Assembly: GCA_020048755.1 (NCBI GenBank)
Contig: JAIFMD010000029.1
Location: forward strand, 1 to 62,979
Direction: 5' to 3'
Length of the DNA stretch: 62,979 nucleotides
Origin: Spirochaetota bacterium
Lineage (GTDB): Bacteria > Spirochaetota > Spirochaetia > Treponematales > UBA12059
Shown: positions 1 through 62,979 of the stretch, piece after piece
Layout: the number at the start of each line of letters is the position of its first letter
Position numbering within the stretch: the first letter of the stretch is position 1
The notes under the pieces: model-generated
Seen by the model: only the letters and a program-made list of their open reading frames with translations
Database searches by the model: none
What the model was told of the DNA's origin: nothing
Made by a program: the position numbers and the translations under genes

Positions 1-1037
1 CCATCCTGTTCTATCAGGATGCGCCCGGCTCCAACCAGACCCAGCGCCTGGGGTTGTACTTTCCACGTGATTATCTGCCCCTGACGACGGATCTTTCCTC
101 CCGCGCAGCGGATGTAGACTCTGGCAGTCCGGACGAGTCTGGATACTCTGAAGAACCGCGTCCTCAGTGGCGGGACGCTCCGCTCGTGGCCCTCGTTGTC
201 TTTGCGCTGGTGATAGCCATATCCCTGCTGTTGTACCGCAAGCGCGTGCAGGCGCATGCCAAGCGCTCCGCAATCGTTGAAGGCATCGCGTGGGCAGGCG
301 ACGCCTGGACTCCACCAAAGCTGTTTGCCGGTACCTACCAGGTGCCAGGCAAGGTACCTGAAGACCTGCACCCCGTGGAGGCTGCGCTGCTCCTGGAACT
401 GGCCCTGCCGCGCATAGCGGCCATCATGGTGGACGGTCTGGCGGCCCAGGGGCTCGTGGCCGTGGAGCGCGAGGATCCGCTGCGGCTCAGGTTCCTTTCG
501 GAACGCAAGGCCAGCGACGATATCGAGGAGCGTTTCCTTGCAGCCTTCGACGCCGACGGCAACGTGCTTCCGGGCTTGCTGGCCGATTTCTTCGAGGAAT
601 CGATAAAGCGCCTGCAGGAGAAGATCTGGGACTGCGACCTCGAAGCAACCAAGGCTTTTTATAGAAAGAAGATCCTGGAGGCACAAGTCAAGGCCGAGGA
701 AGTTGATTCCTGGGATGAAACGAGACGCCTTGACTATTACCGCCACAACCACGCCTGGATGTACTGGCGCAGCTATGGCATCGTCTATGGTCGACCCTCG
801 TACATGGCCGGTATCAGGCTCCCCGAAGGTATGTCTGCCGGTTATGCTGATTTCATGCGCTCTGCAGTGTGCTATTCCGGCTGTTTTACGCCGGCCAATG
901 TCGGCACGGTTGACGCTTGCCATTCAGCCTGCCACAACGCATGCCATGACGCCTGCCATTCAGCCTGTCACAGCGCCTGCCACTCCGCGTGCCACAGCGC
1001 CTGCCATAGTGCCTGCGTCTCGGGGAGTTCGCATTGA
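1..1037 (+). CDS. Single-pass membrane protein with a C-terminal (A-C-H-x)9 CXXX-repeat tail. It is either 5'-partial or starts at TTG 54.
   Basis: The reading frame (codon phase from nt 3) is open to the window edge, and TTG at 54 is the first possible start. One hydrophobic helix 'APLVALVVFALVIAISLLLY' is followed by 'RKRVQAHAKR' (positive-inside), so the C-terminal ~240 aa should be cytoplasmic. The tail reads 'ACHSACHNACHDACHSACHSACHSACHSACHSACVSGSSH*'. The stop overlaps the next gene's TTG (TTGA at 1034-1037). Confidence 0.7.
   Translation, partial: ILFYQDAPGSNQTQRLGLYFPRDYLPLTTDLSSRAADVDSGSPDESGYSEEPRPQWRDAPLVALVVFALVIAISLLLYRKRVQAHAKRSAIVEGIAWAGDAWTPPKLFAGTYQVPGKVPEDLHPVEAALLLELALPRIAAIMVDGLAAQGLVAVEREDPLRLRFLSERKASDDIEERFLAAFDADGNVLPGLLADFFEESIKRLQEKIWDCDLEATKAFYRKKILEAQVKAEEVDSWDETRRLDYYRHNHAWMYWRSYGIVYGRPSYMAGIRLPEGMSAGYADFMRSAVCYSGCFTPANVGTVDACHSACHNACHDACHSACHSACHSACHSACHSACVSGSSH
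915..1022 (+). repeat. Nine in-frame 12-bp tandem repeats (gcYtgYcaYnnn) encoding (Ala-Cys-His-x)9
   Basis: Read directly from the sequence: gcttgccattca / gcctgccacaac / gcatgccatgac / gcctgccattca / gcctgtcacagc / gcctgccactcc / gcgtgccacagc / gcctgccatagt / gcctgcgtctcg. Confidence 0.95.
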
Positions 1038-2362
1038 CGAGTACCCTGGAACGCCTGGAGTGGGTGTACGGTTTCTGGAAGAGCCTCTCGCCGTATGCCT
1101 ATGCGCGGGTGGAAGACGAGGTGGTCATCCTGCCGCCCAACCTGGTGTTCAAGACAAACCGCACCGGCGCACAGTTGCTCGACCACATCGGCTCGGGCGG
1201 CCGCCTCGAGGGCATACCCGGCTTCTCCGACGAGCGCGCTGCCGAGGTGGAGGCGTTCTTCCTGTCGCTCAAGGCCGCTTACGAGGGGCGGCCTGATCTG
1301 GAACGGGTGCCGTACGGGTTCGACTTTACGAAGCTGCCCGTACTCGGCGAGATAGCCATAACCTACCGTTGCAACAACCTGTGCCGCTTCTGCTACGCGG
1401 GCTGTGGCGACGCCTCCGGCCTCGCGCTGGCGCAATCCTCCGGCGCGTCGGAACTGGACACCGCCGGCTGGAAGCGCATCATAGACATCTTCAGGGACGA
1501 GGCAAAAATTCCGTTCTTCTCGTTCACCGGCGGTGAGCCATTGGTCCGCCCCGATGTGGAGGACCTTGCTGCCTATGCCGTCTCGCGCGGGCTCCGGGTA
1601 AACCTGGTGACGAACGGCAGGCTCGCCACTCCGGAGCGCGCCGCCAGCCTGTTTGCGTCTGGCCTGCACACCGCCCAGGTCAGCCTGGAGGCTCCAGGTG
1701 CGGCCCTGCACGACGAGCTCTGCGGTGCGGCTGGCGCCTTTGACGAAACCGTGGCTGGCATAAGGGCGATGCTAGCAGCCGGCATTTCGGTGCAGACAAA
1801 CTCCACGCTTACCCGCGCCAACCGCGAAGCCCTGCTGGAATTGCCAGCTTTCGTGGCTTCTCTTGGCGTCAGGCGCATGTCAATGAACCTGTTCCTGCCT
1901 ACCGGCTCGGGCAGGGCCGCCTCTGACTTGTTCTTTCCGTATGCCGAGACAGGCGCCTTTGTGGACGAGGTTCGCAGGCGGGCCCTTGAGGCCGGCGTCG
2001 ACTTCTACTGGTACTCGCCGGTTCCGATGTGCCTCTATAACCCGATAGCCCGAGGGCTGGGTAACAAAAGCTGCGCAGCCTGCGACGGGCTGCTTTCAGT
2101 TTCGCCGTCGGGTGACGTGTTGCCCTGTTCTTCCTGGCCGGAGCCGGTAGGCAACCTGCTGGCCGACGGGTTCAAGGCGGTGTGGTTCTCCGATGCCGCC
2201 GCCTGGTTCAAGGAAAAGAAGTTTGCCCCCGAATCGTGCAGGACCTGCTCTTCATTCACGGCCTGCCAGTCGGCTTGCCCGCTGTACTGGCGCTATGCCG
2301 GCTATTCAGAGATACAGAATTGCAAGGAGGCTCGACGATGGAACATCGTTTCAAGTACCTGA
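1034..2362 (+). CDS. Radical SAM/SPASM-domain peptide or protein maturase with an N-terminal PqqD-like (RRE) domain
   Basis: CxxxCxxC 'CNNLCRFC' lies at nt 1370-1393 (aa 113-120). The ~95 aa before it ('VVILPPNLVFKTNRTGAQLLDHI...') resemble a PqqD/RRE fold. The C-terminal SPASM cysteines are 'CAACDGLLSVSPSGDVLPC' and 'CRTCSSFTACQSAC' (Cx2Cx5Cx3C). Confidence 0.85.
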   Translation: MTSTLERLEWVYGFWKSLSPYAYARVEDEVVILPPNLVFKTNRTGAQLLDHIGSGGRLEGIPGFSDERAAEVEAFFLSLKAAYEGRPDLERVPYGFDFTKLPVLGEIAITYRCNNLCRFCYAGCGDASGLALAQSSGASELDTAGWKRIIDIFRDEAKIPFFSFTGGEPLVRPDVEDLAAYAVSRGLRVNLVTNGRLATPERAASLFASGLHTAQVSLEAPGAALHDELCGAAGAFDETVAGIRAMLAAGISVQTNSTLTRANREALLELPAFVASLGVRRMSMNLFLPTGSGRAASDLFFPYAETGAFVDEVRRRALEAGVDFYWYSPVPMCLYNPIARGLGNKSCAACDGLLSVSPSGDVLPCSSWPEPVGNLLADGFKAVWFSDAAAWFKEKKFAPESCRTCSSFTACQSACPLYWRYAGYSEIQNCKEARRWNIVSST

Positions 2363-3225
2363 AACTCGGCCTGCGCTCAAGGCTGGTCGCCGCTGCCGCC
2401 CTCTACGCGGGGGCCGTAGCCTTGCAGGTAGCACTTGGTTCCTCTTTCGCGGGCCTTTTCCCCGTTTTCGTGGCGTGGTTCCTCCTCGCGCTCAAGCCGG
2501 CCACCAACAAGCCCAAAGACAAGGGCCTGGAAGAGTGGCGGGCCGTCTCCGACGGCGAGGTTGCCCGCATCGCCGACAACCTTTCACGGTCAAAGAAGCT
2601 GCGTGCTTCCATAGCCGGGCCTGCCGTGCTCAAGGTGCTGCTGCTGGCCGGCCTGCTGTTCGCGTCGCTCGTTGTTTCATTTGATTCGCCCCGTGCCGGT
2701 CTTGTCCTCTTTGACCTGGGGCTGTTCTGCCTGCCGGGCCTGTTTTTCGGCAGCGTCAGAACCCATGTGCCGTTTGAATTCGACCTCAAGCTGGCCAGGT
2801 TCGTGGCCGCGATGAACGTGGCCCGGCCAGAAGGCTTCGTGCTTACTCCGTATCTTCGCTTTGACAAGGACGACCAGGGCCGCGACGTACCGGAGGACCT
2901 CCGCCTGATGCTCGAGCCCCGCCGCAAACCGGAGGATCTGGTCGGCATACAGTTCCAGGCGTCAATAAACAAGGGCGCCAACGGCAATGTGCCGTACATG
3001 TACGCCGTCGTCCTGACCAAGGGCCGCAACGGCCCGGCCTACACCCGCTTCAGGACGATGAGCGCCCGTGGCTTTGAGGTGGAGGCTGGTGGCGACGACA
3101 ACTATGGCACCGTGGTGGTGCGCCAGGATACCGGCAACGGCGGTTACCACACCACCGACGATGACTGCGAGCAGCTGATGGGCCTGATGCTCAAGGCGCT
3201 GCAGAAAGTCGAGGCTACGGCCTGA
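2338..3225 (+). CDS. Polytopic membrane protein of unknown function, third gene of the radical-SAM module
   Basis: ATG 2338 is preceded by 'aggagg' (2325-2330) and overlaps the radical-SAM gene end by 25 nt. About 4 hydrophobic segments ('LVAAAALYAGAVALQVAL', 'LFPVFVAWFLLAL', 'VLKVLLLAGLLFASLVV', 'LVLFDLGLFCLPGLFFG') are followed by a ~170-aa soluble domain. I recognise no motif. Confidence 0.6.
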   Translation: MEHRFKYLKLGLRSRLVAAAALYAGAVALQVALGSSFAGLFPVFVAWFLLALKPATNKPKDKGLEEWRAVSDGEVARIADNLSRSKKLRASIAGPAVLKVLLLAGLLFASLVVSFDSPRAGLVLFDLGLFCLPGLFFGSVRTHVPFEFDLKLARFVAAMNVARPEGFVLTPYLRFDKDDQGRDVPEDLRLMLEPRRKPEDLVGIQFQASINKGANGNVPYMYAVVLTKGRNGPAYTRFRTMSARGFEVEAGGDDNYGTVVVRQDTGNGGYHTTDDDCEQLMGLMLKALQKVEATA

Positions 3226-3237
3226 GTCAGAGGCGTT

Positions 3238-3900
3238 TCAGTAATCTGCGGGCTCTATACCCAGATATGCAAGGTAAGCCCGGGTAAGTTCCGTTATGAG
3301 CTGTCCGGTATCGCAGGCCTGGCCGGTGCGAAGAGGTTCCCACAACAGGAATTCGCGCATTGCAAAGAACATCTGCTGAAAGCCGAACAGGACAGCACGC
3401 CTGGGATGCTGGTGCCGAATCAAGTGCTCATGTACCAGCAGGAACTTCTCCAGTGCCGGGTAAAGCTCATCCCAGGCCCTGCGTTCACGTTCCTTGAAGC
3501 GATCATCCCCATGGATGCGGGCCTTCATGTTGAGGGATCTCAGGAGCCCGTGATCCCTGCCGTAAATATCAACCATAAAACCAATCGCATCCCTTGCGAT
3601 ATAGGCAATAGTCCCGTGTTCCCAGTCTTTCGATGCGATCCTCTCACTCAGCCGCTTCTTGAAACCTGCAAGAAAACGTTCGTCAAGCGCGTGGAGCAGG
3701 GCATCCTTGTCGGCAAAGCGCCCATAGAAGGCCCCAACGGATGTATCAGCCTTGATGACTATCTCGGCAATAGTCAGTTCCTCAAAGTTCTTGTATTCTA
3801 GTATCTCTGTAGCAGAGTCAAGAATCCGCGTCAGGGTTTCCCTGCTTCGATCCTGCTGAGGCTGCCTGAAAGATTCAGTAATCGCACTATTGTTGAACAT
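3238..3900 (-). CDS. TetR/AcrR-family transcriptional regulator
   Basis: N-terminal HTH signature 'RETLTRILDSATEILEYKNFEELTIAEIVIKADTSVGAFYGRFADKDALL'. The ~220-aa size is typical of the family. Confidence 0.85.
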   Translation of the reverse strand: MFNNSAITESFRQPQQDRSRETLTRILDSATEILEYKNFEELTIAEIVIKADTSVGAFYGRFADKDALLHALDERFLAGFKKRLSERIASKDWEHGTIAYIARDAIGFMVDIYGRDHGLLRSLNMKARIHGDDRFKERERRAWDELYPALEKFLLVHEHLIRHQHPRRAVLFGFQQMFFAMREFLLWEPLRTGQACDTGQLITELTRAYLAYLGIEPADY

Positions 3901-3973
3901 GTATCCACCCTGTGCTAAAATAGAATGTCTGTTCTATATTTATATTGTATGGTACCAGAGATACGCAATATCA

Positions 3974-6151
3974 ATGCGCCGGGGGAAACAGTTGACTCTG
4001 AAAATATTGAAACATCCCATGATTGGCTGTCGTGCTCCTAGCGTCCCACGGGTTTCAAGCGCATTGTTTTTTTCATTCTGTGCTGCAATGTTCCTGCCGT
4101 CTACGGTATGCGCGGATGATTTAGCGATCAGTGTGTATGGAAACGCCATGATACCCCTCGCGGCTTCCGCACCCTTTTTCAATGCGGGGGTCATGACCGA
4201 GGCTGGAGCTTCGTACACCTTGGCCAATGGTTTTGGAGCTGAAATCGATGCCGTCTATTCCCGATCACCACTGGAATCAGGCCCGACCCTTGCCCTGATC
4301 GGGGCCTCGCTCGGTGGTCGCTATGTACGGTCCCTGGGAACAGCATTTTCCTTGGGAGCAACAGCCGGTATCGGCGTATACACATCCAGCATAGATGGTG
4401 CGTTGCCCGGATCGATCCTGGAGGATGCTGGTGGTTTGGGCATGTCAGCGGATGCCGGGCTGTTTTTTGCCTTCAGGGTTGTTCCTGCCTTTGAACTCTC
4501 CGTAGAAGCACGGTACCTGAAGTTGTTCAACCTCTATGACGGCCTTACCGCAGGGCTTCGTGTTTCCTACGTTATCGATGCCACAAAATCCACCAGGCCA
4601 CGCGTTGAAAAAACCGTGCGCTCTGGTCTGGAGGAAGCCACGGGAGTGACCCTGGCCAGGGTGGAGCTGGAGTCTATTTTTCCTGTATTCTACTCATATT
4701 ACAACGGTAATCACTTTGGCGAACTGACCCTGCATAATAATGAAAAGAAACCGGTATCAAACCTGCGGGTGTCATATTTCATGCAGCGCTACATGGACTC
4801 TCCAGCCATACTGCTCGACGGCGCGCAGCTTGGAGCCGGCCAGGATACGACTATCCCGGTAACGGGCCTGTTCAACGATTCGATACTCAACATAACAGAA
4901 GGCACGCTGGTCGTTACCGAGTTTACGCTCTCGTACACGCTTGACGGCAAGCCGCATTCCACGACCATTGCCAAGCCGCTCAGGATACTTGACCGCAATT
5001 CCATGAGCTGGTTCGATGACCGCTGTGCCGCAGCCTACGTTACCGCGAAAGACCCGGCCGTACTTAATTTCTCCAAGAATGTAGTCGGGGCGGTTGCGGG
5101 CCGCGACGCGTTTACCCTTGACCGCGGCTTGCAGGCCGCTGTAGCCATCCACGCGTCACTTGAACTGTACGGCATGAATTACCTTGTGGACCCCAAGTCA
5201 TCCTATGCGGCCATATCGGGCAGCAAGGGCGCTATAGATTTCCTGCAATTCCCTCGGCAGACGCTCGAGTACCGTTCCGGTGATTGTGACGACCTTTCAA
5301 TCCTCTATGCTGCCTTGCTGGAGGCTGCTGGCGTGGAGACGGCCTTTATTACCACACCGGGCCACATCTTCATCGCCATTGCCATGGACGGCGACGAGGC
5401 AACGATCAGGCGGCTGTTCAGCAGTGCGGCTGACTTCATCTACTCCAACGGAAAGGCCTGGCTGCCGCTTGAGATAACGGAACGGCACGGGGGCTTCCTG
5501 AAAGCCTGGAAACTCGGTGCCAGCGGATGGCGTGAGAATCTGGCTGCCGGAGAGGCCAGGCTGCATCCCGTCAGGGAAGCCTGGACCGTGTTCGAACCAG
5601 TAGCCATGCCAGGCAGCTCGTCCACCGTCGTTCCCCCGAGAGGCGCAGCCTTGGATACCCGCTACGACGAGACCATGAAGGCCATCGTCGAGCGTGAACT
5701 CGCTCCGCAAGAGTCGCGCCTCAAGCTGGAAATCGAGAAGTCACAAGGCTCGGTCAAGCTCCGCAATTCGCTCGGCATCCTGTATACCAGATATGGCCTC
5801 TATGCCAGGGCCGGTGAACAATTCCTTGCCATCCTCAAGGAGAAAAAATACCTGCCGGCCCTGATAAACATGGGCAACGTGGAATTCGTTGGCCGTGACT
5901 ATGCGGCAGCCCGGGCTTACTTTGCCGAGGCGTACGGCTTGCATGAAAGCAATACCGGTGCCCTCGTGGGCCTGCTCCTGACCAGCTATGAACTCGGCGA
6001 CCAGGCTGGAGTCGCCCGGTATTTCCAGGAAATAAAGAAACTCGACGCGGCCCTGTCAGAGCGCTTTGCCTATGCGCTCCGGGCGGGATCCGGCGAGGGT
6101 AGAGCTTCGGCAACGACCGACACAAGGGAGACAGTGCTATGGACAGAATGA
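3974..6151 (+). CDS. Secreted multidomain protein: beta-barrel-like N-terminal region, transglutaminase-like cysteine-protease core and C-terminal TPR repeats
   Basis: Signal-like 'ALFFSFCAAMFLPSTVCA'. The N-terminal region has alternating-pattern strands. The transglutaminase core reads 'SGDCDDLSILYAALLEAAGVETAFITTPGHIFIAI'. TPR-like 'LGILYTRYGLYARAGEQFLAILKEKKYLPALINMGNVEFVGRDYAAARAYFAEAY'. The start is uncertain (ATG 3974 or 4019); the 3890 start would overlap the TetR gene. Confidence 0.65.
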   Translation: MRRGKQLTLKILKHPMIGCRAPSVPRVSSALFFSFCAAMFLPSTVCADDLAISVYGNAMIPLAASAPFFNAGVMTEAGASYTLANGFGAEIDAVYSRSPLESGPTLALIGASLGGRYVRSLGTAFSLGATAGIGVYTSSIDGALPGSILEDAGGLGMSADAGLFFAFRVVPAFELSVEARYLKLFNLYDGLTAGLRVSYVIDATKSTRPRVEKTVRSGLEEATGVTLARVELESIFPVFYSYYNGNHFGELTLHNNEKKPVSNLRVSYFMQRYMDSPAILLDGAQLGAGQDTTIPVTGLFNDSILNITEGTLVVTEFTLSYTLDGKPHSTTIAKPLRILDRNSMSWFDDRCAAAYVTAKDPAVLNFSKNVVGAVAGRDAFTLDRGLQAAVAIHASLELYGMNYLVDPKSSYAAISGSKGAIDFLQFPRQTLEYRSGDCDDLSILYAALLEAAGVETAFITTPGHIFIAIAMDGDEATIRRLFSSAADFIYSNGKAWLPLEITERHGGFLKAWKLGASGWRENLAAGEARLHPVREAWTVFEPVAMPGSSSTVVPPRGAALDTRYDETMKAIVERELAPQESRLKLEIEKSQGSVKLRNSLGILYTRYGLYARAGEQFLAILKEKKYLPALINMGNVEFVGRDYAAARAYFAEAYGLHESNTGALVGLLLTSYELGDQAGVARYFQEIKKLDAALSERFAYALRAGSGEGRASATTDTRETVLWTE

Positions 6152-7101
6152 TTTTTAGGAAGCAACCAGCCTGTGCTGTTGCCCTCATCGTTGCGGCCGC
6201 ATTTCTGTTCTCTGGATGCGACGACGGACTGCTCGACGACATACAGAGCGAGACCAGACCGGCCGCCGAGACCAGACCGGCCGCACCGGGAGCTTTGACG
6301 GTGACTCCGGGTGATACTACGCTTTCAGTATCCTGGGTCGCAGTGAGTGGAGCTGCAAGTTATGATGTGTACACAAATATCAATACGAATGACAGTGGCA
6401 CTGCGTCTTTGTACAGCACTGTAACTGACAAAACAGTATTAATTGCAGGACTCAACAATGGTGATACGTGTTATGTCTGGATCAAGGCTAAAAACAGTTC
6501 TGGATCGAGTGGGTTTAGTACTGTAGGCTATGCGCGCGTGAATTCGCCATTTACAAGCCAGAACCTTGAATCTACTGCTACTTCGATGGTTGGTAGTAGC
6601 TATACCGATTCTTATAATGCCGGTGTTGGTCAAAGTATAACTCTCCCCATAGCCTATGTACCAACTTCGTACTCTGTATATGTACATTCGGCTAATTATT
6701 TTAAGAAGATCATTTCTGGGAGTTCCAATGCAGCAGCGGTTGATCTGCAGCTGGCTATCTGGCATCAGAACGATAAAGAACTGCTTGCGACAGCTACTGC
6801 CCACGTCAACGCTAGGACAGCCAGTGGCGAAGAAGAAGTCATTTTCAACATAGCCGGGTGCCCAGCGATTACTATCAATACACCAATTCTATTTGCCGTG
6901 TATCTACCTGGTTCATTGGCGTCTGATATTAGGGGTGAACTGCTGTGCTACCAGTCGGGTACTGAACAATACAGCGAAGGAATTTATTGGAAATCAAACC
7001 AAGCTATTGATACAAATATAACAGAATTTGATACTAAATGGGCGGTCGGTGTAACTGCGACATGGGATCTTAAATTCAAACTAGTTGGTGTCGAGCAGTG
7101 A
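6139..7101 (+). CDS. Lipoprotein with a fibronectin type III-like domain; its gene body is low in GC
   Basis: Lipobox 'AAAFLFSGC'. The linker carries a duplicated 'ETRPAA'. The FN3-like stretch reads 'PGALTVTPGDTTLSVSWVAVSGAASYDVY...CYVWIKAKNSSGSSGFS'. 'gggaga' lies 7 nt upstream of the ATG. The gene overlaps the preceding one by 13 nt. Confidence 0.65.
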   Translation: MDRMIFRKQPACAVALIVAAAFLFSGCDDGLLDDIQSETRPAAETRPAAPGALTVTPGDTTLSVSWVAVSGAASYDVYTNINTNDSGTASLYSTVTDKTVLIAGLNNGDTCYVWIKAKNSSGSSGFSTVGYARVNSPFTSQNLESTATSMVGSSYTDSYNAGVGQSITLPIAYVPTSYSVYVHSANYFKKIISGSSNAAAVDLQLAIWHQNDKELLATATAHVNARTASGEEEVIFNIAGCPAITINTPILFAVYLPGSLASDIRGELLCYQSGTEQYSEGIYWKSNQAIDTNITEFDTKWAVGVTATWDLKFKLVGVEQ

Positions 7102-7126
7102 TCTAATTTCGTGACGATACATTTGG

Positions 7127-7160
7127 AATCCCGGCCAGCCCTGATAGTCTGGCCTGGATT
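7127..7160 (+). terminator. Stem-loop downstream of the lipoprotein gene (weak terminator candidate)
   Basis: 'aatcccggccag' (7127-7138) pairs with 'ctggcctggatt' (7149-7160) with 11/12 complementarity and a 10-nt loop. There is no clear T-run. Confidence 0.3.
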
Positions 7161-7241
7161 TCAATAATCGCATCGCATCCATAGAATAATTTTCCATTAG
7201 TCTACAAAATCGAGATCTTCGCAGAAACGTGCGGTCGAACG

Positions 7242-7829
7242 ATGAAGGTTGCCAGTATGAAAACCAGCAGGTTACACATGAAATTGTTCAGCCTTCTTTT
7301 GCTTCTCTTCTGCGTCCCCGAGGAGGCCTTCGTGAGTCAGGTGCATTACCAGGGCATTCCTCATGATTGGGAGCATAGTCTGGAACACGCCCCGGTTATA
7401 GTTGTGGCCCGCCGGAAGGGGGGGCCAAAAATATACAAAGAATGGATATTCCCCCGTGAGGCTCACTACACCAGAAGTGAAGAGACTATAGCACGTGAGT
7501 GGGTTCAGGCGTATGAAATACTGGAGGTCGTCAGGTCAGCTTCGGGGCGGCCAATGGTCCTGGGGCAGGAAATCCTTGTCTGGCAGCAACCGGAGTATGG
7601 CAGGGAAGAACTGGAATACTATCACCGTACTGGTATCATCCATTCACCCATGATACTGGTCAAAGAGGCGGCGGCTGAAATCCGTGACGGGCGGGTACTG
7701 TTGTTCCTGCAACCCCACGAGGAACTCTGGCGGTTCTACAATGACGCTCCGGAAGAGGGTGAATCACTTCTAAAGCAGCGTACCACAACAGGCTTTTTAG
7801 AGAGTGACCATGTGCCAGGAACGCAATAG
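7242..7829 (+). CDS. Hypothetical secreted protein
   Basis: ORF with an N-terminal hydrophobic segment 'LFSLLLLLFCVPEEAF'. No motif recognised. The start is ambiguous (7242, 7257 or 7278). Confidence 0.45.
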   Translation: MKVASMKTSRLHMKLFSLLLLLFCVPEEAFVSQVHYQGIPHDWEHSLEHAPVIVVARRKGGPKIYKEWIFPREAHYTRSEETIAREWVQAYEILEVVRSASGRPMVLGQEILVWQQPEYGREELEYYHRTGIIHSPMILVKEAAAEIRDGRVLLFLQPHEELWRFYNDAPEEGESLLKQRTTTGFLESDHVPGTQ

Positions 7830-7832
7830 CTC

Positions 7833-9155
7833 TCAGGCAACAAGACTCTTAAGCGTTTCGTAGATGATCCTTGTTCCCAGCACCAGGTTGTCTATCGATA
7901 TCCTCTCGTCTATGCCGTGGAAACGGGCTAGCTCGCCGGGGGTAATTACCGCCGGAAAGAGGCCGTAGCACTGGACGCCCCTGCGGCGGAAGTGGCAGGA
8001 GTCGGTGGTGCCCGGAGTAAGCATGGGCACGGTTGCGGAATCGGGTACGAGCCTTGCAAGTGTTGCGGCCAGGGCGTTGTAGAATTCCGAGGTACTGTCT
8101 GATGGCTGGGCAGGGTGCGGCGTCTGCACGGTGTCTATCGAGATTTTCTCGTCGTTGATCAGTTTTGTCAGAAGGGCAACGAAGGCTTCAGGGCTATGTC
8201 CAGGCAGCAGGCGTGCGTCGATGATGGCCTCGGCCTGGTCGGGGATGACGTTTTCCTTGCCGCCAGCCGACAGTACCGTGACGCTCAGGGTGTCGCGCAG
8301 CATGGCTGACAACATGGGTGAGGCTGCAAGGAATGGCCGTGCCAGCCTGAAAGCCAGCGGGTTGCCAAGCTGGGCCATCACCAATGATTTGGGAAAAGCC
8401 ATCGTGCGTGCGATGCCAGAAAACATGGTGCGGACTATGGGGTGCAGTACATGCCTCGCGTTGATGCGCATGACCCGCCCGAGGGCGCGCACCAGGGTTT
8501 CTGCGGCGTTGTCTCCATGGGGCATGCCTGAATGGCCGGGCGTGCCCCGGGCTGATATCCGTAGCCACAGGTCAAGTTTTTCTGCAACCGCCACGGCAAA
8601 CACCGGTTTGGGTCCAAAAAAATCCTGCATGCCAAAGCCGCCTTCGTCCCATACGAATTCGGCATCCAGTTCCTGCCAGCGGTTCTCGATCATCCAGCTG
8701 GTACCCAGTTTTCCGCCCTTTTCTTCGTCGGCCGCGGCAAAGAAAATGACGTCCCTCGAGCGCGCCGGGTGGTTGCGCTGCAGCAGGTCCATGGCCAGGA
8801 GTTGCATGATGGCCATGCCCTTCATGTCGATGGCTCCACGGCCCCAGACGTACCCGTCGCGTATGTCTCCCGAGAAGGGTTCATGCGACCATTGCCTTGC
8901 GTCTGCCTCCACAACGTCCATGTGGTTGTAGAGGAGTACGGGGCGCTTGCGACCGTCCCCGGTGAGCCTTGCCGTCAGGTTGACGCGATCCGGGCCGGAT
9001 TGATGCAAAGCCGGCGAAAACCCGCGCTTGACCAGTTCGTCTTTCAGGAAGGCGGCGGTTCCGCTTTCGTTACCAGGCGGATTGACTGACTTGATCTTCA
9101 GGTAGGCGCCGAGCAGGCGTGGTGCTTCTTTTGCGACCTCATTCCAGTCGATCAT
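7833..9155 (-). CDS. M20-family metallopeptidase (ArgE/DapE/CPG2-like)
   Basis: Motifs 'LLYNHMDVV', 'WGRGAIDMKG' and 'FAAADEEKGG'. 4-nt overlap with the upstream epimerase gene. Confidence 0.85.
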   Translation of the reverse strand: MIDWNEVAKEAPRLLGAYLKIKSVNPPGNESGTAAFLKDELVKRGFSPALHQSGPDRVNLTARLTGDGRKRPVLLYNHMDVVEADARQWSHEPFSGDIRDGYVWGRGAIDMKGMAIMQLLAMDLLQRNHPARSRDVIFFAAADEEKGGKLGTSWMIENRWQELDAEFVWDEGGFGMQDFFGPKPVFAVAVAEKLDLWLRISARGTPGHSGMPHGDNAAETLVRALGRVMRINARHVLHPIVRTMFSGIARTMAFPKSLVMAQLGNPLAFRLARPFLAASPMLSAMLRDTLSVTVLSAGGKENVIPDQAEAIIDARLLPGHSPEAFVALLTKLINDEKISIDTVQTPHPAQPSDSTSEFYNALAATLARLVPDSATVPMLTPGTTDSCHFRRRGVQCYGLFPAVITPGELARFHGIDERISIDNLVLGTRIIYETLKSLVA

Positions 9156-10234
9156 GCAAGGGCCACGCCGAGTCCCGGTTCATTCGTGGCTGTAGCCTGG
9201 AATGTGGACCTGTCTACGGGGTAACCGCGTGCCGGGTCATTGGTGATGAAGAGGGGGCCGATGAGTTCGCAGGCTTCTATTCCGCCCTTGGCGGTCATAA
9301 AATGCAGGCCTGCCGCGCTGCCTATGGAACTTTCACCCATGGAACCGAGTATGCAGCGGATGCCGGCGGCTTCTGCTATGGCAAGGATTTTGGTCGCTTG
9401 CCTCAGGCCACCGCACTTCATCAGCTTTATGTTTATCATGTCTGCCGCGCCGAGTCGCGCGATGTGCAGGGCATCGGCAGGCGCATGACAGGATTCGTCA
9501 GCCATCACCGGGGTGTCTATGGCTGCGCTTACCTCCGCGAGTCCTTCCAGGTCGGCTGCAGCGACTGGCTGTTCTATCCAGTCCAGGTCGGACCTGTCCA
9601 TGGCCTTGATCGTCCTGAGCGCCGTGGCCGCATCCTTCCAGCCCTGGTTTACGTCGAGCCTGAGCCTGACACCGCTCGCGCCGGCATTCTGAATCGCTGC
9701 CCGGATCGCGGCGAGCCTGGCAAGGTCGGTATCGGGTTCAGACCCAAGTTTTATCTTGAGCGTCCGCAAGCCCATGCCCAGGAAGGTGCTGGCCATGTGG
9801 GCCATTGTTGCAGGCGATTCCAGGGGTATCACCGGATACAGGTTGATGGCTGCCCGGGAGCGGCCACCAAGCAGGCTGAAGGCGGGCAACCCTGTGGACT
9901 TGCCCATCAGGTCAAAAAGTGCCATGTCGATCGCGGCTATGGCCGCGGGGTACAATCCTATGGCTTCCAGGCAACGATCGATGATTGAATCGAGGTTGAA
10001 CGGATCCTGCCCCATAAGGAACTCTCCTGCGAGCCTGAGCGCTGCCAGGACTCCTTCCCGGGTTTCTCCCGTCACTTCAGGGTCTGGTGAGGCTTCTCCG
10101 AGGCCCATGTATCCTTCATCGGTATGGATCCTGAGCAAAGCGTAGGAGAGTTCGGGATAACTGCCGTAGGCCACGGTCAGCGGCGTTTGCAGCCTGAGGT
10201 CGAGCGGCGTGGCTTCTATACCGGTGATGCGCAT
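9152..10234 (-). CDS. Dipeptide epimerase, enolase superfamily (L-Ala-D/L-Glu epimerase-like)
   Basis: Motifs 'TLKIKLG' (KxK), 'RLDVNQGW', 'WIEQPV', 'MADES' and 'INIKLMKCGG', in the order typical of the MLE subgroup of dipeptide epimerases. Confidence 0.8.
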   Translation of the reverse strand: MRITGIEATPLDLRLQTPLTVAYGSYPELSYALLRIHTDEGYMGLGEASPDPEVTGETREGVLAALRLAGEFLMGQDPFNLDSIIDRCLEAIGLYPAAIAAIDMALFDLMGKSTGLPAFSLLGGRSRAAINLYPVIPLESPATMAHMASTFLGMGLRTLKIKLGSEPDTDLARLAAIRAAIQNAGASGVRLRLDVNQGWKDAATALRTIKAMDRSDLDWIEQPVAAADLEGLAEVSAAIDTPVMADESCHAPADALHIARLGAADMINIKLMKCGGLRQATKILAIAEAAGIRCILGSMGESSIGSAAGLHFMTAKGGIEACELIGPLFITNDPARGYPVDRSTFQATATNEPGLGVALA

Positions 10235-10236
10235 GT

Positions 10237-11439
10237 CTAGGCTGCTTCCAAGGCTGGTTTGCGGTAACGGAAAATCAGTATCACCACAGGCAAGGCAAGT
10301 ATGTGCACTCCGGCAAAAATACCGAACATGGGCTTGAAGCCCACCGCATCGACAAGCATTCCGGCCAGGGGTTGCCCGAGTCCTATGCCTATGTTGCCGA
10401 CTGCCATTATGAAGGCGAACGTAAAGGCTGCTATACGCGGATCAGAGAAATCCATGCCCATCGCAAAGTACACGGTTTCATAGTATCCAAAGGCAATTCC
10501 GAACAGGAATACCAGTATCCACATGAGGCCAGCAGAAGGTGCCACCGCCAGGGCCAGGGTAACCGCCGAGGTCAGTACCAAGGCTGAGAGGATGCTGGTG
10601 CGCTCGCCCAGTTTCCTCATGAGCGGACCGCCTCCGAGTCCACCGGCTATGGTTCCAATCCCGAATACCGATGTGTAGAGCCCTACCGTGCCGAGCGACA
10701 CGCCAAAGCCTTCATTGAGGAAGGCCCCGACCATACCCTGCGCGCTGTACAGGGCCAGGGGGTAGACTATCCCGAGTACCAGGAACAGGAGGAACGGTGC
10801 ACTCCTCCAGGATCTGAACGCATCCCTGGAGAATTGCAGGTCAGGGGCGCGCTCCTTTTTCTCGGAGACAAGCAATGCGGGAATCAACGCCAGAAAACCG
10901 AGCCCGGCTATCATGAGAAACGAGATAGACCACCTTCCCTGTTCAGAAAAGGCGCCCATCAACACCGCCATCACCACGGCGCTCAGAGCCCGGCCTCCGA
11001 CCATGAGGCCCTGCACCAGCCCGCGGTCTTCAGGTGGTGTGCTGTCTATGGACAGGCCGTCTGTCGTGGTGTCGTAGGTCGACATGCCCAGGGATGCCAG
11101 GATCATGGCCGCCAGATACAATGGAAAGGCAGTGCCAGGCGAAATGAAGGGCAGGGCGAGGAACGCCGATGACTGCAGGAGCAATCCCATGATGATGAAC
11201 GGTTTTCTGTGTCCCTTGTTGAACAGGCTGACCCGGTCTGACAGCAGGCCTATGAAAATCTTGAGGACAAACGGGATGAGGGTGATGCCACCCACCAGGC
11301 CGATCAGGGAAAACGACAGGTTAAACGACCTGAGGTACAGCACATTGAAGGCCGAGAAGTAGGTCAGTACCGCTCCTTCGACGAAGTACACCGTCGCAAA
11401 AAGCGTGAGTCGAAGAATGCGGGCCTTGCGGTCGTCCAT
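10237..11439 (-). CDS. MFS transporter, AmpG/BT1-like
   Basis: About 12 hydrophobic segments. The N-terminal 'FATVYFVEGAVLTYFSAFNVLYLRSFNLSFSLIGLVGGITLIPFVLKIFIGLLSDR...GHRKPFII' resembles the AmpG / folate-biopterin transporter family. It is the first gene of the operon with the epimerase and peptidase. Confidence 0.75.
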   Translation of the reverse strand: MDDRKARILRLTLFATVYFVEGAVLTYFSAFNVLYLRSFNLSFSLIGLVGGITLIPFVLKIFIGLLSDRVSLFNKGHRKPFIIMGLLLQSSAFLALPFISPGTAFPLYLAAMILASLGMSTYDTTTDGLSIDSTPPEDRGLVQGLMVGGRALSAVVMAVLMGAFSEQGRWSISFLMIAGLGFLALIPALLVSEKKERAPDLQFSRDAFRSWRSAPFLLFLVLGIVYPLALYSAQGMVGAFLNEGFGVSLGTVGLYTSVFGIGTIAGGLGGGPLMRKLGERTSILSALVLTSAVTLALAVAPSAGLMWILVFLFGIAFGYYETVYFAMGMDFSDPRIAAFTFAFIMAVGNIGIGLGQPLAGMLVDAVGFKPMFGIFAGVHILALPVVILIFRYRKPALEAA

Positions 11440-11667
11440 CTGAATGCTCCTTGCCCTGACTGTGAGCGCCCCGTAATTGCGCAGCTTAAATTCGATTCCA
11501 TTAAATAGAATGTTGATTCTGATTTAGTATATACCGGATTACGGTCAATGCAAGTGCGTGTGAATACTGTTTTTTTGTATTTTCGTCAAGGAACAACCCA
11601 TCTGTAGTATCGGTAGATGCTGAACCTGTCGTATCATGGCAATACAGAATCAAGGAGGCTCCACGGC

Positions 11668-12700
11668 ATGTCTGATGACTCGAGCGACCCCGCCGGGCCG
11701 CACAAGCGCCGTCCCCGCTACAAGGGCACACACCCCCGCGCGTTCTCTGAAAAGTACAAGGAACTCGATCCCGAACGCTACACAGCCGATGTCGAAAAGG
11801 TGATCGCCCGGGGCGCGACCCCGGCTGGCAGCCACCGCAGCATCTGCGTCCGGGAAGTGCTCGACGTACTTGCCCCCAGACCGGGAGAACTGGCTGTAGA
11901 CGCCACCCTCGGACATGGCGGCCACGCTCTGGAGTTGCTCAAGGCCATCATGCCCGGTGGCACCCTCTACGGTCTGGACCGGGACCCGCTTGAAATTGCA
12001 AAGACAGAAGCGCGCCTCAGGGAAGCAGGCTTTGGTGAGCAGTCCTTTGTCGCTGTACGGATCAACTTTGCTGAGACCGGCAAGCTGTTTTCTGAAGACA
12101 GTCCGTTGGCAGCACCATTGGCCGGGGTAGACATGGTACTCGCCGACCTAGGCGTCTCGTCGATGCAGATAGACAATCCCGACCGGGGCTTTACCTTCAA
12201 GTTCGAGCGCCGCAGAGCTTATCCGCAGCCTCTCTGAATCAAAAATGCGTGAGCTCATCGACGAGTACTCAGACGAGCCTGAGGCGGCCATCATAGCCCG
12301 GGTCCTGACCCAGCGCCGCGGCACAATCGATACAACCAAGGCCCTGCGCGATGCCATCCGCTATGCGCTTGAAGGCCGCGTTGAGTCAGACGACGTCATC
12401 AAGAAGGCCATAAAGCGCACCTTCCAGGCCTTCCGCATAGCCGTGAACGGCGAACTGTCTGCCCTGGACGCCCTGCTCGCGGCGTTGCCAGATTGCCTGA
12501 ATCCTGGTGGCCGCGCTGCCATACTGTGCTTCCATTCAGGCGAGGAGGGGCGGGTAGCGCGCGCCTTCCAGACCGGGCTGGACAGCGGCGTGTACGCATC
12601 GATATCCCCAGAAGGCCTACGGGCCAGCGCCGAAGAGCGCTACCAGAATCCCCGCTCTACCTCGGCACGGCTGTGGTGGGCGATCAGGGCGGGAACGTGA
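11668..12700 (+). pseudogene. rsmH: RsmH/MraW-family SAM methyltransferase paralogue, split by an internal deletion with a frameshift
   Basis: Frame 1 (11668-12237) contains 'VDATLGHGGH...GLDRDP...ADLGVSSMQIDNPDRGFTF'. Frame 2 (open from 12173; ATG at 12245) contains 'SAAELI...EPEAAIIARVL...KRTFQAFRIAVNGEL...GGRAAILCFHSGEEGRV...NPRSTSARLW'. The conserved 'DGPLDMRMD' block expected between the two halves is absent. RBS 'aaggagg' at 11652-11658. Confidence 0.7.
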
Positions 12701-12734
12701 CTGTTTTAACGAACAGCAGATACACTGAACAGTT

Positions 12735-12766
12735 AAAAAAGGCCGAAGCCAGCTGGCTTCGGCCTT
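12735..12766 (-). terminator. Rho-independent terminator, mainly for the minus-strand gene 12786-13658
   Basis: Perfect palindrome 'ggccgaagccagctggcttcggcc' (12741-12764). It is flanked by 'aaaaaa' (12735-12740), which reads as a T-run on the minus strand. Confidence 0.75.
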
Positions 12767-12785
12767 CGTCGTCCACAGGAACGTC

Positions 12786-13658
12786 TTATTTCTTGAACTT
12801 TACCTTGCCTTCAGCCAGGGCCATCTTGTAGGCGGCCTGGAGTTCGAGGGCGTAGTGGGGGAAGTCGGAATAGGTGGCACCGGTAACGGCGTCAGCGACG
12901 AAGAATACATCGTCGGTGGCAGCAGTGTAACCGGCTACCTTGGCGGCGGCGTCAACAGCCTTGTCTTCGACCAGGGTCACCTTTACCTTCTTCAGCGTGG
13001 CTGCCGCAAAGTTGGCGGTAGGGTTGGCTACGAAGAAGTTGATGAGGGCTTTGTAGTTGTAGCGGTAGCCGATGCTGCCGGCATTCAGGGCCATGTAGTT
13101 GGCGGCGGGATTGGACTTGTCCATGTGACCATAGTGTACGGTCTCGGACGCCTTCTTGCCGACGGTGACCTTGAGGCCTTCGATCGTCACGGAGACGATC
13201 TTGTCTTCACGGGCAGCCTTGGCGTAGGCGGCGGCGCGGATGGGGTTGCCCATGAGGCCTTCAAAGTCACGCTCGAACTGGCGGGTAGGACGGGCGAAAG
13301 CATCTTTACCGGGGGTGAACTGTGACCAGACGCTGACACCGTTCTGCACATTGTAGATGTAGAACATGTAACCCTTGATCTCGGGATCGGCGTTCATGGC
13401 GTTGGCGAGGGGGTCGGGTACACGAACCACATAGCCATCCATAGTCGTCTTTCCGTCTGGGGAATTGAACTCGGCAAAGCCGCCCGGACCCTGCCACTCG
13501 GCGAGTGACGCGGACACAACCTTGGTGCCCTTGATGGTGACGGTGGCTTCACCGATGTAGCCACCCTGGTGAGCGACAAAGTACTTGGTCGCGGTCTGCG
13601 CAAATACAGCCGACGCGCTGAGTATCAACGCGAGAGCGATGAACGTGATCTTCTTCAT
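12786..13658 (-). CDS. Secreted protein with a C-terminal FMN-binding-like domain
   Basis: Sec signal 'MKKITFIALALILSASAVFAQ'. 'ADAVTGATYSDF' matches the FMN_bind signature (xSGAT[YI]S). Confidence 0.55.
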   Translation of the reverse strand: MKKITFIALALILSASAVFAQTATKYFVAHQGGYIGEATVTIKGTKVVSASLAEWQGPGGFAEFNSPDGKTTMDGYVVRVPDPLANAMNADPEIKGYMFYIYNVQNGVSVWSQFTPGKDAFARPTRQFERDFEGLMGNPIRAAAYAKAAREDKIVSVTIEGLKVTVGKKASETVHYGHMDKSNPAANYMALNAGSIGYRYNYKALINFFVANPTANFAAATLKKVKVTLVEDKAVDAAAKVAGYTAATDDVFFVADAVTGATYSDFPHYALELQAAYKMALAEGKVKFKK

Positions 13659-13799
13659 AAAACTACCTCCACTGGTGAACGTACGCCCCGCCCGCTGTTT
13701 GCGAATCGTGGGCGCTGTATGCGGAGTATACTTGGCGATATTAGAAAATAAGTCAATATCTATATATAATACATTGAAAGAATGATATATAGGACGGGT

Positions 13800-14567
13800 T
13801 CAATGAGTCCAGGGGAAGAATAGTTGCTTGAGTGTACGTTCGCCGAGTGCTTCTACGTCCGTGGCAAGAAGCTCGGCCCACGGTACGCGTCCCTTGGCCG
13901 AACCCGTCTTGGTCATCCAGTCCAGCTTGTAGCTGCGTAGTCTGACTGCCTCGCAGCCTGCCAGGACTGCCGCCGCCGGACCCGGCAGCAGGAATGCCAC
14001 CAGCGGTGAGATGGCGATGCAGAACAGTCCGTCAATCGCGAGTATCAGCGAGAACAACGGTGCATCCACAAAGAGCACGAACGAAGACCGCAAGGCCATA
14101 CTGAAGGTTCCCCCATTGGCGGCACGCCATGGCAGGAAATACTGCAGGGTCAGAACGAGGCACAGGAACAGCCAGAAGGCCAGGCTGGTCGCAAAAAGAC
14201 CAAAAAAGCTGCCAATCGAAGAATAGAACGGAAAAACTACCAAGGCCAGCAGCGCGGCTATTGAAACCATCGCTCCGAACTGGAGCCCCGGCACCCACCC
14301 GGCTGAAAATGCCGCGCGCAGCTCTCCAGCCCTGAACGTTCCCGAGCCGGCCACAGCCGTCATTGCATGTGCTGCGACAGAACACCACAGCGAGCCTGCC
14401 ATCAGGAGGAACAGCAGACCGGCACTACGTACCAACGAGTTGTCAATGGTCGCGGGAAGCCAGATGCCCAGGGCTGCGAGGGCCAGGAACGCGGCATTGA
14501 AGCCCGAGAGTGCAAGCAGGTTGTCCCAGCCATCATAGAAGCTTTTCTTGAAGAAGAAGGTGATCAT
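13800..14567 (-). CDS. YesL-like (DUF624) integral membrane protein
   Basis: 'MITFFFKKSFYDGWDNLLALSGFNAAFL' followed by ~6 TM segments, next to a CUT1 sugar ABC operon as is typical for this family. The ATG was chosen at 14567; the longer ORF to 14720 has an implausible N-terminus. Confidence 0.6.
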   Translation of the reverse strand: MITFFFKKSFYDGWDNLLALSGFNAAFLALAALGIWLPATIDNSLVRSAGLLFLLMAGSLWCSVAAHAMTAVAGSGTFRAGELRAAFSAGWVPGLQFGAMVSIAALLALVVFPFYSSIGSFFGLFATSLAFWLFLCLVLTLQYFLPWRAANGGTFSMALRSSFVLFVDAPLFSLILAIDGLFCIAISPLVAFLLPGPAAAVLAGCEAVRLRSYKLDWMTKTGSAKGRVPWAELLATDVEALGERTLKQLFFPWTH

Positions 14568-14731
14568 ATAAAAAGATATAGCAGTGTAATGCAGGCTTTG
14601 CAAGCAGATCGCCTGTAGCTGATGCCGCCATTGCCAACAAAAAGCCGGTTTCGCGGCATTGCGTGCTGGCCGGAACACCCCGAATATGATCAGTGAATAA
14701 TTCCAGAGCAAGCAATCCATAGGAGGATGCC

Positions 14732-16030
14732 ATGAAACGTTTTACAGCGATGGTACTCGCACTCACCGTGGCCGCGTCTGTTTTCGCGCAGGCCCCGACC
14801 GTTTCCGCCCTCAAGGGCAAGAAGGTTGAAGTCGTCATCTGGACGCATGAGGACGCGGCCAGGACTGCCCTCGAGAAGCGCCTGATAGATGAGTTCATCA
14901 AGGCCAACCCCACTGTCACCGTAAACTATGTGACCTATCCGTCAGGCAAGATCAAGGACATCGTGGTAGCCGGTTTCGCGGCCAATGCCGGTCCGGACAT
15001 ATTCAACCTGGAGATTTTTGACGAGTATCAGTTCATATCCAACGGGCGCGTCGCGCCGGTTGATTATAAGGCCGCGGGCTTCAAGAGCCTCAAGGACATG
15101 CAGGCCAAGTACATGGCAGGCATGCTCGACCCGGTAACCGAGGATGGCAAGATCTACGGCATGCCCCTGGAACTGACCAACTGGGCCATATACCTGAACA
15201 AGAAGATTTTCAGGGATGCCGGCCTCGATCCGATGAAGGACTATCCCAAAACCTGGGAAGACGTGATGGCGGTTTCAGAGAAGATAGTCAAGCGCGACGG
15301 CCAGATCATAACGCGCCGCGGCTTTGACTTTCGCTATCCGTACTACCTCACTTCGGTCGTGCCGATGGTGGAACAGCTCGGTGGCGTCCTTGTTGCCAAG
15401 GATGGAAAAAGCGTAATCACCGGCGACGCAGCCTGGCTCAAGGTGCTCAGCTATTTCAAGGATTTCGGACCCAACGGCAAGAACCTCGGGTCGCCCACCT
15501 ACACGGCTGCGCGCAAGGTTTTCGACAACGACAAGAACGAGATAGCCATGTCGCTGTCCGGACTCTATCAGGAAGCACGCATGCGTGATGTCAACAAGGC
15601 CTTTTATGATTCAGGCGAATGGATGGTCATTCCGTATCCCCAGTGGAAAGACGCCGTCAATAAGGTGCCGAACAACTACTACGGCCACTACTACATGGTC
15701 AACGCACAGAAGTCAAAGCTCAACCAGCAGGCAGCCTGGGCGCTCCTGGGCTACATGCTCGGCCATGGTCAGGAATACCTCGAGAAGGTAGCCATCGTGC
15801 AGCCGACCAAGGCTCTGATGGAGTCAGCCACCTTCAAGAACATGCCGTACTCCGACGTGTTTGCCAAGGACATGGCCGCCGGCCACATCGTGTATTACGG
15901 TGCCGCCAGCTCCAAGATCGAATCGTTGCTCAAGGAAGCCTTTGAGTCAGTGATGCTCTCCGGTGTGGAGCCCGCCAAGGCTTTGGAGAAACTCCGCAAA
16001 GACGTCACCGCCGCCCTGGCAGATATTTAG
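14732..16030 (+). CDS. Sugar ABC transporter substrate-binding protein (family 1, CUT1)
   Basis: Signal 'MKRFTAMVLALTVAASVFAQA', a ~430-aa SBP architecture, RBS 'aggagg' upstream, and two MalF/MalG-type permease genes downstream. Confidence 0.85.
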   Translation: MKRFTAMVLALTVAASVFAQAPTVSALKGKKVEVVIWTHEDAARTALEKRLIDEFIKANPTVTVNYVTYPSGKIKDIVVAGFAANAGPDIFNLEIFDEYQFISNGRVAPVDYKAAGFKSLKDMQAKYMAGMLDPVTEDGKIYGMPLELTNWAIYLNKKIFRDAGLDPMKDYPKTWEDVMAVSEKIVKRDGQIITRRGFDFRYPYYLTSVVPMVEQLGGVLVAKDGKSVITGDAAWLKVLSYFKDFGPNGKNLGSPTYTAARKVFDNDKNEIAMSLSGLYQEARMRDVNKAFYDSGEWMVIPYPQWKDAVNKVPNNYYGHYYMVNAQKSKLNQQAAWALLGYMLGHGQEYLEKVAIVQPTKALMESATFKNMPYSDVFAKDMAAGHIVYYGAASSKIESLLKEAFESVMLSGVEPAKALEKLRKDVTAALADI

Positions 16031-16045
16031 ACCAAGAATTTGAAC

Positions 16046-16298
16046 CACAGAGGCACAGAGACACAGAGAGGATGAGGAATTAAGAGTAGGAAATTTGGCA
16101 CAGAGACACAGAGAAGATGAGAAGAGGGATAAAGATAGGAAGTTTGGGCACAGAGACACGGAGTGCGGCGCGAGACTCGTAGCGCCGCAAGGGGGTTTGG
16201 GGGATCTGCCCCCAATGGCTACCGTTAGGGGGGATACCCCCCTAAAACCCCCTGTGATCCTGCGCATTGCTCGGATCTTATCTCCGTGTCTCCGTGTG
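16046..16298. repeat. Composite intergenic repeat element: three direct 'ggcacagagacacRgag' copies, GC hairpins and an inverted terminal copy
   Basis: Direct copies at 16052-16069, 16097-16114 and 16147-16163, with an inverted copy 'tctccgtgtctccgtgtg' at 16281-16298. Hairpins: gcggcgc/gcgccgc (16165-16171/16182-16188), ttggggg/cccccaa (16197-16203/16209-16215) and tagggggg/ccccccta (16226-16233/16237-16244). Confidence 0.85.
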
Positions 16299-16342
16299 AA
16301 AATTGTGTACCAGGCAGTATGTCAGGCATCGTGGAGGTGGTG

Positions 16343-17254
16343 ATGAAGAGGCGGGAAATTGTCGGGGCTCTGGAACGGAACCGATCGAAGTGGGGCTGGG
16401 CCTTCGTGGCTCCGGGGCTTGTGTTCTTCTCCGTGTTTTCGTTCTATCCGATGCTCAACGCAATCTGGACGAGCTTCTTCAACAAGAGGCTGCTGTCGCT
16501 CAAGAAACCCGTGTTCATCGGGTTGCAGAATTACCAGAAAGTACTGGGCTCGGAGGATTTCTGGAACTCCGCAAGGGCTACCGCAACCTTCACCGTTGGA
16601 GTCTTCGTGCCACTGTTCATCATGAGCCTCCTGTTTGCCGCCCTCATAACCAACATGAAACGAGGCAAGCGCTTTGCCCAGGCGGCTTTGTATTCGCCCG
16701 CGGTGCTGTCTTCAGTCGTGGCCGCCCTGATATGGCTTCTGATGCTTGATCCACGCGGGCTTGCAAACCAGTTTGTCAACTGGATCTCCATGACTCCTGG
16801 CATAGATCACCAGTGGCTCTCCAGCGCCACGATGGTTCAGGTTTCAACGATGATTGTGTATGTCTGGAAATACCTTGGATATTTTACCATCCTGTTCGTC
16901 ACCGGCATTGGCAAGATACCGGATTCAGTCAATGAAGCTGCTCTGATGGACGGAGCGGGGCCAATCCGCCGTTTCTTTTCAATAACACTTCCACTGCTCA
17001 GGCCAACGACGGTGCTCGTATCGGTGATGATACTGATTCAGTGCATGAAGACCTTCAGCACCCAGTACCTGTTCACCCAGAGCGGGGCGCCCCTTGCTCC
17101 GATCAACGTGATTACGCTGAATATCTACAATACTGCGATGCGCGACCTCAACATCGGCAGGGCCAGCGTCATGAGCACGCTGCTGTTCCTCCTGATGCTG
17201 GGGTTGACCTGGATACAGCTCCGCACCTCCAGGAACAGCGAGGCTGATCTATGA
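16343..17254 (+). CDS. Sugar ABC transporter permease (MalF/UgpA-like)
   Basis: Six TM segments and an EAA-like loop 'SVNEAALMDGAGPIRRFFSITLPLLRP'. RBS 'ggaggtgg' lies before ATG 16343. Confidence 0.85.
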   Translation: MKRREIVGALERNRSKWGWAFVAPGLVFFSVFSFYPMLNAIWTSFFNKRLLSLKKPVFIGLQNYQKVLGSEDFWNSARATATFTVGVFVPLFIMSLLFAALITNMKRGKRFAQAALYSPAVLSSVVAALIWLLMLDPRGLANQFVNWISMTPGIDHQWLSSATMVQVSTMIVYVWKYLGYFTILFVTGIGKIPDSVNEAALMDGAGPIRRFFSITLPLLRPTTVLVSVMILIQCMKTFSTQYLFTQSGAPLAPINVITLNIYNTAMRDLNIGRASVMSTLLFLLMLGLTWIQLRTSRNSEADL

Positions 17255-18099
17255 TGCGCAAATACCGTGAAACAGTTGGTTCGATTTCAGGAACCATCGT
17301 GCTTGCCATCGCCTGTGCTCTGGTGCTGGTGCCGCTTGTGTTCATGCTCGGTTCTTCGTTCATGCCGGCTATAGACATCATGAAGATGCCCTACCGCTGG
17401 ATTCCCGAGGTATGGAAACCCGGTAACTACCTGAGGGCACTGGCTGGCAACGACGGATCCTGGATGTATCTGCGCAACATCCTCAACTCGGTGCTGGTGT
17501 CGACGAGCATTGCCGTATCAACGGTACTGCTGTCTTCTCTTGTAGGCTACGGTCTCGCAAAATTCAGGTTCAGGGGACGCAATGCCGTGTTCATGGCAAT
17601 CATGGGTACGATGATGATTCCCTTCGAGACCATAATGATTCCGCTGTATCTGATCGCCGTCAAGGCGGGGATGCAGAACTCGTACGCCGGACTCATCGTG
17701 CCGTTTCTGATGAACGCGTTTGGTGTGTTCATTATGCGGCAATATCTTATAACATTTCCCGACGAAATGCTGGATGCTGCAAGGATAGACGGCTGCTCGG
17801 AACCGAGGATATTCTGGGACATCGTATTCAGGAACGCTGGTCCCGCTGCCGCGACTCTTGCGGTGCTCTCGTTCAGGCAACAGTGGGACAACCTTCTGTG
17901 GCCGCTCCTCATCGCCCAGGACGAGCAGATGAAAACGATACCCGCGTACATAGTCAAATTCGCGGCCGAGAAACACGCCGACGAAGGGGCGATGATGGCC
18001 GTAGCTGTCATCGCGTCTGTGCCTGTATTCGTGTTATTCTTCTCGCTGTCCAAATACTTTCTGGGAGGTTCTGCCGTCTATCAGGCCGGCAAGGAATGA
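17251..18099 (+). CDS. Sugar ABC transporter permease (MalG/UgpE-like)
   Basis: EAA loop 'MLDAARIDGCSEPRIFWDIVFRNAGPA'. 4-nt overlap with the preceding permease gene. Confidence 0.85.
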   Translation: MMRKYRETVGSISGTIVLAIACALVLVPLVFMLGSSFMPAIDIMKMPYRWIPEVWKPGNYLRALAGNDGSWMYLRNILNSVLVSTSIAVSTVLLSSLVGYGLAKFRFRGRNAVFMAIMGTMMIPFETIMIPLYLIAVKAGMQNSYAGLIVPFLMNAFGVFIMRQYLITFPDEMLDAARIDGCSEPRIFWDIVFRNAGPAAATLAVLSFRQQWDNLLWPLLIAQDEQMKTIPAYIVKFAAEKHADEGAMMAVAVIASVPVFVLFFSLSKYFLGGSAVYQAGKE

Positions 18100-18686
18100 T
18101 GCTGTTTATTTTTGATATGGGTGGCGTGCTCGTGCAGTCGTTTGATGTGCTCCCAGAAGCCGCACGCCGGCTGGGGCTCTCCGAGACTGCGGCCAGGCAA
18201 TTCGCGCGGGCCGACATGGACGCGCTGATGACCGGCGCCATGAGCGCGCGGGAATACTGGACCCGGTTTGAAGCGGCTTCTGGCGTGCTCGTTGCGGAGG
18301 ATTACTGGTCGACCCTGTTCTCTCCGACGCTGGATTCCCTTATGGAACGTCTGGTAAGCAAACTCCATGCCAGAGGCCGCGTGGTATGCGGTACAAATAC
18401 CGTAGGATCACATTATGACCATCTGCAGCAGCGTGGCCTGTACGGGTGCTTCGACGCTGTCTACGCATCGCACCTCATGGGTGTGTGCAAGCCTGATGCC
18501 GCATTCTGGCATGCGATTCTGCAAGCCGAGGGCATAGATGCCGGCAATGCTTTCTTTATCGATGATTACCCTGAAAATGTTGAAGCTGCAGAATCGCTCG
18601 GCATACGGTCCCACCTGTTCAACGGGATCGAGGGGCTTCAGGACGCGCTTGATTCAATGTTAGCTGAACCGGAGTTGAAGGCTTGA
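18096..18686 (+). CDS. HAD-superfamily hydrolase (YihX-like, subfamily IA)
   Basis: Motif I variant 'LFIFDMGGVLV' (compare 'IFDLGNVIV' in E. coli YihX). Later motifs 'GTNT' and 'FFIDDYPENV'. ATGA overlap with the permease stop. Confidence 0.7.
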   Translation: MMLFIFDMGGVLVQSFDVLPEAARRLGLSETAARQFARADMDALMTGAMSAREYWTRFEAASGVLVAEDYWSTLFSPTLDSLMERLVSKLHARGRVVCGTNTVGSHYDHLQQRGLYGCFDAVYASHLMGVCKPDAAFWHAILQAEGIDAGNAFFIDDYPENVEAAESLGIRSHLFNGIEGLQDALDSMLAEPELKA

Positions 18687-19726
18687 AACTGTTGAACCGC
18701 GTTCTGACTGTGGTTGTCGTGTCGTTGCTGGTACTCGTAGCACTGGCTTCTTGCTCGCGCAAGCAAAGCCCGAGGATCGATACCGACCTTGTTGTCTATA
18801 CATCGCATCCCGACGAACTTTTTAAATTCATACTCGATGAATTCAGGGAACGGACTGGTCTGCGTGTCCGCGTCGTCCCGGACGGCACCGGCGCCTTGCT
18901 GGCCCGCCTCGGGCGCGGTGAGGGCAAGGATGCTGACGTGTTGTGGGGGGGCGGAGCTGAAAGCCTCGTCGCGAACCTTGCACTGTTCGAGGCCTACGAA
19001 TCTCCAGAGCGTGCGGCGATCCCTGCAAGCCTTCGTGACGAGGATGGTTTCTGGACAGGATTTACTGTATTGCCGATGGTCATCATCGTAAACTCGCGCC
19101 TGGTACCGGCCGTGGACTTGCCGGCCCGCTGGTCAGACCTGCTACAGCCCCGGTTTGCAGACAGTGTCGCTTTCGCGAATCCAGCATCTTCAGGCAGCGC
19201 GTACACCATACTCCGCACGATGCTCGTCGCTGGAAGCGCCGCCGTCGCCGGTAGCGATATAGATCACGATGGAGCGGCCTGGAGGCTCATAGAAGGCTTT
19301 GTGGCCGCAATCGGCGGTACCCCGGTGGAGGAATCAGCGCTGGTGTATTCCGGCGTGGCCGCAGGAGAATACCTTGCGGGCGTGACCTACGAGAATGCCG
19401 GTGCGGAGGCACGGCGTCTCGGTTCCGATGTCACGATAGTCTATCCAGAAGACGGCACGTCAGCGGTACCGGATGGAGTAGCCATACTCAAAGGGGCTCC
19501 CCATCGCGATGCGGCCCGACTCTTCGTCGATTTTGTTCTTGGCAACGATGTCGCGCGGGTCGTGACTGCCCGTTTCAAGCGACGCTCTGCGCGCTCGGAC
19601 GCGCCGGTACCTGAAGGCCTGCCACCCCTGGAATCAATACGGCTCCTGGACTACGATTTTGATGCGTCTGTATCCCAGCGGGAAGCCACCATCGAGCGTT
19701 TCAGGCTCCTGACCGGGCGCTACTGA
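18683..19726 (+). CDS. Lipoprotein, family-1 solute-binding protein (Fe3+/polyamine/thiamine type)
   Basis: Lipobox 'LVALASCS' and 'LVVYTSHPDELFKFILDEFRERTGLRVRVVPDGTGALLARL...DADVLWGG'. Confidence 0.7.
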   Translation: MKLLNRVLTVVVVSLLVLVALASCSRKQSPRIDTDLVVYTSHPDELFKFILDEFRERTGLRVRVVPDGTGALLARLGRGEGKDADVLWGGGAESLVANLALFEAYESPERAAIPASLRDEDGFWTGFTVLPMVIIVNSRLVPAVDLPARWSDLLQPRFADSVAFANPASSGSAYTILRTMLVAGSAAVAGSDIDHDGAAWRLIEGFVAAIGGTPVEESALVYSGVAAGEYLAGVTYENAGAEARRLGSDVTIVYPEDGTSAVPDGVAILKGAPHRDAARLFVDFVLGNDVARVVTARFKRRSARSDAPVPEGLPPLESIRLLDYDFDASVSQREATIERFRLLTGRY

Positions 19727-20517
19727 CGCCCGTGCCTGAACTCGCTGGGTGTCATGCCGACGATGCGCCTGAACAGTGTGCTGAAGTATCGCGCATCCTT
19801 GTAACCAGACAAATCGGCTACTTCACCGATCCGGACGACCGGATCGCGCAGCAGTTCCATGGCGCGCTTCATGCGGAGCCTGGTCAGATACTCGTTGAAT
19901 GTCAGGCCGGTAGCCTTCTTGAAGAGCCTCGACAGGTGGTCTCCGGAGATGCCCATGCGTTCTGCTACTGAATCCGCGGACAGGTCCACGACAAACCGTT
20001 CACGTAGATCCAGTATCGCAGCCTCGACATAGGCATCCCCTGAATCGGTGCTCCGTTCCTGCGTCAGGTCGCGCAGCAATCCAAAGGCACGATCGGACGA
20101 GGCTACCCGCTCGAGTGTGAACATATGCTCCCGCTCATCGACCCGCAGCAGCGCACTCCGCATTGTCTCTTCGAGTTCCGCATCGACCATAGGCTTGATC
20201 AGGTAGGCAAACGCGCCCAGCCTTACGGCCTCCCGTGCATACTCGAAGTCGGCATGGCCCGACAGGATGATGAACAAGGGGCGGTCCGGCGGTTCCAGTT
20301 CGGCTTCGGCTTTTCGCATCAGGGCCATGCCATCCAGGCCAGGCATCCGGATGTCTGTAACCACCACTTCGGCACGGCGTTCGATGATGAGGTCCCAGGC
20401 CTGGGTACCGTCCTCGGCCGCCCCTGCGAGCATGTAGCCCCATAGCTCCCAGGGAATGGTCGTCTCCAGTTCCCTGCGCGCGAGTTCTTCGTCTTCGGCT
20501 ATCAGGAGTCGCCTCAT
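19720..20517 (-). CDS. Response regulator with an AraC-type HTH output (YesN-like)
   Basis: Receiver domain 'LLIAEDEE...VVVTDIRMPGLDG...LIKP'. C-terminal AraC signature 'TFNEYLTRLRMKRAMELL...VADLSGYKDARYFSTLFRRIVGMTPSEF'. Confidence 0.85.
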   Translation of the reverse strand: MRRLLIAEDEELARRELETTIPWELWGYMLAGAAEDGTQAWDLIIERRAEVVVTDIRMPGLDGMALMRKAEAELEPPDRPLFIILSGHADFEYAREAVRLGAFAYLIKPMVDAELEETMRSALLRVDEREHMFTLERVASSDRAFGLLRDLTQERSTDSGDAYVEAAILDLRERFVVDLSADSVAERMGISGDHLSRLFKKATGLTFNEYLTRLRMKRAMELLRDPVVRIGEVADLSGYKDARYFSTLFRRIVGMTPSEFRHGRQ

Positions 20518-20548
20518 CCCATGCCTCCCGTATGTGATCCAGCAGTCG

Positions 20549-22249
20549 TCATCCTTGTACCGGTATCCTCAGTGTCGCCTTGAATCCACCATCAGGAACC
20601 GAGCCCCGGCCTATCCGGATACCGTATTCATGCCCGTACTCCAGCACAATCCGCCGGTTTGTGCCCAATAGGCCTATGCCGTGGCTGCCTGAAGGTGGAA
20701 GCGCTGCTTCAAGAGATTCTGAAAGTTCTTCAAGCGCCTTGGCCTCCATACCCGGGCCGTCATCCTCGAATTCAAGAATGGCAAGTGTGCCTTCCATCCT
20801 GCCGGAGACGCGAAGCATGCCCGGTCCTCGCTTGCGTTCAAGGCCATGAGTCAAGGCGTTTTCGGCGAGTGGTTCCAGGGTCAAAGGAGGAATCCGGACT
20901 GCTTCAAGCGCGGGATCCACGTCGACCTTGTAGCTGAATCTATCGCCAAACCGTACTTTTTCTATGCTCAGGTAATCCCGCACCGAAGCCAGGCTTACTC
21001 CGATGGTAGACATCCCGTCGCGGCGGCCGGCTCCGGCACGGAGTATCTTGCCGAGTCTGGAAACGACCTCAGCTATTTCCGCGGAGCGGCCGAGCTTGGC
21101 CAGGGATTTTATTGAAGCAAGGGTGTTGTGGAGGAAGTGGGGATTCATCTGTGCGGCCAGTGCGCGGAGTTCCGCCGCACGCAACAGTTCCTGGCGTTCT
21201 ACCTCCCGTTTCAGCAGCGCGTCAACCTCCGCCGTCATCGCATTGAAAGACCGGGCCAGGTCGCCCAGTTCGTCGTCGCCGGAGGGTTCGATGCGTATCG
21301 TCAGGTCTCCCGCCTCCACGAGCTTCATCGAACGGGCCATCTTCAGGACGGGTCTGGTAACCGAACCGGAAGCACTCAGGGCGAGCGCCGCTGCAAGACC
21401 GGCTGCGCCTGCGAGTCCGGCGAGCGCGATGGTCCTGGCTGAGCGGCCGAATCCGGCGTACAGTCCGCTGGGTGCTTCCAGAAAAACGGTGAATTGATTG
21501 CCTGCGCCAGTCGCACTGGCTATGGAGACGCTCCCGGAGTCCAGAGGCCTTGGAATTTCATCATTGAAGTGGCCTTCCCTGGATGGGTCAGACTGGTCGA
21601 ACACTATCTTGCCGGAGGGGAACACCAGCGATGCGCCGCCTTGCAGTCCGCTTGCCAGAGCCGCGGCTGCTATGGCCGAGCGGCGTATGTCGGCCAGTGC
21701 ATACCCCAGGTTGTTCCCCGTGTCGTTTTTTATCGGTATTCCTATGGTAAAGGAACCCGCCGAACCGTCGGACAGTGGCGTTACCCTGGGTGTTACTGCC
21801 AGTTGTGTTACAGAAAGGGCCCTGAAAATTCCCCACGAGCCGTACATCGATATGTCCCTGTCTGCCGGAATATCGCCAAGCAGCAACGAGACCGACCCGT
21901 CCGATGCATACGCGCTGGCTTCAGCCAGTTCCCCCGACCGCGGAAACACTGAAAGGATGCGCCTGAATGCCCGCGCCTTGATAGCGGAATCAGCGTGGCT
22001 GGGCGGCTCGAGTGCCAACAGTACCGCGGGGTCTGTCGCGACGAGGGCCAGGTCCCTGGCGCAGGAATCGGCAATCGAGGCAACAGACCGGGCAAAGGCC
22101 CGGGCCTGGGAGTCTAGCCGTGACTCTGCCTCGTTGCGGAGCGCCGAACCCGCCAGCGAGGTGTACAGCACGGAAATTGCCGCTGCCGGTGCCATGGCCG
22201 CCGCGAGGAACAGCGTGAAAATCCGCCTGAAATACCGTGGCCGTCCCAA
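20549..22249 (-). CDS. Sensor histidine kinase (YesM/LytS-type: HAMP + His_kinase + HATPase_c)
   Basis: Two TM segments flank a ~250-aa extracytoplasmic domain. HAMP 'TRPVLKMARSMKLVEAGDLTIRI...ELGDLARSFNAM'. H-box 'QMNPHFLHNTL'. ATPase motifs 'ENALTHG' and 'DDGPGM...GIGL'. Confidence 0.85.
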   Translation of the reverse strand: MGRPRYFRRIFTLFLAAAMAPAAAISVLYTSLAGSALRNEAESRLDSQARAFARSVASIADSCARDLALVATDPAVLLALEPPSHADSAIKARAFRRILSVFPRSGELAEASAYASDGSVSLLLGDIPADRDISMYGSWGIFRALSVTQLAVTPRVTPLSDGSAGSFTIGIPIKNDTGNNLGYALADIRRSAIAAAALASGLQGGASLVFPSGKIVFDQSDPSREGHFNDEIPRPLDSGSVSIASATGAGNQFTVFLEAPSGLYAGFGRSARTIALAGLAGAAGLAAALALSASGSVTRPVLKMARSMKLVEAGDLTIRIEPSGDDELGDLARSFNAMTAEVDALLKREVERQELLRAAELRALAAQMNPHFLHNTLASIKSLAKLGRSAEIAEVVSRLGKILRAGAGRRDGMSTIGVSLASVRDYLSIEKVRFGDRFSYKVDVDPALEAVRIPPLTLEPLAENALTHGLERKRGPGMLRVSGRMEGTLAILEFEDDGPGMEAKALEELSESLEAALPPSGSHGIGLLGTNRRIVLEYGHEYGIRIGRGSVPDGGFKATLRIPVQG

Positions 22250-22253
22250 GGGG

Positions 22254-24002
22254 TCAATGTTCCCCGAGCAGGCTCTTGAGTTCCTGTATATCCTTGACGA
22301 GGCGAGACCGGTCCAGGTTCTGGAAGCGGCGGGGCACCATTTCCTTGCTCGTGCATTCCACGACGGCCACGAGGTTCTGCAGTTCTATCTCGTGCGGATA
22401 CGCCGGAGGTACAAAATCACCCATCGTCTCCTCGAGGTCTTCCTTGGTAACGAAGGATCGCCCGTCCATTGTTGCCCTGAGTTTTGCGCGTATCAGCACC
22501 GCCTCGAGATCGGCTCCCGAAAACTCGTGCTTGAATCGCTTGAACAGCTCTGATATGGGGAATTTTCGTATCGACAGGTCGAGTTTGCGCACAAGCACGT
22601 CGTACAGCGCTTCCTTGTCGGGGTCGTTGTCGGGGTAGAAGAGGGCCAGGTGCTCCTCTGCGCGGCCCTGGCGCTTAAGGTCTATGGGCAGCAGGTCCGG
22701 GCGGCAGGTTATCAGAAACCAGATGATCCTGCCGCGATATTCGGTGTTGCCCATAAAGCTGGCCAGCTGGGCAAAGATGCGGTTGGAAGTGCCTGAATCT
22801 CCGTCCTGGTCACGGTTGCCCAGGAATGCATCGGCCTCGTCTATCATTACCGCGACCGGCGACATGGCCTTGAGGATGGTCAGCACCTTTTCCAGGTTCG
22901 ATTCCGTGACGCCTTGCCATTTTGAACGGAAATTCTTGAACTTGACCATGGGGACGCCAATCTCGCCGGCGAAAGCGCTGACCATGAAGCTTTTACCCGT
23001 GCCAACAGGCCCGGCAATCAGGTAACCCATGGGCAACACGTCGAGCCGCCCCTGTTTCAGTGCCCTTGCCGCATGTTTGAAACGCTTCTTGACGAAATCG
23101 TGGCCCGAGACGAAGGACAGGTCATGCTCGGTATCCAGGAACTCGAGGAGCCCGCCCGCTTCGCTTTCTATGATTTCACGCTTCTTTGTCTTGAGGTAGT
23201 CCATGGAGATGGGCTTGTCTTCCTGCCAGCTTTCTGCCGCCAGCCGGTTCAGGTTGACGAGGTTGAGGCCCGAGGTAATCGAGCCTACGGCAGAAGGCGT
23301 CAGACCCTTGTCCAGCAACAACGTTCCTTTGTCTTCAAGGAACTGGAGGAACGATGATCGTACGGTCTCGTCTGGAATGGGTATTTCAACTTTGATGGTT
23401 GAGGGGCTCGCTATGATGCGCGGATTGAGGTCTGAAAGGTTTTCAGACAGGAGCAGTATTGATACATCGCCTTTGGTGAACACCGGATCGTGCGACCAGC
23501 GGTTGAGCGTCACGAAGCAGTACCGGTCAGATTCGTCGAGCTTGGCCAGGTCTGATGCCGGCAGTATGGTCTCCGCGTAGTCGATTATCATCACGATGCG
23601 TTTTTTTTGAGGTATGTTGAGCAGGAAATAGCGCTCCAGCGTCCTGAATGCCACGGCAGGGTCGGCAGATAGCAGTTCGTCATCGCTCGTGTCCGGGAAT
23701 CGCTCGCGCATGGCCCTGATATAGTCGCGCTGCATCTCCGGGGTACAGAAGCTTACACCGCTCGAGCGGTCCCAGAACACGATGATGTCCCTGTTGCCGA
23801 ACAGCACCTCCGAGACATAGTCCTGAATTTTGACGAAATTGAATTCTCCCTCGTTCATCTTGTGCGGAAGGTAGTCGCGGATGTTGCCATGGATTATGTA
23901 GAGGTTGGCGGTCTTGGAGCAGTACTTGTACGAAAGTTCCTGAGCCCAGGACGGCAGTATCTTTATGAAAGGAAGGTTTTTGACAATCAGTTGTTCCTTC
24001 AT
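22254..24002 (-). CDS. AAA+ ATPase with a degenerate N-terminal AAA-like half
   Basis: C-terminal half: Walker A 'GPVGTGKS' and Walker B 'VAVMIDEAD', classic-clade 'SKWQGVTESNLEKV'. N-terminal ~300 aa: degenerate 'LYIIHGNIRD' and 'IVMIIDYAE'. Confidence 0.8.
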   Translation of the reverse strand: MKEQLIVKNLPFIKILPSWAQELSYKYCSKTANLYIIHGNIRDYLPHKMNEGEFNFVKIQDYVSEVLFGNRDIIVFWDRSSGVSFCTPEMQRDYIRAMRERFPDTSDDELLSADPAVAFRTLERYFLLNIPQKKRIVMIIDYAETILPASDLAKLDESDRYCFVTLNRWSHDPVFTKGDVSILLLSENLSDLNPRIIASPSTIKVEIPIPDETVRSSFLQFLEDKGTLLLDKGLTPSAVGSITSGLNLVNLNRLAAESWQEDKPISMDYLKTKKREIIESEAGGLLEFLDTEHDLSFVSGHDFVKKRFKHAARALKQGRLDVLPMGYLIAGPVGTGKSFMVSAFAGEIGVPMVKFKNFRSKWQGVTESNLEKVLTILKAMSPVAVMIDEADAFLGNRDQDGDSGTSNRIFAQLASFMGNTEYRGRIIWFLITCRPDLLPIDLKRQGRAEEHLALFYPDNDPDKEALYDVLVRKLDLSIRKFPISELFKRFKHEFSGADLEAVLIRAKLRATMDGRSFVTKEDLEETMGDFVPPAYPHEIELQNLVAVVECTSKEMVPRRFQNLDRSRLVKDIQELKSLLGEH

Positions 24003-24093
24003 GACCCCTCCTTGCAGAATCGAATATGGCAGAAAGCAGACTTTGGGGGCAGTATCGGCATCCGTATCTGCACTGCCTCGCTGATGACCTTTT

Positions 24094-25320
24094 TCAGCGG
24101 GGTGCCAGCTTGCGTGTCAGTATGAATCTTCGTATGCGCCTGAGGAAGTGCCGTGACCTTAATTTGTGGAGCGCTATGACCTCTCCATAGGTTTCCTCCA
24201 GTTTCAGTCCAAACGTCTCGGCTGAATACTGGAGAGCCTTCTCCCGCGCAGCGCTGATGATGCTGGCCGTCTTTTCATGATCCGACAGCACCTGGAACAA
24301 CGCCTCTGGTAGCTCATCTTTACCCGCAAAGAGCAGGCCATCCACGCCATCCGTTATCATCGCGGCAAAGCTCGGGTCCTGCCTGGCCACAACAGGAACC
24401 TCCGCAGCCATGGCCTCGAGTATCGTAAGACCCTGTGTTTCCGTAACTGAGGCGCTTACGAAGACGTCTCCGGCCCTGTAGTACGAGGGAATGTCCACCC
24501 AGGGCCGTGATCCCGCAAAAATGACGCTCCCTGCCGTGCAGCGTTCAGAAGCCATTTTTTCAAGAATGGCCTTTTCGGGGCCATCACCTACAATAAGCAA
24601 GCGAGCTTCAGGCAGCTTTTCATGGAGCACTGACAAGGCATTGACGAGCATGTCGATACTTTTTTCTTTGGCAATCCTGCCTATGAATACAATGAGGGGT
24701 GTCGATTCTGCAATCCCGAGTTCCTTGCGGACGGTATTCCGCGCTTCTGGATCAGCCGCAGCAATTTGAAAACGGCCTAGATCTACCCCGGATGGCACGA
24801 TCCGAATGGGGCGCTTGACTCCATAAGACAACAATACGTTCCTGACCTTGTCGGTCGGAGCAATTATCATGTCGTCTGCATTGCAGAATTTTCGGCTCAG
24901 AACACGAACCATATCCTCGGTCAGTTGTACCAGTTTGCCCTTTGCGATGTAGTGTACATAGTCCTTGTACATGGTGTGGTAGGTATGGATGATTGGTAGA
25001 TCGAGTATTCTGGCCACGGCTTTGGCAAAAAAACCAAGGGTAAATTCTGTCTGCGTGTGGATTACGTCAAGCTTGATCTGGCTGATGGCGGTAAGCGCTT
25101 CGGGTGTTACGCTGACCGCGAGCCTGAGTGATTTCTGGAATATCACCGGGACGCTCGGGAGGCGATACACATCATCTTCTGGCTGGGCTTCAGGATTGTC
25201 CGGCGCGAATATGAACACGCGGTGGCCACGGGCCATCAATGCTTTTTTAAGTGTTTGTACTGAAACTACGACGCCGCTTATCTCCGGCCGGTATGAATCG
25301 GTGAAAATGCCTATGTTCAT
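24094..25320 (-). CDS. GT4-family glycosyltransferase (glycolipid-synthase-like)
   Basis: 'MNIGIFTDSYRPEISGVVVSVQTLKKALMARGHRVFIFAP' is the typical GT4 N-terminus of diacylglycerol glycosyltransferases. C-terminal 'E(T)QGLTILEAMAAEVPVV' is the EX7E-type motif. Confidence 0.8.
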   Translation of the reverse strand: MNIGIFTDSYRPEISGVVVSVQTLKKALMARGHRVFIFAPDNPEAQPEDDVYRLPSVPVIFQKSLRLAVSVTPEALTAISQIKLDVIHTQTEFTLGFFAKAVARILDLPIIHTYHTMYKDYVHYIAKGKLVQLTEDMVRVLSRKFCNADDMIIAPTDKVRNVLLSYGVKRPIRIVPSGVDLGRFQIAAADPEARNTVRKELGIAESTPLIVFIGRIAKEKSIDMLVNALSVLHEKLPEARLLIVGDGPEKAILEKMASERCTAGSVIFAGSRPWVDIPSYYRAGDVFVSASVTETQGLTILEAMAAEVPVVARQDPSFAAMITDGVDGLLFAGKDELPEALFQVLSDHEKTASIISAAREKALQYSAETFGLKLEETYGEVIALHKLRSRHFLRRIRRFILTRKLAPR

Positions 25321-25426
25321 GACATTCTCCTTTTACCTGTGAATAATGTTATATGCATCATACAAAGTACCATCAAGGACCGGCTCTAAGCAATGACAGC
25401 ATCTGTCCATACATCGTCCCATGATC

Positions 25427-25455
25427 TTGCACCCCATACCGTCATATGATAATAT
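25427..25455 (+). promoter_or_regulatory. Candidate sigma70 promoter for the ferredoxin gene
   Basis: 'ttgcac' (25427-25432), a 17-nt spacer, then 'taatat' (25450-25455), ~34 nt upstream of the ATG. Confidence 0.35.
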
Positions 25456-25488
25456 CCGGGTACATCAACATTCCAAGGAGATCATACC

Positions 25489-25659
25489 ATGGCATACAAG
25501 ATTACAGATGCGTGCGTAAATTGCGGCGCTTGCGAGTCAGAGTGTCCCGTCCAGGCTATCAGTGAGAAGAACGGCCTGCGCTGGATCGATCCCGCCAAGT
25601 GCACCGACTGTGGTTCCTGCGCTTCCGTCTGCCCCACTGAAGCCATTATCCAAGGTTAA
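25489..25659 (+). CDS. 2x[4Fe-4S] ferredoxin (56 aa; below the ORF-track cut-off)
   Basis: My own translation: '[56 protein letters not shown]', with two CxxCxxCxxxCP motifs. RBS 'aaggag' at 25475-25480. Confidence 0.85.
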
Positions 25660-25679
25660 ATTTCTTCGACCCCCGGTTT

Positions 25680-25724
25680 AAAAAAGCCCCTCGGCGTGCT
25701 TGGCGCACGCGGAGGGGTTTTTTT
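25680..25724. terminator. Bidirectional rho-independent terminator (ferredoxin + / arginine deiminase -)
   Basis: 'aaaaaa', then the stem 'cccctcggcgtgc' / 'gcacgcggagggg' (one mismatch, loop 'ttggc'), then 'ttttttt'. Confidence 0.75.
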
Positions 25725-25742
25725 ATTGTGCGCGGTTCGGAG

Positions 25743-26987
25743 TCAGTCTTCGCGTTCTATGGGGCAGGTCATACAGCGGGCGCCGCCACCGCCGCGGGCG
25801 AGTTCCACGCCGTCAAAGCCTACGGCGAGGCGGTTGAAAGAGAGGGGATCCTGGCCGCCGATCAGGAAATCGTTGGCGGAGCGGATCTCGAACCCGGCCT
25901 TTGAGAGCGCTTCGAGGGTGTGGACGTTGCATGAGTACATGATTATCTTGCCTGGAGCAAAGCTGAACGAGTTGGCACCGGAGAGCCATTGTTCGCGTTC
26001 CTGCCGGAGTGGATCGGCTCCACCGGTCAGGACTGGTTTCAGGTCGACTCCGACGGCTTTGAGGCCGGCCAGCAGTGATGCAACTTCAGTCAGGCGGGCA
26101 GGTTTGCCCGGTACCGCGTCGATCCGTATGGCCTGGGCCCTGCGATGGCCGAGTATGACTGGCTCGTATACGAGGCACGCATCCTTGTCGATGACGGTGA
26201 AGGCCATGTCGAGGTGGATGGTAGCTCGGGCTACAGGCAGGACGACGGCGAAGATCGTGACCGGTTCGCCATAGCTCTCCACGATTGCCTGGGCCGCAAA
26301 ATCAATGGCGTCTGCACTTGTCCGCTCCGAGACTCCTATGACGACTACGTTTTTGCTTATAACCTGGAAATCGCCGCCTTCTATTGAAAATCCATCCTTG
26401 ACCAGTGCCGGACCGTCTATGAGGCGTCCTCCACCCTTGAAATCGGGATGATACTCGAACACAAAGCGGTTGATCATCGCCTCCGCCCGGCGAACCGGGA
26501 ACCGCATTGCTGAAGATATGGATTTGTTCCTGTAGACCATGGCTGCGTCGCGCATGAAGTACATGTTCGGCAGGGGGGGAATGTCAAAATCAGCACCCTT
26601 TATAAAGGACGAGAGCCTGGCGTGCCGTGACCGCAAGCCTGAAATGGCCGTTCTGGCAAGGGTTACAGCATCCATGGCCAGGATTTCTTCGCTCCGGTGG
26701 TCGACATGATAGTACGAGCGCAAAAGTTCAGCAAAGGTTTTTCGCGGTCCGTTTGCTGCCAGGGTTTCTGTGAGGAGGTCCCTGAGTTCGCTGACCTCAG
26801 CTACTTTGGACAAGAATCCCTTGAGCTGTGAATGTTCGCGTTTTACGACCTCGAGCGGGATGATGTCGTTATAGAGTTCTTCTTCGGCTCGGCTCGGGCG
26901 CATGGCTTCGACTTCTTCACCGGGTGTGTGCACTATCACCCTGCGAAGACGACCGGTCTCCGAGAGTATGTTCAGGCTCTTGTCCAT
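25743..26987 (-). CDS. arcA: Arginine deiminase-family protein
   Basis: N-terminus 'LSETGRLRRVIVHTPGEE'. C-terminus 'ARGGGGARCMTCPIER' contains the catalytic Cys context of the guanidino-modifying superfamily. ATG 26987 was chosen and is preceded by 'aagggggg'. Confidence 0.7.
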   Translation of the reverse strand: MDKSLNILSETGRLRRVIVHTPGEEVEAMRPSRAEEELYNDIIPLEVVKREHSQLKGFLSKVAEVSELRDLLTETLAANGPRKTFAELLRSYYHVDHRSEEILAMDAVTLARTAISGLRSRHARLSSFIKGADFDIPPLPNMYFMRDAAMVYRNKSISSAMRFPVRRAEAMINRFVFEYHPDFKGGGRLIDGPALVKDGFSIEGGDFQVISKNVVVIGVSERTSADAIDFAAQAIVESYGEPVTIFAVVLPVARATIHLDMAFTVIDKDACLVYEPVILGHRRAQAIRIDAVPGKPARLTEVASLLAGLKAVGVDLKPVLTGGADPLRQEREQWLSGANSFSFAPGKIIMYSCNVHTLEALSKAGFEIRSANDFLIGGQDPLSFNRLAVGFDGVELARGGGGARCMTCPIERED

Positions 26988-27128
26988 GAAAGCCCCCCTT
27001 TTGCCGAGCAGGATACCGCTATCCCGGACAGTCCACAAGCTCGGCCCGCATTACGCTAAAAATACATTGAGGGCACTCAGACTGCATAAATATACAGAAC
27101 CGGCCTGGCTACTACACGTCAAAAATTT

Positions 27129-27392
27129 GACAGGATGTACATGATGAAGTCCAAGAGATAGACAGGATAAAGGAGCGGAGAAAACAAGACGAGAGCTTTG
27201 GAATTTTCTCACCCTGTACATCTCTTTTTTATCCTGTAAATCCTGTCTGATTTTGGATTTTCACCAAGAAAAAACAGGATTTACAGGATGAAATCGAAGA
27301 GATGTACATGATCAAGGAGCGGAGAATACAAGATTAAAGCTTTAAGGCTTTCTTATCCTGTTCATCTCCCTTTCTTATCCTGTAAATCCTGT
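27129..27392. repeat. Two tandem ~120-bp MITE-like hairpin elements carrying the 'atcctgtaaatcctgt' motif
   Basis: The perfect 16-mer 'atcctgtaaatcctgt' occurs at 27231-27246 and 27377-27392, and its reverse complement 'acaggatttacaggat' at 27274-27289. Both units share the core 'gatgtacatgat..aaggagcggagaa.acaaga'. No ORF is present. Confidence 0.85.
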
Positions 27393-27418
27393 AAAATCTT
27401 GAATAAAAACCAAGACTG

Positions 27419-27644
27419 CAGGCTCAGCTGCAGCCTGTAGTGCTGCCGCAGGTTTCGGCGCGGGAGTACCCGCGATGCAGGTTCGCCGGAGTACCGGCGC
27501 ACCTGCTCATTATTGGTACCTGAAATGCGAAACACATCTCTGGGCACAGCCTTTCAACAGGCTCAGCTGCAGCCCGTAGTGCTCCCACATGTTTCGGCGC
27601 GGGAGTACCCGCGATGCAGGTCCGCCGGAGCGGACCTGCTCATT
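27419..27644. repeat. Two direct copies (~93 and ~87 nt, 139-nt period) of a multi-hairpin GC-rich element in the nrdJ 3' region
   Basis: Copy 1 is 27419-27511 and copy 2 is 27558-27644. Both run 'caggctcagctgcagcc.gtagtgct.c..ca.gtttcggcgcgggagtacccgcgatgcaggt.cgccggag...acctgctcatt'. Internal stems include cgcggg/cccgcg with loop 'agta', and ccgg-agta-ccgg. Confidence 0.85.
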
Positions 27645-27693
27645 CATGACGCCTCAAGTGTGAGACGCTTATTGCAAATTCAGCAAGAATGAC

Positions 27694-30600
27694 TCAACTA
27701 CAACCAGTTGTACTTCCACAAGTCTCACACTTGAGGCAGGTGCCGTTGCGGACTAATGTCAGGTGGCCGCAGACGGGGCAGGGGTCGCCTTCGTAGCCTT
27801 TCATCTTGGCTTTCTTGGAATCGTCCTTGGGGCGGGCGGCCTGCGGCGTGGAGATCGAGCGCTCGGCTGTTTCCTGGGCCCGCTGTTCGGACTCACGCTT
27901 GGCTTTGCCGTTCTGGGTGCTGGTGGCGTTCAGGTCTTCGGGCTTAATCTGGCCAAGGTCGTAGCGGTCCTGGTAGCTTATGGCAAGGTCGCGGAACACG
28001 TAGTCGAGCACGCTCGTGGCCATCTTGATGTACTCGTGGCCCTGGACCATGCCGTTGGGTTCAAAGCGGCTGAAGGTAAAGGCATCTACGTATTCTTCCA
28101 GCGGCACGCCGTACTGGAGGCCCAGAGAGACGGCTATGGCAAACGAGTTGAGGAGGCTCCTGAAGGCGGCTCCTTCCTTGTGCATGTCAAGGAAGATTTC
28201 GCCCAGGCGGCCGTCATCGTATTCGCCGGTACGCACGAAGACTGAATGGCCGCCTATTTTGGCTTTCTGGGTGTAGCCGTCGCGCCGGTTGGGTAGTGAA
28301 TGGCGGACGCTGGCAAAGGCTACCTGTTGCTCCGGTGCCGCGGCAGGCTGCGAGGTTGCGGGAGGAGCGGCCTGGAGCGCGATGAGGCCTTCAGCCAGCG
28401 GGTTTGCACCGGCTGCGATTGAAGACAGTGGCTGGGAGAGCTTGGATCCGTCCCTGTAGAGTGCGATTGACTTGAGCATGCTCTTCCATGCGGTCATGTA
28501 GGCGCCCTTGACGTCATCGAAGCTCGCGGAATCGGGCATGTTGATTGTCTTTGATATGGCGCCAGAGACGAAGGGCTGGGTGGCGGCCATCATTGCTATG
28601 TGCGCCTGCCAGGCTATTGACCGGGTGGCGTTCCTGCCTGAGGGGGTCGCGGTGTCGAATACCGCGTAGTGCGACTTCTTGATGTGCGGCGCGCCTTCTA
28701 TGCCCATGGTTCCGCAGGCCCACGCCTCGGCTGTTGCAATTTCTGCCTCGGAAAAGCCCAGGTAGGTGAGGATGTCAAAACCGGGTTCGCTCCGTACGTC
28801 CGCCACAGCGCCGACAGCATCGTAGGCTTCAGAGCCGAGCGTATAGGGGTTGAAGGCTGCATCGAGTCCCATTGCGTCCTTGAGCACCTTGTCGGCTTTG
28901 GAAATCGCAGCTTCCGGCAAGCCTTTTTCAAGCAACATCGACACCGAGATGCCCGGAGCGCCGTCGAGTGAGCCACGGCCCACCATGTAGAGCCGGACAT
29001 CTTCGATCTGCTCGTCGGTATAACCAAGCGCGTGCAGGGCGGGTGGAATGGAATTGTTGACTATCTTGAAGTAGCCACCGCCGGCCAGTTTCTTGAACTT
29101 GACCAGGGCAAAGTCGGGTTCGATGCCTGTGGTGTCGCAGTCCATGAGGAGTCCGATGGTACCCGTTGGGGCAATGGCCGTGGTCTGGGCGTTGCGGAAT
29201 CCGTGGGCTTCACCGATGGAAAGCGCATCATCCCAGGACGCTTTTGCCGCCGCGACAAGATTGGCCGGAGCCTTTTTCGGATCCAGCGCCAGGGGTGGTA
29301 CTGACAGCTCTTCGTATTCCGAAGAGGCAGCGCCCATGGCAGCGCGGCGATGATTCCTGATGACCCTGAGCATTGCGTCGGTATTGGCGCCGTAGCGGGC
29401 AAAGGGGCCGAACTGGGCAGCCATGCGGGCTGAATGCGCATAGGACTCGCCGGTGAGTATGGCGCTGAGGGCGGCCGCGGTGGCACGACCCTCGTCGGAA
29501 TCGTAGGGTTGGCCCATCAGCATGAGCAGGGTGCCCAGATTGGCATATCCGAGTCCAAGCGTGCGGTAGTCGTAGCTCTTGCGGGCAATTTCCTTTGACG
29601 GGAACTGGGCCATTGCAACGGAAATCTCCAGGGTCATCGTCCAGAGCCTCACCGCATGGCGATACGAGTCCGCATCGAAGGCGCGGGTCTTGTGGTTGTA
29701 GAACGACGTGAGGTTGAGCGAGGCGAGGTTGCAGGCCGTGTCGTCAAGGAACATGTACTCGGAGCAGGGGTTGGAGCCGCGGATGGCACCATCAGCAGGG
29801 CAGGTGTGCCAGTCGTTTACCGTAGTGTGGAACTGCAGTCCGGGATCGGCGCACTGCCAGGCCGACTTGGCGATGCGGTCCCATAGCGAACGCGCCTTGA
29901 CCGTCTTCATGGTCTTGCCACCGCGGCGCATGGTCAGAGCCCAGTCCTTGTTCTTGGCAACAGCCTCCATGAACTCGTTGGTGACGCGGACGGAGTTGTT
30001 GGAGGACTGGCCTGAAACGGTGTTGTAGGCTTCACCTTCCCAGTTGGCGTCGAAGACGGGGCCGTCAATGTCCGGATCGCCGTCTTCTATGCGCCGCAGG
30101 AGCTGGTACACGTACGCGCCGGGAACGCCTGCGTCCAGCGCTTCCTTGGCGGCGGTGCGGAGCCAGGGGTTGGCATCGAACGACAGCCGGTCCGCGGCTG
30201 CCACATCCGCCCTGGAAGCGGCGTCGCGCATGGCGGTGGAATAGCGCTTGAGCGCCTTGCTGCCGGTCACGAGGCTGGCGACCTTGTACTCCTCACCCGC
30301 TTTCCAGTCCACGAAGCTCTCGATGTCGGGGTGGTCAGCGTCCAGGATGACCATCTTGGCGGCCCGTCTGGTGGTGCCGCCCGACTTGATGGCCGCGGCT
30401 GAACGGTCGGCTATCTTGAGGAACGAGAGCAACCCGCTCGAGACTCCGCCGCCCGACAGGGTTTCGTTGGCACCGCGGATTTTTGAAAAGTTGGAGCCGG
30501 TACCCGATCCATACTTGAACAGCCGGGCCTCGCGTTCGACGAGGTCCATGATGCCGCCCTCGTTGACAAGGTCATCTTCGACATTGAGGATGAAGCAGGC

Positions 30601-31164
30601 GTGGGGCTGTGGGCGCTCGTAGGCGCTGGTGGATGCGACTACCTCTCCCGTAGCCGGGTCGACATAATAATGGCCTTGGGCGGGGCCTTCGAGGCCATAG
30701 ACTGCATGGAGGCCAGTGTTGAACCATTGGGGGCTGTTGGGAGCGCCCATCTGCCTGGCGAGCATGTGGCAGATTTCATCGTAGTAGGCCTTTTCGTCGG
30801 CTTCACTGTCAAAATAGCCGGATTCCTTGCCCCAGAGGAGCCAGGTATAGGCAAGACGGTGTATGACCTGCCGTGCGTCGTGCTCTGAGCCCGGGGTAGG
30901 AGAGGCTCCGGCCAGAGCCTGCTGGGTTTCTGGAACAAAGGCACGCCAGGCATCGGCCTTGTCCGCGGGGACGCCAGCCTTGCGGAAATATTTCTGGGCT
31001 ATGATATCGGTAGCTATCTGGCTCCAGGTGGACGGTACGATGACGCTGTCCATCCTGAAAACCGACCTGCCGTCGGGATTCCGTATCTCGGAGACGCGCC
31101 TTTCCCACTGTATTCCTTCATAGGGACCCTTGCCGGCGGTCGTGAATTTTCTATCGATCTTCAT
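27694..31164 (-). CDS. nrdJ: Class II (adenosylcobalamin-dependent) ribonucleotide reductase
   Basis: '[10 protein letters not shown]', 'PHACFIL', '[23 protein letters not shown]' and the C-terminal Zn-ribbon '[22 protein letters not shown]'. ATG 31164 was chosen because 'ggaggaaatt' precedes it. Confidence 0.9.
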
Positions 31165-31181
31165 AATTTCCTCCAAATCAT

Positions 31182-31214
31182 CCAAACCGCCATACCAGTA
31201 CTGGTATGGTTTGG
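31182..31214 (-). promoter_or_regulatory. 33-nt palindrome at the predicted 5' end of the nrdJ mRNA (operator or 5' stem-loop)
   Basis: Perfect 20-bp palindrome 'ccataccagtactggtatgg' (31190-31209), extended by ccaaa/tttgg with a 3-nt bulge. It lies 18 nt upstream of the nrdJ ATG. Confidence 0.6.
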
Positions 31215-31216
31215 TA

Positions 31217-31245
31217 ATTATATGTCGATATGCTGTACCTGTCTA
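31217..31245 (-). promoter_or_regulatory. Candidate sigma70 promoter of nrdJ
   Basis: On the minus strand: 'TAGACA' (31240-31245), a 17-nt spacer, then 'TATAAT' (31217-31222). Confidence 0.45.
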
Positions 31246-31300
31246 GTATCGCAAGAGCGGCTAACGGCAAGGCTCTACCGGGCCGATACTGATATTGAAT

Positions 31301-32824
31301 ATGGAAACACTTGTTGTCATCAACGCAACCCGCGTCAACGAATTTGCCGGCATGCCGCTGGCTGGCGGACAAAGCGCTCTGGACCGCGTTCTGGCTTTTG
31401 CCCGTAGCCTCACTGGTGGCTCACCGGACCTCCTGGTCCTGGCCTCGCAATCGGTACCCGAACTCGGGGTTGAGATGGTCAGAAAGCCCGCCTGGAGCAT
31501 GCATGATGTCCTCACCGAAGCCGCCACCTTTGCGGCGTCCCGCCCCGATGCAGACGCCGTTCTGTACCTGCATGCCGACGCGCCGTTCGTAGATGCCGAA
31601 CTGACGGCTACGCTCCTGGAGCTGCACCGGAGGTACCGCGCGGAGTACACCTTTGCAGACGGATACCCGCCCGGTTTCGCGCCTGAACTGCTTGCAATAA
31701 AATCGTTGCCCAACCTCATCGAACTTGCGGCTAAAAATGATGCGCCTGTAGAACGCGATGGCCTGTTCTCGGTCATACAGAAGGATATCAATTCGTACGA
31801 CATCGAGACTCACCTTTCTCCGGTAGACTTGCGTGCGTACCGTTTTTCGCCCGTATGCGATTCAAAGCGCAACTTCATCGCTGCCGAACGCCTGTGGAAT
31901 CTGGGAGCTCGTTCCGCTGAAGACGTGACGAAATTACTGCCCGTCCATCCGGAACTCCTGCGCACCCTGCCCGCGTTCATGTGGGTGCAGATTGCCGAGG
32001 CCTGTCCCCAGTCCTGTTCATACTGTCCGTATCCTCTCATGAAAGGCGACCCACGCAAACTGACCGGTTTCATGCCGACAGAACGCTTCGGGCGGCTCAT
32101 GCTGGACGCCGAAGTGCTGTGTGATGATCTGGTCGTCGATGTGTCGCTGTGGGGCGAGCCGTCGCTGCATCCGGATTTTTCCGGCATAGCCGAAGCGGTG
32201 CTGGCAAGGCCTCGTTTCACCCTGATAGTCGAGACGAGCGGCATAGGCTGGACCCAGGGACTGGCCGAATCATTGGCAGCAAAGGCAGGCCCGCGCATCC
32301 AGTGGATCGTTTCACTGGATGATGCGGACGACGAAGGCTATCTGGCAATCCGTGGCGAGGGCAAGGATGAGGCTACGGCATTTGCCGAACGGCTCCTGCG
32401 GGTATCGCCTGGCAACGTGCATGCCCAGGCCGTGCGCATGAAAGACAACGAACCCCGGCTTGAGGCGTTCTATCGTGGCTGGAAGAAGCGTGGAGACAAG
32501 GTAATAGTGCAGAAGTACGACTCCTTCGCGGGGTGCCTGCCGGACAGGACGGTTGCCGAACTCGTTCCTCTGGACCGTCTGCCGTGCAGGCACCTGGCCC
32601 GTGACCTTGCGGTCCTTGTCGATGGCAGCGTGCCACCCTGCAAACATTGCCTGGTATCGCGTGATGATGGCCGGCTCGGGTATGCGGAAATTTCCGGAAA
32701 CGCCTTCGACGATGGACTCGAATCGATATGGAACCGGACTGGCGCGTGGTATGACCGGCACCTGGCCTCGGATTATCCCCTCCCGTGTGGACGTTGCGAT
32801 GAATACCATACCTTTAACGCTTGA
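31301..32824 (+). CDS. Cytidylyltransferase-like domain fused to a radical SAM/SPASM domain ('spiro-SPASM'-type protein)
   Basis: The N-terminus 'LVVINATRVNEFAGMPLAGGQSALDRVL' is SpsF-like nucleotidyltransferase. Cx3Cx2C 'CPQSCSYC' at nt 32003-32026. C-terminal Cys cluster 'CRHLARDLAVLVDGSVPPCKHC...CGRCDEY'. Confidence 0.75.
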   Translation: METLVVINATRVNEFAGMPLAGGQSALDRVLAFARSLTGGSPDLLVLASQSVPELGVEMVRKPAWSMHDVLTEAATFAASRPDADAVLYLHADAPFVDAELTATLLELHRRYRAEYTFADGYPPGFAPELLAIKSLPNLIELAAKNDAPVERDGLFSVIQKDINSYDIETHLSPVDLRAYRFSPVCDSKRNFIAAERLWNLGARSAEDVTKLLPVHPELLRTLPAFMWVQIAEACPQSCSYCPYPLMKGDPRKLTGFMPTERFGRLMLDAEVLCDDLVVDVSLWGEPSLHPDFSGIAEAVLARPRFTLIVETSGIGWTQGLAESLAAKAGPRIQWIVSLDDADDEGYLAIRGEGKDEATAFAERLLRVSPGNVHAQAVRMKDNEPRLEAFYRGWKKRGDKVIVQKYDSFAGCLPDRTVAELVPLDRLPCRHLARDLAVLVDGSVPPCKHCLVSRDDGRLGYAEISGNAFDDGLESIWNRTGAWYDRHLASDYPLPCGRCDEYHTFNA

Positions 32825-33761
32825 CGCCTACCGCCCAACGTATACCGTACTTGGCGGCGTCCGGGGTAGTGGTTCCAGGGACAGGTTTCCTGTTTCGGTG
32901 CTGCTGCTCAACCGGGGCCCGCGACTCTATCGTGCGGCGATGATCCAGGAACTGGTCAAGGTCGGCTTCGATTCGATAGTCTCCATGGAGGGGATAAGCG
33001 ATTCACCCGAGCTCGAGGGGCTTGCCTCGAAACATCCGCAGGTGCGGTTCATCTGCATGCATGACGACTGCAATCTCGGCGCAAAGATGAACATAGGCAT
33101 GCGGGAGTCAACTGCCCCGTTCGTGTTCGTATTGTGGAATGACCTGCGCCTCGCGACGAGTACCCTGTCCAGCCGTTTTTTCGACAAGGTGCTTGACCTC
33201 GATGTTGCCTGCCTCGTGCCCACGCTCAGCGATGCTGCCGGATCACTTGTTCCATCCATCAGCAATCCGGCCCAGTCTGGCAAGGCCTTCAGGGTTGTAC
33301 CGCTGCCCCCCAGTGCCGATGGCGAGAAGAGCCTGTATCCATTCGATGCCTGCGGAATCTATTCCAGAGAAAAATTCACCATGCTTGGCGGATACGACTG
33401 GACCATCGACAATCCGTACTGGCAGAAGCTTGATTTTGGGATGCGTACCTGGCTTTGGGGAGAGAAAATACAATACGCCCAGGCACTCAGGCTCAAATAC
33501 GAGTCTAATCCACCTGCCGACGACACAACCCCCAATATCGATTATGGCCGGTTCTGGCTCAAGAACCTCGCTCCCATGTATCGCGGCGATGCGGCGACGC
33601 TTCCCCGGTCCCGCCTGTGGAGTTACATGCTTCGATCGCGCAGGAATCCTTCGGCCGCCCTCGATGAGTTCAAGGCAGCCCGGGAATGGGTGGATGCGTG
33701 TGCCTATCGATTCAAGGCAGACGCAACACGGCTTGCAGACCTATGGGATCCACTCTCGTGA
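32799..33761 (+). CDS. Glycosyltransferase family 2-like protein (degenerate motifs)
   Basis: 'VSVLLLNRGPRLYRAAMIQELVKVGFDSIV...NLGAKMNIGMRESTAPFVFVLWNDLRL' resembles a GT-A fold N-terminus. 26-nt overlap with the preceding gene. Confidence 0.45.
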   Translation: MNTIPLTLDAYRPTYTVLGGVRGSGSRDRFPVSVLLLNRGPRLYRAAMIQELVKVGFDSIVSMEGISDSPELEGLASKHPQVRFICMHDDCNLGAKMNIGMRESTAPFVFVLWNDLRLATSTLSSRFFDKVLDLDVACLVPTLSDAAGSLVPSISNPAQSGKAFRVVPLPPSADGEKSLYPFDACGIYSREKFTMLGGYDWTIDNPYWQKLDFGMRTWLWGEKIQYAQALRLKYESNPPADDTTPNIDYGRFWLKNLAPMYRGDAATLPRSRLWSYMLRSRRNPSAALDEFKAAREWVDACAYRFKADATRLADLWDPLS

Positions 33762-33769
33762 TACCTGCC

Positions 33770-34444
33770 ATGAAAACCGGTGTTGTCGTGCAGATGCGGC
33801 TGGATTCCAGGAGGTTGCCGGGCAAGGCCTTGCTTCCTCTGGGCGGTACAAACCTCGCCGGCATGGTGCTGCGCAGGTTGCGCGCCCTGGCCGTGGACGA
33901 GTATGTGCTGGCAACCGACCCTGACGGGGCCAAAGCATTCGCGGATGTAGCCAGTGAATCTGGCTTTTCTGTTTTTGCAGGACCAAAAGACGACGTGCTC
34001 GCACGCTACACAATGGCGGCCGAGGCTTTTGGGCTCACACGGCTCATCCGGGCAACCGGTGACAATCCCTTCGTGTCGGTAACCCTGGCAGTCCTGGCGA
34101 TGGATGCCGCGGATGAATCCGGCGCCGACTATGTGGGGCTAGTCGGGATGCCTGTGGGGATGGGGGTAGAAGTGGTCAGCGTTGCTGCCCTCTGCAAGGC
34201 AGCGGGAGCAGCAACGAGCACTTTCGACCGGGAGCACGTATGCCCGTATCTCTACACAAACCCTTCTGTTTTTTCCATCCTCAGACCCGAGTGCCCCATT
34301 GCATACCGGTTGCCCGGAGCCCGGATTACCGTGGATACGCCCGCTGATTTCAAACAGGCGGAGGCACTAGTGGCTGCTCTCGGCCCCCTGCCTTCTGACA
34401 ATGCGATACTTGCCTGGCTCAAGGGCCCGCAGAAAGGCACTTGA
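33770..34444 (+). CDS. SpsF-like cytidylyltransferase (CMP-sugar synthase family)
   Basis: 'VVVQMRLDSRRLPGKALLPLGG' matches the SpsF / acylneuraminate cytidylyltransferase N-terminal motif. GTG 33758 is an alternative start. Confidence 0.7.
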   Translation: MKTGVVVQMRLDSRRLPGKALLPLGGTNLAGMVLRRLRALAVDEYVLATDPDGAKAFADVASESGFSVFAGPKDDVLARYTMAAEAFGLTRLIRATGDNPFVSVTLAVLAMDAADESGADYVGLVGMPVGMGVEVVSVAALCKAAGAATSTFDREHVCPYLYTNPSVFSILRPECPIAYRLPGARITVDTPADFKQAEALVAALGPLPSDNAILAWLKGPQKGT

Positions 34445-34449
34445 ACACC

Positions 34450-36249
34450 ATGGTCAGCATACTGTTCGTTCCCTCCGTCCGCCGCGGCAATGGTTCCGGG
34501 CACCTCGTACGCTGTTTCGGGCTTGCCTCTGCATTGGGCACCAAGGCCGCGGTCTTCCTCTCCAATGATCCCGGTCCTGTTTCGTGGAGTTCTGATGAAC
34601 TCAGGCTTGCCTACCCACGGGAAATGAGTTCTGTGCGCATTATTGGCGAACTACGGTCAGAGGCCAGGTTCACGCTTGTCGTGCTCGACAACCGGGAAAC
34701 CCCGGCAGCCGAACTGGAGCACTGGGCCCGGTGGGGCACCGTCGTCGCCATTGACGAAGGGGGTGAGGCAAGGAGCTCCGCAGCATACCTTGTAGACATA
34801 CTGCCCCGGCCCTGGCGGCAGGCCCGGTTGGGATTACCGCCCAACCTCTCGTCTCTCGGGTATCTCGCCTTGCCTACGGCACGCAGGTTGCCTCCCGCTT
34901 CAATCAAGCGGGTCCTCGTCAGTTTTGGAGGAGAGGATCCCGCTGGACTGGCGGATGCCTTCCTCAAGGCAGCGGTAGGAAACGGTTTTGTTTCAGCCGA
35001 ACAGATAACCGTCGTTACAGGCGCGCTTTCCAGATCAGCGATCCGGTTTCCTGGCGTCACGGCCATAGGTCCGGTACAGGACCTCAAGGAGAAACTTCGC
35101 TCGTACGACCTGGTCGTTACCCAGTTTGGCCTCACTGCCTTCGAGGCAGCCTGGGCCGGTTGTGCCGTGCTCCTCCTCAATCCTTCTGCCATACATGAAG
35201 AACTCACCCGTGCCGCCGGTTTTATGAGTCTTGGAATAAGAAAACCTGAGCTCAAGGTAATCCGCAAGGTTTTTCAGGATCCTGCGGAACTTATACAGGC
35301 TTCCCTCGGGGCTGCGCCAGAACAGCGGCTGGATCTGGCTGCCCGGCTTGAGTTGCTCTCTCCGAAGCATGCGGGTGACTGTCCCGTGTGTGGTCTCCGC
35401 AACGGCCAGGCCATTTTTAGGTCGGAACGCAAGACCTACCACGTGTGCCCGGCCTGCGGCCTCGTCCGCATGGCCTATTTCGAGGCACGAGAGTATCCGT
35501 ACGCCGAACGCTCGTACTTTTTCGAAGAATACAAGGCGCAGTACGGCAGGACCTACATAGAAGATATTCCTTCGATCAGGGCGGCCGGAGCAAAACGTCT
35601 GGGTGTCATAGAGTCACTGCTCTCCAGGTCCTCACCACCTGGACACATGGGACAAAGCCTTCTGGATGTAGGCTGTGCGTATGGAGCCTTTGTCGCGGAA
35701 GCCCAGAGCCGCGGCTGGAACGCCGTTGGCTCCGATGTGGCTCCCGATGCCGTAGAGTATGTAAAAGCTACTTATGGCGTGCCGGCTTTCATAGCCGACT
35801 TCGCGGCACCCGGAGCGGATGGACTCTATCCCCGCAACCTGTCCTGCCTGTCCATGTGGTATGTCATAGAACACTTCGATGAACTGGCCCGTGTCCTCCG
35901 GCGTGTTGCTTCATTGATGCAGCCTGGTGGTGTTTTTGCGTTCTCCACGCCTTCGGGATCCGGAATATCGGCCCGCAGGAATCCGGCTGATTTTTACGAA
36001 CGATCACCGGATGATCACTTCACCATCTGGAGTCCGGCAACTGCTCCCGGGATTCTCAAACGGTTCGGTTTCGATGTACAACAGATAGTCGTGACGGGTC
36101 ACCATCCTGAGCGTTTTGCCGGCGTACCAGCAGATGCGAGGTCGCTGCGGTACAAGGTGGTCATGGCAATTTCCAGGCTCCTGGGGCTCGGCGACACCTT
36201 CGAGTGCTACGCCGTCTACCGCGGCCTGGCTGATGGCGGCGCTGCATGA
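34450..36249 (+). CDS. Fusion of a SpsG/PseG-like domain, a Zn-ribbon and a class I SAM methyltransferase
   Basis: N-terminus 'VRRGNGSGHLVRCFGLASAL...VLVSFGGEDPAGL' is PseG/SpsG-like. Zn-ribbon 'CPVCG...CPACG'. Methyltransferase motif I 'LLDVGCAYGAF'. TTG 34441 is an alternative start. Confidence 0.7.
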   Translation: MVSILFVPSVRRGNGSGHLVRCFGLASALGTKAAVFLSNDPGPVSWSSDELRLAYPREMSSVRIIGELRSEARFTLVVLDNRETPAAELEHWARWGTVVAIDEGGEARSSAAYLVDILPRPWRQARLGLPPNLSSLGYLALPTARRLPPASIKRVLVSFGGEDPAGLADAFLKAAVGNGFVSAEQITVVTGALSRSAIRFPGVTAIGPVQDLKEKLRSYDLVVTQFGLTAFEAAWAGCAVLLLNPSAIHEELTRAAGFMSLGIRKPELKVIRKVFQDPAELIQASLGAAPEQRLDLAARLELLSPKHAGDCPVCGLRNGQAIFRSERKTYHVCPACGLVRMAYFEAREYPYAERSYFFEEYKAQYGRTYIEDIPSIRAAGAKRLGVIESLLSRSSPPGHMGQSLLDVGCAYGAFVAEAQSRGWNAVGSDVAPDAVEYVKATYGVPAFIADFAAPGADGLYPRNLSCLSMWYVIEHFDELARVLRRVASLMQPGGVFAFSTPSGSGISARRNPADFYERSPDDHFTIWSPATAPGILKRFGFDVQQIVVTGHHPERFAGVPADARSLRYKVVMAISRLLGLGDTFECYAVYRGLADGGAA

Positions 36250-36265
36250 GGCCCGCGGAGCACAC

Positions 36266-37849
36266 ATGAAAGCACTACTGATACTGGGCGCCGGCGTCAT
36301 GCAGGGGCCAGCCATACGGATAGCCAAGGCCAAGGGGTACCGCGTGTACGCCGCCGACGGCAATCCAGCAGCCCCCGAAGCCCGGTCCGCCGACCATTTC
36401 CTTCATATTGACCTCAAGGACAAGGACGCGCTGGCCCAGGCCGCAGCGGCGATAGACGGCCTGGCGGGGGTTATGACCGCCGGCACCGATTTTTCTGCCT
36501 CTGTTGCCTGGGTAGCCGGGCAGCTCGGGTTGCCCGGCCTGCCGTACGAGGTCGCCCTCGACGCGTCTGACAAGGCCAGGATGCGGTCCAGGCTTGCCGC
36601 GGGTGGAGTTCCCGTGCCGGCCTACGCCTATGGCACAGCCGGGGACGACCCCACGGTGCTTGCAGGCCAGGTTGCTCCGTTGCCCCTGGTCGTAAAGCCG
36701 GTGGACAACATGGGTTCGCGCGGTTGTCGCCTTGCGCGTACCCTGCCAGAGTTGCGCGAGGCCTGGGCCGATGCTGTCAGACATTCCCGGTCAGGCACTG
36801 CCATCATCGAAGCCTACCTGCAAGGGCCGGAATTCAGTCTTGACGCCATCGTGCACGAGGGGCGCGTCGTATTGCGCGGGATAGCGGACCGCGTTGTCGT
36901 TTTTGAACCATTTTTCGTCGAGATGGGGCATACCATACCCAGTTCTTATGGTAAGGACATCCTTGACGAGGTCGTGGCGGTGTTCGAGGCAGGCATCAAG
37001 GCCCTCGGCATCAGGAACGGGGCGGCCAAGGGTGATATAAAATATACCCGGGGCGGTGCCTTCGTCGGAGAAATAGCCGCAAGGCTCTCTGGCGGATACA
37101 TGTCCGGCTGGACCTACCCGTATTCCAGCGGGGTAGAGGCGACCGCGGAGGCCATAGATCTGGCCTGCGGCGTCATACCCGATTTTCCGGGGCACGCCCA
37201 TGACCTTGTGTGTTCAGAGCGGGCCTGGATTTCCATACCGGGCAAGGTTGCCACTATTTTCGGCCTCGAAGAAGCAACCCACATGGGCAGCGTCCGCGAT
37301 ATTTTTTCACGTGCGGCTCCGGGTGACCGTGTTGTCTTTCCATGCAACAACGTTGAAAAATGCGGCAACATTCTCGCTGTCGCGCCTACCTCCATCGAGG
37401 CGGATGCCGCGGCAGAAAAAGCGGCCAGGTCAGTATTGCTCAGGCTCGAGCCAGAAAATTCTGAAACAGCAGCTTTTTTGCGTGGCGACGGGCACATGAC
37501 GGGCCCTGACGGTTCAATCTGGCCACCCGAGGCGTATGATGGCCTGTCCGCCATGACCCTCGCGTCACTGGACAAGATGCCCGACATGATCCGCCTGTCG
37601 CCGACCGTTGGTTCGTGTTCCATAGCACCGCTGCACGGTGCGGAGCTGGAAACAGGTGTAGACTGGCAGGGAAGATCGATCGCCGAGTCCCTGGAGGCCG
37701 TTTCCCTGTTGACCGGGGCTTCGGTAGGCCTGCACGGGGACCTGGTCTTCGGTGCTTCCTTCTGGCGTGCCTTGTTCAAAGGCGGCTATCAAGCCGGATC
37801 CTGGCTGATAGACTCTGCCCGTACTCGTCTGGTAGCCCCGCTTCGATGA
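36266..37849 (+). CDS. ATP-grasp domain protein with a ~200-aa C-terminal extension
   Basis: 'KALLILGAGVMQGPAIRIAKAKGYRVYAAD', 'LPLVVKPVDNMGSRGCRL' and 'AIIEAYLQGPEFSLD' fit the ATP-grasp layout. Confidence 0.7.
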   Translation: MKALLILGAGVMQGPAIRIAKAKGYRVYAADGNPAAPEARSADHFLHIDLKDKDALAQAAAAIDGLAGVMTAGTDFSASVAWVAGQLGLPGLPYEVALDASDKARMRSRLAAGGVPVPAYAYGTAGDDPTVLAGQVAPLPLVVKPVDNMGSRGCRLARTLPELREAWADAVRHSRSGTAIIEAYLQGPEFSLDAIVHEGRVVLRGIADRVVVFEPFFVEMGHTIPSSYGKDILDEVVAVFEAGIKALGIRNGAAKGDIKYTRGGAFVGEIAARLSGGYMSGWTYPYSSGVEATAEAIDLACGVIPDFPGHAHDLVCSERAWISIPGKVATIFGLEEATHMGSVRDIFSRAAPGDRVVFPCNNVEKCGNILAVAPTSIEADAAAEKAARSVLLRLEPENSETAAFLRGDGHMTGPDGSIWPPEAYDGLSAMTLASLDKMPDMIRLSPTVGSCSIAPLHGAELETGVDWQGRSIAESLEAVSLLTGASVGLHGDLVFGASFWRALFKGGYQAGSWLIDSARTRLVAPLR

Positions 37850-38898
37850 CCAGACGCCTCCGCCTGTCCGCCATTCTGCTTCTCGCAAGCTTCAGCGTCG
37901 TTTTCCCGCAGGGAACACCGGCTGGCTGGACCGATGTGATGGCCGTGGCGTCAGTATGGAAGGCAACGGTTGCGTACGACGCCCTGACCGGTACGGGACA
38001 TTTCCTGCGCGGAGCTGACCTCGTTCGCTTCAAGCGCGACTATCCGGTGTATTCTGTCGGCTCGGGTCTGTCCTTGCGGGCACCCGCGGTACGTGACACC
38101 GGTGCGCGGCTCGAGATGTCGTCAGAGGCGGTCGCCGCCATCACCCGCTGGTTTACTGAACGGGATGCCGAACGTGCTTCTAGGTTCAGCATTGCTGCCA
38201 TTCTCATAGACCCTGGCCATGGAGGCAAGGATTCGGGAGCCATAGGTGAGTTCGGCACCGGAAAGGACCGCCTGAGGATACTGGAGAAGGATGTCGTGCT
38301 CGCTGTCGGGGCGGATGTCTATGCCAGGCTCCAGGCGCGATGGCCAGATAAAAGAATACTGATGACCAGGACCGGAGACACCTTCCCGACGCTCGATGCC
38401 AGGGTAGACAAGGCCAACGAAGTCCCACTCGAAGCCAATGAGGCAATCATCTACGTTTCCATCCACGCAAACGCTTCCTTCAACAAGGCCGCATCGGGGT
38501 TTGAGGTCTGGTACCTGAATCCGGAGTATCGGCGCACGGTGGTGGATTCAAAAAAAGCCGAAGGTGTCGACAAGAACGTGCTGCCCATCCTCAATGCCAT
38601 GCTCGAGGAAGAATACACGACCGAGAGTGTGTTTCTGGCCAGGAGCATCCTGGGCAGCATGAAAAAAAACATCGGAGCTGTTTCAATCGACCGCGGTATC
38701 AGGGAAGAAGAGTGGTTCGTAGTACGGAATGCCAAGATGCCCAGTGTGCTCGTCGAAGTTGGTTTCGTAACAAACGAGGCTGAAGCCAGATTGCTTTCCG
38801 ACCGGGAACACTTGCGCAAGCTCGGTGACGGCATCTATAATGGCGTAGTCGATTTTGTAGACTATTTTGAACACAGGAAGGGTCCCACCGCACCGTGA
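37846..38898 (+). CDS. N-acetylmuramoyl-L-alanine amidase (Amidase_3, AmiC-like)
   Basis: 'ILIDPGHGGKDSGAIG', 'YVSIHANA', 'GFEVWYL' and 'VLVEVGFVTNEAEA'. Signal 'LSAILLLASFSVVFPQG'. ATGA overlap with the upstream gene. Confidence 0.85.
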   Translation: MTRRLRLSAILLLASFSVVFPQGTPAGWTDVMAVASVWKATVAYDALTGTGHFLRGADLVRFKRDYPVYSVGSGLSLRAPAVRDTGARLEMSSEAVAAITRWFTERDAERASRFSIAAILIDPGHGGKDSGAIGEFGTGKDRLRILEKDVVLAVGADVYARLQARWPDKRILMTRTGDTFPTLDARVDKANEVPLEANEAIIYVSIHANASFNKAASGFEVWYLNPEYRRTVVDSKKAEGVDKNVLPILNAMLEEEYTTESVFLARSILGSMKKNIGAVSIDRGIREEEWFVVRNAKMPSVLVEVGFVTNEAEARLLSDREHLRKLGDGIYNGVVDFVDYFEHRKGPTAP

Positions 38899-39449
38899 AG
38901 CGTAGCCTCAAGCAGACAGTTGCAGCATTTGCAGGCTTCATCAATAACAACCTCAAGCCGGAAACCATCTGGCCAGGCTTGTTACTGATTGTTTTTATGG
39001 CAAGTGCACTTGCTTCCCTGGCTTTGCCAGACCGTCGCGCCATCGTGCTCTGGTTTCCAGATTCACGTATGATTTCACCTTCCAGTGCAAAGTCCGAACT
39101 CAGGTATGTCGGTTCGAACCGGGATGTTGCGGTCCTGGCTGCTTCTGTTGTTGAAGAGTTGCTGCTTGGCCCGCTCTCTCCGGGTTTGCGGTCCCTGACC
39201 GTTTCCGATGCCAGGCTCCAGTCTTCCATACGCTCCGGGAAAACACTATACGTTGATGTATCAAATGATATACTCTTTGGCAGGTTGTCGGCTTCTGGCG
39301 TATATGATGCGCCTGCAGTGCAACCTGAGGTCGTGCTTGCTTATATAGAGCGTTGCCTGCAATGGAATTTCCCTTTTTTCAGGATTGTACTCACCGTAGA
39401 CGGCCAGGAACCAGTCTGGACGCAATCAGAGGTAGCCGAAGGGATATAA
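38895..39449 (+). CDS. GerMN-like domain protein, commonly paired with amidases
   Basis: N-terminal TM segment 'IWPGLLLIVFMASALASLAL'. 'LLLGPLSPGLRSLTVSDARLQSSIRSGKTLYVDVSNDILFG' resembles a GerMN domain. 4-nt overlap with the amidase gene. Confidence 0.45.
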   Translation: MKRSLKQTVAAFAGFINNNLKPETIWPGLLLIVFMASALASLALPDRRAIVLWFPDSRMISPSSAKSELRYVGSNRDVAVLAASVVEELLLGPLSPGLRSLTVSDARLQSSIRSGKTLYVDVSNDILFGRLSASGVYDAPAVQPEVVLAYIERCLQWNFPFFRIVLTVDGQEPVWTQSEVAEGI

Positions 39450-39463
39450 ATCAAATAAAATAA

Positions 39464-39491
39464 TTGACAAAGGCATAGGCTTGGCTATAAT
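39464..39491 (+). promoter_or_regulatory. Consensus sigma70 promoter upstream of flaA
   Basis: 'TTGACA' (39464-39469), a 16-nt spacer, then 'TATAAT' (39486-39491). Both hexamers match the consensus perfectly. Confidence 0.6.
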
Positions 39492-39522
39492 CAAGTCAAA
39501 TTGGGTAAACTGTACGCGCACT

Positions 39523-40563
39523 ATGGAAAGGAGCGCGGTAGTTTTCGCGGATGAAGCCGTCCTGATAGATTTTTCCCTCCTCGGAGCGGATATCATCGAG
39601 GACCCCATCCAGAAGGGTATGATGACGCAGAACAAGGCAACCATGATGGATTTCTCCACGGTTGTCGGGGCGAGCTATACCGAAGAGCAGAAAAAGCAGA
39701 TGGCAATTTCACTCGCCATCGAAAACTGGGACGTAGTCCTTGCTTCGTCTTCACGGACCGGTGAGCGCCAGGCGTATTCCTACACCCGCGAAGCCAGCAT
39801 CGCCCAGGATGCCAAGCAGTACCCGGGAGCCAAGGCTCTTGGCGTCCGCGTGAACTTCCCCCTCGAGTCTTTCAACTCCTGGGCCAGGGTCCAGCCTCCT
39901 TTTGATGTCCCCGCTTTTGAGCCCAAGGCTGACATTGATGATACCGGCAAGATCACCCCAAAAACCGATCAGCAGGGTTCGGATCCGGTCAATGCCCGCT
40001 TGTCCCGTTTCGAGGGCACCTACAACGCCGAGACCAAGATCACGACAGCTTTGGGTGTAGTCAAGAACGTTGGCGTCATCAAGTCCATCGCGATCAATGT
40101 CAAGGGTCTTAACTTTCCCCATGGCCTGTCGCTCATAATCAAGGACAACAATGCTGAAGAGCATGTGATGTTCATGGGTTACCTGAACTTCGATGGCTGG
40201 AGAGAGCTTCGCTGGGACAACCCTGAGTACATCTCCGATGTGCGCAACCGCGAACTCAGGATTGATCCGCTCTATCCGCGCTCGACTCCCTTTGTCAAGT
40301 TCGGTGGATTCATCATCAACCGTGATGCTGCTGCTATCGGTGGTGATTTCGTTGCCTATGTCAAGGATGTCAAGATCCTCTATGACAAGGCCGTTCTTGA
40401 ACCCGTTCGCGACATCGACGACGAAGCCATCTGGGGCATCGTTGGCCAGAAAGAAGACGATCGCAAGCGTCTTGAGAGCCAGCGCTTTGGAGCCTCGCAG
40501 GTCATGCGCTACATAGAGCGCATGAAGCAGGAAACAAAGACTGATTTCTCTGCCGACAAATAA
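39523..40563 (+). CDS. flaA: Flagellar filament outer-layer (sheath) protein FlaA, apparently without a signal peptide
   Basis: 'EAVLIDF', 'SLAIENWDVVLASSS', 'GVVKNVGVIKSIAINV', 'FMGYLNFDGWRELRWDNPEYISDVRNRELRIDPLYPRSTP' and 'DVKILYDKAVL' match my recollection of treponemal FlaA. Only 'MERSAVVF' precedes the mature-like 'ADEAVLIDF'. Confidence 0.75.
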   Translation: MERSAVVFADEAVLIDFSLLGADIIEDPIQKGMMTQNKATMMDFSTVVGASYTEEQKKQMAISLAIENWDVVLASSSRTGERQAYSYTREASIAQDAKQYPGAKALGVRVNFPLESFNSWARVQPPFDVPAFEPKADIDDTGKITPKTDQQGSDPVNARLSRFEGTYNAETKITTALGVVKNVGVIKSIAINVKGLNFPHGLSLIIKDNNAEEHVMFMGYLNFDGWRELRWDNPEYISDVRNRELRIDPLYPRSTPFVKFGGFIINRDAAAIGGDFVAYVKDVKILYDKAVLEPVRDIDDEAIWGIVGQKEDDRKRLESQRFGASQVMRYIERMKQETKTDFSADK

Positions 40564-40587
40564 TACATAGCGCGTGATTGATATATG

Positions 40588-40618
40588 AAGCCGCCCGGCG
40601 ACGGGCGGCTTTTATTTC
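40588..40618 (+). terminator. Rho-independent terminator of flaA
   Basis: 'aagccgcccg', loop 'gcga', 'cgggcggctt', then 'ttatttcc'. Confidence 0.75.
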
Positions 40619-40662
40619 CGTAATAGCTTGCCCGTCATGCCTTTACATCGTATTCTTTGCCC

Positions 40663-41907
40663 ATGGATATAACTGAACCCATACCGAGCAGGGCTACGCT
40701 TGAAAAAGCATACAAGTCCAACCAGAAAGTCCTTGAGGGTATCCTTGGAGAGATGGTTTCAAGAATTCAGGGTGCTCTTGATAGTGCGGGCCTGTTCCCT
40801 GCTTACAAGCACCGGATCAAGTCGTTCCAGAGTTATTTTTCCAAGAAAATAAAATTCATACGGGAATCATCGACAAATGGAACAACGTGCCTTCCCATAA
40901 CAGACCTCATAGCCCTGAGGATAATCTGTCCTTTCATTGGTGACCTCGACAGAGTTGAGAAGGCCCTCTCATCACATTTCATTGTACGTGAAGTAGAGCG
41001 CAAGGGTGCTGAGCGGTCATTCAAGGAATTTGGCTATGAATCAACCCATATGCTGCTGGAGGTTCCACCCGATCTGCTCAATGGCTCTACGTTCCTGGAT
41101 CCTCCGGTATGTGAGGTACAGATACGGACCATACTCCAGGATGCCTGGGCCGAGGTCGAGCATGAACTGGTGTACAAGGCAGAGTTTACTCCCTTTGATG
41201 ATCCGATGAAACGAAAACTGGCAGCCTTGAACGCCAACCTTACACTCTCGGACATGCTCTTCCAGGAAATACGGGATTATCAGCATCAGTTGACCAATGA
41301 ACTTGCCAAGAGGCGGGTAGCCTTTTTCAAGAAAATAGAAGACGCCATAGACAAGGATCTGTATACCAATTTCAAGGAGACCCCACGTTCCGGTGGAGAA
41401 GAGCCGAAACAGCCTTCCTGGCTCGGACCCTGGAAATCCCTCGATGATCTGCTCCTTGAAGCACTCAATGCGCACAACCGTGCGGATTATATCAGGGCTA
41501 TAGATATCTATTCACATCTGCTTGCCATGGATCCAAAGCCAGATATACGGGCCTTGATCTACAAACACCGCGGCATGGCTTTTTTCGCGGAAAGCCGCTA
41601 TGACGAGTCCATGGAAGATTTTTCAGCGACCATGGAGATTGATCCAGCATGCTACAAGGCTGCGTACTATCGGGGAGTAGTGCATAGCGTCAAACAGAAC
41701 TACTCTGCGGCGATAGATGACTTCAACAGCGCACTGGCTATCCATCCTTACCATTTCTATTCAACGTATCGTCGTGCCCAGGCGCACTACCATTTTGAGG
41801 ACTATCCCAAAGCCCTTGCTGATTGTGATGCCGCTCTTGAACTTGAACCTGATAACGATTCGCTAAAAAAACTGAGGGGCATGGTTCTTAAAAAGCTCAA
41901 AATGTAA
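40663..41907 (+). CDS. Small alarmone synthetase (RelA/SpoT synthetase domain) fused to C-terminal TPR repeats
   Basis: 'ITDLIALRIICPF', 'FGYESTHMLLEV' and 'CEVQIRTILQDAWAEVEHELVYK' form the RelA_SpoT nucleotidyltransferase domain. The C-terminal ~150 aa are TPR ('YKHRGMAFFAESRYDESMEDFSATMEIDPACYKAAYYRG...'). Confidence 0.8.
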   Translation: MDITEPIPSRATLEKAYKSNQKVLEGILGEMVSRIQGALDSAGLFPAYKHRIKSFQSYFSKKIKFIRESSTNGTTCLPITDLIALRIICPFIGDLDRVEKALSSHFIVREVERKGAERSFKEFGYESTHMLLEVPPDLLNGSTFLDPPVCEVQIRTILQDAWAEVEHELVYKAEFTPFDDPMKRKLAALNANLTLSDMLFQEIRDYQHQLTNELAKRRVAFFKKIEDAIDKDLYTNFKETPRSGGEEPKQPSWLGPWKSLDDLLLEALNAHNRADYIRAIDIYSHLLAMDPKPDIRALIYKHRGMAFFAESRYDESMEDFSATMEIDPACYKAAYYRGVVHSVKQNYSAAIDDFNSALAIHPYHFYSTYRRAQAHYHFEDYPKALADCDAALELEPDNDSLKKLRGMVLKKLKM

Positions 41908-41920
41908 AATCTGTATGTGA

Positions 41921-41950
41921 TTGACACGCTACCCGGATTTTTGGTATTGT
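41921..41950 (+). promoter_or_regulatory. Candidate promoter for tRNA-Glu
   Basis: 'TTGACA' (41921-41926), an 18-nt spacer, then 'tattgt' (41945-41950), ~20 nt upstream of the tRNA 5' end. Confidence 0.35.
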
Positions 41951-41970
41951 TCGCTCGGTTCGTTACCACT

Positions 41971-42042
41971 GTCCCCTTCGTCTAGTGGTTAGGACACCGG
42001 GTTTTCATCCCGGCAACGGGGGTTCAATTCCCCCAGGGGATG
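41971..42042 (+). tRNA. tRNA-Glu (anticodon UUC)
   Basis: Hand-folded cloverleaf: acceptor GTCCCCT/AGGGGAT, D stem GTCT/GGAC, anticodon stem CCGGG/CCCGG with loop TT-TTC-AT, and T arm GGGGG-TTCAATT-CCCCC. It is very similar to E. coli tRNA-Glu. No CCA is encoded. Confidence 0.9.
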
Positions 42043-42046
42043 TAGG

Positions 42047-42079
42047 CCTTCTGTAACTCAATGTTGCAGAAGGTTTTTT
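42047..42079 (+). terminator. Rho-independent terminator after tRNA-Glu
   Basis: 'ccttctgtaac', loop 'tcaat', 'gttgcagaagg', then 'tttttt'. Confidence 0.7.
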
Positions 42080-42098
42080 ATTAGATCAGGGAGGAAAC

Positions 42099-42566
42099 AT
42101 GCAAAGAAAGATCGTGCTCGTTGCGGTGGTGCTTCTTGTTGCCATAGCTGTACCCATGTCCTTTGCTACTGGAGTCGGTGCCGCTTTCGGACTGCCCATA
42201 GGCGGTGGATTGCCAGGATCAAATGTCATGCTGTCGCTCAAGGTACCGCAGCTTCCTTTTCTGATGGGAATCGGCTTCAGCATCGGAGAGGACAATTCGT
42301 CATTTGGCTTTACCGGTGATTGGTGGGTGGCCAATGCGAATCTTTTTTCGTTCATCAATTACTACCTGGGGCCAGGCTTCTATGTCGGCTATGCGAATTC
42401 GTTGCTCCTTGGCGGTCGTTTCCCAGTCGGAATCAATGCGTTTCCGATCAAGAATCTCGAACTATTCGCGGAAATCGCTCCTACACTGGCAGTAGGGATC
42501 GGTGAAGACATTAATTTCCCGGTATGGGGACTTCAGAGCGCATTCGGTCTTCGATTCTGGTTCTGA
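42099..42566 (+). CDS. Small outer-membrane beta-barrel protein (OmpW/OprF-N-like size class)
   Basis: Signal 'MQRKIVLVAVVLLVAIAVPMSFA', alternating hydrophobic strands, and a C-terminal 'GLRFWF' aromatic terminus typical of OMPs. Confidence 0.55.
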   Translation: MQRKIVLVAVVLLVAIAVPMSFATGVGAAFGLPIGGGLPGSNVMLSLKVPQLPFLMGIGFSIGEDNSSFGFTGDWWVANANLFSFINYYLGPGFYVGYANSLLLGGRFPVGINAFPIKNLELFAEIAPTLAVGIGEDINFPVWGLQSAFGLRFWF

Positions 42567-42582
42567 GTTTAGTTCAGCACCC

Positions 42583-42618
42583 AAAAAGGACTACCTGTTG
42601 ACGGGTAGTCTTTTTTTT
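42583..42618 (+). terminator. Rho-independent terminator after the OMP gene
   Basis: 'aaaaa', then the stem 'gactacc(t)' / '(g)ggtagtc', then 'tttttttt'. Confidence 0.65.
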
Positions 42619-42621
42619 AGA

Positions 42622-42649
42622 TTGACAACTAGACTAAACATAGTAAAAT
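42622..42649 (+). promoter_or_regulatory. Candidate sigma70 promoter of trxA
   Basis: 'TTGACA' (42622-42627), a 16-nt spacer, then 'taaaat' (42644-42649). Confidence 0.4.
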
Positions 42650-42722
42650 CACTATATTAGCTATATCGATACAATACCTGCAAACAGATTGATCGCAGGC
42701 TACATCAACCGTGGAGGTTTTT

Positions 42723-43085
42723 ATGACTGAACAATTGACTCTTGGCGCATTCAAAAACAAGGTTTTTGATTACGAGAACGAAAAGGAATGGAAGTATATT
42801 GGTGAACTTCCTGCCATCATAGATTTTTATGCAGACTGGTGTGGACCATGCAAGATGGTAGCTCCGGTACTCGAGAAACTTTCAACGAAATACGCTGAAA
42901 AGCTTTCAGTCTACAAGGTAGATACCGAGGCGGAACAGGAACTCGCTGGCATGTTCGGCGTTCAGAGCATACCTACGCTGCTGTTCATTCCCAAAGATGG
43001 CCAGCCCAGAGTCTCCATGGGTGCGTTGCCGGAAAAGGAATTCGAGCGCATCATCGCTGAACTGCTGTTGCCTGTGGAGGCGTGA
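42723..43085 (+). CDS. trxA: Thioredoxin
   Basis: Active site 'WCGPCK' and 'GVQSIPTLLF'. RBS 'ggagg' lies before ATG 42723. Confidence 0.85.
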   Translation: MTEQLTLGAFKNKVFDYENEKEWKYIGELPAIIDFYADWCGPCKMVAPVLEKLSTKYAEKLSVYKVDTEAEQELAGMFGVQSIPTLLFIPKDGQPRVSMGALPEKEFERIIAELLLPVEA

Positions 43086-44274
43086 ACGTAAACGGCAATT
43101 CCACGGTTTCCATTGTAGAGACGGCCTGGGCAACCGCTTCCCGGAAGCCCAGCCCGTCAAATTCTGCCCGTTCTTCGTCATACTTAGCCTTGAGTACTGG
43201 ATGCTTTGGTGAAAAGAGGACGCAGCAGTCTTCATAGGGCAGAATTGAAATATCGAACGTGCCTATGCTCCTGGCAAGCCGTATCGTATCTTCCTTGTCG
43301 GTTCCGACAAGTGGCCTCAGGATGGGGTAGTCTGTATAGGACCCGGTGAATCGCATGTTCTCCGCTGTCTGGCTGGCAACTTGTCCAAGGCTTTCACCGC
43401 TGACTATTGCGTTGAGTCCCCGTCCTTTGGCAACCATGTCTGCCGCCATCATCATGCATGCGCGCAGGTACAAGGTAGATTTTTCCGGTAGTGCGTCTTT
43501 CTTTATCTTGAGTTGCACGTCGGTGAAGCTGGCCGTGTGCAGCGTCATTCCACCGGAATAGGTGGCCAGGTTGGACGCGAGATCACGGACCTTCTCCCAG
43601 GCTTCCTTGGAAGTGTAGGGGTAGGAATGAAAGTATAATGATTCCAGAGCCAGCCCCCGGCTGAGCATCTTGTAGCCTGCCACCGGTGAATCTATGCCAC
43701 CGGAAAGGAGCAGCAAGCCTCGTCCCCCGGAACCAATGGGCAAGCCCCGCATTCCATACGAGGGATCGCTGAAGACATATGCTTTTTCGCGAACTTCTAC
43801 ATAGATGATGGCATCAGGATTGTGCACGTCGACACGGATCGTCGGGAAGCGTTCCAGTATTGTTCCGCCCAGTTCCCGTGCTATGCCATAAGAATCCAGT
43901 ACAAAACCCTTGTCTGACCTTCGGGCTTCGATCTTGAAGGTTTTGGCTCCCTGTGCTACGAGCGGTTCCATCGCTGCGATAGCCGCGGCCCGCATGCGGG
44001 TCATGTCTTTTGGCATCTTGTGAGCCCTGGCCCAGCCATTGATACCAGGGATTCTGGATAATGCAAATTCTGCCTTGAGGGCATGTTCCTCGTCCACTTT
44101 GAGATAGTAACGCCCTTCTCTGGACGATACTTCGCTGTGGAACGATGAGAGCCTGCGCTTGATATCCCGCTTGAGGCGGTTTTCGAACTCTGCCCTGTTG
44201 CCGTCTTTAAGCCGGATCTCGCCTATCTTGATGAGGTACAACGCTTCCATGGCGGCTAGATCTCCCTTGGTCAT
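43051..44274 (-). CDS. thiI: tRNA 4-thiouridine(8) synthase ThiI (THUMP + PP-loop, no rhodanese domain)
   Basis: PP-loop 'LSGGIDSPVA', an N-terminal ferredoxin-like/THUMP region, and 'ESLGQVASQT'. Confidence 0.85.
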   Translation of the reverse strand: MTKGDLAAMEALYLIKIGEIRLKDGNRAEFENRLKRDIKRRLSSFHSEVSSREGRYYLKVDEEHALKAEFALSRIPGINGWARAHKMPKDMTRMRAAAIAAMEPLVAQGAKTFKIEARRSDKGFVLDSYGIARELGGTILERFPTIRVDVHNPDAIIYVEVREKAYVFSDPSYGMRGLPIGSGGRGLLLLSGGIDSPVAGYKMLSRGLALESLYFHSYPYTSKEAWEKVRDLASNLATYSGGMTLHTASFTDVQLKIKKDALPEKSTLYLRACMMMAADMVAKGRGLNAIVSGESLGQVASQTAENMRFTGSYTDYPILRPLVGTDKEDTIRLARSIGTFDISILPYEDCCVLFSPKHPVLKAKYDEERAEFDGLGFREAVAQAVSTMETVELPFTFTPPQATAVQR

Positions 44275-45425
44275 ACCCGGTATTGCGCGTGCAATGATGC
44301 CGCGTGGCCCAGGAATTCATTGATGTCGGCGACGGTCGTATCCCGCCCTGTCGATATGCGGATAGAAGAAAATGAAAACGCTCTGTCCACACCCATCGCA
44401 TCCAGTATCCGGCGTTCCTTCCTGGTACTGGAGCAGGCGGCTCCGGTGGAAACAGCGATACCCTGCATGTCGAGCAGCCTGCACAGCACCTCGCCACCAA
44501 GACCCGGGAACGCCGCGTGCACAATGTTGGGACTATACCGCTCGTCACCCGCCATCCTTGAAACGGGGATGGGGGTGGCTCCCGGAATTCTCCTGAGTCC
44601 ATCGATCAGTGCTTTTTCCAATTCCCGTGCCCGCGCCATGGCCGGTACTCGTGTTTCTGCCGACCTGGCTGCGGCTTTGGCAAAGGCCCAGGCTCCTGGC
44701 GTATTGTGGGTGCCAGGCCTGATGCCGCCCTCCTGGCCGCCACCGATGGCGAGGGGCCTCAGGGGCTTGCGTAGATACAGAGCTCCTATGCCACGAGGCC
44801 CGCCAAGTTTGTGTGCGCTGAAACCGGCTCCGTCAACACCAGTCGCAACCGCGTCAAACCCTATAGGGCCGAGAGCCTGGACTGCATCGCAGTAGAAGAA
44901 CGGCTGTCGGCCAGCATTGCCCGCGGCGGTGCGGACTGAATCCACAATACGTTTGATTGGCTGGATGGCACCTGTTTCATTGTTTACGGACATGATGGCA
45001 ACCATCGCTGTATCAGGTCTCACAGCATTGGCAACAGCTTCTGGAGTGATAAACCCATCATGGTCAGGTGCTATCCTTATGACGGTAATGCCAAGTTCTT
45101 CCAGAATGCGGGCCTGTTCGAATATGGCAGCATGCTCGATGGAGCTAATGATGACAGATCGCTGACTCTTGCCAGTCAGTGTTGAAAGCATTGCTATCGA
45201 ATCAGCTTCAGTACCGCCAGACGTGAATATGATGTGCTCGGCAGTTGTACCGATAACGGTGGCCAGACCAGCCCGTGAGTTTTCCAGTTCTGTCCTGGCT
45301 GATTTCCCCGCGGAATGCATGCTTGACGGATTGCCGTAACAGCGCGTGGCAAGATCTGCTGCCTCGGTTATTAAATCCCTGTACGGTGGAGCCCCGGCGG
45401 CCCAGTCGAGGTAGCATGGTGACAT
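44271..45425 (-). CDS. Cysteine desulfurase (NifS/IscS class V aminotransferase)
   Basis: PLP-Lys context 'FSAHKLGGPRGIGALY', the active-site Cys loop 'STGAACSS', and 'FTSGGTEADS'. 4-nt overlap with thiI. Confidence 0.85.
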   Translation of the reverse strand: MSPCYLDWAAGAPPYRDLITEAADLATRCYGNPSSMHSAGKSARTELENSRAGLATVIGTTAEHIIFTSGGTEADSIAMLSTLTGKSQRSVIISSIEHAAIFEQARILEELGITVIRIAPDHDGFITPEAVANAVRPDTAMVAIMSVNNETGAIQPIKRIVDSVRTAAGNAGRQPFFYCDAVQALGPIGFDAVATGVDGAGFSAHKLGGPRGIGALYLRKPLRPLAIGGGQEGGIRPGTHNTPGAWAFAKAAARSAETRVPAMARARELEKALIDGLRRIPGATPIPVSRMAGDERYSPNIVHAAFPGLGGEVLCRLLDMQGIAVSTGAACSSTRKERRILDAMGVDRAFSFSSIRISTGRDTTVADINEFLGHAASLHAQYRV

Positions 45426-45539
45426 GGTTCGTATGATAGCGCGCTGGGCAGGGGGTAGGCAAGCGACCCGCAGACCATATGGTGTCTGGGGTCGCTGTCT
45501 CCAGGTTGCTGCTTGCCGATGCTGGTTGTCCGGTCAGTG

Positions 45540-45866
45540 TCAGGAGGAACGTTTGTCTGGAATGCCTCCAGGTACGCCCCCGGCGGCCGTGAATCCTGCA
45601 CGGAGATACAAAGCACAATAACAGTGGCCATGTTCGTCTATGTCGGGCCTTGCGAATACGCAAGGGCAGATTACATCCGCGTCCGTCTCCCGCGAGCCGT
45701 CAGAGTCCCGGCAGGGGCAGAGGTAGTAAGCGTACCGGTTCCAGTTTGTAGTCAATCCTGACAGCAGGATATCAGTAAACTCGGTGTCGGGGTTGAGTTC
45801 CCAGCCCTGTTTGGCGGCAACCATGGTTGCGAACCGCCTTGTATCGTCGATGGTTTTTTCTGACAC
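45540..45866 (-). CDS. Ferredoxin:thioredoxin reductase catalytic-subunit-like protein
   Basis: Cys pattern 'CPC...CPC...CYC' within 'YYLCPCRDSDGSRETDADVICPCVFARPDIDEHGHCYCALY', as in the FTR beta-chain family. Confidence 0.65.
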   Translation of the reverse strand: MSEKTIDDTRRFATMVAAKQGWELNPDTEFTDILLSGLTTNWNRYAYYLCPCRDSDGSRETDADVICPCVFARPDIDEHGHCYCALYLRAGFTAAGGVPGGIPDKRSS

Positions 45867-45868
45867 GT

Positions 45869-46168
45869 TCAGAGCCCCAGCGTCCGTTTCCAGTCAGCCT
45901 CTATGAAACCTACAAGGTGTTCGCTTTCTCCTATGGTGGCAAACGGGAAGGCAATGTCGACCTTGAATTTTTCCTTGAGCGTGCGTTTGGCTTCATTTTT
46001 TATTTCTATCGGGATGGCATCCATGTAGATGAAACGGTAGGCAAACTTGTTTTTTTCAAGATAGGTCATGGCGCGCTTGCAGAATCCACAGGTGGACAGG
46101 GCATAGACAGTTATGGGCGGCGTAGTATGTTCGCCATGGACAGGTGTGTAGGTTAAGGTGTCAAGCAT
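45869..46168 (-). CDS. Glutaredoxin-like (thioredoxin-fold) protein
   Basis: 'VYALSTCGFCKRAMTYLEKN' contains a CxxC active site. The protein is 99 aa and its gene ends 2 nt upstream of the FTR-like gene. Confidence 0.65.
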   Translation of the reverse strand: MLDTLTYTPVHGEHTTPPITVYALSTCGFCKRAMTYLEKNKFAYRFIYMDAIPIEIKNEAKRTLKEKFKVDIAFPFATIGESEHLVGFIEADWKRTLGL

Positions 46169-46225
46169 CGTTTATTCTCCTTGCCGTATATAGTAAACGC
46201 GATGATGGCTTTTGGCAAATACCCT

Positions 46226-47632
46226 TCACGACGGGTTTTGCCCGGGGGCCCAGGCGCACGCATATGCATCGGCGTCGAATTTCCGCCTGAGGCCGGCTGC
46301 AACCATGCTGCGCACCGTGCTGTAGACCGGACGCGCCGGCCAGGGGCGGTCGTGAAGGCCGAAACACCAGGCAACACCTGCCCATCCGTTGGGATCGCGG
46401 CCGTCGAGGGCATAGCGGTCGTTCAGGTACAGGGCCGTGGCAAAGGCTTCCCGCGGCGTAGCGCTCCACGCGAGTATCATCTTGCCCCAGTACATGCGCA
46501 TGTAGTTGTGGATGGTTCCTGAACGCACGAGTTGCTCCTGCGCAGCGTTCCAGTACGGATCATGGGTTGTGGCCGCTTCAAACTGCAACCGGGTGTACAG
46601 GTACGCCCGGCGATCGGAGACGGCGGAATCCAGGGCGGTGCGGGACCAGGCGGGCAGGCCTTCCCAGGCGTCATAATCGAGCGGCCGGTACCGGACGTAG
46701 TTGCGGCAGAGTTCACGCCGTACGACGAGTTGCTCGGCGAAGGCCGGATATCCCGGTCCTCCTTGTGCCCGTGCCGCCGAAATGACGACCAGCGGAGAAA
46801 CCTGCCCGAAGTGCAGATACGGGGAGAGACCGCTGCTGCCATCCTTCAGCGGGTCATTGCGGTCACCGTCGTAGCGGTCAAGCCTGTCCTGCACAAAGGC
46901 CTCCAGCCTGGTGCGCCCGGCAGCCTCGCCCGGTGAGCACGGGAACGCCTGCTCCGGGCTCCGGTCGCCGGGATATGCGGGGCCGGGAGCAGCGTCATAC
47001 GCCGCGAACAAGGCGGCTTCGTCCGGCCCGGTGCGTCCGGGGAGGCCATCACCGGGAATCTGGATCCTGGTCGCCGGATGGCGGGGAGAGGGTACCGGAG
47101 GCAGCGGTCGCGAGGCGTAGGAGGCCACCGCGCCTTCTATCTTGAGGCGCAACGTACGGGCCGACCATTCCTGTTTGGGGCTGGCCACGGCCTCGGGAAT
47201 CACTGATTCGCCGTCCACCTCTACGACGGCCACACCGGATTGCACCGCGAGCGCGGCTTTCGCTGTTACCGACCACCGTGCCGGAGTGCGGTCGACGACC
47301 ACGAGCGCGGCGCTTTCTGCGACTTCAAGTACTGTTTTAAGTGGCTCGCCGCGCCGCAACCTGAAGCCTATCCCGGCATCACGCAGGACGGCGGCGGTTT
47401 TCTGGAGCCCGGAAAGCATCCAGCGGTAGTGAGGCGCGGTGGCTGAAGGGTAGTCAGCGAGGACGAAAACTACAACGAGAGGCAGTGCCAGCCGGTCTGC
47501 CTCCGCGGCAGCGAACCAGAGGGCGTGATTGCAGTCAGCGCGCTGGGCCGCCTGCATCCAGTAGAGGACGAAGGCCGCGCCGCTGCGCACGGGCAGGCGG
47601 TTCAGCGCTGTAATTCTCTCGGGGTCAATCAT
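46226..47632 (-). CDS. phr: Class II CPD photolyase
   Basis: 'HNYMRMYWGKMILAWSATPREAFATALYLNDRYALDGRDPNGWAGVAWCFGLHDRPWPARPVYSTVRSM...RKFDADAY' is the characteristic class II FAD-binding C-terminus. ATG 47632 was chosen. Confidence 0.85.
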   Translation of the reverse strand: MIDPERITALNRLPVRSGAAFVLYWMQAAQRADCNHALWFAAAEADRLALPLVVVFVLADYPSATAPHYRWMLSGLQKTAAVLRDAGIGFRLRRGEPLKTVLEVAESAALVVVDRTPARWSVTAKAALAVQSGVAVVEVDGESVIPEAVASPKQEWSARTLRLKIEGAVASYASRPLPPVPSPRHPATRIQIPGDGLPGRTGPDEAALFAAYDAAPGPAYPGDRSPEQAFPCSPGEAAGRTRLEAFVQDRLDRYDGDRNDPLKDGSSGLSPYLHFGQVSPLVVISAARAQGGPGYPAFAEQLVVRRELCRNYVRYRPLDYDAWEGLPAWSRTALDSAVSDRRAYLYTRLQFEAATTHDPYWNAAQEQLVRSGTIHNYMRMYWGKMILAWSATPREAFATALYLNDRYALDGRDPNGWAGVAWCFGLHDRPWPARPVYSTVRSMVAAGLRRKFDADAYACAWAPGQNPS

Positions 47633-47741
47633 GGTGGCAAGTATAACGGTGCCGGCATCGTTGCGCCATGTAGGCGCACGCCACGTAGGCGATCCCTGTG
47701 CGTCATTGAACAACGGTGCTGTTCCGGGGTACATTCGATCC

Positions 47742-49565
47742 ATGCATGACATCGCCCGAACCCGCAATTTTTGTATCATTGCGCACATAGACCATGGCAA
47801 GTCCACACTGGCCGACCGCTTCATAGAGCGGGCCAAAATAGTCGACCAGCGCAAGATCCAGAACCAGATGCTGGACAACATGGACATAGAACGGGAGCGC
47901 GGCATAACGATAAAAAGTCAGGCCGTGACGCTTTCCTATACCGCAAAAGATGGCCAGGAATATACGCTCAATCTGGTCGATACGCCCGGTCATGTCGACT
48001 TTTCCTATGAAGTTTCCAGAGCCATCAGTTCCTGTGAAGGCGCCATCCTGCTCGTCGATGCTACCCAGGGTGTCGAAGCACAGACCCTGTCAAACATGTA
48101 CATGGCGCTGGAACACGACCTCGAGATATTGCCGGTCATAAACAAGATAGACATGCCTGCAGCCAACATAGACGACGCCCGGCACCAGATATCCCACGAC
48201 CTCGGGCTGGACGGCGACGAAGCCCTCTGTGTATCGGGCAAGATGGGCCTGGGCATAGAGGAACTGTTCGAGGCCATCGTCGAGAGGGTGCCTTGCCCCA
48301 GCGGCGATCCTACAAAGCCGCTCCTTGCGCTCATCTTCGACAGTCACTACGACCCGTACCGCGGCGTCATCGTGCACCTGCGGATTTTTGACGGCACCAT
48401 CAAGCCCGGCATGAAGATCCGGCTCATGTACAACGACTCCGAGTACGAAGTAGAAGAAACCGGGTACTTCAAGCTGGCGCTGTCCAAGTCCGACGAGCTG
48501 ATAGCCGGCGACGTGGGCTACCTCATTGCTGGCATCAAGACCGTTTCAGATATCCGGGTGGGCGATACCATCACCGGTGCTGTAAACCCCGCCACCGAGC
48601 CGCTCCCCGGATTTCGCGAGGTCAAACCGGTAGTCTACAGCTCCATCTACCCGATGGACACGGTGGACTACCCCGAACTCAAGGTGGCGATGGAAAAGCT
48701 AAAGCTCAACGACGCCTCGCTCATCTACGACAAGGACAGCTCCCTGGCCCTCGGTTTCGGCTTCCGCTGCGGATTCCTGGGCATGCTGCACCTTGAAGTG
48801 GTGCAGGAACGCCTTGAGCGCGAGTACGATCAGGCCATCATCATGACGGCACCAAGCGTGCGTTACCGCCTCACGATGAACCACACCGGCGATGTCGTCA
48901 TCATAGACAATCCGTCTGATTACCCCGATCCGTCACGCATCGCGTCAGCCGAAGAGCCCTACATCAAGGCGCAGATCATCACGCCGCTTGCCTACATCGG
49001 CAATCTCATAACGCTTTGCATCAACAAGCGCGGTTCGCAAACCGGTTTTACGCACCTGGACGAGAAACGGGTGGAGATGATTTTCGAGATGCCGCTTGCC
49101 GAGGTTCTCTTCGACTTCTACGACAAGCTCAAGAGTACCAGCCGGGGTTATGCCAGCTTTGACTACGAAATAATCGACTACCGGCCTACTGAATTGTCGA
49201 AGCTGGACATCCTGATCAATTCCAAACCTGTGGACGCTCTTGCCCAGCTGGTGTTCAGGCCCTCGGCGATGGAACGCGGACGCAAGGTCTGCGAGCGGCT
49301 CAAGGACTCCATGAGCCGGCACCAGTTCAAGATTGCCATCCAGGCCGCGATCGGCGGATCCATAGTCGCCCGCGAAACGGTCAATCCTGTCCGCAAGGAC
49401 GTGCTTGCCAAGTGCTACGGCGGCGACATCAGCCGCAAGCGCAAGCTGCTCGAGAAGCAGAAGGAAGGCAAGAAGCGCATGAAGATGGTAGGCGATGTGG
49501 AGCTGACCCAGGAATCCTTCATGGCCGTACTGCGCGAAAACGAGAACGACGACAAGAAGAATTGA
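47742..49565 (+). CDS. lepA: Elongation factor 4 (LepA)
   Basis: 'IRNFCIIAHIDHGKSTLADRFIE', 'DTPGHVDF', 'NKID', and the LepA-specific C-terminus 'AKCYGGDISRKRKLLEKQKEGKKRMK'. Confidence 0.95.
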   Translation: MHDIARTRNFCIIAHIDHGKSTLADRFIERAKIVDQRKIQNQMLDNMDIERERGITIKSQAVTLSYTAKDGQEYTLNLVDTPGHVDFSYEVSRAISSCEGAILLVDATQGVEAQTLSNMYMALEHDLEILPVINKIDMPAANIDDARHQISHDLGLDGDEALCVSGKMGLGIEELFEAIVERVPCPSGDPTKPLLALIFDSHYDPYRGVIVHLRIFDGTIKPGMKIRLMYNDSEYEVEETGYFKLALSKSDELIAGDVGYLIAGIKTVSDIRVGDTITGAVNPATEPLPGFREVKPVVYSSIYPMDTVDYPELKVAMEKLKLNDASLIYDKDSSLALGFGFRCGFLGMLHLEVVQERLEREYDQAIIMTAPSVRYRLTMNHTGDVVIIDNPSDYPDPSRIASAEEPYIKAQIITPLAYIGNLITLCINKRGSQTGFTHLDEKRVEMIFEMPLAEVLFDFYDKLKSTSRGYASFDYEIIDYRPTELSKLDILINSKPVDALAQLVFRPSAMERGRKVCERLKDSMSRHQFKIAIQAAIGGSIVARETVNPVRKDVLAKCYGGDISRKRKLLEKQKEGKKRMKMVGDVELTQESFMAVLRENENDDKKN

Positions 49566-49583
49566 GTCTGGAACCCGCCGGAC

Positions 49584-51122
49584 TCATGGTTTCTGCAGTG
49601 CGTCGGCGAGTCGCCCGCGCCAGTAGGCGGCTTCAGCGGCTACGCGCCTGAGGGCGTCGTCTTCCAGTTCCAGTACCCGTTCCGGATCTGGAAAATGGAA
49701 GTACAGGAAGTCTGCGTCGGCCAGCAGCGCTTTCAACCGTTCCGGGGTTGTTCCGGTGCGCAGCGCAGCCGCCACGTTTTCCGCGCGTTCGAGTTCCACC
49801 GCCAGAAAGTTACGGGCAAGCTCCCTGCAATGCTCAGGGTCCATATGCGAACCCAGTTGCCCTGCTTCACCCCGCACGTATTTTCCTTCAGCCAACAGTT
49901 CCATGTCTCTGGGTGTTGTTGCACGCAATGGTAGACCCGCACCGAAACCACCCCTCAGGTCCCATGCATCCAGACCTCTCAATTCGCCAGCCGCCAGCGC
50001 CGCGTACATGGCCAGTGCCGGATCTGTCAGCGAGCCGTCTTGCCTGCGCGTGCAGCCATCCCGGAAGGAGCTCGCCCACGCCGCACTCCGCTTCTCGGTG
50101 CGGCTCTCCGTACGTCGTGCCCGCAGGTCGGCCGGGCTGCCGGAACAATGTGTCCTGCCCTGGTTGAAGGCAAAATCAAGCCCCGCAACGAGAACCGGGC
50201 CGCCGAGGAGCCTGGCTATCCTGATGGCCAGTACACCGACAGATCCCAGTGGTGGAACAAGCGTGAGAGGCAACCCCGAGGCCGCAAGGCGCTTCAGGAA
50301 TGCGCTGTCTGTGTATTCACTCAGGGTCAGGCTCAAAGAGCCTGGCAAGGCCCTGAACGAGGCGGGGTGGGCAGTCAGATCCGCTACCAGCGCTGCGGGC
50401 CTGCCTTCAAGGGGCAGGAAATCTTCAACATTGTAGACTTGCCCCTCCAGGCAGACGACGGCATCAGGAATGATGCCAGCCCTTGCCAGAGCGCCCGAGG
50501 CAGTGTCGCAGGCCAGCACGAACAGGCCTTCACGGTGCCGGTCCAGCACTGGCAGGGCGCCATCAAGCGAGGGCCCCGCGCCACAGACGACTATCGGCTT
50601 GCCACCCGCACCGATCGGCACGAGTGCCTCCCAGCGCATCGAACCCAGGTTTGCGATTATGTTCTTAGTCCACAGACGGCCCATCCTGACCAGCGCCAGC
50701 CGGTTGCGGAACCGTATCTGTATGTCGGCATCGATGGCAGCCAGTACACGGTCATACTCGGCCTCGTGCAGTGCCCTCCCGCCAGAGACCCGAACCTCGA
50801 TGGCACGCCTGAAACGGGCGGGTGCGATGCGTTGCTCCACGGAGCGGTATGCAGCGATGGCTTCGTGTGGTGAGGCCAGGACGACGCCAGGTAAACCTTC
50901 CGCGATAGACTTCTCGGCAATTGAGCGCAACGTGGCCTCGGCCTCGATGCAGAGAATTGCACTGGAAGCCGGCAACCGTTCCAGCAGTTCCCGGAGTCCA
51001 TAGCAGAGGCAGGGTGAGGGTACTATGTACAGAGTGTCTGGTCTGAAAGGAGTGGCCAGGACTGCGGCCAGAATTGAAAAGCCCCTGCCCGTATCGACGA
51101 GCAGGGGCCTTGCATCATCCAT
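49584..51122 (-). CDS. DUF115 / MptE-like protein (motility-associated factor Maf-like)
   Basis: 'PIVVCGAGPSLDGALPVL...FVLACDTASGALARAGIIPDAVVCLEG' is the DUF115 core seen in Maf flagellin-glycosyltransferase candidates. Confidence 0.6.
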   Translation of the reverse strand: MDDARPLLVDTGRGFSILAAVLATPFRPDTLYIVPSPCLCYGLRELLERLPASSAILCIEAEATLRSIAEKSIAEGLPGVVLASPHEAIAAYRSVEQRIAPARFRRAIEVRVSGGRALHEAEYDRVLAAIDADIQIRFRNRLALVRMGRLWTKNIIANLGSMRWEALVPIGAGGKPIVVCGAGPSLDGALPVLDRHREGLFVLACDTASGALARAGIIPDAVVCLEGQVYNVEDFLPLEGRPAALVADLTAHPASFRALPGSLSLTLSEYTDSAFLKRLAASGLPLTLVPPLGSVGVLAIRIARLLGGPVLVAGLDFAFNQGRTHCSGSPADLRARRTESRTEKRSAAWASSFRDGCTRRQDGSLTDPALAMYAALAAGELRGLDAWDLRGGFGAGLPLRATTPRDMELLAEGKYVRGEAGQLGSHMDPEHCRELARNFLAVELERAENVAAALRTGTTPERLKALLADADFLYFHFPDPERVLELEDDALRRVAAEAAYWRGRLADALQKP

Positions 51123-51134
51123 GACAGCCTGTTT

Positions 51135-52661
51135 TCAGTTAGACTGGATGAAGAACTGCGTGAAAGCCGCGATGAAATTGTCTTCGAGCGCAGGATCCTT
51201 CAGTACGGCTGCCGCCAGTTCGTCGGAAATGCTCTGCTGCACGACTGTGGGATAGTACGCTTCGAGCAGGCCGAGTTCGCCTTCGTCGGCAGTCTTGATT
51301 TCCTTGACCCTTACTACGATGGCATTGTCGTTGAGGACCAGTGGCGCAGAAACCTTGCCGGCTTCAAGGGAGAATACAGCCGTCAGGAAACTATCGCTGG
51401 AGTCCGCTCCGTTGAGTTCCGGAAGATCGGTGGTATCGAGGGCACCGAGCAGGGAGAAATAACCAACGTCCAGGGCCTTGCCGTAATTGAGCGGGAAAGG
51501 CTTGGTTTCCTTGACCGTATACCCGTTGGCGAGGGCGGTTGCGTTGAAATCGCTTCTCGCCGCGGCAGCAAACTTGTCGGCCATTGAAACTACCCAATCT
51601 TCGATACGTCCCTTTTCATTCCTGTTCAGGTAATCGGAAACGGATTTGATTAGGTCTGCGGATGCGTAATCCGGATCTACGGCCAGTTCTTCTATGCGGT
51701 AGAACGACCAGGATCCGGTGAAGGTTTCGTAGACGGGAGAAATGGCACCCTTGGCGAGGCTTAGCACGGCATCCAGATCGGTTGCGTTTTTAAGTTCGCC
51801 CTTGAGTTCCCAGACAAAGCGTGAACCCATGTCGCCACCTTTCGTGGCAAATTCATCCTTGGAATGGTTCTTGGCTGATTCTTCAAAGGACAATGAACCA
51901 GAGTTAACCTTTGCCAGTACCTGCTCGGCTTCCTTCAGGGAGGCCGAGATGGTAACCTTTGACAGCCTGACTCGCTTGAACGAGGCTGGATTGGCCCTGG
52001 CGTATGCAATTCGTTCTTCGTCTGGGTAGACAGAGAACGGAATGGCTACATATTCAATGATGCGCTGGGACTGCGCCATGGCCTTGAGAAAGGCTGTTTC
52101 AGCCTTGCTCGGGGTAAAGGCAACGGCGTCGGCAATGTAACGGTTTTTCAACGTTGTTGCTTCAATCTCCTTGCGGAGAGAGAGCTTGAACGTATTGGTC
52201 GCATCCCGGTATTTGCGCCTGGAGAAGGCCCCGTTTTCCTGAAAGGCCGCACTCAGCGTGATCTGCTTGTCGATGTACGATTCACTGACCGCGATGCCGG
52301 CTTTCTGGGCGTAATCAAGCAAGGCATAATGGACAGCCGTATTCTCGAAGGCCCGTCGCCACACCTGATAGGCAAAGAACTGGTCGCCGGTATCCCTGTA
52401 GCCCTGTTGTTCAAGCTGGGCCTTGATCTGCTGTACCTGTGTTGAAAAATATCCACCCTGTACAAATGCGATAGGCTTTCCGTTCCATGATCCAAACGTC
52501 ATGTCGGTACCGGAACTGGCGCTGCCAGCGGCCGGTACGAAAACGAAGGCCACTATCGTAATGACGAGCAAGACTATGGTGCCGATATAGATGAATGGGT
52601 TGCCTTTTCGGCGTTTCTCGCCTGATTCGGGCTTTGCGTGCTTGTCGTTGGTGGTTGCCAT
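51135..52661 (-). CDS. PpiD/SurA-like periplasmic chaperone with a parvulin PPIase domain
   Basis: N-terminal anchor 'FIYIGTIVLLVITIVAFVFV'. Parvulin-like 'LKEAEQVLAKVNSGSLSFEESAKNHSKDEFATKGGDMG'. Confidence 0.7.
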   Translation of the reverse strand: MATTNDKHAKPESGEKRRKGNPFIYIGTIVLLVITIVAFVFVPAAGSASSGTDMTFGSWNGKPIAFVQGGYFSTQVQQIKAQLEQQGYRDTGDQFFAYQVWRRAFENTAVHYALLDYAQKAGIAVSESYIDKQITLSAAFQENGAFSRRKYRDATNTFKLSLRKEIEATTLKNRYIADAVAFTPSKAETAFLKAMAQSQRIIEYVAIPFSVYPDEERIAYARANPASFKRVRLSKVTISASLKEAEQVLAKVNSGSLSFEESAKNHSKDEFATKGGDMGSRFVWELKGELKNATDLDAVLSLAKGAISPVYETFTGSWSFYRIEELAVDPDYASADLIKSVSDYLNRNEKGRIEDWVVSMADKFAAAARSDFNATALANGYTVKETKPFPLNYGKALDVGYFSLLGALDTTDLPELNGADSSDSFLTAVFSLEAGKVSAPLVLNDNAIVVRVKEIKTADEGELGLLEAYYPTVVQQSISDELAAAVLKDPALEDNFIAAFTQFFIQSN

Positions 52662-52807
52662 CGAAACCTTCCTGGATTTGTGAGAGATGCTGGATCTATC
52701 GTTTTACCGAACAAGACGATACGTTGTATGTAGAAATCCTGTGATCCAAAACGCGCAAAAACATAACACGGTGGCATGGTCATGTCAATCGAGTGGGCTC
52801 CCCGGTG

Positions 52808-55003
52808 TCATTCCTCAGGTTCTGAAGAGAATGCGTAGGCGTTCTTGGCAATGTGCTTTACGCCATACATTGCGGCGTCGGCCTTGTTGACGAGTTCCTC
52901 TATGGCATCGCCATCGTCCGGGAATACCGATATCCCCATGGACATGCCGAGTGTGCGAGATGTTCCCGAGAACGAGAGCGGTACGGAGCACTCGCTTATG
53001 ATTTTTTTGGCTACCCGTTCAATATCGTCCCGGCTTTTTACATTGGTCACGACAGCGACGAACTCATCGCCTCCAATTCTCGCCACGATATCCGAGGCCC
53101 TGACCAGTCCCCGCAGGCGTTCTGAAATGGCGACCAGCGCACTGTCGCCGGCAGCGTGTCCGTGGATGTCGTTGATAGGCTTGAAATCGTCCAGGTCGAT
53201 GAATACCACGCCGACTTTTCCATTGGTCCGCCGTGCCGTTTCAACCGTCTTGACCATCAGTTCGAACAGGAGCCTGCGATTGGGCAAGCCCGTAAGTGAA
53301 TCGTGATTGGCCAGATGGCTTATCTTCAGCGTCGCCCGTTCAAGCCTGCGCTTCTCGTCAGACAAGGCACTGTTCAGGTCTTCGAGCCTGTCATGGATTA
53401 TGGCATTTTCCACGGCTATGCCGACATAGGGTGCGAGTGCTTCGAGGAAGGACAGGTGATTGGGTGCGTAGGCCCGGGGCTTGTAGTTCTGGATAGTCAT
53501 GACACCAATCGCACGGTCTTCTATGGCCAGAGGCATGCACACAACAGATTGGGACGAGCGGCCAAACGTCGCAGAGGGTTTTGACAGGTATTTGCCGTAT
53601 TCAAGGTCTTTTTCCGCAATCAGTACCGGCTTGCGGTTTTTGAAGGCCCATACGGCAAAACTGCTGTCAGAATCCAGATTGATCCTGTATTCGTTTTTCC
53701 TTGCATCATCTTCGTAGAAGCGCTTGTACACGAGTTGGCCATGATCCGGATCGTGGAGGGCTATACCGAACATGTCCATGTCCAGGAATGGCTTGAGGCA
53801 GTCGTAGACGGTCTGGACTACCATGTTGAAGTCCAGGCTTGCCGTTATGCGCCGGCCTATCGTCGAGATCGAGGTGATCTGGCGATTGATATCGACGAGC
53901 GCATCTGTTTTTTCCTTGAGGTCGATATTGCGCAACCGGTATATCTCGGCTTCCTGCCGGGCTCGCTCCATCTCTGATTGTGTCTGGATGCTGCGGAGCT
54001 TGTTGGCGGTTTCTTCTCGCTGGGCCTGGGCCTTGAAGTCGGCAAATCTCTTGAAGTACACAAGGGCCTGTTCGTACTCTCCGAGAGCCTCATACGACTT
54101 TGAGATCTGTTCGTGCGCCTTGAAAAGTTTGCTTTTAAGGTTGATACCCTGGCAAAGCCGCTCGGCCTCCAGCAGGATGCCGAGTGCTTCCCGCGCATTG
54201 CCCGTATCGTTGAGCACGGATGCCTGTACGATGAGGATGCTTGCCCGCTGGCTCAGGTTGCCGGTTTTTGCCGCAAGCTCGAGTCCTTTGATGACGAGCG
54301 TTTCAGCCTCTGTGGGATTGTTGCTGGCTATGGCAATGTTGGCCAGGGTCTCGAGGCCATCGGTTGCCATGATGGTCTCATCCGCAGCCAGGGCCATTTC
54401 GTAGGATTTCCTGGTGAATTCGGCTGCCATGACCAGGTTGTCCATCTCGAGGAAGGCCACTCCGATGTTTCTGAGGCAATCGGCAACGACCTCGGTATCC
54501 ATCCCGGCAGTCATCCTTCCGTAGGCCTGGATGAGGTAGTCCAGCGCCTGCTGCGGATTGCCCAGCTCCAGACACACTTCGCCGATGTTGGCCATGGCTA
54601 TGAGTTCCCGGTCAACCAGGCCGTTGGCCCTGGCGACATTCAGGCTTCTGGTATAGAAATCTATTGATTTGTCCAGCCTGAAGACGAATTGATGGTATAC
54701 GCCAAACGCATTGAGGGTTCTGCAGGTACCCATGATATCGCCAAGCGCCTCATACAGGCGGTTGGCCTCGTTGAACGATCCAAAGGCTTCCGGCATGCGG
54801 GAGAGGTAGTAATTGGCCCAGCCAATGTTCAGGTGCGCATCAGCCTGACCTTTGGTGTATCCGATGCTCAGGGCCGAGGACAAGGCTCGCTCGGCTTCTT
54901 CAAGCGATGATTGAGGATTCTCTATTGTCGAATTCCACGCCCGTTCATTTGCAGCATCAACTGCCAGGACGCTATCGTCGTTCATCGCAGCCTCTGGAAT
55001 CAT
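52808..55003 (-). CDS. TPR-GAF-GGDEF diguanylate cyclase
   Basis: The N-terminal ~330 aa are TPR-like, followed by a coiled coil and a GAF-like region. GGDEF domain: 'HDSLTGLPNRR...FIDLDDFKPINDIHGHAAGD...RIGGDEFV'. Confidence 0.85.
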   Translation of the reverse strand: MIPEAAMNDDSVLAVDAANERAWNSTIENPQSSLEEAERALSSALSIGYTKGQADAHLNIGWANYYLSRMPEAFGSFNEANRLYEALGDIMGTCRTLNAFGVYHQFVFRLDKSIDFYTRSLNVARANGLVDRELIAMANIGEVCLELGNPQQALDYLIQAYGRMTAGMDTEVVADCLRNIGVAFLEMDNLVMAAEFTRKSYEMALAADETIMATDGLETLANIAIASNNPTEAETLVIKGLELAAKTGNLSQRASILIVQASVLNDTGNAREALGILLEAERLCQGINLKSKLFKAHEQISKSYEALGEYEQALVYFKRFADFKAQAQREETANKLRSIQTQSEMERARQEAEIYRLRNIDLKEKTDALVDINRQITSISTIGRRITASLDFNMVVQTVYDCLKPFLDMDMFGIALHDPDHGQLVYKRFYEDDARKNEYRINLDSDSSFAVWAFKNRKPVLIAEKDLEYGKYLSKPSATFGRSSQSVVCMPLAIEDRAIGVMTIQNYKPRAYAPNHLSFLEALAPYVGIAVENAIIHDRLEDLNSALSDEKRRLERATLKISHLANHDSLTGLPNRRLLFELMVKTVETARRTNGKVGVVFIDLDDFKPINDIHGHAAGDSALVAISERLRGLVRASDIVARIGGDEFVAVVTNVKSRDDIERVAKKIISECSVPLSFSGTSRTLGMSMGISVFPDDGDAIEELVNKADAAMYGVKHIAKNAYAFSSEPEE

Positions 55004-55126
55004 AATTGAGTAAAATTGTTCCTGATCCTCTCGATCAACTATATTCTAGCATAGTATTCATGGTACAAGGAGCCAAGTTGCGCACTATGATCATACGAAG
55101 CTCCATTCGATGCAAGGGGTAGGCTC

Positions 55127-55654
55127 ATGGGTATCGTTACAAAAACTGGTGATGATGGACTGACGGGGCTCTGGTCAGGCGAGCGCGTACGCAAGGACGA
55201 TCTCCGGGTCGAGGCGTATGGTACCATCGATGAACTGGACTCGGTGCTCGGTGAAGCCAAACACTGGCTCAAGCGAGACGATTGCCGGAACATAGTAGAG
55301 GAGATACAGAAAGACCTGTACCGGCTTGCCGGGCAGCTTGCCACACGTACCGGTGCGTTTGCGCTGCCTATAACTGAACAGGATGAACAGCGACTCGGCG
55401 CTTATGTAGACCGCTACGAAGCCGAAATACCGCTTGCCGGTTTTGTCATACCCGGCTCCAATGTGCAGTCGGCCAAGCTCGACATTGCCAGGACGGTCTG
55501 CAGGCGGGCAGAGCGCAGGATAGTGGCGCTGGCCTGGGATGCCGACGTGCCAGCCCCCCTGCGCCGCTACGTCAACCGGCTCTCTGACCTGCTGTTCATG
55601 CTGGCGCGTGCCGAAGAAAGCTCGGATGGCGGTATCGTGTACGCGAAGGGCTGA
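55127..55654 (+). CDS. PduO-type ATP:cob(I)alamin adenosyltransferase
   Basis: 'TKTGDDGLTGLWSGERVRKDDLRVEAYGTIDELDSVLG' and 'FVIPGSN...ARTVCRRAER'. Confidence 0.85.
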   Translation: MGIVTKTGDDGLTGLWSGERVRKDDLRVEAYGTIDELDSVLGEAKHWLKRDDCRNIVEEIQKDLYRLAGQLATRTGAFALPITEQDEQRLGAYVDRYEAEIPLAGFVIPGSNVQSAKLDIARTVCRRAERRIVALAWDADVPAPLRRYVNRLSDLLFMLARAEESSDGGIVYAKG

Positions 55655-55666
55655 GAGGGGCTGTCC

Positions 55667-56881
55667 TCAATCGATCAGGTCGTCGTCGCCTTCCAAAACC
55701 AGATCCCCGGCCTCCCAGCGCTTCTTGTAGAAGTCTATGAACGACTTGGTTGCCTTGTCCGCCTCGTCCCGCCTGACCGTACCCATGATTTCATACTCCT
55801 CAAGTACCATGGTCCGCTTTCCCTGGGATACATTCGACAGGATCTTGTCCCTGAATGCCTGGCTCTTGCCCTTGAGCACGAGCGCAATATCCCGTTCTGA
55901 CAGGTCCCGCAGGCCTTTCTGCATGTCGCGGTTTGCGACCCGCAGGACGTCATCCGCGGTGAACAAGCGCTCGCGGATATCCTGCGACAGGGTTGGATTG
56001 TCTTCTTCTATACCGGACAGGATGGTGCCTTCAAGCCCTCCGTCGACATGCTTGAGGATGCCGGCAAGTACCGCCGCCCCATCGATACGCTCGCCCGAGT
56101 CGACCCGGCCTATCTTTGCGGCCTTGTCCCGCAGTACCGCTTCTACGCGCTCTATGACGTCCGGTGAACTGCGGTCGAGTCTGGCGATACGCTGTATGAC
56201 GTCCGAGCGGGTAGGCTTTGATAGTTCTGAAATGACGCCTGAAGCCAGCTTTGCGTCTATGTAGGGCAGGATCATGGCAATCATCTGCGGTGATTCGTCC
56301 TTGAACAGTACCAGGAGCTGGCGCGCATCAAAGTCGTTGAGGAACGAGAATGGTTTTCTGGATTCAGGTACGGCCTTGCGGAATACTTCCCGGGCCCGTT
56401 CCGCGCCAAAGGCGGCGGCGAGCATGCTCTCGGCAATCTCAGGCCCGCCTTCGAGACTGGCAGCCTGCGTTTTGGCCAGCCAGCCAAATTCGGTGAGTAT
56501 TTCGTTGGCTTCGACGGTGTCTATGCGGTCAATGCGCGCTATTTCACGCGAGACTTTCTCGATTTCATCCGGTTTCAGGTGGCGGATGACATTTGCGGCT
56601 TCGTCCCGGCCCAGGAGGAGCAGGAATTTGGCCGCCTTCTCTATGCCCGGCTTGCCTGTCTTGAGGTAGTTTTCAGAGGCTGCGACCGCCCTGGCGTCAA
56701 GGTTCCGCGGTTTCAGCGATGACGGGCGGGCTTCCGTCTTTGCCGGAGCTGTACCACGGGATTCCGGGTTCCGCGGCGCAATGGGTCTTCCGGGCGTGGC
56801 TGGCTTGGTATCGTCCTTGGGTTCGTCTTTGGTGCCGACGCCATAGGCTTGGCCGAGTCTTCGCTTTATATCCATGGGCAA
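55667..56881 (-). CDS. fliG: Flagellar motor switch protein FliG paralogue with a ~70-aa basic, low-complexity N-terminal extension (FliG1-like)
   Basis: 'AAKFLLLLGRDEAANVIRHLKPDEIEKVSREIA', 'PQMIAMILPYIDAKLASGVISEL' and 'LKGKSQAFRDKILSNVSQGKRTMVLEE'. Confidence 0.8.
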   Translation of the reverse strand: MPMDIKRRLGQAYGVGTKDEPKDDTKPATPGRPIAPRNPESRGTAPAKTEARPSSLKPRNLDARAVAASENYLKTGKPGIEKAAKFLLLLGRDEAANVIRHLKPDEIEKVSREIARIDRIDTVEANEILTEFGWLAKTQAASLEGGPEIAESMLAAAFGAERAREVFRKAVPESRKPFSFLNDFDARQLLVLFKDESPQMIAMILPYIDAKLASGVISELSKPTRSDVIQRIARLDRSSPDVIERVEAVLRDKAAKIGRVDSGERIDGAAVLAGILKHVDGGLEGTILSGIEEDNPTLSQDIRERLFTADDVLRVANRDMQKGLRDLSERDIALVLKGKSQAFRDKILSNVSQGKRTMVLEEYEIMGTVRRDEADKATKSFIDFYKKRWEAGDLVLEGDDDLID

Positions 56882-57029
56882 TTATAGTATCCGGCGTTGG
56901 CCCCGCGGTCAATGTGATACATAAACAACACGCAGACATTGGCGTTTTATCATCAGCCCTGTATATTTGTGGTGTTGCTTACAAATCATTGAATCGAGTG
57001 GAGGCATGAACCTTCACCGGAGGATGCAT

Positions 57030-58280
57030 ATGCGGCTTTATTCCCGTAGACAGCTGATCGTATCAATCATCACGTCCCTTGCCATCGGCCTGCTTGCCGC
57101 GGTCGGCTTCGGCTTCCTGCCTCTTGCCGGCCAGCAACCGCCTGCCGGGGAAAACGCCCGGACCATAGCCGATGCGCCTTCCGCAGTACCTGCTGCGAAC
57201 ACAGTACGGACGGTTGAGGCCGTACAGGTGCTGTCTGATGCCAGCGGAGGGTATTCACAGGATGAGAACGAGAACATCTCCGTCTACGAGCGGCTGAATT
57301 CCGGTGTCGTCAACATCACTACCGAGGTCGTGGCCATCAACTGGTTCCTCGAGCCGGTGCCCCAGCAGGGCGGTTCGGGCTCGGGTTCCATCATTGATGC
57401 ACGAGGCTATGTCCTGACCAACCACCATGTCATCAAGGATGCCTACAAGGTCTTCGTCAATCTGGCCGACGGCACGCGCATGGAAGGTAAAGTCATAGGT
57501 TCTGACCCCGAAAACGACCTCGCGGTCATCAAATTCGACCCTCCCAAGGGCATGGCACTTACCGTAGTGCCATATGGCGACAGTACCAACCTCAAGGTAG
57601 GCCAGAAGGTGCTGGCCATCGGCAATCCCTTTGGCCTGGAGCGCACGCTGACACGCGGCATCGTCTCCGGGTTGGGACGGCCCGTGCAGCAGGATGCCAA
57701 GACCATCATCCGTGACATGATACAGACCGACGCGTCCATCAACCCCGGCAATTCAGGCGGCCCGCTCCTGAACGCGCAGGGCGAGATAATCGGGGTCAAT
57801 ACGATGATCTATTCTCCCTCTGGCGGCTCTGTCGGCGTTGGTTTCGCGGTACCCGTGAATACAGCCAAACGCATCGTGCCGGACCTGATAAAGTTCGGCA
57901 TGGTCAAGCGTGGCTGGATAGATGCGGAATACGTACAGCTTTTTCCCGCGCTCATAGAATATATGAAGGAGAAGGGTGACTCGTTGCCCATAGACAAGGG
58001 GCTGCTTGTTTCTTCAACCAAAAAGGGAGGCAACGCAGACCGTTCCGGTGTCCGTGGGGGCACCACTCCCGTGCGCTACTATCAGAGTGTGTTCAACGTC
58101 GGTGGAGATGTGCTCGTTTCAGTCGATGGCATGGAAACAAGCTCACTGGCCGATCTGTATTCGGCGCTTGAGGACAACAAGCCCGGCAGCACCGTAAAGA
58201 TCCAGTACTACCGCGGCTCCAGGAAGCTTTCAGCGGATGTCGTGCTGTCCGACCGGGCTGAATACCTGGGCACCAAGTAA
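57030..58280 (+). CDS. htrA: HtrA/DegP-family serine protease with a PDZ domain
   Basis: Catalytic triad contexts 'TNHHVI', 'DLAVIK' and 'GNSGGPLL', plus a C-terminal PDZ domain. ATG 57030 lies 6 nt after 'ggagg'. Confidence 0.85.
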   Translation: MRLYSRRQLIVSIITSLAIGLLAAVGFGFLPLAGQQPPAGENARTIADAPSAVPAANTVRTVEAVQVLSDASGGYSQDENENISVYERLNSGVVNITTEVVAINWFLEPVPQQGGSGSGSIIDARGYVLTNHHVIKDAYKVFVNLADGTRMEGKVIGSDPENDLAVIKFDPPKGMALTVVPYGDSTNLKVGQKVLAIGNPFGLERTLTRGIVSGLGRPVQQDAKTIIRDMIQTDASINPGNSGGPLLNAQGEIIGVNTMIYSPSGGSVGVGFAVPVNTAKRIVPDLIKFGMVKRGWIDAEYVQLFPALIEYMKEKGDSLPIDKGLLVSSTKKGGNADRSGVRGGTTPVRYYQSVFNVGGDVLVSVDGMETSSLADLYSALEDNKPGSTVKIQYYRGSRKLSADVVLSDRAEYLGTK

Positions 58281-58284
58281 GGCT

Positions 58285-59751
58285 GTGGTTCAGGGCTTCC
58301 ATCTCTTCAAGGACGATGAGACGCCTCTGTATATCCAGGCCGCGGATGCCGTGCGTGCAAGAATCGCGGGCGGAGAATTCCGCCCGGGCGACAGGTTGCC
58401 TTCTGTGCGCGGCCTTTCAGACGAGCTGGGCGTCAATCCCGCCACCATTGTGGCGGCGTACCGCATCCTGACCAGGGAAGGCTACGTCGAGGCCAGGGCA
58501 GGTTCAGGCGCTTACGTTGCTGACGGCGCGCCGCTGGTTGATCTGCCCCTCACTACCGAGCCTGGCCGGGATCGTGGCGGTAGCCTGGCGCCTGAGTCAA
58601 AACGCCCGCTACCGGACAACAGTATTCCTGTCATCGACATGGCGGCAAATGCGCCGCCATTGGATCTGTTCCCGCTCGAGGACATGAAGCGCTTCATTGT
58701 AGAATCGATAGACGCCGATGGCGGCCGTGCCTTCGAGTACGAAGACACAGCCGGCTACCGGCCGCTTAAAACCGCCCTGGCGGCCCGCCTGGCCTACGGC
58801 CGCTCTGGTTCTTCAGCCGCCATCGACCCTGACGATGTGCACATCGTTTCGGGTGCCCAGCAGGGCATAGACCTGGCCGCCAGGGTGCTGCTCAGGCGTG
58901 GTGACGTGGCCGCCGTGGAATCTCCCGGCTACCGCGGCGCCAGGGATGCCTTCGTGGCAGCCGGCGCCAGGGTCGAAGCCGTGCCGCTCCTGTCTGACGG
59001 TCTCGACCTGCGGGCCCTCGAGCGCCTCGCCTCGTCCCGGCCGCTCAGGCTGGTACACATAAATCCAAGCTTCCAGAATCCCACCACGGTGGTCTACACC
59101 CAGGAACGGCGGGCAGAACTGGCGAATCTGGCCGATCGATATGGCTTCTACATCATAGAAGACGACCTGTTTTCAGACCTGGCCTGGGATGGTTCATTCA
59201 TACCCCCTGTCAGGTCTTTTGATGGCTCGGGCAGGGTAATATTCGTCAAAAGCTTCTCCAAGTCACTGATGCCGGGACTGCGCATCGCCTGTCTTGAGGC
59301 ACCTACGCAACTCCGGGAGCGCTTTGAGAGCGTCAAGCGTTCCATAGACATTTCGTCCAACGGCCTCATGCAGCGGGTGCTGGAACGATTCCTGTCCAGC
59401 GGCCGCTTTGACGAGCACGTAGCGGCCGCACGGAAGCGCTACCGCGGAGCCTGCGAGGATTTTTCGGCCGCGCTGGCAACCTGCCGGGCTGCGGGGCTTT
59501 CCTGGACGCAGCCGCAGGGGGGCATCAACCTGTGGCTGGCTTTGCCCGCCGGTGTCGTGGCACGGCAGTTTGTCGCTGAATGCCTGGCTGGAGGCTGTGT
59601 GCTGGTGCCGGAATCATCCTTCCGGTATGAGCCGGCCCTTGACCCCGTCGGCGATGCCCATGTCCGCGTCAGCTTTGGTTCGGTCCCCGCCAGATTGCTC
59701 GGGCCAGCCGCCAGCATCATCTGTGCCGCCGCCGGCAGGATCAGCGGCTAG
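58285..59751 (+). CDS. MocR/PdxR-type regulator (GntR HTH + aminotransferase-like domain)
   Basis: 'LYIQAADAVRARIAGGEFRPGDRLPSVRGLSDELGVNPATIVAAYRIL' is a GntR winged HTH. 'SFSKSLMPGLRIA' is the PLP-Lys motif. A GTG start at 58285 is inferred; ATG 58237 would overlap htrA. Confidence 0.75.
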   Translation: MVQGFHLFKDDETPLYIQAADAVRARIAGGEFRPGDRLPSVRGLSDELGVNPATIVAAYRILTREGYVEARAGSGAYVADGAPLVDLPLTTEPGRDRGGSLAPESKRPLPDNSIPVIDMAANAPPLDLFPLEDMKRFIVESIDADGGRAFEYEDTAGYRPLKTALAARLAYGRSGSSAAIDPDDVHIVSGAQQGIDLAARVLLRRGDVAAVESPGYRGARDAFVAAGARVEAVPLLSDGLDLRALERLASSRPLRLVHINPSFQNPTTVVYTQERRAELANLADRYGFYIIEDDLFSDLAWDGSFIPPVRSFDGSGRVIFVKSFSKSLMPGLRIACLEAPTQLRERFESVKRSIDISSNGLMQRVLERFLSSGRFDEHVAAARKRYRGACEDFSAALATCRAAGLSWTQPQGGINLWLALPAGVVARQFVAECLAGGCVLVPESSFRYEPALDPVGDAHVRVSFGSVPARLLGPAASIICAAAGRISG

Positions 59752-59800
59752 AATCGTTTTATCACTTTCCGTGCACTGCGCGGGAGGCTATACTGGCTGT

Positions 59801-61789
59801 ATGAAACCATTCAGAGTCGTAGCTCCCTTTGTGCCGGCCGGAGATCAACCGCAAGCCATAGCTGCCCTTGCTTCTGGAATCAGCTCTGGTGACAGGTTCC
59901 AGACCCTGAAGGGCGTTACTGGTTCAGGCAAGACGTTTACGATGGCCAAGGTGATAGAAGCTGTCCAGAAGCCCACCCTCATCGTCAGCCACAACAAGAC
60001 CCTGTCCGCCCAGCTGTTCCGCGAGTTCAAGGATTTTTTCCCTGACAACGCCGTGGAGTACTTCGTCTCGTATTACGACTACTACCAGCCCGAAGCCTAC
60101 GTGCCGACGCGTGACCTCTATATAGAAAAGGACGCTGACATCAACCAGGAAATTGAGCGGCACCGGCTCTCCGCGACGCGCAGCCTCATGGAACGGCGCG
60201 ACGTCATCATCGTCGCGACCGTGTCCTGCATCTATGGCCTGGCCACGCCCGAGGTCTACCGTGAGATGAAGGTTGACGCCGTGGTGGGCGAGGAGCTCGA
60301 TCCGGAGGCCTTCAAGCGTGAACTCATAACGCTGCAGTACGAGCGCAACGACGCGGTGCTCGACCGTGGCCGTTTCAGGGTTCGTGGCGATGTCATCGAG
60401 GTATACCCGGCTTACGCCAAGGAGGCGTACCGTCTGGAACTCGATTTTGACACGGTCAGGCGCATACGCCGCTTTGACCCGGTTTCTGGCAACATCCTTG
60501 AAGAACTTGATGCTGCCGTCATCTATCCGGCCAAACAGTTCGTCATGCCGGAAACGATGGTACAGCGTGCCCTTGCCGGCATCAAGGCCGAACTTGCGGA
60601 ACGGTACGAGGAACTGCAGTCACAGAAGAAGATAGTAGAGGCACAACGCCTGAAGACCCGCGTCGAGTACGACATAGAACTGCTCGAGGAAATGGGGTAC
60701 TGCCCCGGCATAGAGAATTATTCCGGCCCGTTGTCAGGCCGGGCCAGGGGACAGCGGCCTTCGGTGCTTCTTGACTACTTTCCAGACGACTTCCTCACGT
60801 TCATCGACGAGTCACATGTAAGCCTGCCCCAGATAGGTGCCATGTACGCAGGCGACCGCTCCCGCAAGCAGAACCTGGTTGATTACGGATTCCGCCTGCC
60901 CTGCGCCATGGACAACCGCCCGCTCAAGTTTGACGAATTCGAAACGCTGACCAAGCGGGTCGTCTACGTCTCGGCGACACCTGGTGTCACTGAAACAACA
61001 AAGAGCGCCCGCATTGTCGAACAGATGATACGGCCTACCGGCCTCGTCGATCCGATAATCGTCGTGCGGCCCAGCGAGGGGCAGATGGAAGACATCTACA
61101 CGGAGATCAAGAAGCGCAACGCGCTTGGCGAGCGGAGCTTGATACTTACCCTTACCAAGCGCATGGCCGAAGAGTTGTCCGAATACCTGGCCTCGCTATC
61201 GCTGAAGGTGCGCTACATCCACAGCGAGGTTGAGACCATAGAGCGCGTGGAGATTCTTACGCAACTGCGCACTGGTGAATACGATGTGCTGGTCGGCATA
61301 AACCTGCTGCGCGAGGGTATCGACCTTCCTGAAGTTTCGTTCATAGCAATACTCGATGCCGACAAGATAGGCTTCCTGCGGTCAGCAACCAGCCTCGTGC
61401 AGATCATAGGACGAGCGGCCCGCAACGCTGCCGGTATCGTCGTCATGTACGCGGACAGGATGTCAGATGCCATGCGTATCGCGATAGACGAGACAAACCG
61501 CCGCCGCGCCATCCAGATGGCCTACAACACCGAACATGGCATAACGCCGACGACCATAAAGAAGGCCATCCACGACATCCTCGAGCGCCACAAGGAAGAA
61601 AAGCAGCAGGCCCTTGGCACGGAACTGGAGACTATCAAGAGCGCGTACAACCTGCTGGTGCCTGAACAGAAGTCCGCCCTTATAAAGCGGCTTGAGCGCG
61701 AAATGCTCGAGAAGGCCAAGAACCTTGAGTTTGAAGCGGCAGCCATACTCCGCGACGAGATAGAGCGCATAAAGACGGGTGAATCATGA
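59801..61789 (+). CDS. uvrB: Excinuclease ABC subunit B
   Basis: 'GVTGSGKTFT', 'YYDYYQPEAY', 'DESH', 'INLLREGIDLPEVS' and the C-terminal UVR motif 'LEFEAAAILRDEI'. Confidence 0.95.
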   Translation: MKPFRVVAPFVPAGDQPQAIAALASGISSGDRFQTLKGVTGSGKTFTMAKVIEAVQKPTLIVSHNKTLSAQLFREFKDFFPDNAVEYFVSYYDYYQPEAYVPTRDLYIEKDADINQEIERHRLSATRSLMERRDVIIVATVSCIYGLATPEVYREMKVDAVVGEELDPEAFKRELITLQYERNDAVLDRGRFRVRGDVIEVYPAYAKEAYRLELDFDTVRRIRRFDPVSGNILEELDAAVIYPAKQFVMPETMVQRALAGIKAELAERYEELQSQKKIVEAQRLKTRVEYDIELLEEMGYCPGIENYSGPLSGRARGQRPSVLLDYFPDDFLTFIDESHVSLPQIGAMYAGDRSRKQNLVDYGFRLPCAMDNRPLKFDEFETLTKRVVYVSATPGVTETTKSARIVEQMIRPTGLVDPIIVVRPSEGQMEDIYTEIKKRNALGERSLILTLTKRMAEELSEYLASLSLKVRYIHSEVETIERVEILTQLRTGEYDVLVGINLLREGIDLPEVSFIAILDADKIGFLRSATSLVQIIGRAARNAAGIVVMYADRMSDAMRIAIDETNRRRAIQMAYNTEHGITPTTIKKAIHDILERHKEEKQQALGTELETIKSAYNLLVPEQKSALIKRLEREMLEKAKNLEFEAAAILRDEIERIKTGES

Positions 61790-62730
61790 CCGTATGCCTG
61801 CCCATATGCTTTGAGGAGCGGGTGTCGCTGTCACAGGAAGAGCGGCTTGCCGTGGAGAAACTCATAGCGGAGTGCAGAACAGCTGACCACTTTGATCCCT
61901 GCATGGAATTCGACACGCACCTGAATGCCGACCATGACCTGCCGGCATGGCGCCTGGCCTGGGCTGTGCCATCCGGCACTCCGTCCTGTCAATCGATCAG
62001 CAACTCCACGATTGAACCCCGGGGCTGTCTCCGGATACTCGCAGGAGCAGCATGCGCGTTTGCTCCGCGCCGGTCAGAAGGTGAAATCAGTGCCTGCGTC
62101 CAGCCAGTTTTCAGGCATCAGGGCATCTTCAGGGAGCTGTACCACAGTCTCGCGGACGCTCTGTCCCGTTCGGGTGCAGAGTCAGCCTTGCTTGTCTGCG
62201 AAGGTGCGGCTCCATCAGGCTCTGCCATTGCTGAACGGCTGGGCGCGGTACTGGACCACGGCGAATACCTGATGTCGCTGCCGGGCGACCGGCTCGCGGA
62301 AATCCAGGCGCCCCGGGATTTGCGTCTGGTGCCTGTTACAATGGCAGACCTTGATGAATTTACAGCACTGTCATCTGGTACTTTCAGCGAGCGGCAAGAC
62401 GATGCCAGGGAATTCGCCATCGCGATACTCTCCGATCCTGAACGTGAGCAATTCATGGCGCGCTCGGCCGAGGGAGCCGTCGGTCTGGTAGCCCTGGCCA
62501 GGGAAAATCAGGGTTACATGCTGCACGGCCTCGGTGTTGTTCCGGACTCGCGTGGCAAGGGGCTGGGAGGGGCCATCCTGGATGCTGCCCTCGTCGTACT
62601 CAGGAACCGCGGGGCAACCGATATTTCCCTCGAGGTGGATGTGGACAATCCCGCCGCGCTTGCCCTGTACCGCTCCCGTGGCTTCGTTGAAGTGAGCCGC
62701 GCCGATTACTGGCGTATACACAGTTCATAG
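61786..62730 (+). CDS. Two-domain GNAT-family N-acetyltransferase
   Basis: C-terminal acetyl-CoA motif 'GLGVVPDSRGKGLGGAILDAALVVL...LEVDVDNPAALALYRSRGF'. The N-terminal half is a degenerate GNAT. ATGA overlap with the uvrB stop. Confidence 0.65.
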   Translation: MTVCLPICFEERVSLSQEERLAVEKLIAECRTADHFDPCMEFDTHLNADHDLPAWRLAWAVPSGTPSCQSISNSTIEPRGCLRILAGAACAFAPRRSEGEISACVQPVFRHQGIFRELYHSLADALSRSGAESALLVCEGAAPSGSAIAERLGAVLDHGEYLMSLPGDRLAEIQAPRDLRLVPVTMADLDEFTALSSGTFSERQDDAREFAIAILSDPEREQFMARSAEGAVGLVALARENQGYMLHGLGVVPDSRGKGLGGAILDAALVVLRNRGATDISLEVDVDNPAALALYRSRGFVEVSRADYWRIHSS

Positions 62731-62856
62731 AAACATTATGCGGGTAGGTTCAGAGTAGAACAAAGACTTAGTCTGCCATATTTACAGACTCACCAGGATA
62801 CCCTATGGGTTGTCCATGCGTGCCGGATCTTGCGTCCGGCACCGCGGTGGACGGGA

Positions 62857-62979
62857 TCAGGGAGCCTTGTAGACCACGTATGAGGTTGACCACTCGCCGT
62901 ACTCGGTGGTGGTGATGCCGTTCTCCGTGCTTGCGTAGAATCCACTATCCGGGCCTCCGGTCTTGATATAGAAGACACC
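62857..62979 (-). CDS. 3' end of an unidentified gene running off the window (partial)
   Basis: My own translation of the minus strand: 'GVFYIKTGGPDSGFYASTENGITTTEYGEWSTSYVVYKAP*', open to the window edge with GC-rich third positions. No function can be assigned. Confidence 0.3.
   Translation of the reverse strand, partial: GVFYIKTGGPDSGFYASTENGITTTEYGEWSTSYVVYKAP

Follow-up and report, generated by a model that had tools for sequence, protein, structure and literature searches.

A conserved gene unit that pairs a radical SAM/SPASM enzyme with a membrane protein ending in a Cys-His repeat tail

Introduction

What does a radical SAM/SPASM enzyme act on when the gene directly before it encodes a membrane protein whose C-terminus is a regular array of cysteines and histidines? 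This question is raised by three genes at the beginning of a contig from a Spirochaetota bacterium (JAIFMD010000029.1; the window, i.e., the whole stretch of DNA analysed, comprises 62,979 nucleotides). An earlier note on this DNA had interpreted the membrane protein as the resident target of the enzyme, cross-linked in place, rather than as the source of a secreted peptide. Here we describe the proteins involved, the conservation of their linkage and the explanations that can account for it. The three genes are the following.

3..1037, + strand: g2, a single-pass membrane protein (DUF2207-like) that begins before the window; its C-terminal 344 residues are present (frame open from nucleotide 3)
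1034..2362, + strand: radical SAM/SPASM enzyme, 442 amino acids, TTG start (Pfam PF04055 and PF13186)
2338..3225, + strand: g4, 295 amino acids; its AF2 model (pLDDT 91.5) has four helices in the membrane and, at residues 146–294, a cytoplasmic alpha/beta domain

Results

The genes g2, rSAM (encoding the radical SAM enzyme) and g4 constitute a conserved, membrane-associated unit. The stop codon of g2 (1035–1037) overlaps the rSAM start at 1034 in the sequence TTGA, with GGGGAG located seven nucleotides 5′ of the TTG, and the ATG of g4 at 2338, preceded by AAGGAGG, lies within rSAM, whose stop codon is at 2360–2362; the 25 nucleotides from 2338 to 2362 are therefore common to both frames. Both overlaps agree with the co-directional, translationally coupled trio described previously, but the trio is not the entire unit in spirochaetes, where a fourth gene, g1 (205 amino acids, two transmembrane segments), is found upstream of g2 and falls outside the window. 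The g1 product matched neither LemA nor any other model. Since the genes overlap, there is no intergenic space for a separate small precursor ORF. The TetR gene to which the earlier note had drawn attention is not conserved with the unit and does not belong to it.

Linkage between enzyme and tail was examined in 82 related loci, taken from a set of 149 species genomes with matches. In 80 of them rSAM is the gene immediately after a g2 homologue with the tail, and the other two are cut by contig ends. The same order is seen from the opposite side, as genes for divergent g2 proteins (32–36% identity) are likewise followed by rSAM and then by a g4 homologue. Homologues of the enzyme number more than 120, at 55–93% identity. 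The next commonest neighbour family is present in just 18 of the 82 loci, and neither a protease nor an exporter is conserved near the unit, in keeping with the lack of such genes beside the trio. This gene linkage suggests that the enzyme and g2 are a pair of enzyme and presumed substrate.

Three features of g2 are relevant to its role as a target.

177..236, + strand: transmembrane helix APLVALVVFALVIAISLLLY, followed by RKRVQAHAKR (read from the sequence; topology by the positive-inside rule)
843..893, + strand: conserved segment YADFMRSAVCYSGCFTP shortly before the tail, which might serve the RRE as a 'leader-like' recognition element (column identity)
915..1034, + strand: tail ACHS-ACHN-ACHD-(ACHS)5-ACVSGSSH, the presumed substrate, with nine cysteines at i+4 spacing and eight histidines

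The g2 frame is open from nucleotide 3 to its stop codon and continues beyond the 5′ edge of the window. In the closest relative (locus L085), with 92.7% DNA identity, the g2 protein has 578 amino acids; its residues 235–578 correspond to the window fragment, with 335 of 344 residues identical. The previous estimate of at least 327 residues falls well short of this length. Judged from relatives, the 234 residues missing from the window form a periplasmic DUF2207-like domain. Homologues of g2 possess a signal peptide, and an N-terminal PF09972 (DUF2207) domain was detected in 6 of 18 (best E 3.5e-7). No Pfam match at E≤1 was obtained for the full-length proteins of loci L001 and L002, and none for the window fragment, which does not include the PF09972 region; full-length homologues match no NCBIfam family. 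The positive residues that follow the membrane helix place the C-terminal half and the tail in the cytoplasm, i.e., in the same compartment as the enzyme, which agrees with the single-pass topology predicted before. Hence, g2 is likely to consist of a periplasmic N-terminal domain, one membrane helix and a cytoplasmic half of about 260 residues that ends in the tail.

The C-terminal end of g2 reads VDACHSACHNACHDACHSACHSACHSACHSACHSACVSGSSH, directly followed by the stop codon. It is composed of eight A-C-H-x units and one A-C-V-S unit, so that the nine cysteines are exactly four residues apart. The notation (ACHx)9 used earlier was correct for the cysteines and counted one histidine too many. 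Exactly nine cysteines are present in 77 of 81 tails, and identity per column averages 0.91 over the tail, compared with 0.51 for the remainder of the C-terminal half. Codons of the repeat are scrambled, with all synonymous codons mixed and both serine codon boxes in use, and selection therefore acts on the peptide. Taken together, the recurrence in 80 of 82 loci, the difference in conservation and the mixed codons argue that the arrangement is not due to chance. Within the repeat, H (position i) and A (position i+2) never change, unlike the residue between them, and each tail thus contains seven to eight copies of an H-x-A motif. The segment at 843..893 shows column identities of 0.6–0.9 among 75 homologues (0.64 over the 30 residues preceding the tail) and may serve in recognition by the enzyme. 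The tail is shorter in a number of metagenomic homologues, in at least part of these cases through assembly collapse.

The enzyme displays the following elements.

1034..1345, + strand: PqqD-like RRE domain at the N-terminus, with a helix, three strands and further helices (AF2 model)
1370..1405, + strand: radical SAM cluster motif CX3CX2C (C113, C117, C120) plus a fourth cysteine, C124, invariant in 63 sequences
2024..2278, + strand: SPASM auxiliary-cluster cysteines C333, C347-X12-G-X4-C365 and C402-X2-C405-X5-C411-X3-C415 (seven, invariant in 63 homologues)

Radical SAM proteins are defined by CX3CX2C within a partial TIM-barrel core, and SPASM domains by a C-terminal CX9-15GX4C ... CX2CX5CX3C pattern for auxiliary [4Fe-4S] clusters, which was judged here from the sequence. 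Both domains scored above the Pfam cutoffs (PF04055: E 1.9e-20, 74 bits vs 29.5; PF13186: E 1.3e-8, 35.4 bits vs 21.5). With its seven invariant SPASM cysteines, the enzyme resembles CteB, in which one cluster site is left open and binds a substrate cysteine. The AF2 model of the enzyme (pLDDT 85.9) matches radical SAM structures, the best Foldseek matches being peptide-bound SuiB (5v1t; E 4e-15) and SkfB (6efn), while anSME appears at rank 32 and is weaker than both. The alignment with SuiB spans 446 columns of a 439-residue target and covers the RRE of SuiB, whose counterpart in our model comprises H2-18, E23-25, E30-33, E37-40, H43-53 and H66-83. Pfam PqqD was matched weakly and below threshold by 9 of 15 homologues (the best with E 0.0089), and the N-terminal domain retrieved nothing in a profile search of the PDB. 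On the strength of the model, the enzyme is predicted to have the architecture of an RRE-bearing RiPP-type maturase, as had been read from its PqqD-like element, Cx3Cx2C motif and SPASM domain.

Among the best 25 of 66 NCBIfam matches, the enzyme reached no family cutoff, those of non-peptide families included. Most similar were the heme-modifying enzymes AhbD and NirJ2 (129.2 and 116.6 bits), followed by NirJ (86.3 bits), all far below cutoffs of about 500. The ACGX-repeat maturase model TIGR04340 scored 67.8 bits where 400 are needed, and the StsB and AlbA matches also stayed below cutoff. Identity with anSME was rejected, as no anSME model was among the top matches and the tail contains no C-x-P/A-x-R motif. 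The CXXX-repeat maturase model was absent from the best 25 of 66 matches, which means that any match to it has E>1.8e-13. The window tail had no match to the corresponding target model TIGR04117 at E≤10 (cutoff 50 bits); the tail of a divergent homologue, P0141, scored 15.5 bits with this model and matched Pfam PF27846 faintly. With target and maturase under the cutoffs, the system falls outside the CXXX-repeat family that the earlier note had named. In a search for anti-phage defence systems with PADLOC, g2 and g4 matched nothing and the enzyme resembled pVip models only in the generic radical SAM core (residues 108–266; E 4e-15).

The third universal member of the unit is g4, for which hhalign gave values of 99.1% and 93% for homology in divergent clades. 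Its description as a protein with about four transmembrane segments and an unrecognisable soluble domain stands: the AF2 model has four helices in the membrane, and Foldseek returned no PDB match at E≤0.001, the best, weak matches being YbjN/AmyR and T3SS-chaperone structures. None of 213 g4 homologues has a Pfam domain, and g4 matched no NCBIfam model.

Discussion

The unit shares individual traits with several known systems. As in the CXXX-repeat system, which was defined by comparative genomics alone, a radical SAM/SPASM maturase (there a family which we take to be TIGR04115) adjoins a protein with a C-terminal run of four-residue Cys-X-X-X units. The target described by TIGR04117 ('Cys-Xaa-Xaa-Xaa repeat radical SAM target protein'), however, is modelled over about 98 residues, whereas the partner here is a membrane protein of 578 residues. 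The combination of RRE, radical SAM and SPASM domains and substrates with evenly spaced, repeated cysteines are also typical of ranthipeptide and sactipeptide maturases (PapB with freyrasin, CX3D six times; CteB with SCIFF; SkfB; AlbA). Those enzymes act on short leader-core peptides destined for cleavage and export, in contrast to the tail of a membrane protein, and the repeat described here has an invariant histidine and no conserved acidic acceptor. By motif alone the tail also resembles the substrates of triceptide synthases, in which an aromatic residue or histidine comes first, the middle is variable and the third position fixed, a pattern that H-[S/N/D]-A fits; HaaB, for instance, links His-C2 to Ala-C-beta on HAA, and HtkB is another such synthase (PMC11499958). 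Unlike g2, triceptide precursors give small peptides, and their rings are not separated by invariant cysteines.

SPASM enzymes modifying proteins that retain the modification for function are exemplified by anSME, which acts on sulfatases, and QhpD, which acts on the QhpC subunit. In both cases, membrane proteins and nine-fold repeats play no part. The enzyme anSME has no RRE and modifies one C/S-x-P/A-x-R site, and QhpC is a small soluble subunit. Some g2 homologues are annotated as DUF2207 (PF09972) proteins, and the small membrane-protein gene g1 precedes g2 in the same way as LemA precedes DUF2207 genes. We know of no canonical DUF2207 protein with a radical SAM partner or an ACHx tail, and among the papers searched none contains both 'DUF2207' and 'radical SAM'. 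In S. mutans, a stress-tolerance phenotype has been reported for DUF2207 (PMC10457818).

Based on the sequences and structure models, we lean towards the view that the tail undergoes modification in the cytoplasm and remains part of g2. Translational coupling places synthesis of the enzyme right behind that of g2, and its PqqD-like N-terminal domain would bind the conserved FMxSxxC[FY]xGCFxP segment of g2. The enzyme might then move along the tail, with the 5′-deoxyadenosyl radical installing one cross-link per four-residue unit, and the modified tail would be kept on g2 in the cytoplasm, neither cleaved nor exported. As for the chemistry, which like the cross-linking in place is proposed here by analogy, our first choice would be a ladder of cysteine thioethers of the sactionine or ranthionine type; His-C2-to-Ala-C-beta cyclophanes, as made by HaaB on HAA motifs, would come second. 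The cytoplasmic domain of g4 probably holds or docks the tail.

The main competing explanation is that the tail binds a metal or Fe-S cofactor without being covalently modified. The nine cysteines can be grouped into three CxxxCxxxC triplets that might hold clusters, or the tail might be a Cys/His metal store or sensor, and the enzyme would either act elsewhere or draw electrons or clusters from the tail as its dedicated donor. A precedent exists in plant TCR, where CxxxCxxxC triplets on helices bind a [3Fe-4S] cluster (PMC7848650), and the conserved histidine beside seven of the cysteines as well as the fixed number of repeats would suit a defined cofactor site. We nevertheless regard this explanation as unlikely: it leaves the invariant alanine in each unit unaccounted for, rSAM is strictly adjacent and translationally coupled to the tail gene, the neighbourhood offers no other conserved gene for a candidate substrate, and the enzyme, according to its model, has an RRE-like domain and most resembles peptide maturases.

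That architecture and the cysteine-repeat cores known from other radical SAM systems would also suit a conventional RiPP, in which the membrane protein is an oversized leader or scaffold and a protease encoded at another site removes the modified tail, which is released as a natural product; the weak TIGR04117 and faint PF27846 matches of the P0141 tail point in the same direction. Such a pathway is rather improbable given a 578-residue membrane partner, the lack of a small ORF, the predicted cytoplasmic location of the tail and 82 loci in which no protease or exporter is conserved. Moreover, groups that carry the labels of different phyla share a near-identical core, with the body down to about 30% identity, a pattern seldom expected of a product with an antagonistic or signalling role, and to our knowledge no RiPP with a membrane-anchored leader of about 535 residues has been described. 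On sequence grounds, these observations support the interpretation of the target as a resident membrane protein rather than a secreted peptide.

It is very improbable that the overlapping CX3CH motifs are cytoplasmic sites of covalent heme, to which an AhbD/NirJ-like enzyme attaches a tetrapyrrole or where it modifies one: C-H-S-A-C-H in the tail does read as CX3CH, a form in which the c-type heme-binding motif is also known, and AhbD (129 bits) and NirJ2 (117 bits) are the top NCBIfam similarities, but these scores reflect the shared radical SAM/SPASM core, no genes for heme biosynthesis or cytochrome maturation are conserved nearby, and we know neither of AhbD-type enzymes with an RRE nor of any heme attachment to cysteine catalysed by a radical SAM enzyme.

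If the tail is modified and retained on g2, as we favour, the finished rod, lined with histidine and cysteine or thioether, could be a rigid, metal-binding or signalling element of an envelope protein. More tentatively, the unit may represent a widespread class, undescribed as far as we could find, in which RiPP-type chemistry is applied to a resident membrane protein: a cytoplasmic (C-H-x-A)n tail would be converted by its own RRE-bearing enzyme to a multiply cross-linked, His-lined rod of fixed length that is kept on a DUF2207-like protein and works together with g4 as a metal-binding, redox or mechanical element. Should this hold true, the unit would provide the first functional handle on DUF2207-type proteins, and a new type of cross-link, for example one involving histidine, might emerge.

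Organization of the gene unit

Three overlapping ORFs were found as claimed in the earlier note. The gene for the radical SAM/SPASM enzyme (rSAM; 442 aa) begins with a TTG codon, preceded by GGGGAG, that overlaps the stop codon of the membrane protein gene g2 as TTGA. The third gene, g4 (295 aa), has an ATG start after AAGGAGG and overlaps the rSAM ORF by 25 nt. The g2 frame is open from nt 3 to its stop codon at 1035–1037, with 344 residues present and the 5′ end beyond the window edge.

Features of the unit and its downstream neighbour
3–1037, forward: g2, membrane protein with Cys-His tail, 5′-incomplete
177–236, forward: hydrophobic helix of g2, followed by RKRVQAHAKR
Between helix and conserved segment, forward: predicted cytoplasmic region of g2, ~225 residues
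843–893, forward: conserved pre-tail segment of g2, YADFMRSAVCYSGCFTP
915–1034, forward: g2 tail, ACHS-ACHN-ACHD-(ACHS)5-ACVSGSSH
1034–2362, forward: rSAM
2338–3225, forward: g4
3238–3900, convergent with the unit: TetR-family gene (PF00440, E 6e-10)

The closest relatives, loci L085 and L086, share 92.7% DNA identity with the window across 1–3226, and similarity ends at nt 3226, directly after the g4 stop codon. Since rsmH (Methyltransf_5) follows there in both loci where the window carries the TetR gene, nt 3226 looks like the edge of a local rearrangement or an insertion. Locus L001 also carries rsmH downstream of the unit, and locus L002 other genes. Thus, the TetR gene does lie convergent directly downstream, as had been noted, but it is not conserved with the unit (absent from this position in L001, L002 and L085); with similarity stopping at 3226 and different neighbours in other loci, it was ruled out as a member. 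Divergent from it is an ORF of 753 aa (3890–6151) with a weak, sub-threshold match to the transglutaminase core PF01841 (E 7e-4; 20.3 bits vs a cutoff of 23). The sole Rfam/ARAGORN match in the whole 63-kb window is a tRNA-Glu (anticodon TTC) at 41970–42043. The G+C content is 62.4% in 1–3225 vs 57.1% over the whole window.

The tail of g2

Full-length g2 of L085 comprises 578 aa, to which the window part corresponds as residues 235–578 (335 of 344 identical). Judged from homologues, the missing N-terminal part consists of a signal peptide and a periplasmic domain; the N-terminal domain matched DUF2207 (Pfam PF09972) in 6 of 18 homologues (best E 3.5e-7). The tail contains nine cysteines at exact i+4 spacing, with histidine after eight of them. 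Hence the repeat described earlier as (ACHx)9 stands but its count does not, there being eight ACHx units followed by ACVS.

Exactly nine cysteines are present in 77 of 81 g2 tails. Three residues of the unit, Cys, His and Ala, do not change, and S, N or D occupies the fourth position; in unit 1 the His may be replaced by Y, V or F, and unit 9 reads C-V-S-G. Mean column identity amounts to 0.91 in the tail vs 0.64 in the preceding 30 residues and 0.51 in the remaining C-terminal half. For Ala, Cys, His and Ser, synonymous codons occur in full mixture both inside one genome and from genome to genome, both Ser codon boxes are used, and the 12-nt DNA periodicity of the repeat is matched to only 73%. 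A recent DNA repeat expansion is ruled out because codons are scrambled and the repeat count is fixed. By these sequence criteria the tail is under selection as a peptide, and its fixed nine Cys and seven or eight His suggest a defined metal, cluster or cross-link structure.

Among 1.84 billion representatives, 594 g2-family clusters were identified with a profile search at E≤0.001, and members with intact C termini mostly end in (ACHx)n-ACVSG. Four full-length members (P0296, P0310, P0314, P0319) lack any ACHx tail at their end and may be tail-less paralogues. Public calls of g2 homologues (P0125, P0133, P0135, P0139) are often partial, frame-shifted or falsely fused to rSAM: the apparent g2-rSAM fusion P0135 (937 aa) is an artefact with a collapsed tail and use of another reading frame, and the short-tail or frame-shifted P0125, P0133 and P0139 were put down to misassembly or miscalling of the repeat. 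When short reads are assembled, the 12-nt repeat appears to be broken or collapsed, and the g2 family may have escaped curation for this reason.

Conservation of the g2-rSAM pair

More than 120 rSAM homologues with 55–93% identity were found, the named ones nearly all from Spirochaetota. An assembly of Spirochaeta dissipatitropha, a cultivable carrier, also contains a homologue. When a single genome was scanned for each species, relatives were detected in 149 genomes; the best 80 loci were fetched, and neighbourhood counts cover 82 loci. A g2 homologue with an ACHx tail directly precedes rSAM in 80 of the 82, the contig ending at the rSAM start in the other two, so that the pairing seen in the window holds across loci. 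About 12 loci, from MAGs that carry the label Myxococcota, Proteobacteria, Holophagaceae or Bacteroidaceae, have nearly the same tail on g2 bodies of only ~30% identity. Downstream of the divergent g2 proteins P0141 and P0138 lie an rSAM/SPASM gene and then a gene for a 319–324-aa protein homologous to g4 (hhalign probability 99.1% in L083 and 93% in L047). As rSAM and a g4 homologue accompany even divergent g2 proteins, g2-rSAM-g4 is the universal core, to which g1, a gene 5′ of g2, is added in spirochaete-type loci.

No conserved protease or exporter was found beside the unit in the 82 loci, in keeping with the absence remarked on before, and no further neighbour family is present in more than 18 of them. 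This clustering, based on a simple ORF caller that merged g2 with rSAM and at times chose antisense ORFs where loci were GC-rich, was used solely for the absence of other conserved neighbour families. In a rumen MAG (L052, 4247–11168) the order is g2, rSAM, g4-like, g2′, g4-like′, with the full nine-Cys tail on both g2 copies; a single enzyme would here have its substrate in duplicate.

The radical SAM/SPASM enzyme

Pfam identified Radical_SAM and SPASM domains in rSAM. Its invariant cysteines (C113, C117, C120, C124, C333, C347, C365, C402, C405, C411, C415) conform to a SPASM signature with seven predicted auxiliary-cluster cysteines; C124 is a fourth invariant cysteine beside the radical-SAM triad. 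None of the NCBIfam cutoffs was reached, the matches to AhbD (129 bits, cutoff 500), NirJ2 (117/500), the mycofactocin maturase (100/265), PqqE (94/381), StsB (75/625) and the ACGX-system enzyme (68/400) all being far below. The CXXX-repeat maturase model was not among the best 25 NCBIfam matches, which does not support the family placement considered earlier.

In the AlphaFold2 model (pLDDT 85.9) an N-terminal helix, three strands and further helices precede the core. The top Foldseek match was peptide-bound SuiB (5v1t; E 4e-15; 446 alignment columns, target 439 residues), followed by SkfB. For the N-terminal domain Pfam PqqD was the sole recurrent match, weak and found in 9 of 15 homologues (best E 0.0089), and a PDB profile search gave no match. 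Because of the predicted structure we accept this region as a putative domain resembling the PqqD-like peptide-recognition element (RRE). Pfam, invariant cysteines and predicted structure thus agree with the proposed combination of a PqqD-like element, CX3CX2C and SPASM. Directly after the invariant CX3CX2C-YAGC, residues 125–140 (window ~1406–1453) form a variable low-complexity insertion of ~12 residues here and up to ~60 in homologues (pLDDT <60).

The partner membrane proteins

None of the 213 detected g4 homologues contains a Pfam domain. The confident g4 model (pLDDT 91.5) shows four membrane helices and a C-terminal alpha/beta domain without a PDB match reaching E 0.001, consistent with the earlier description of a ~4-TM protein with an unrecognisable soluble domain. 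The best resemblances, to YbjN/AmyR and a type III secretion chaperone, are weak, and the lack of a significant match rules out assigning a function from the fold. An obvious Ser/His-type catalytic set is missing, as the invariant residues listed from a 55-sequence alignment include neither His nor Ser; we infer a role in binding or docking. The g1 protein (204–212 aa), encoded upstream of g2, has two membrane helices and a helical domain and matched no family; kinship with LemA was discarded for want of Pfam, NCBIfam or PDB sequence support.

Discussion

At the genomic level our data support the earlier note's interpretation that a membrane protein may be cross-linked in situ. According to this model, g2 would hold its tail in the cytoplasm, as predicted by the positive-inside rule, the RRE would bind the conserved FMxSxxCFxGCFxP segment, and rSAM would install one cross-link per tail unit, the modified product remaining on g2. 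Judged by its sequence, the repeat suits two chemistries for which there are precedents. Cys thioethers like those of sacti- and ranthipeptides would be compatible because of the nine invariant cysteines and the seven-Cys SPASM domain; in CteB, an open cluster site reportedly binds the substrate Cys. His-C2-to-Ala-C-beta cyclophanes, which HaaB forms on HAA motifs (PMC11499958), would likewise be compatible because H and A are invariant at i and i+2 around a variable middle residue.

A rival explanation is that the unmodified tail binds an Fe-S cluster or metal: the nine cysteines make up three CxxxCxxxC triplets, and this motif holds a [3Fe-4S] cluster in plant TCR (PMC7848650). Cleavage and release of the tail as the core of a conventional RiPP is at odds with the lack of conserved cleavage and export functions across the loci. 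A heme-related role, based on CX3CH motifs in the tail and the AhbD-like similarity of rSAM, is a long shot, and a defence system was dismissed as PADLOC gave generic rSAM-core similarity only.

An rSAM/SPASM maturase with a CXXX-repeat target is an existing concept (NCBIfam TIGR04117, a 98-position target model; Pfam PF27846). The window tail matched neither model, and the divergent g2 homologue P0141 scored 15.5 bits against TIGR04117 (cutoff 50). Enzyme logic is common to both systems; unlike CXXX-repeat systems, however, the one described here has as its putative substrate the end of a membrane protein with 578 aa, together with two unannotated partner membrane proteins and no conserved cleavage or export genes. 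Full-text literature on DUF2207 and radical SAM, CXXX/ACGX repeats, and SPASM and membrane-protein tails contained no description of the g2-rSAM-g4 unit. Radical SAM/SPASM maturases have been investigated nearly always as producers of small secreted peptides, whereas here their architecture is tied to a large membrane protein with a Cys-His tail. Should modification of this tail take place in situ, RiPP-type cross-linking would reach into permanent protein architecture, and the 40-residue invariant tail would offer a clean, easily testable enzyme-substrate pair. It would also provide an experimental entry into the large group of DUF2207 membrane proteins, which is without known function, and into the unannotated families of g1 and g4.

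Follow-up and report, generated by a model that had tools for sequence, protein, structure and literature searches.

What is the function of a run of tightly packed spirochaete genes in which sugar-nucleotide enzymes and a radical-SAM protein stand in line with a cell-wall amidase, immediately 5' of the flagellar gene flaA? The genes, labelled g1 to g7 here (Table 1), lie on a 62,979-nucleotide stretch of a Spirochaetota genome (host uncultured and Treponemataceae-like, GC ~58%), the whole of which we analysed and call the window. A reading made from the sequence alone had described the block as uncharacterised. This agrees with our searches, which returned no published function: 'spiro-SPASM' is absent from the literature searched, and all 450 homologues of g2 are named 'hypothetical'. 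The six junction values of that reading (-26, +8, +5 or -4, +16, -4 and -4 nt, from g1 to g7) were reproduced exactly from the ORF coordinates, and its domain calls all hold against Pfam and NCBIfam profiles and folds, the AmiC subtype of the amidase aside.

Table 1. Coordinates of the block and associated features in the window
Feature	Position	Strand	Description
g1	31301-32824	+	spiro-SPASM protein, 507 aa
g2	32799-33761	+	GT-A-fold protein, 320 aa, family without a name
g3	33770-34444	+	SpsF-type cytidylyltransferase, 224 aa
g4	34450 (or TTG start at 34441)-36249	+	PseG/SpsG-like + Zn ribbon + methyltransferase fusion
g5	36266-37849	+	L-amino-acid-ligase-type ATP-grasp enzyme, 527 aa
g6	37846-38898	+	exported Amidase_3 N-acetylmuramoyl-L-alanine amidase, 350 aa
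g7	38895-39449	+	GerMN-like protein, membrane-anchored, 184 aa
nrdJ/g1 divergent intergenic region	31186-31300		probable block promoter region
flaA sigma-70 promoter, TTGACA-16-TATAAT	39464-39491	+	12/12 consensus matches
flaA	39523-40563	+	PF04620, E 1.1e-71; flagellar filament outer-layer protein
Maf-like (MptE-like/DUF115) protein	49584-51122	-	PF01973, E 2.5e-24; outside block

The block is not a random juxtaposition. We compared 80 loci, each of a different spirochaete genome, in which g1 identity runs from 86 to 40%: order and strand (g1-g2-g3-g4-g5-amidase-(GerMN)-flaA) are the same in every locus that is long enough, the lone exception to gene order being a 5.6-kb insert in L076. The seven-gene adjacency is kept in most free-living Spirochaetales and Treponematales. 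The 3' end of g1 and the start of g2 share a 26-nt stretch that codes in two frames, and this overlap is preserved in 72 of 79 loci; median junctions across the loci are -26, -4, -10, +1 and -9 nt. The tight junctions and conserved order bear out the operon-like character proposed from the window. Separate promoters splitting the block were also looked for, and promoter scoring across related loci found no conserved sigma-70-like sites at internal junctions, where best scores are mostly 6-8, compared with 8-10 of 12 upstream of g1 in 81 of 83 loci. Upstream lies nrdJ (class II ribonucleotide reductase), divergent from g1 on the minus strand, with a minus-strand promoter-like site at 31245-31217. 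The block's promoter probably lies between the two genes, and the seven genes are probably co-transcribed from a promoter 5' of g1.

That flaA follows the block is correct in so far as it adjoins directly, but it has its own consensus promoter and so is not within the block's transcription unit. Across 52 related loci this promoter matches the consensus at 12/12 positions in 37 and at 11/12 in 15, and judged from these matches flaA is an independent, strongly promoted transcription unit. The window's copy is missing 57 nt relative to four related loci (L001, L002, L006 and L008), and with them its start codon and signal-peptide codons. In L085, cheA lies 3' of flaA, which is the Borrelia gene order.

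Looking across the loci, the block consists of two modules, A (g1-g4) and B (g5-g7). Sugar toolkit and amidase are linked by a conserved adjacency in long loci, but this link is not obligatory, because module A occurs without g5, amidase or flaA in four lineages: T. pallidum, T. phagedenis, Treponema sp. OMZ 788 (a T. denticola relative) and L083. In the three named treponemes, g3 and g4 of the stand-alone module are fused. Module A of T. pallidum comprises TPANIC_0284 (spiro-SPASM, 559 aa), 0286 (hypothetical, 318 aa) and 0288 (with a methyltransferase domain, 857 aa), with BLASTP identities to g1, g2, g3 and g4 of 31, 34, 37 and 30%. All three protein products (TP0284, TP0286 and TP0288) have been detected by proteomics, and amidase-TP0248-flaA form a separate locus. 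Neighbours of the module differ elsewhere: a CDP-alcohol phosphatidyltransferase gene lies 5' in T. phagedenis, FGGY kinase and Fe-ADH genes lie 3' in L081, and YceG lies 3' in L083. The g4/g5 and g5/g6 junctions are tight in more than 50 loci, which would equally fit one single pathway.

The earlier assignment of g3 and g4 as SpsF/SpsG(PseG)-type enzymes is upheld by intact catalytic motifs. The g3 protein matches CTP_transf_3 (PF02348, E 1.2e-24) and the Leptospira borgpetersenii cytidylyltransferase 6OEW (E 6.9e-23), and retains the nucleotide motif R-x-x-S-x-R-L-P-G-K; in NCBIfam it does not match PseF and matches KdsB only below threshold. The N-terminal third of g4 is a PseG/SpsG-like GT-B domain with motifs GxGH21xxR, DEGG and FGGED. 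Next come a Cys4 Zn ribbon (~314-343) and, at ~389-548, a class I SAM methyltransferase (Methyltransf_23) that resembles TcaB9 and UbiG. G18, G20, H21, R24, D105, E106, G163, G164 and E165 are invariant, and in the alignment with C. jejuni PseG (3HBM), which has a profile E-value of only 0.035, H21 falls on His17. The same domain matches the GT28 enzyme 9WDE at 1e-3, and there is a weak PseG C-terminal match; the PseG family model gives 26 bits (cutoff 153.55). Both resemblances, that of the g4 N-domain with PseG and that of g3 with PseF/KdsB, are remote. Fusion of g3 to g4 is found in at least six lineages (L081, L082, L083, L086, L087 and T. pallidum TP0288). In B. subtilis, legionaminic-acid synthesis uses SpsF as its cytidylyltransferase and also requires the SpsG step (PMC7439481).

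The spiro-SPASM protein combines NTP_transf_3, Radical_SAM and SPASM domains in Pfam and scores 489.7 bits against NCBIfam TIGR04321 (cutoff 250). In its AF2 model (pLDDT 94.6), residues ~1-200 form a degenerate SpsF-like nucleotidyltransferase domain that is structurally like 6OEW (TMt 0.70) and in which, on comparison with the 6OEW/SpsF-type motif, the basic CTP-binding motif was not found. The core carries the triad C235-x3-C239-x2-C242 and resembles SuiB, SkfB, BtrN (TMt 0.73), anSME and BlsE; the C-terminal twitch/SPASM domain has four cysteines (C429, C447, C496 and C499). The sequence-only reading had counted the radical-SAM enzyme as part of the toolkit, but its radical chemistry cannot be central: the CX3CX2C triad is absent in 67 of 145 representatives of the family (46%), and the radical-SAM cysteines are absent from g1 of T. 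pallidum and the T. denticola group. Because these cysteines have been lost repeatedly within the family, we consider the radical chemistry accessory, and the one spirochaete glycan whose structure is known is uninformative on the radical step, since g1 of the T. denticola group and T. pallidum has no such cysteines. For g2 there is no Pfam or NCBIfam match. AF2 models it, at pLDDT 87.9, as a GT-A fold, with polypeptide GalNAc-transferases as top Foldseek matches (E 4.5e-12, TMq about 0.6); W113-N-D115 is conserved and a DxD motif was not found.

We favour the reading, at a probability of roughly 0.45, that module A provides three steps towards the flagellin nonulosonic-acid glycan: the PseG-like one, CMP activation and methylation. 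The FlaB glycan of T. denticola is a Pse-type nonulosonic acid with a 2-methoxy-4,5,6-trihydroxy-hexanoyl group (PMC13439194), and its methoxy group calls for a methyltransferase. T. pallidum encodes PseB-like TP0077, DegT TP0078, NeuB-family TP0562 and three DUF115/Maf proteins; none of its listed entries carries a pseudaminic-acid enzyme annotation, and the cytidylyltransferases named among them are limited to LicC-type and CdsA. TP0288 is thus a candidate for both missing steps. The suggested nonulosonic-acid link is the best available reading, but we found no evidence for the target proposed with it, the flagellar sheath (FlaA) or peptidoglycan; FlaB, the glycosylated filament core, is the likely target.

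We propose module A as a cytoplasmic, spirochaete-specific enzyme set that finishes and tailors the flagellin sugar, and infer substrates, target and step order as follows. The PseG-like domain of g4 would release a 6-deoxy-hexosamine from UDP, condensation would fall to a NeuB-family synthase whose gene lies elsewhere, the SpsF-type g3 would then make the CMP-activated sugar, and the Zn-ribbon methyltransferase of g4 would add a methyl group. The SpsF-like domain of g1, catalytically dead in this scheme, may present the nucleotide-sugar to the BtrN-like radical-SAM core for a further, optional reaction, whether oxidation, deoxygenation or epimerisation, that many lineages have abandoned. The g2 protein would be a GT-A-fold transferase of unspecified acceptor, produced in step with g1 through the 26-nt overlap; it has no obvious job, because the known FlaB glycan is a monosaccharide. 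The sugar would be pseudaminic-acid-type and O-linked to FlaB. As had been noted, canonical genes are absent from the window (NeuB, PseB and PseC were found nowhere in it). The Maf/DUF115 call is confirmed (Table 1), and this protein, which weakly matches PseD (E 1e-4), is a candidate flagellin nonulosonic-acid transferase.

Alternatively, module A may be unconnected with flagellin and make another glycoconjugate or small molecule, for example the head group of a glycolipid, a glycan on some other protein or a modified nucleotide; its place beside amidase and flaA would then be inherited order of no functional significance. We regard this as unlikely, though it is the strongest competitor. Arguing for it, module A adjoins none of NeuB, PseB, PseC or Maf in seven Pfam-annotated neighbourhoods and the window, g3 and the g4 N-domain miss the PseF and PseG family thresholds, neighbours change where module B is absent (T. 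phagedenis, L081 and L083), and the flaA promoter is independent. Counter to this, SpsF and SpsG pairing or fusion is a hallmark of nonulosonic-acid pathways, the catalytic His motif of PseG does not vary, and T. pallidum, which has a 1.1-Mb genome and to our knowledge no LPS, has retained module A and expresses it, while its Pse-like pathway, among the entries listed, lacks exactly these steps.

Module B bears on a further alternative. The g5 protein (ATP-grasp_4 + LAL_C2 in Pfam) has structural-profile matches to 4DIM (3e-17) and 3VOT (1.5e-16), residues invariant along its full length (K144, E182, E189, D257, E269, R273, W467 and W500) and a conserved C-terminal extension of ~130 aa whose fold was not recognised. 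The g6 protein has a signal-peptide-like N-terminus and is an Amidase_3 enzyme (PF01520, E 2e-45), as had been called; its AmiC subtype falls away (76.7 bits against 700), and it is also under the NCBIfam cutoffs for CwlD, AmiA and AmiB. The Germane match of g7 is marginal (23.8 bits, cutoff 23); at its position L084-L087 have an ORF of 158-178 aa, with Germane matches in L084 and L087. We suggest that module B is a cell-division unit of ATP-grasp amide ligase, exported peptidoglycan amidase and GerMN partner. If instead all seven genes formed one pathway, they would place a nucleotide-activated, methylated, amino-acid-ligated sugar on peptidoglycan or an envelope polymer at the division site, with amidase and GerMN acting on, or depending on, the modification; this is the earlier envelope/peptidoglycan option, and we judge it improbable. 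In its favour, spacing at the g4/g5, g5/g6 and g6/g7 junctions is no looser than within module A, the full order persists in every complete locus to 40% identity with no conserved sigma-70-like site dividing it, the block stays whole in L087, where g1 is without its cysteines, and the g4 N-domain is also like GT28 (MurG/UgtP-type) transferases. Against it, the modules are unlinked in the four lineages above, and T. pallidum keeps and expresses module A with no ATP-grasp protein annotated among the entries listed and with its GerMN counterpart, TP0248, a pseudogene with eight internal stops. We know of no comparable sugar modification in the peptidoglycan of spirochaetes.

Lastly, there is very little chance that g1 is a peptide-modifying (RiPP-type) radical-SAM maturase with unrelated neighbours: its best structural matches include SuiB, SkfB and CteB-type sactisynthases and it weakly matches PqqE and ScmF in NCBIfam, but the block holds no conserved small precursor-peptide gene, the N-terminal domain has a nucleotidyltransferase fold and not that of a RiPP recognition element, conservation of C-terminal cysteines is limited to four, which is the pattern of the one-cluster enzyme BtrN, protein and partners persist where the triad is lost, and translation of g1 and g2 is coupled in 72 of 79 loci.

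The g3-g4 fusion mirrors the clustering of neuA/flmD (PseF/PseG) in H. pylori; in strain 26695 the two are fused. The amidase-GerMN-flaA part of the block has the same layout as T. pallidum TP0247-0249, and the position of g6 relative to flaA is that of TP0247 and, as it appears, of Borrelia BB_0666 'Ami'. Borrelia bb0665-0667 looks similar to this part; PMC11863449, citing Yang & Li 2009, states that this amidase-containing operon promotes cell division, and BB_0666 is listed as Ami, a member of the divisome.

Conservation of gene order sets the block apart from a chance juxtaposition, in agreement with what the sequence-only reading had proposed. A profile search of genome contigs for the spiro-SPASM family, to which the first gene product (g1) belongs, gave at least 584 genome records with relatives, from which the 80 best-matching loci were retrieved (L numbers denote such related spirochaete loci). 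These best 80 matches all show at least 40% identity, with g1 ranging from 86% down to 40% identity to the window protein, and are drawn from Treponemataceae, Rectinemataceae, Spirochaetaceae, Sediminispirochaeta and Marispirochaeta. With the window proteins as tblastn queries, the order g1-g2-g3-g4-g5-amidase-(g7)-flaA was recovered on one strand in every sufficiently long locus of the best 80, the sole exception being L076, where an unrelated 5.6-kb segment on the opposite strand lies between g1 and g2. We rejected this insert as a source of pathway genes, its content being unrelated (a racemase, an adenylate cyclase, a symporter and a binding protein). Brucepastera parasyntrophica, a cultured species, also has the full block, as do three further genomes; the window itself comes from an uncultured, Treponemataceae-like spirochaete of roughly 58% GC. 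A representative search and a profile of AT-rich members returned, among the matches listed, only metagenomic or Treponema proteins, and none from Borrelia, Leptospira, Brachyspira or Sphaerochaeta.

The genes are tightly packed. Our re-derived junctions (-26, +8, +5 or -4 with a TTG start, +16, -4 and -4 nt) are identical to those reported from the sequence alone, and the junction medians over the loci are -26, -4, -10, +1 and -9 nt. The overlap of g1 and g2 is kept in 72 of 79 loci. Within it, the window g1 C-terminus CDEYHTFNA (then stop) and the g2 N-terminus MNTIPLT share bases; across loci, g1 CDEY(H/Y)T(F/Y)N is invariant and g2 M-N-T-I-P-x-T near-invariant. This retention argues for translational coupling of g1 and g2, whose proteins probably form a complex. 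All seven genes share one strand and either overlap or lie very close together, and neither a conserved internal sigma-70-like site nor a strong terminator was detected. By these junction and promoter criteria g1-g7 would form a single operon, with one transcript predicted. Terminator-like sites within the block are weak (5-7 bp stems, only modestly above shuffled-sequence level), and sigma-70-like scores rise somewhat 5' of g1 and stay at background ahead of g2-g6. An internal promoter ahead of g5 is reported for Borrelia; a conserved one at that place found no support in our sigma-70 scan. Separate promoters splitting the sugar genes from the amidase, which would have counted against the sequence-only reading, are likewise not seen, as the scan of the loci shows no conserved sigma-70-like site before g5 or g6.

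Features of the block and of the surrounding window, with assignments and scores (against model cutoffs where two values are given)
Feature	Coordinates (strand)	Assignment
Second radical SAM/SPASM gene	1034-2362 (+)	442 aa; Radical_SAM 1.9e-20, SPASM 1.3e-08
753-aa ORF	3890-6151 (+)	No Pfam match; weak partial anti-phage ProA match only, E 1.7e-09, 35.7 bits vs cutoff 1500
MraW/RsmH, split	11617-12237 and 12245-12700 (+)	Profile positions 3-117 and 148-306
Ribonucleotide reductase gene		Class II; 5' of block, divergent
Block g1-g7	31301-39449 (+)	
g1		NTP_transf_3-like + Radical_SAM + SPASM (PF13186, 24.5 bits vs 21.5); NCBIfam TIGR04321 'spiro-SPASM protein' over full length, 489.7 bits (cutoff 250), residues 4-507 on model positions 2-510
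g1/g2 overlap	32799-32824	26 nt, two reading frames
g2		No family match
g3		CTP_transf_3 (PF02348), E 1.2e-24, 87.8 bits vs 22.6
g4		PseG-like region (weak), then Zn ribbon, then Methyltransf_23
g5		ATP-grasp_4 (48.4 vs 27) + LAL_C2 (49.8 vs 29.4)
g6		Amidase_3 (PF01520), E 2e-45, 155.4 bits vs 27
g7		Germane/GerMN (PF10646), marginal, 23.8 bits vs 23
flaA promoter	39464-39491	TTGACA-16-TATAAT
Site of 57 nt missing from flaA	39523-39540	
flaA		FlaA, E 1e-71; 3' of block
RelA/SpoT-TPR gene	40657-41907 (+)	Small RelA/SpoT-domain protein fused to TPR repeats; 3' of flaA
Maf/DUF115 gene	49584-51122	MptE-like/DUF115 (Maf-type)

The sequence-only reading had also placed the block upstream of flaA. 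The position is conserved, but a shared transcript is not indicated: the promoter in the g7-flaA gap matches the consensus at 12/12 positions in the window and precedes a highly conserved 5' UTR, and among 52 related loci it scores 12/12 in 37 and 11/12 in 15, an unusually strict conservation across families. With its own consensus promoter, flaA is predicted to be a separate transcription unit, so that its place next to the block is a conserved address. Beyond flaA, the RelA/SpoT-TPR gene follows in the Treponematales-like half of the loci (L084, L086, L087), with cheA instead in L085; flaA-cheA is what we take to be the Borrelia gene order, flaA there being presumably bb0668. The window's four nearest relatives (L001, L002, L006 and L008; compare L001:18125-18335) have 57 nt that are missing here, and in them this stretch supplies the start codon and signal-peptide codons of flaA (MRRPLALIVAALLIANAS...). 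What is left of the ORF opens at an ATG that falls in the ribosome-binding site of these relatives, and its product begins with the mature N-terminus (…VVFADEAVLIDF). The gap is either a natural deletion, in which case FlaA would be stranded in the cytoplasm, or a fault of the assembly. Elsewhere in the window, the split of MraW/RsmH reflects a frameshift, a pseudogene or a sequencing error.

The block is divisible. In Treponema sp. OMZ 788 (T. denticola group), T. phagedenis and the AT-rich locus L083, g1 and g2 are followed by one 857-872-aa protein, which is g3 fused to the entire g4, and then by unrelated genes. The T. pallidum proteome supplements list, consecutively and all detected by MS, TPANIC_0284 (spiro-SPASM, 559 aa), TPANIC_0286 (hypothetical, 318 aa) and, next in the row, TPANIC_0288 ('methyltransferase domain-containing', 857 aa) (PMC10600179). 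Resequencing had merged TP0284-0289 into these genes (PMC3265458). By BLASTP the T. pallidum proteins share 31, 34, 37 and 30% identity with g1, g2, g3 and g4, respectively. The T. pallidum amidase TP0247, a decayed TP0248 (8 internal stops) and FlaA TP0249 are located elsewhere, and nothing is annotated as ATP-grasp in the part of the T. pallidum tables available to us. Since g1-g4 occur alone in these genomes, we call them module A, with g5-g7 forming module B, and the link between sugar toolkit and amidase, as first drawn, is not obligatory. Where module B is missing, genes of sugar-acid type adjoin module A: in the T. denticola group (L081:15106-17792) the tail of the g3-g4 gene overlaps an FGGY kinase gene, with an Fe-ADH next, and in T. 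pallidum (TP0290-TP0295) a Cof-type HAD phosphatase, an alpha-hydroxy-acid-oxidising protein and an FGGY kinase lie nearby (PMC10600179, supplementary file 2). These neighbours could relate to the 2-methoxy-trihydroxy-hexanoyl side chain of the flagellin glycan.

Within module A, g3 is closest to the Leptospira borgpetersenii SpsF-type cytidylyltransferase 6OEW (E 7e-23). Its basic CTP-binding motif is present (R-x-x-S-x-R-L-P-G-K), with MRLDSRRLPGK aligned to ARMGSTRLPGK of 6OEW. It reaches no equivalog; only KdsB-type models respond (17-35 bits against cutoffs of 155-281), with no PseF model among the matches. The PseG-like N-terminal third of g4 (g4N) scores 26.1 bits against a cutoff of 153.55 for the PseG model TIGR03590, over its C-terminal half only, and a profile of 30 orthologues finds weak GT28/PseG matches alone in the PDB (9WDE, 1e-3; C. 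jejuni PseG 3HBM, 0.035). The g4N motifs GxGH21xxR, DEGG and FGGED are invariant in the 30 orthologues, G18-x-G20-H21-x-x-R24 in 30/30, and H21 aligns with GFGH17 of 3HBM; His17 is what we take to be the catalytic base of C. jejuni PseG. The C-terminal part of g4, with Zn ribbon and methyltransferase, resembles TcaB9 and UbiG in PDB matches. Fusion of g3 and g4 is found in at least six lineages and is direct evidence, at the level of gene structure, that the two would act together.

We suggest, at a rough probability of 45% and on the basis of remote homology, motifs, fusion logic and gene inventory, that module A supplies the PseG-like, CMP-activating and methylating steps of a flagellin nonulosonic-acid glycan. 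The T. denticola FlaB glycan combines a nonulosonic acid of pseudaminic acid (Pse) configuration with a 2-methoxy-4,5,6-trihydroxy-hexanoyl group (PMC13439194), in line with the earlier statement that treponemal flagellins carry an unusual glycan, and its attachment is essential for filament assembly and motility (PMC13439194, PMC9481697). In B. subtilis, SpsF is a cytidylyltransferase and SpsG a required step of legionaminic-acid synthesis (PMC7439481), and a cited title describes H. pylori neuA/flmD (PseF/PseG) as clustered and needed for flagellin glycosylation. The accessible part of the T. pallidum tables contains the PseB-like TP0077, the DegT-family TP0078, the NeuB-family TP0562 and three DUF115/Maf proteins; in that part no pseudaminic-acid enzyme is annotated, and the only cytidylyltransferases named are of LicC type or CdsA. 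This Pse-like set shows no recognisable CMP-activating or PseG step, which by elimination makes TP0288 (g3 plus g4) a candidate for UDP-sugar hydrolysis, CMP activation and methylation; g1 and g2 would assist as lineage-specific partners, in tailoring or in transfer. Of the enzymes that act with PseF and PseG (PseB, PseC, PseH and PseI), no Polysacc_synt_2, NeuB or sugar-type DegT was seen in the 63-kb window or in seven annotated neighbourhoods, and Pfam searches of the remaining window, which found no NeuB, PseB or sugar aminotransferase, agree with the sequence-only reading that the canonical genes are absent. A module A product unrelated to flagellin is rather unlikely. On its side stand the independent promoter of flaA and the sub-threshold PseF and PseG scores of g3 and g4N; on the other stand the SpsF/SpsG-type pairing and fusion and the invariant His motif of g4N. 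The earlier Maf/DUF115 assignment was confirmed.

A second alternative, that all seven genes constitute one envelope or peptidoglycan pathway, would accord with the predicted single transcript, and is distinctly unlikely given that module A stands alone elsewhere. The simplest view of module B is a unit for division and peptidoglycan hydrolysis with an ATP-grasp partner. The g5 protein, an ATP-grasp enzyme of the L-amino-acid-ligase type (PDB match 3VOT, 1.5e-16), is conserved end to end, and this holds also for its C-terminal extension, some 130 aa long and of unknown fold. L-Orn(Gly) stem peptides suggested a role as the Gly-to-L-Orn peptidoglycan ligase, which we set aside: the T. pallidum tables, as far as available, show no ATP-grasp protein, although T. 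pallidum is presumed to have the same L-Orn(Gly) peptidoglycan type, and Borrelia is presumed to have a FemA-like gene. Alternatively, g5 could acylate a sugar amine, tying modules A and B. For g6, the label 'AmiC-type' is not supported (NF038267, 76.7 bits against 700; the CwlD, AmiA and AmiB models are also under their cutoffs). Positional orthologues of g7 match the GerMN model in L084 (weakly) and L087, and not in L085 or L086.

The spiro-SPASM protein g1 bears on how module A may work. The window protein has the CX3CX2C triad of radical-SAM enzymes (C235, C239, C242) and may be active. The family comprises 481 clusters (50% identity) at E <= 1e-30, and in an alignment of window g1 with 144 representatives the triad is intact in 78 of 145 and lost in 67, among them the proteins of T. 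pallidum, T. phagedenis, OMZ 788, L083 and L087. A neighbour-joining tree starts from a Cys-containing ancestor and needs at least about 16 independent changes to account for these losses. Nearly all 145 keep N164, D176, R181, R379, P423 and E501, and the C-terminal Cys 429, 447, 496 and 499 are kept in about 143; this set of four suits a single, twitch-like cluster better than the SPASM pattern of seven Cys. L087 lacks the triad yet retains the whole seven-gene block. Given this repeated loss beside an intact block, the radical reaction does not seem to be what holds the family and its neighbours together. Judged from the alignment, radical-SAM chemistry is dispensable in the family, which looks like a case of repeated conversion to a pseudo-radical-SAM protein. 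In the AF2 model (pLDDT 94.6) the N-domain superposes on 6OEW (TMt 0.70) and lacks the basic CTP motif, and we infer a ligand-binding pseudo-enzyme domain. Core and tail resemble SuiB, SkfB, BtrN (TMt 0.73), anSME and BlsE, with BtrN also the best PDB sequence match (4.4e-05). The separate radical SAM/SPASM gene near the start of the window matches no NCBIfam equivalog (best AhbD/NirJ-like, far under cutoff) and is flanked by family-less ORFs and a TetR regulator.

For g2, we found no match to the window protein in Pfam, NCBIfam or PDB profile searches; weak GT2 and NTP_transf_3 matches appear in 4-5 of 30 orthologues. Its AF2 model (pLDDT 87.9) has a GT-A Rossmann-like fold, nearest in Foldseek to GT27 polypeptide GalNAc-transferases (E 4.5e-12, probability 1.00, TMq 0.55-0.63), in line with the GT-A-like label given earlier, and no named family applies. 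The DxD metal-binding motif is absent, and W113-N-D115, with a single Asp, is conserved at the expected site.

These features allow a more elaborate scheme, in which module A makes a sugar acid other than ordinary Pse. The dead cytidylyltransferase domain of g1 would present a CMP-sugar to the radical-SAM core; methylation would follow, g5 would ligate the product to an amino or hydroxy acid, and g2 would install it on the flagellar filament or septal peptidoglycan, with deployment coupled to the co-transcribed amidase. We regard this scheme as very unlikely. If true, it would be a new way of performing radical chemistry on a nucleotide-sugar, with a spirochaete-wide target. That g1 is a RiPP maturase, despite its structural likeness to SuiB and SkfB, is hardly credible and was rejected.

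All domains of the block fall into known superfamilies, and a database already names the g1 family. For the architecture we found no characterised counterpart: a radical-SAM core fused to a pseudo-cytidylyltransferase stands beside a GT-A protein of no family and a fusion of SpsF, PseG-like and methyltransferase parts. Module A offers candidates, open to test, for steps still missing from the pathway of a glycan on which treponemal motility depends. If it does supply them, TP0284, TP0286 and TP0288, which are spirochaete-specific and expressed, would be motility-blocking targets in the agents of syphilis, yaws and periodontitis, and the origin of the methoxy-acyl decoration would be explained. 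In evolutionary terms, a radical-SAM site decays repeatedly to a pseudo-enzyme inside an operon-like block whose partners and order stay frozen. The conserved flaA consensus promoter is a ready strong promoter for spirochaete genetics.

Among known systems, module B recalls Borrelia bb0665-bb0666(ami)-bb0667 and T. pallidum TP0247-TP0248-TP0249, in which an Amidase_3 gene and a small gene precede flaA; the Borrelia likeness is by description only, as is the co-transcription there of the amidase with the gene upstream of it. BB_0666 is listed as Ami, a divisome member, and the operon is credited with promoting cell division (Yang & Li 2009, as cited in PMC11863449). T. pallidum differs in its decayed GerMN gene and, in the part of the tables available, in having no annotated ATP-grasp protein.

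With BtrN, BlsE and anSME, g1 shares a radical-SAM partial barrel and a C-terminal Cys-rich auxiliary-cluster domain, but only g1 has a nucleotidyltransferase-fold N-domain. Unlike twitch/SPASM enzymes, about half of its family lacks the SAM-cluster Cys while retaining the four C-terminal Cys. Another TIGR04321 member, TPANIC_0284 (TP0284-0285), has its partner genes (TP0286, TP0288) in the same order; the window protein has the radical-SAM Cys, whereas the proteins of T. pallidum, T. phagedenis and the T. denticola group do not. A literature search for 'spiro-SPASM' gave no mention, and for the named model TIGR04321 we found no function or pathway.

The closest parallels to g3 and g4 are PseF with PseG (C. 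jejuni; H. pylori neuA/flmD) and SpsF with SpsG (B. subtilis), which share with them the pairing, in some lineages of module A a fusion, of a CTP_transf_3 enzyme with a PseG/SpsG-type GT-B protein. Points of likeness to the Pse and legionaminic pathways are the alignment of g4N GxGHxxR with PseG His17, the flagellar context (adjacent flaA and a Maf-like gene in the window), the NeuB-family synthases of T. pallidum and T. denticola and the Pse-type sugar of treponemal flagellins. Against these, g3 and g4N fall far under the PseF and PseG model cutoffs, and PseB, PseC, PseH and PseI are not nearby. The Cys4 Zn ribbon directly before Methyltransf_23 in g4 recalls TcaB9-type NDP-sugar methyltransferases, but the TcaB9 match is weak (E ~7e-4), with UbiG-type O-methyltransferases scoring equal or better. 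What module A adds to the canonical pathways is a Zn-ribbon methyltransferase on a PseG-like domain, a family-less GT-A protein and a pseudo-cytidylyltransferase/radical-SAM fusion.
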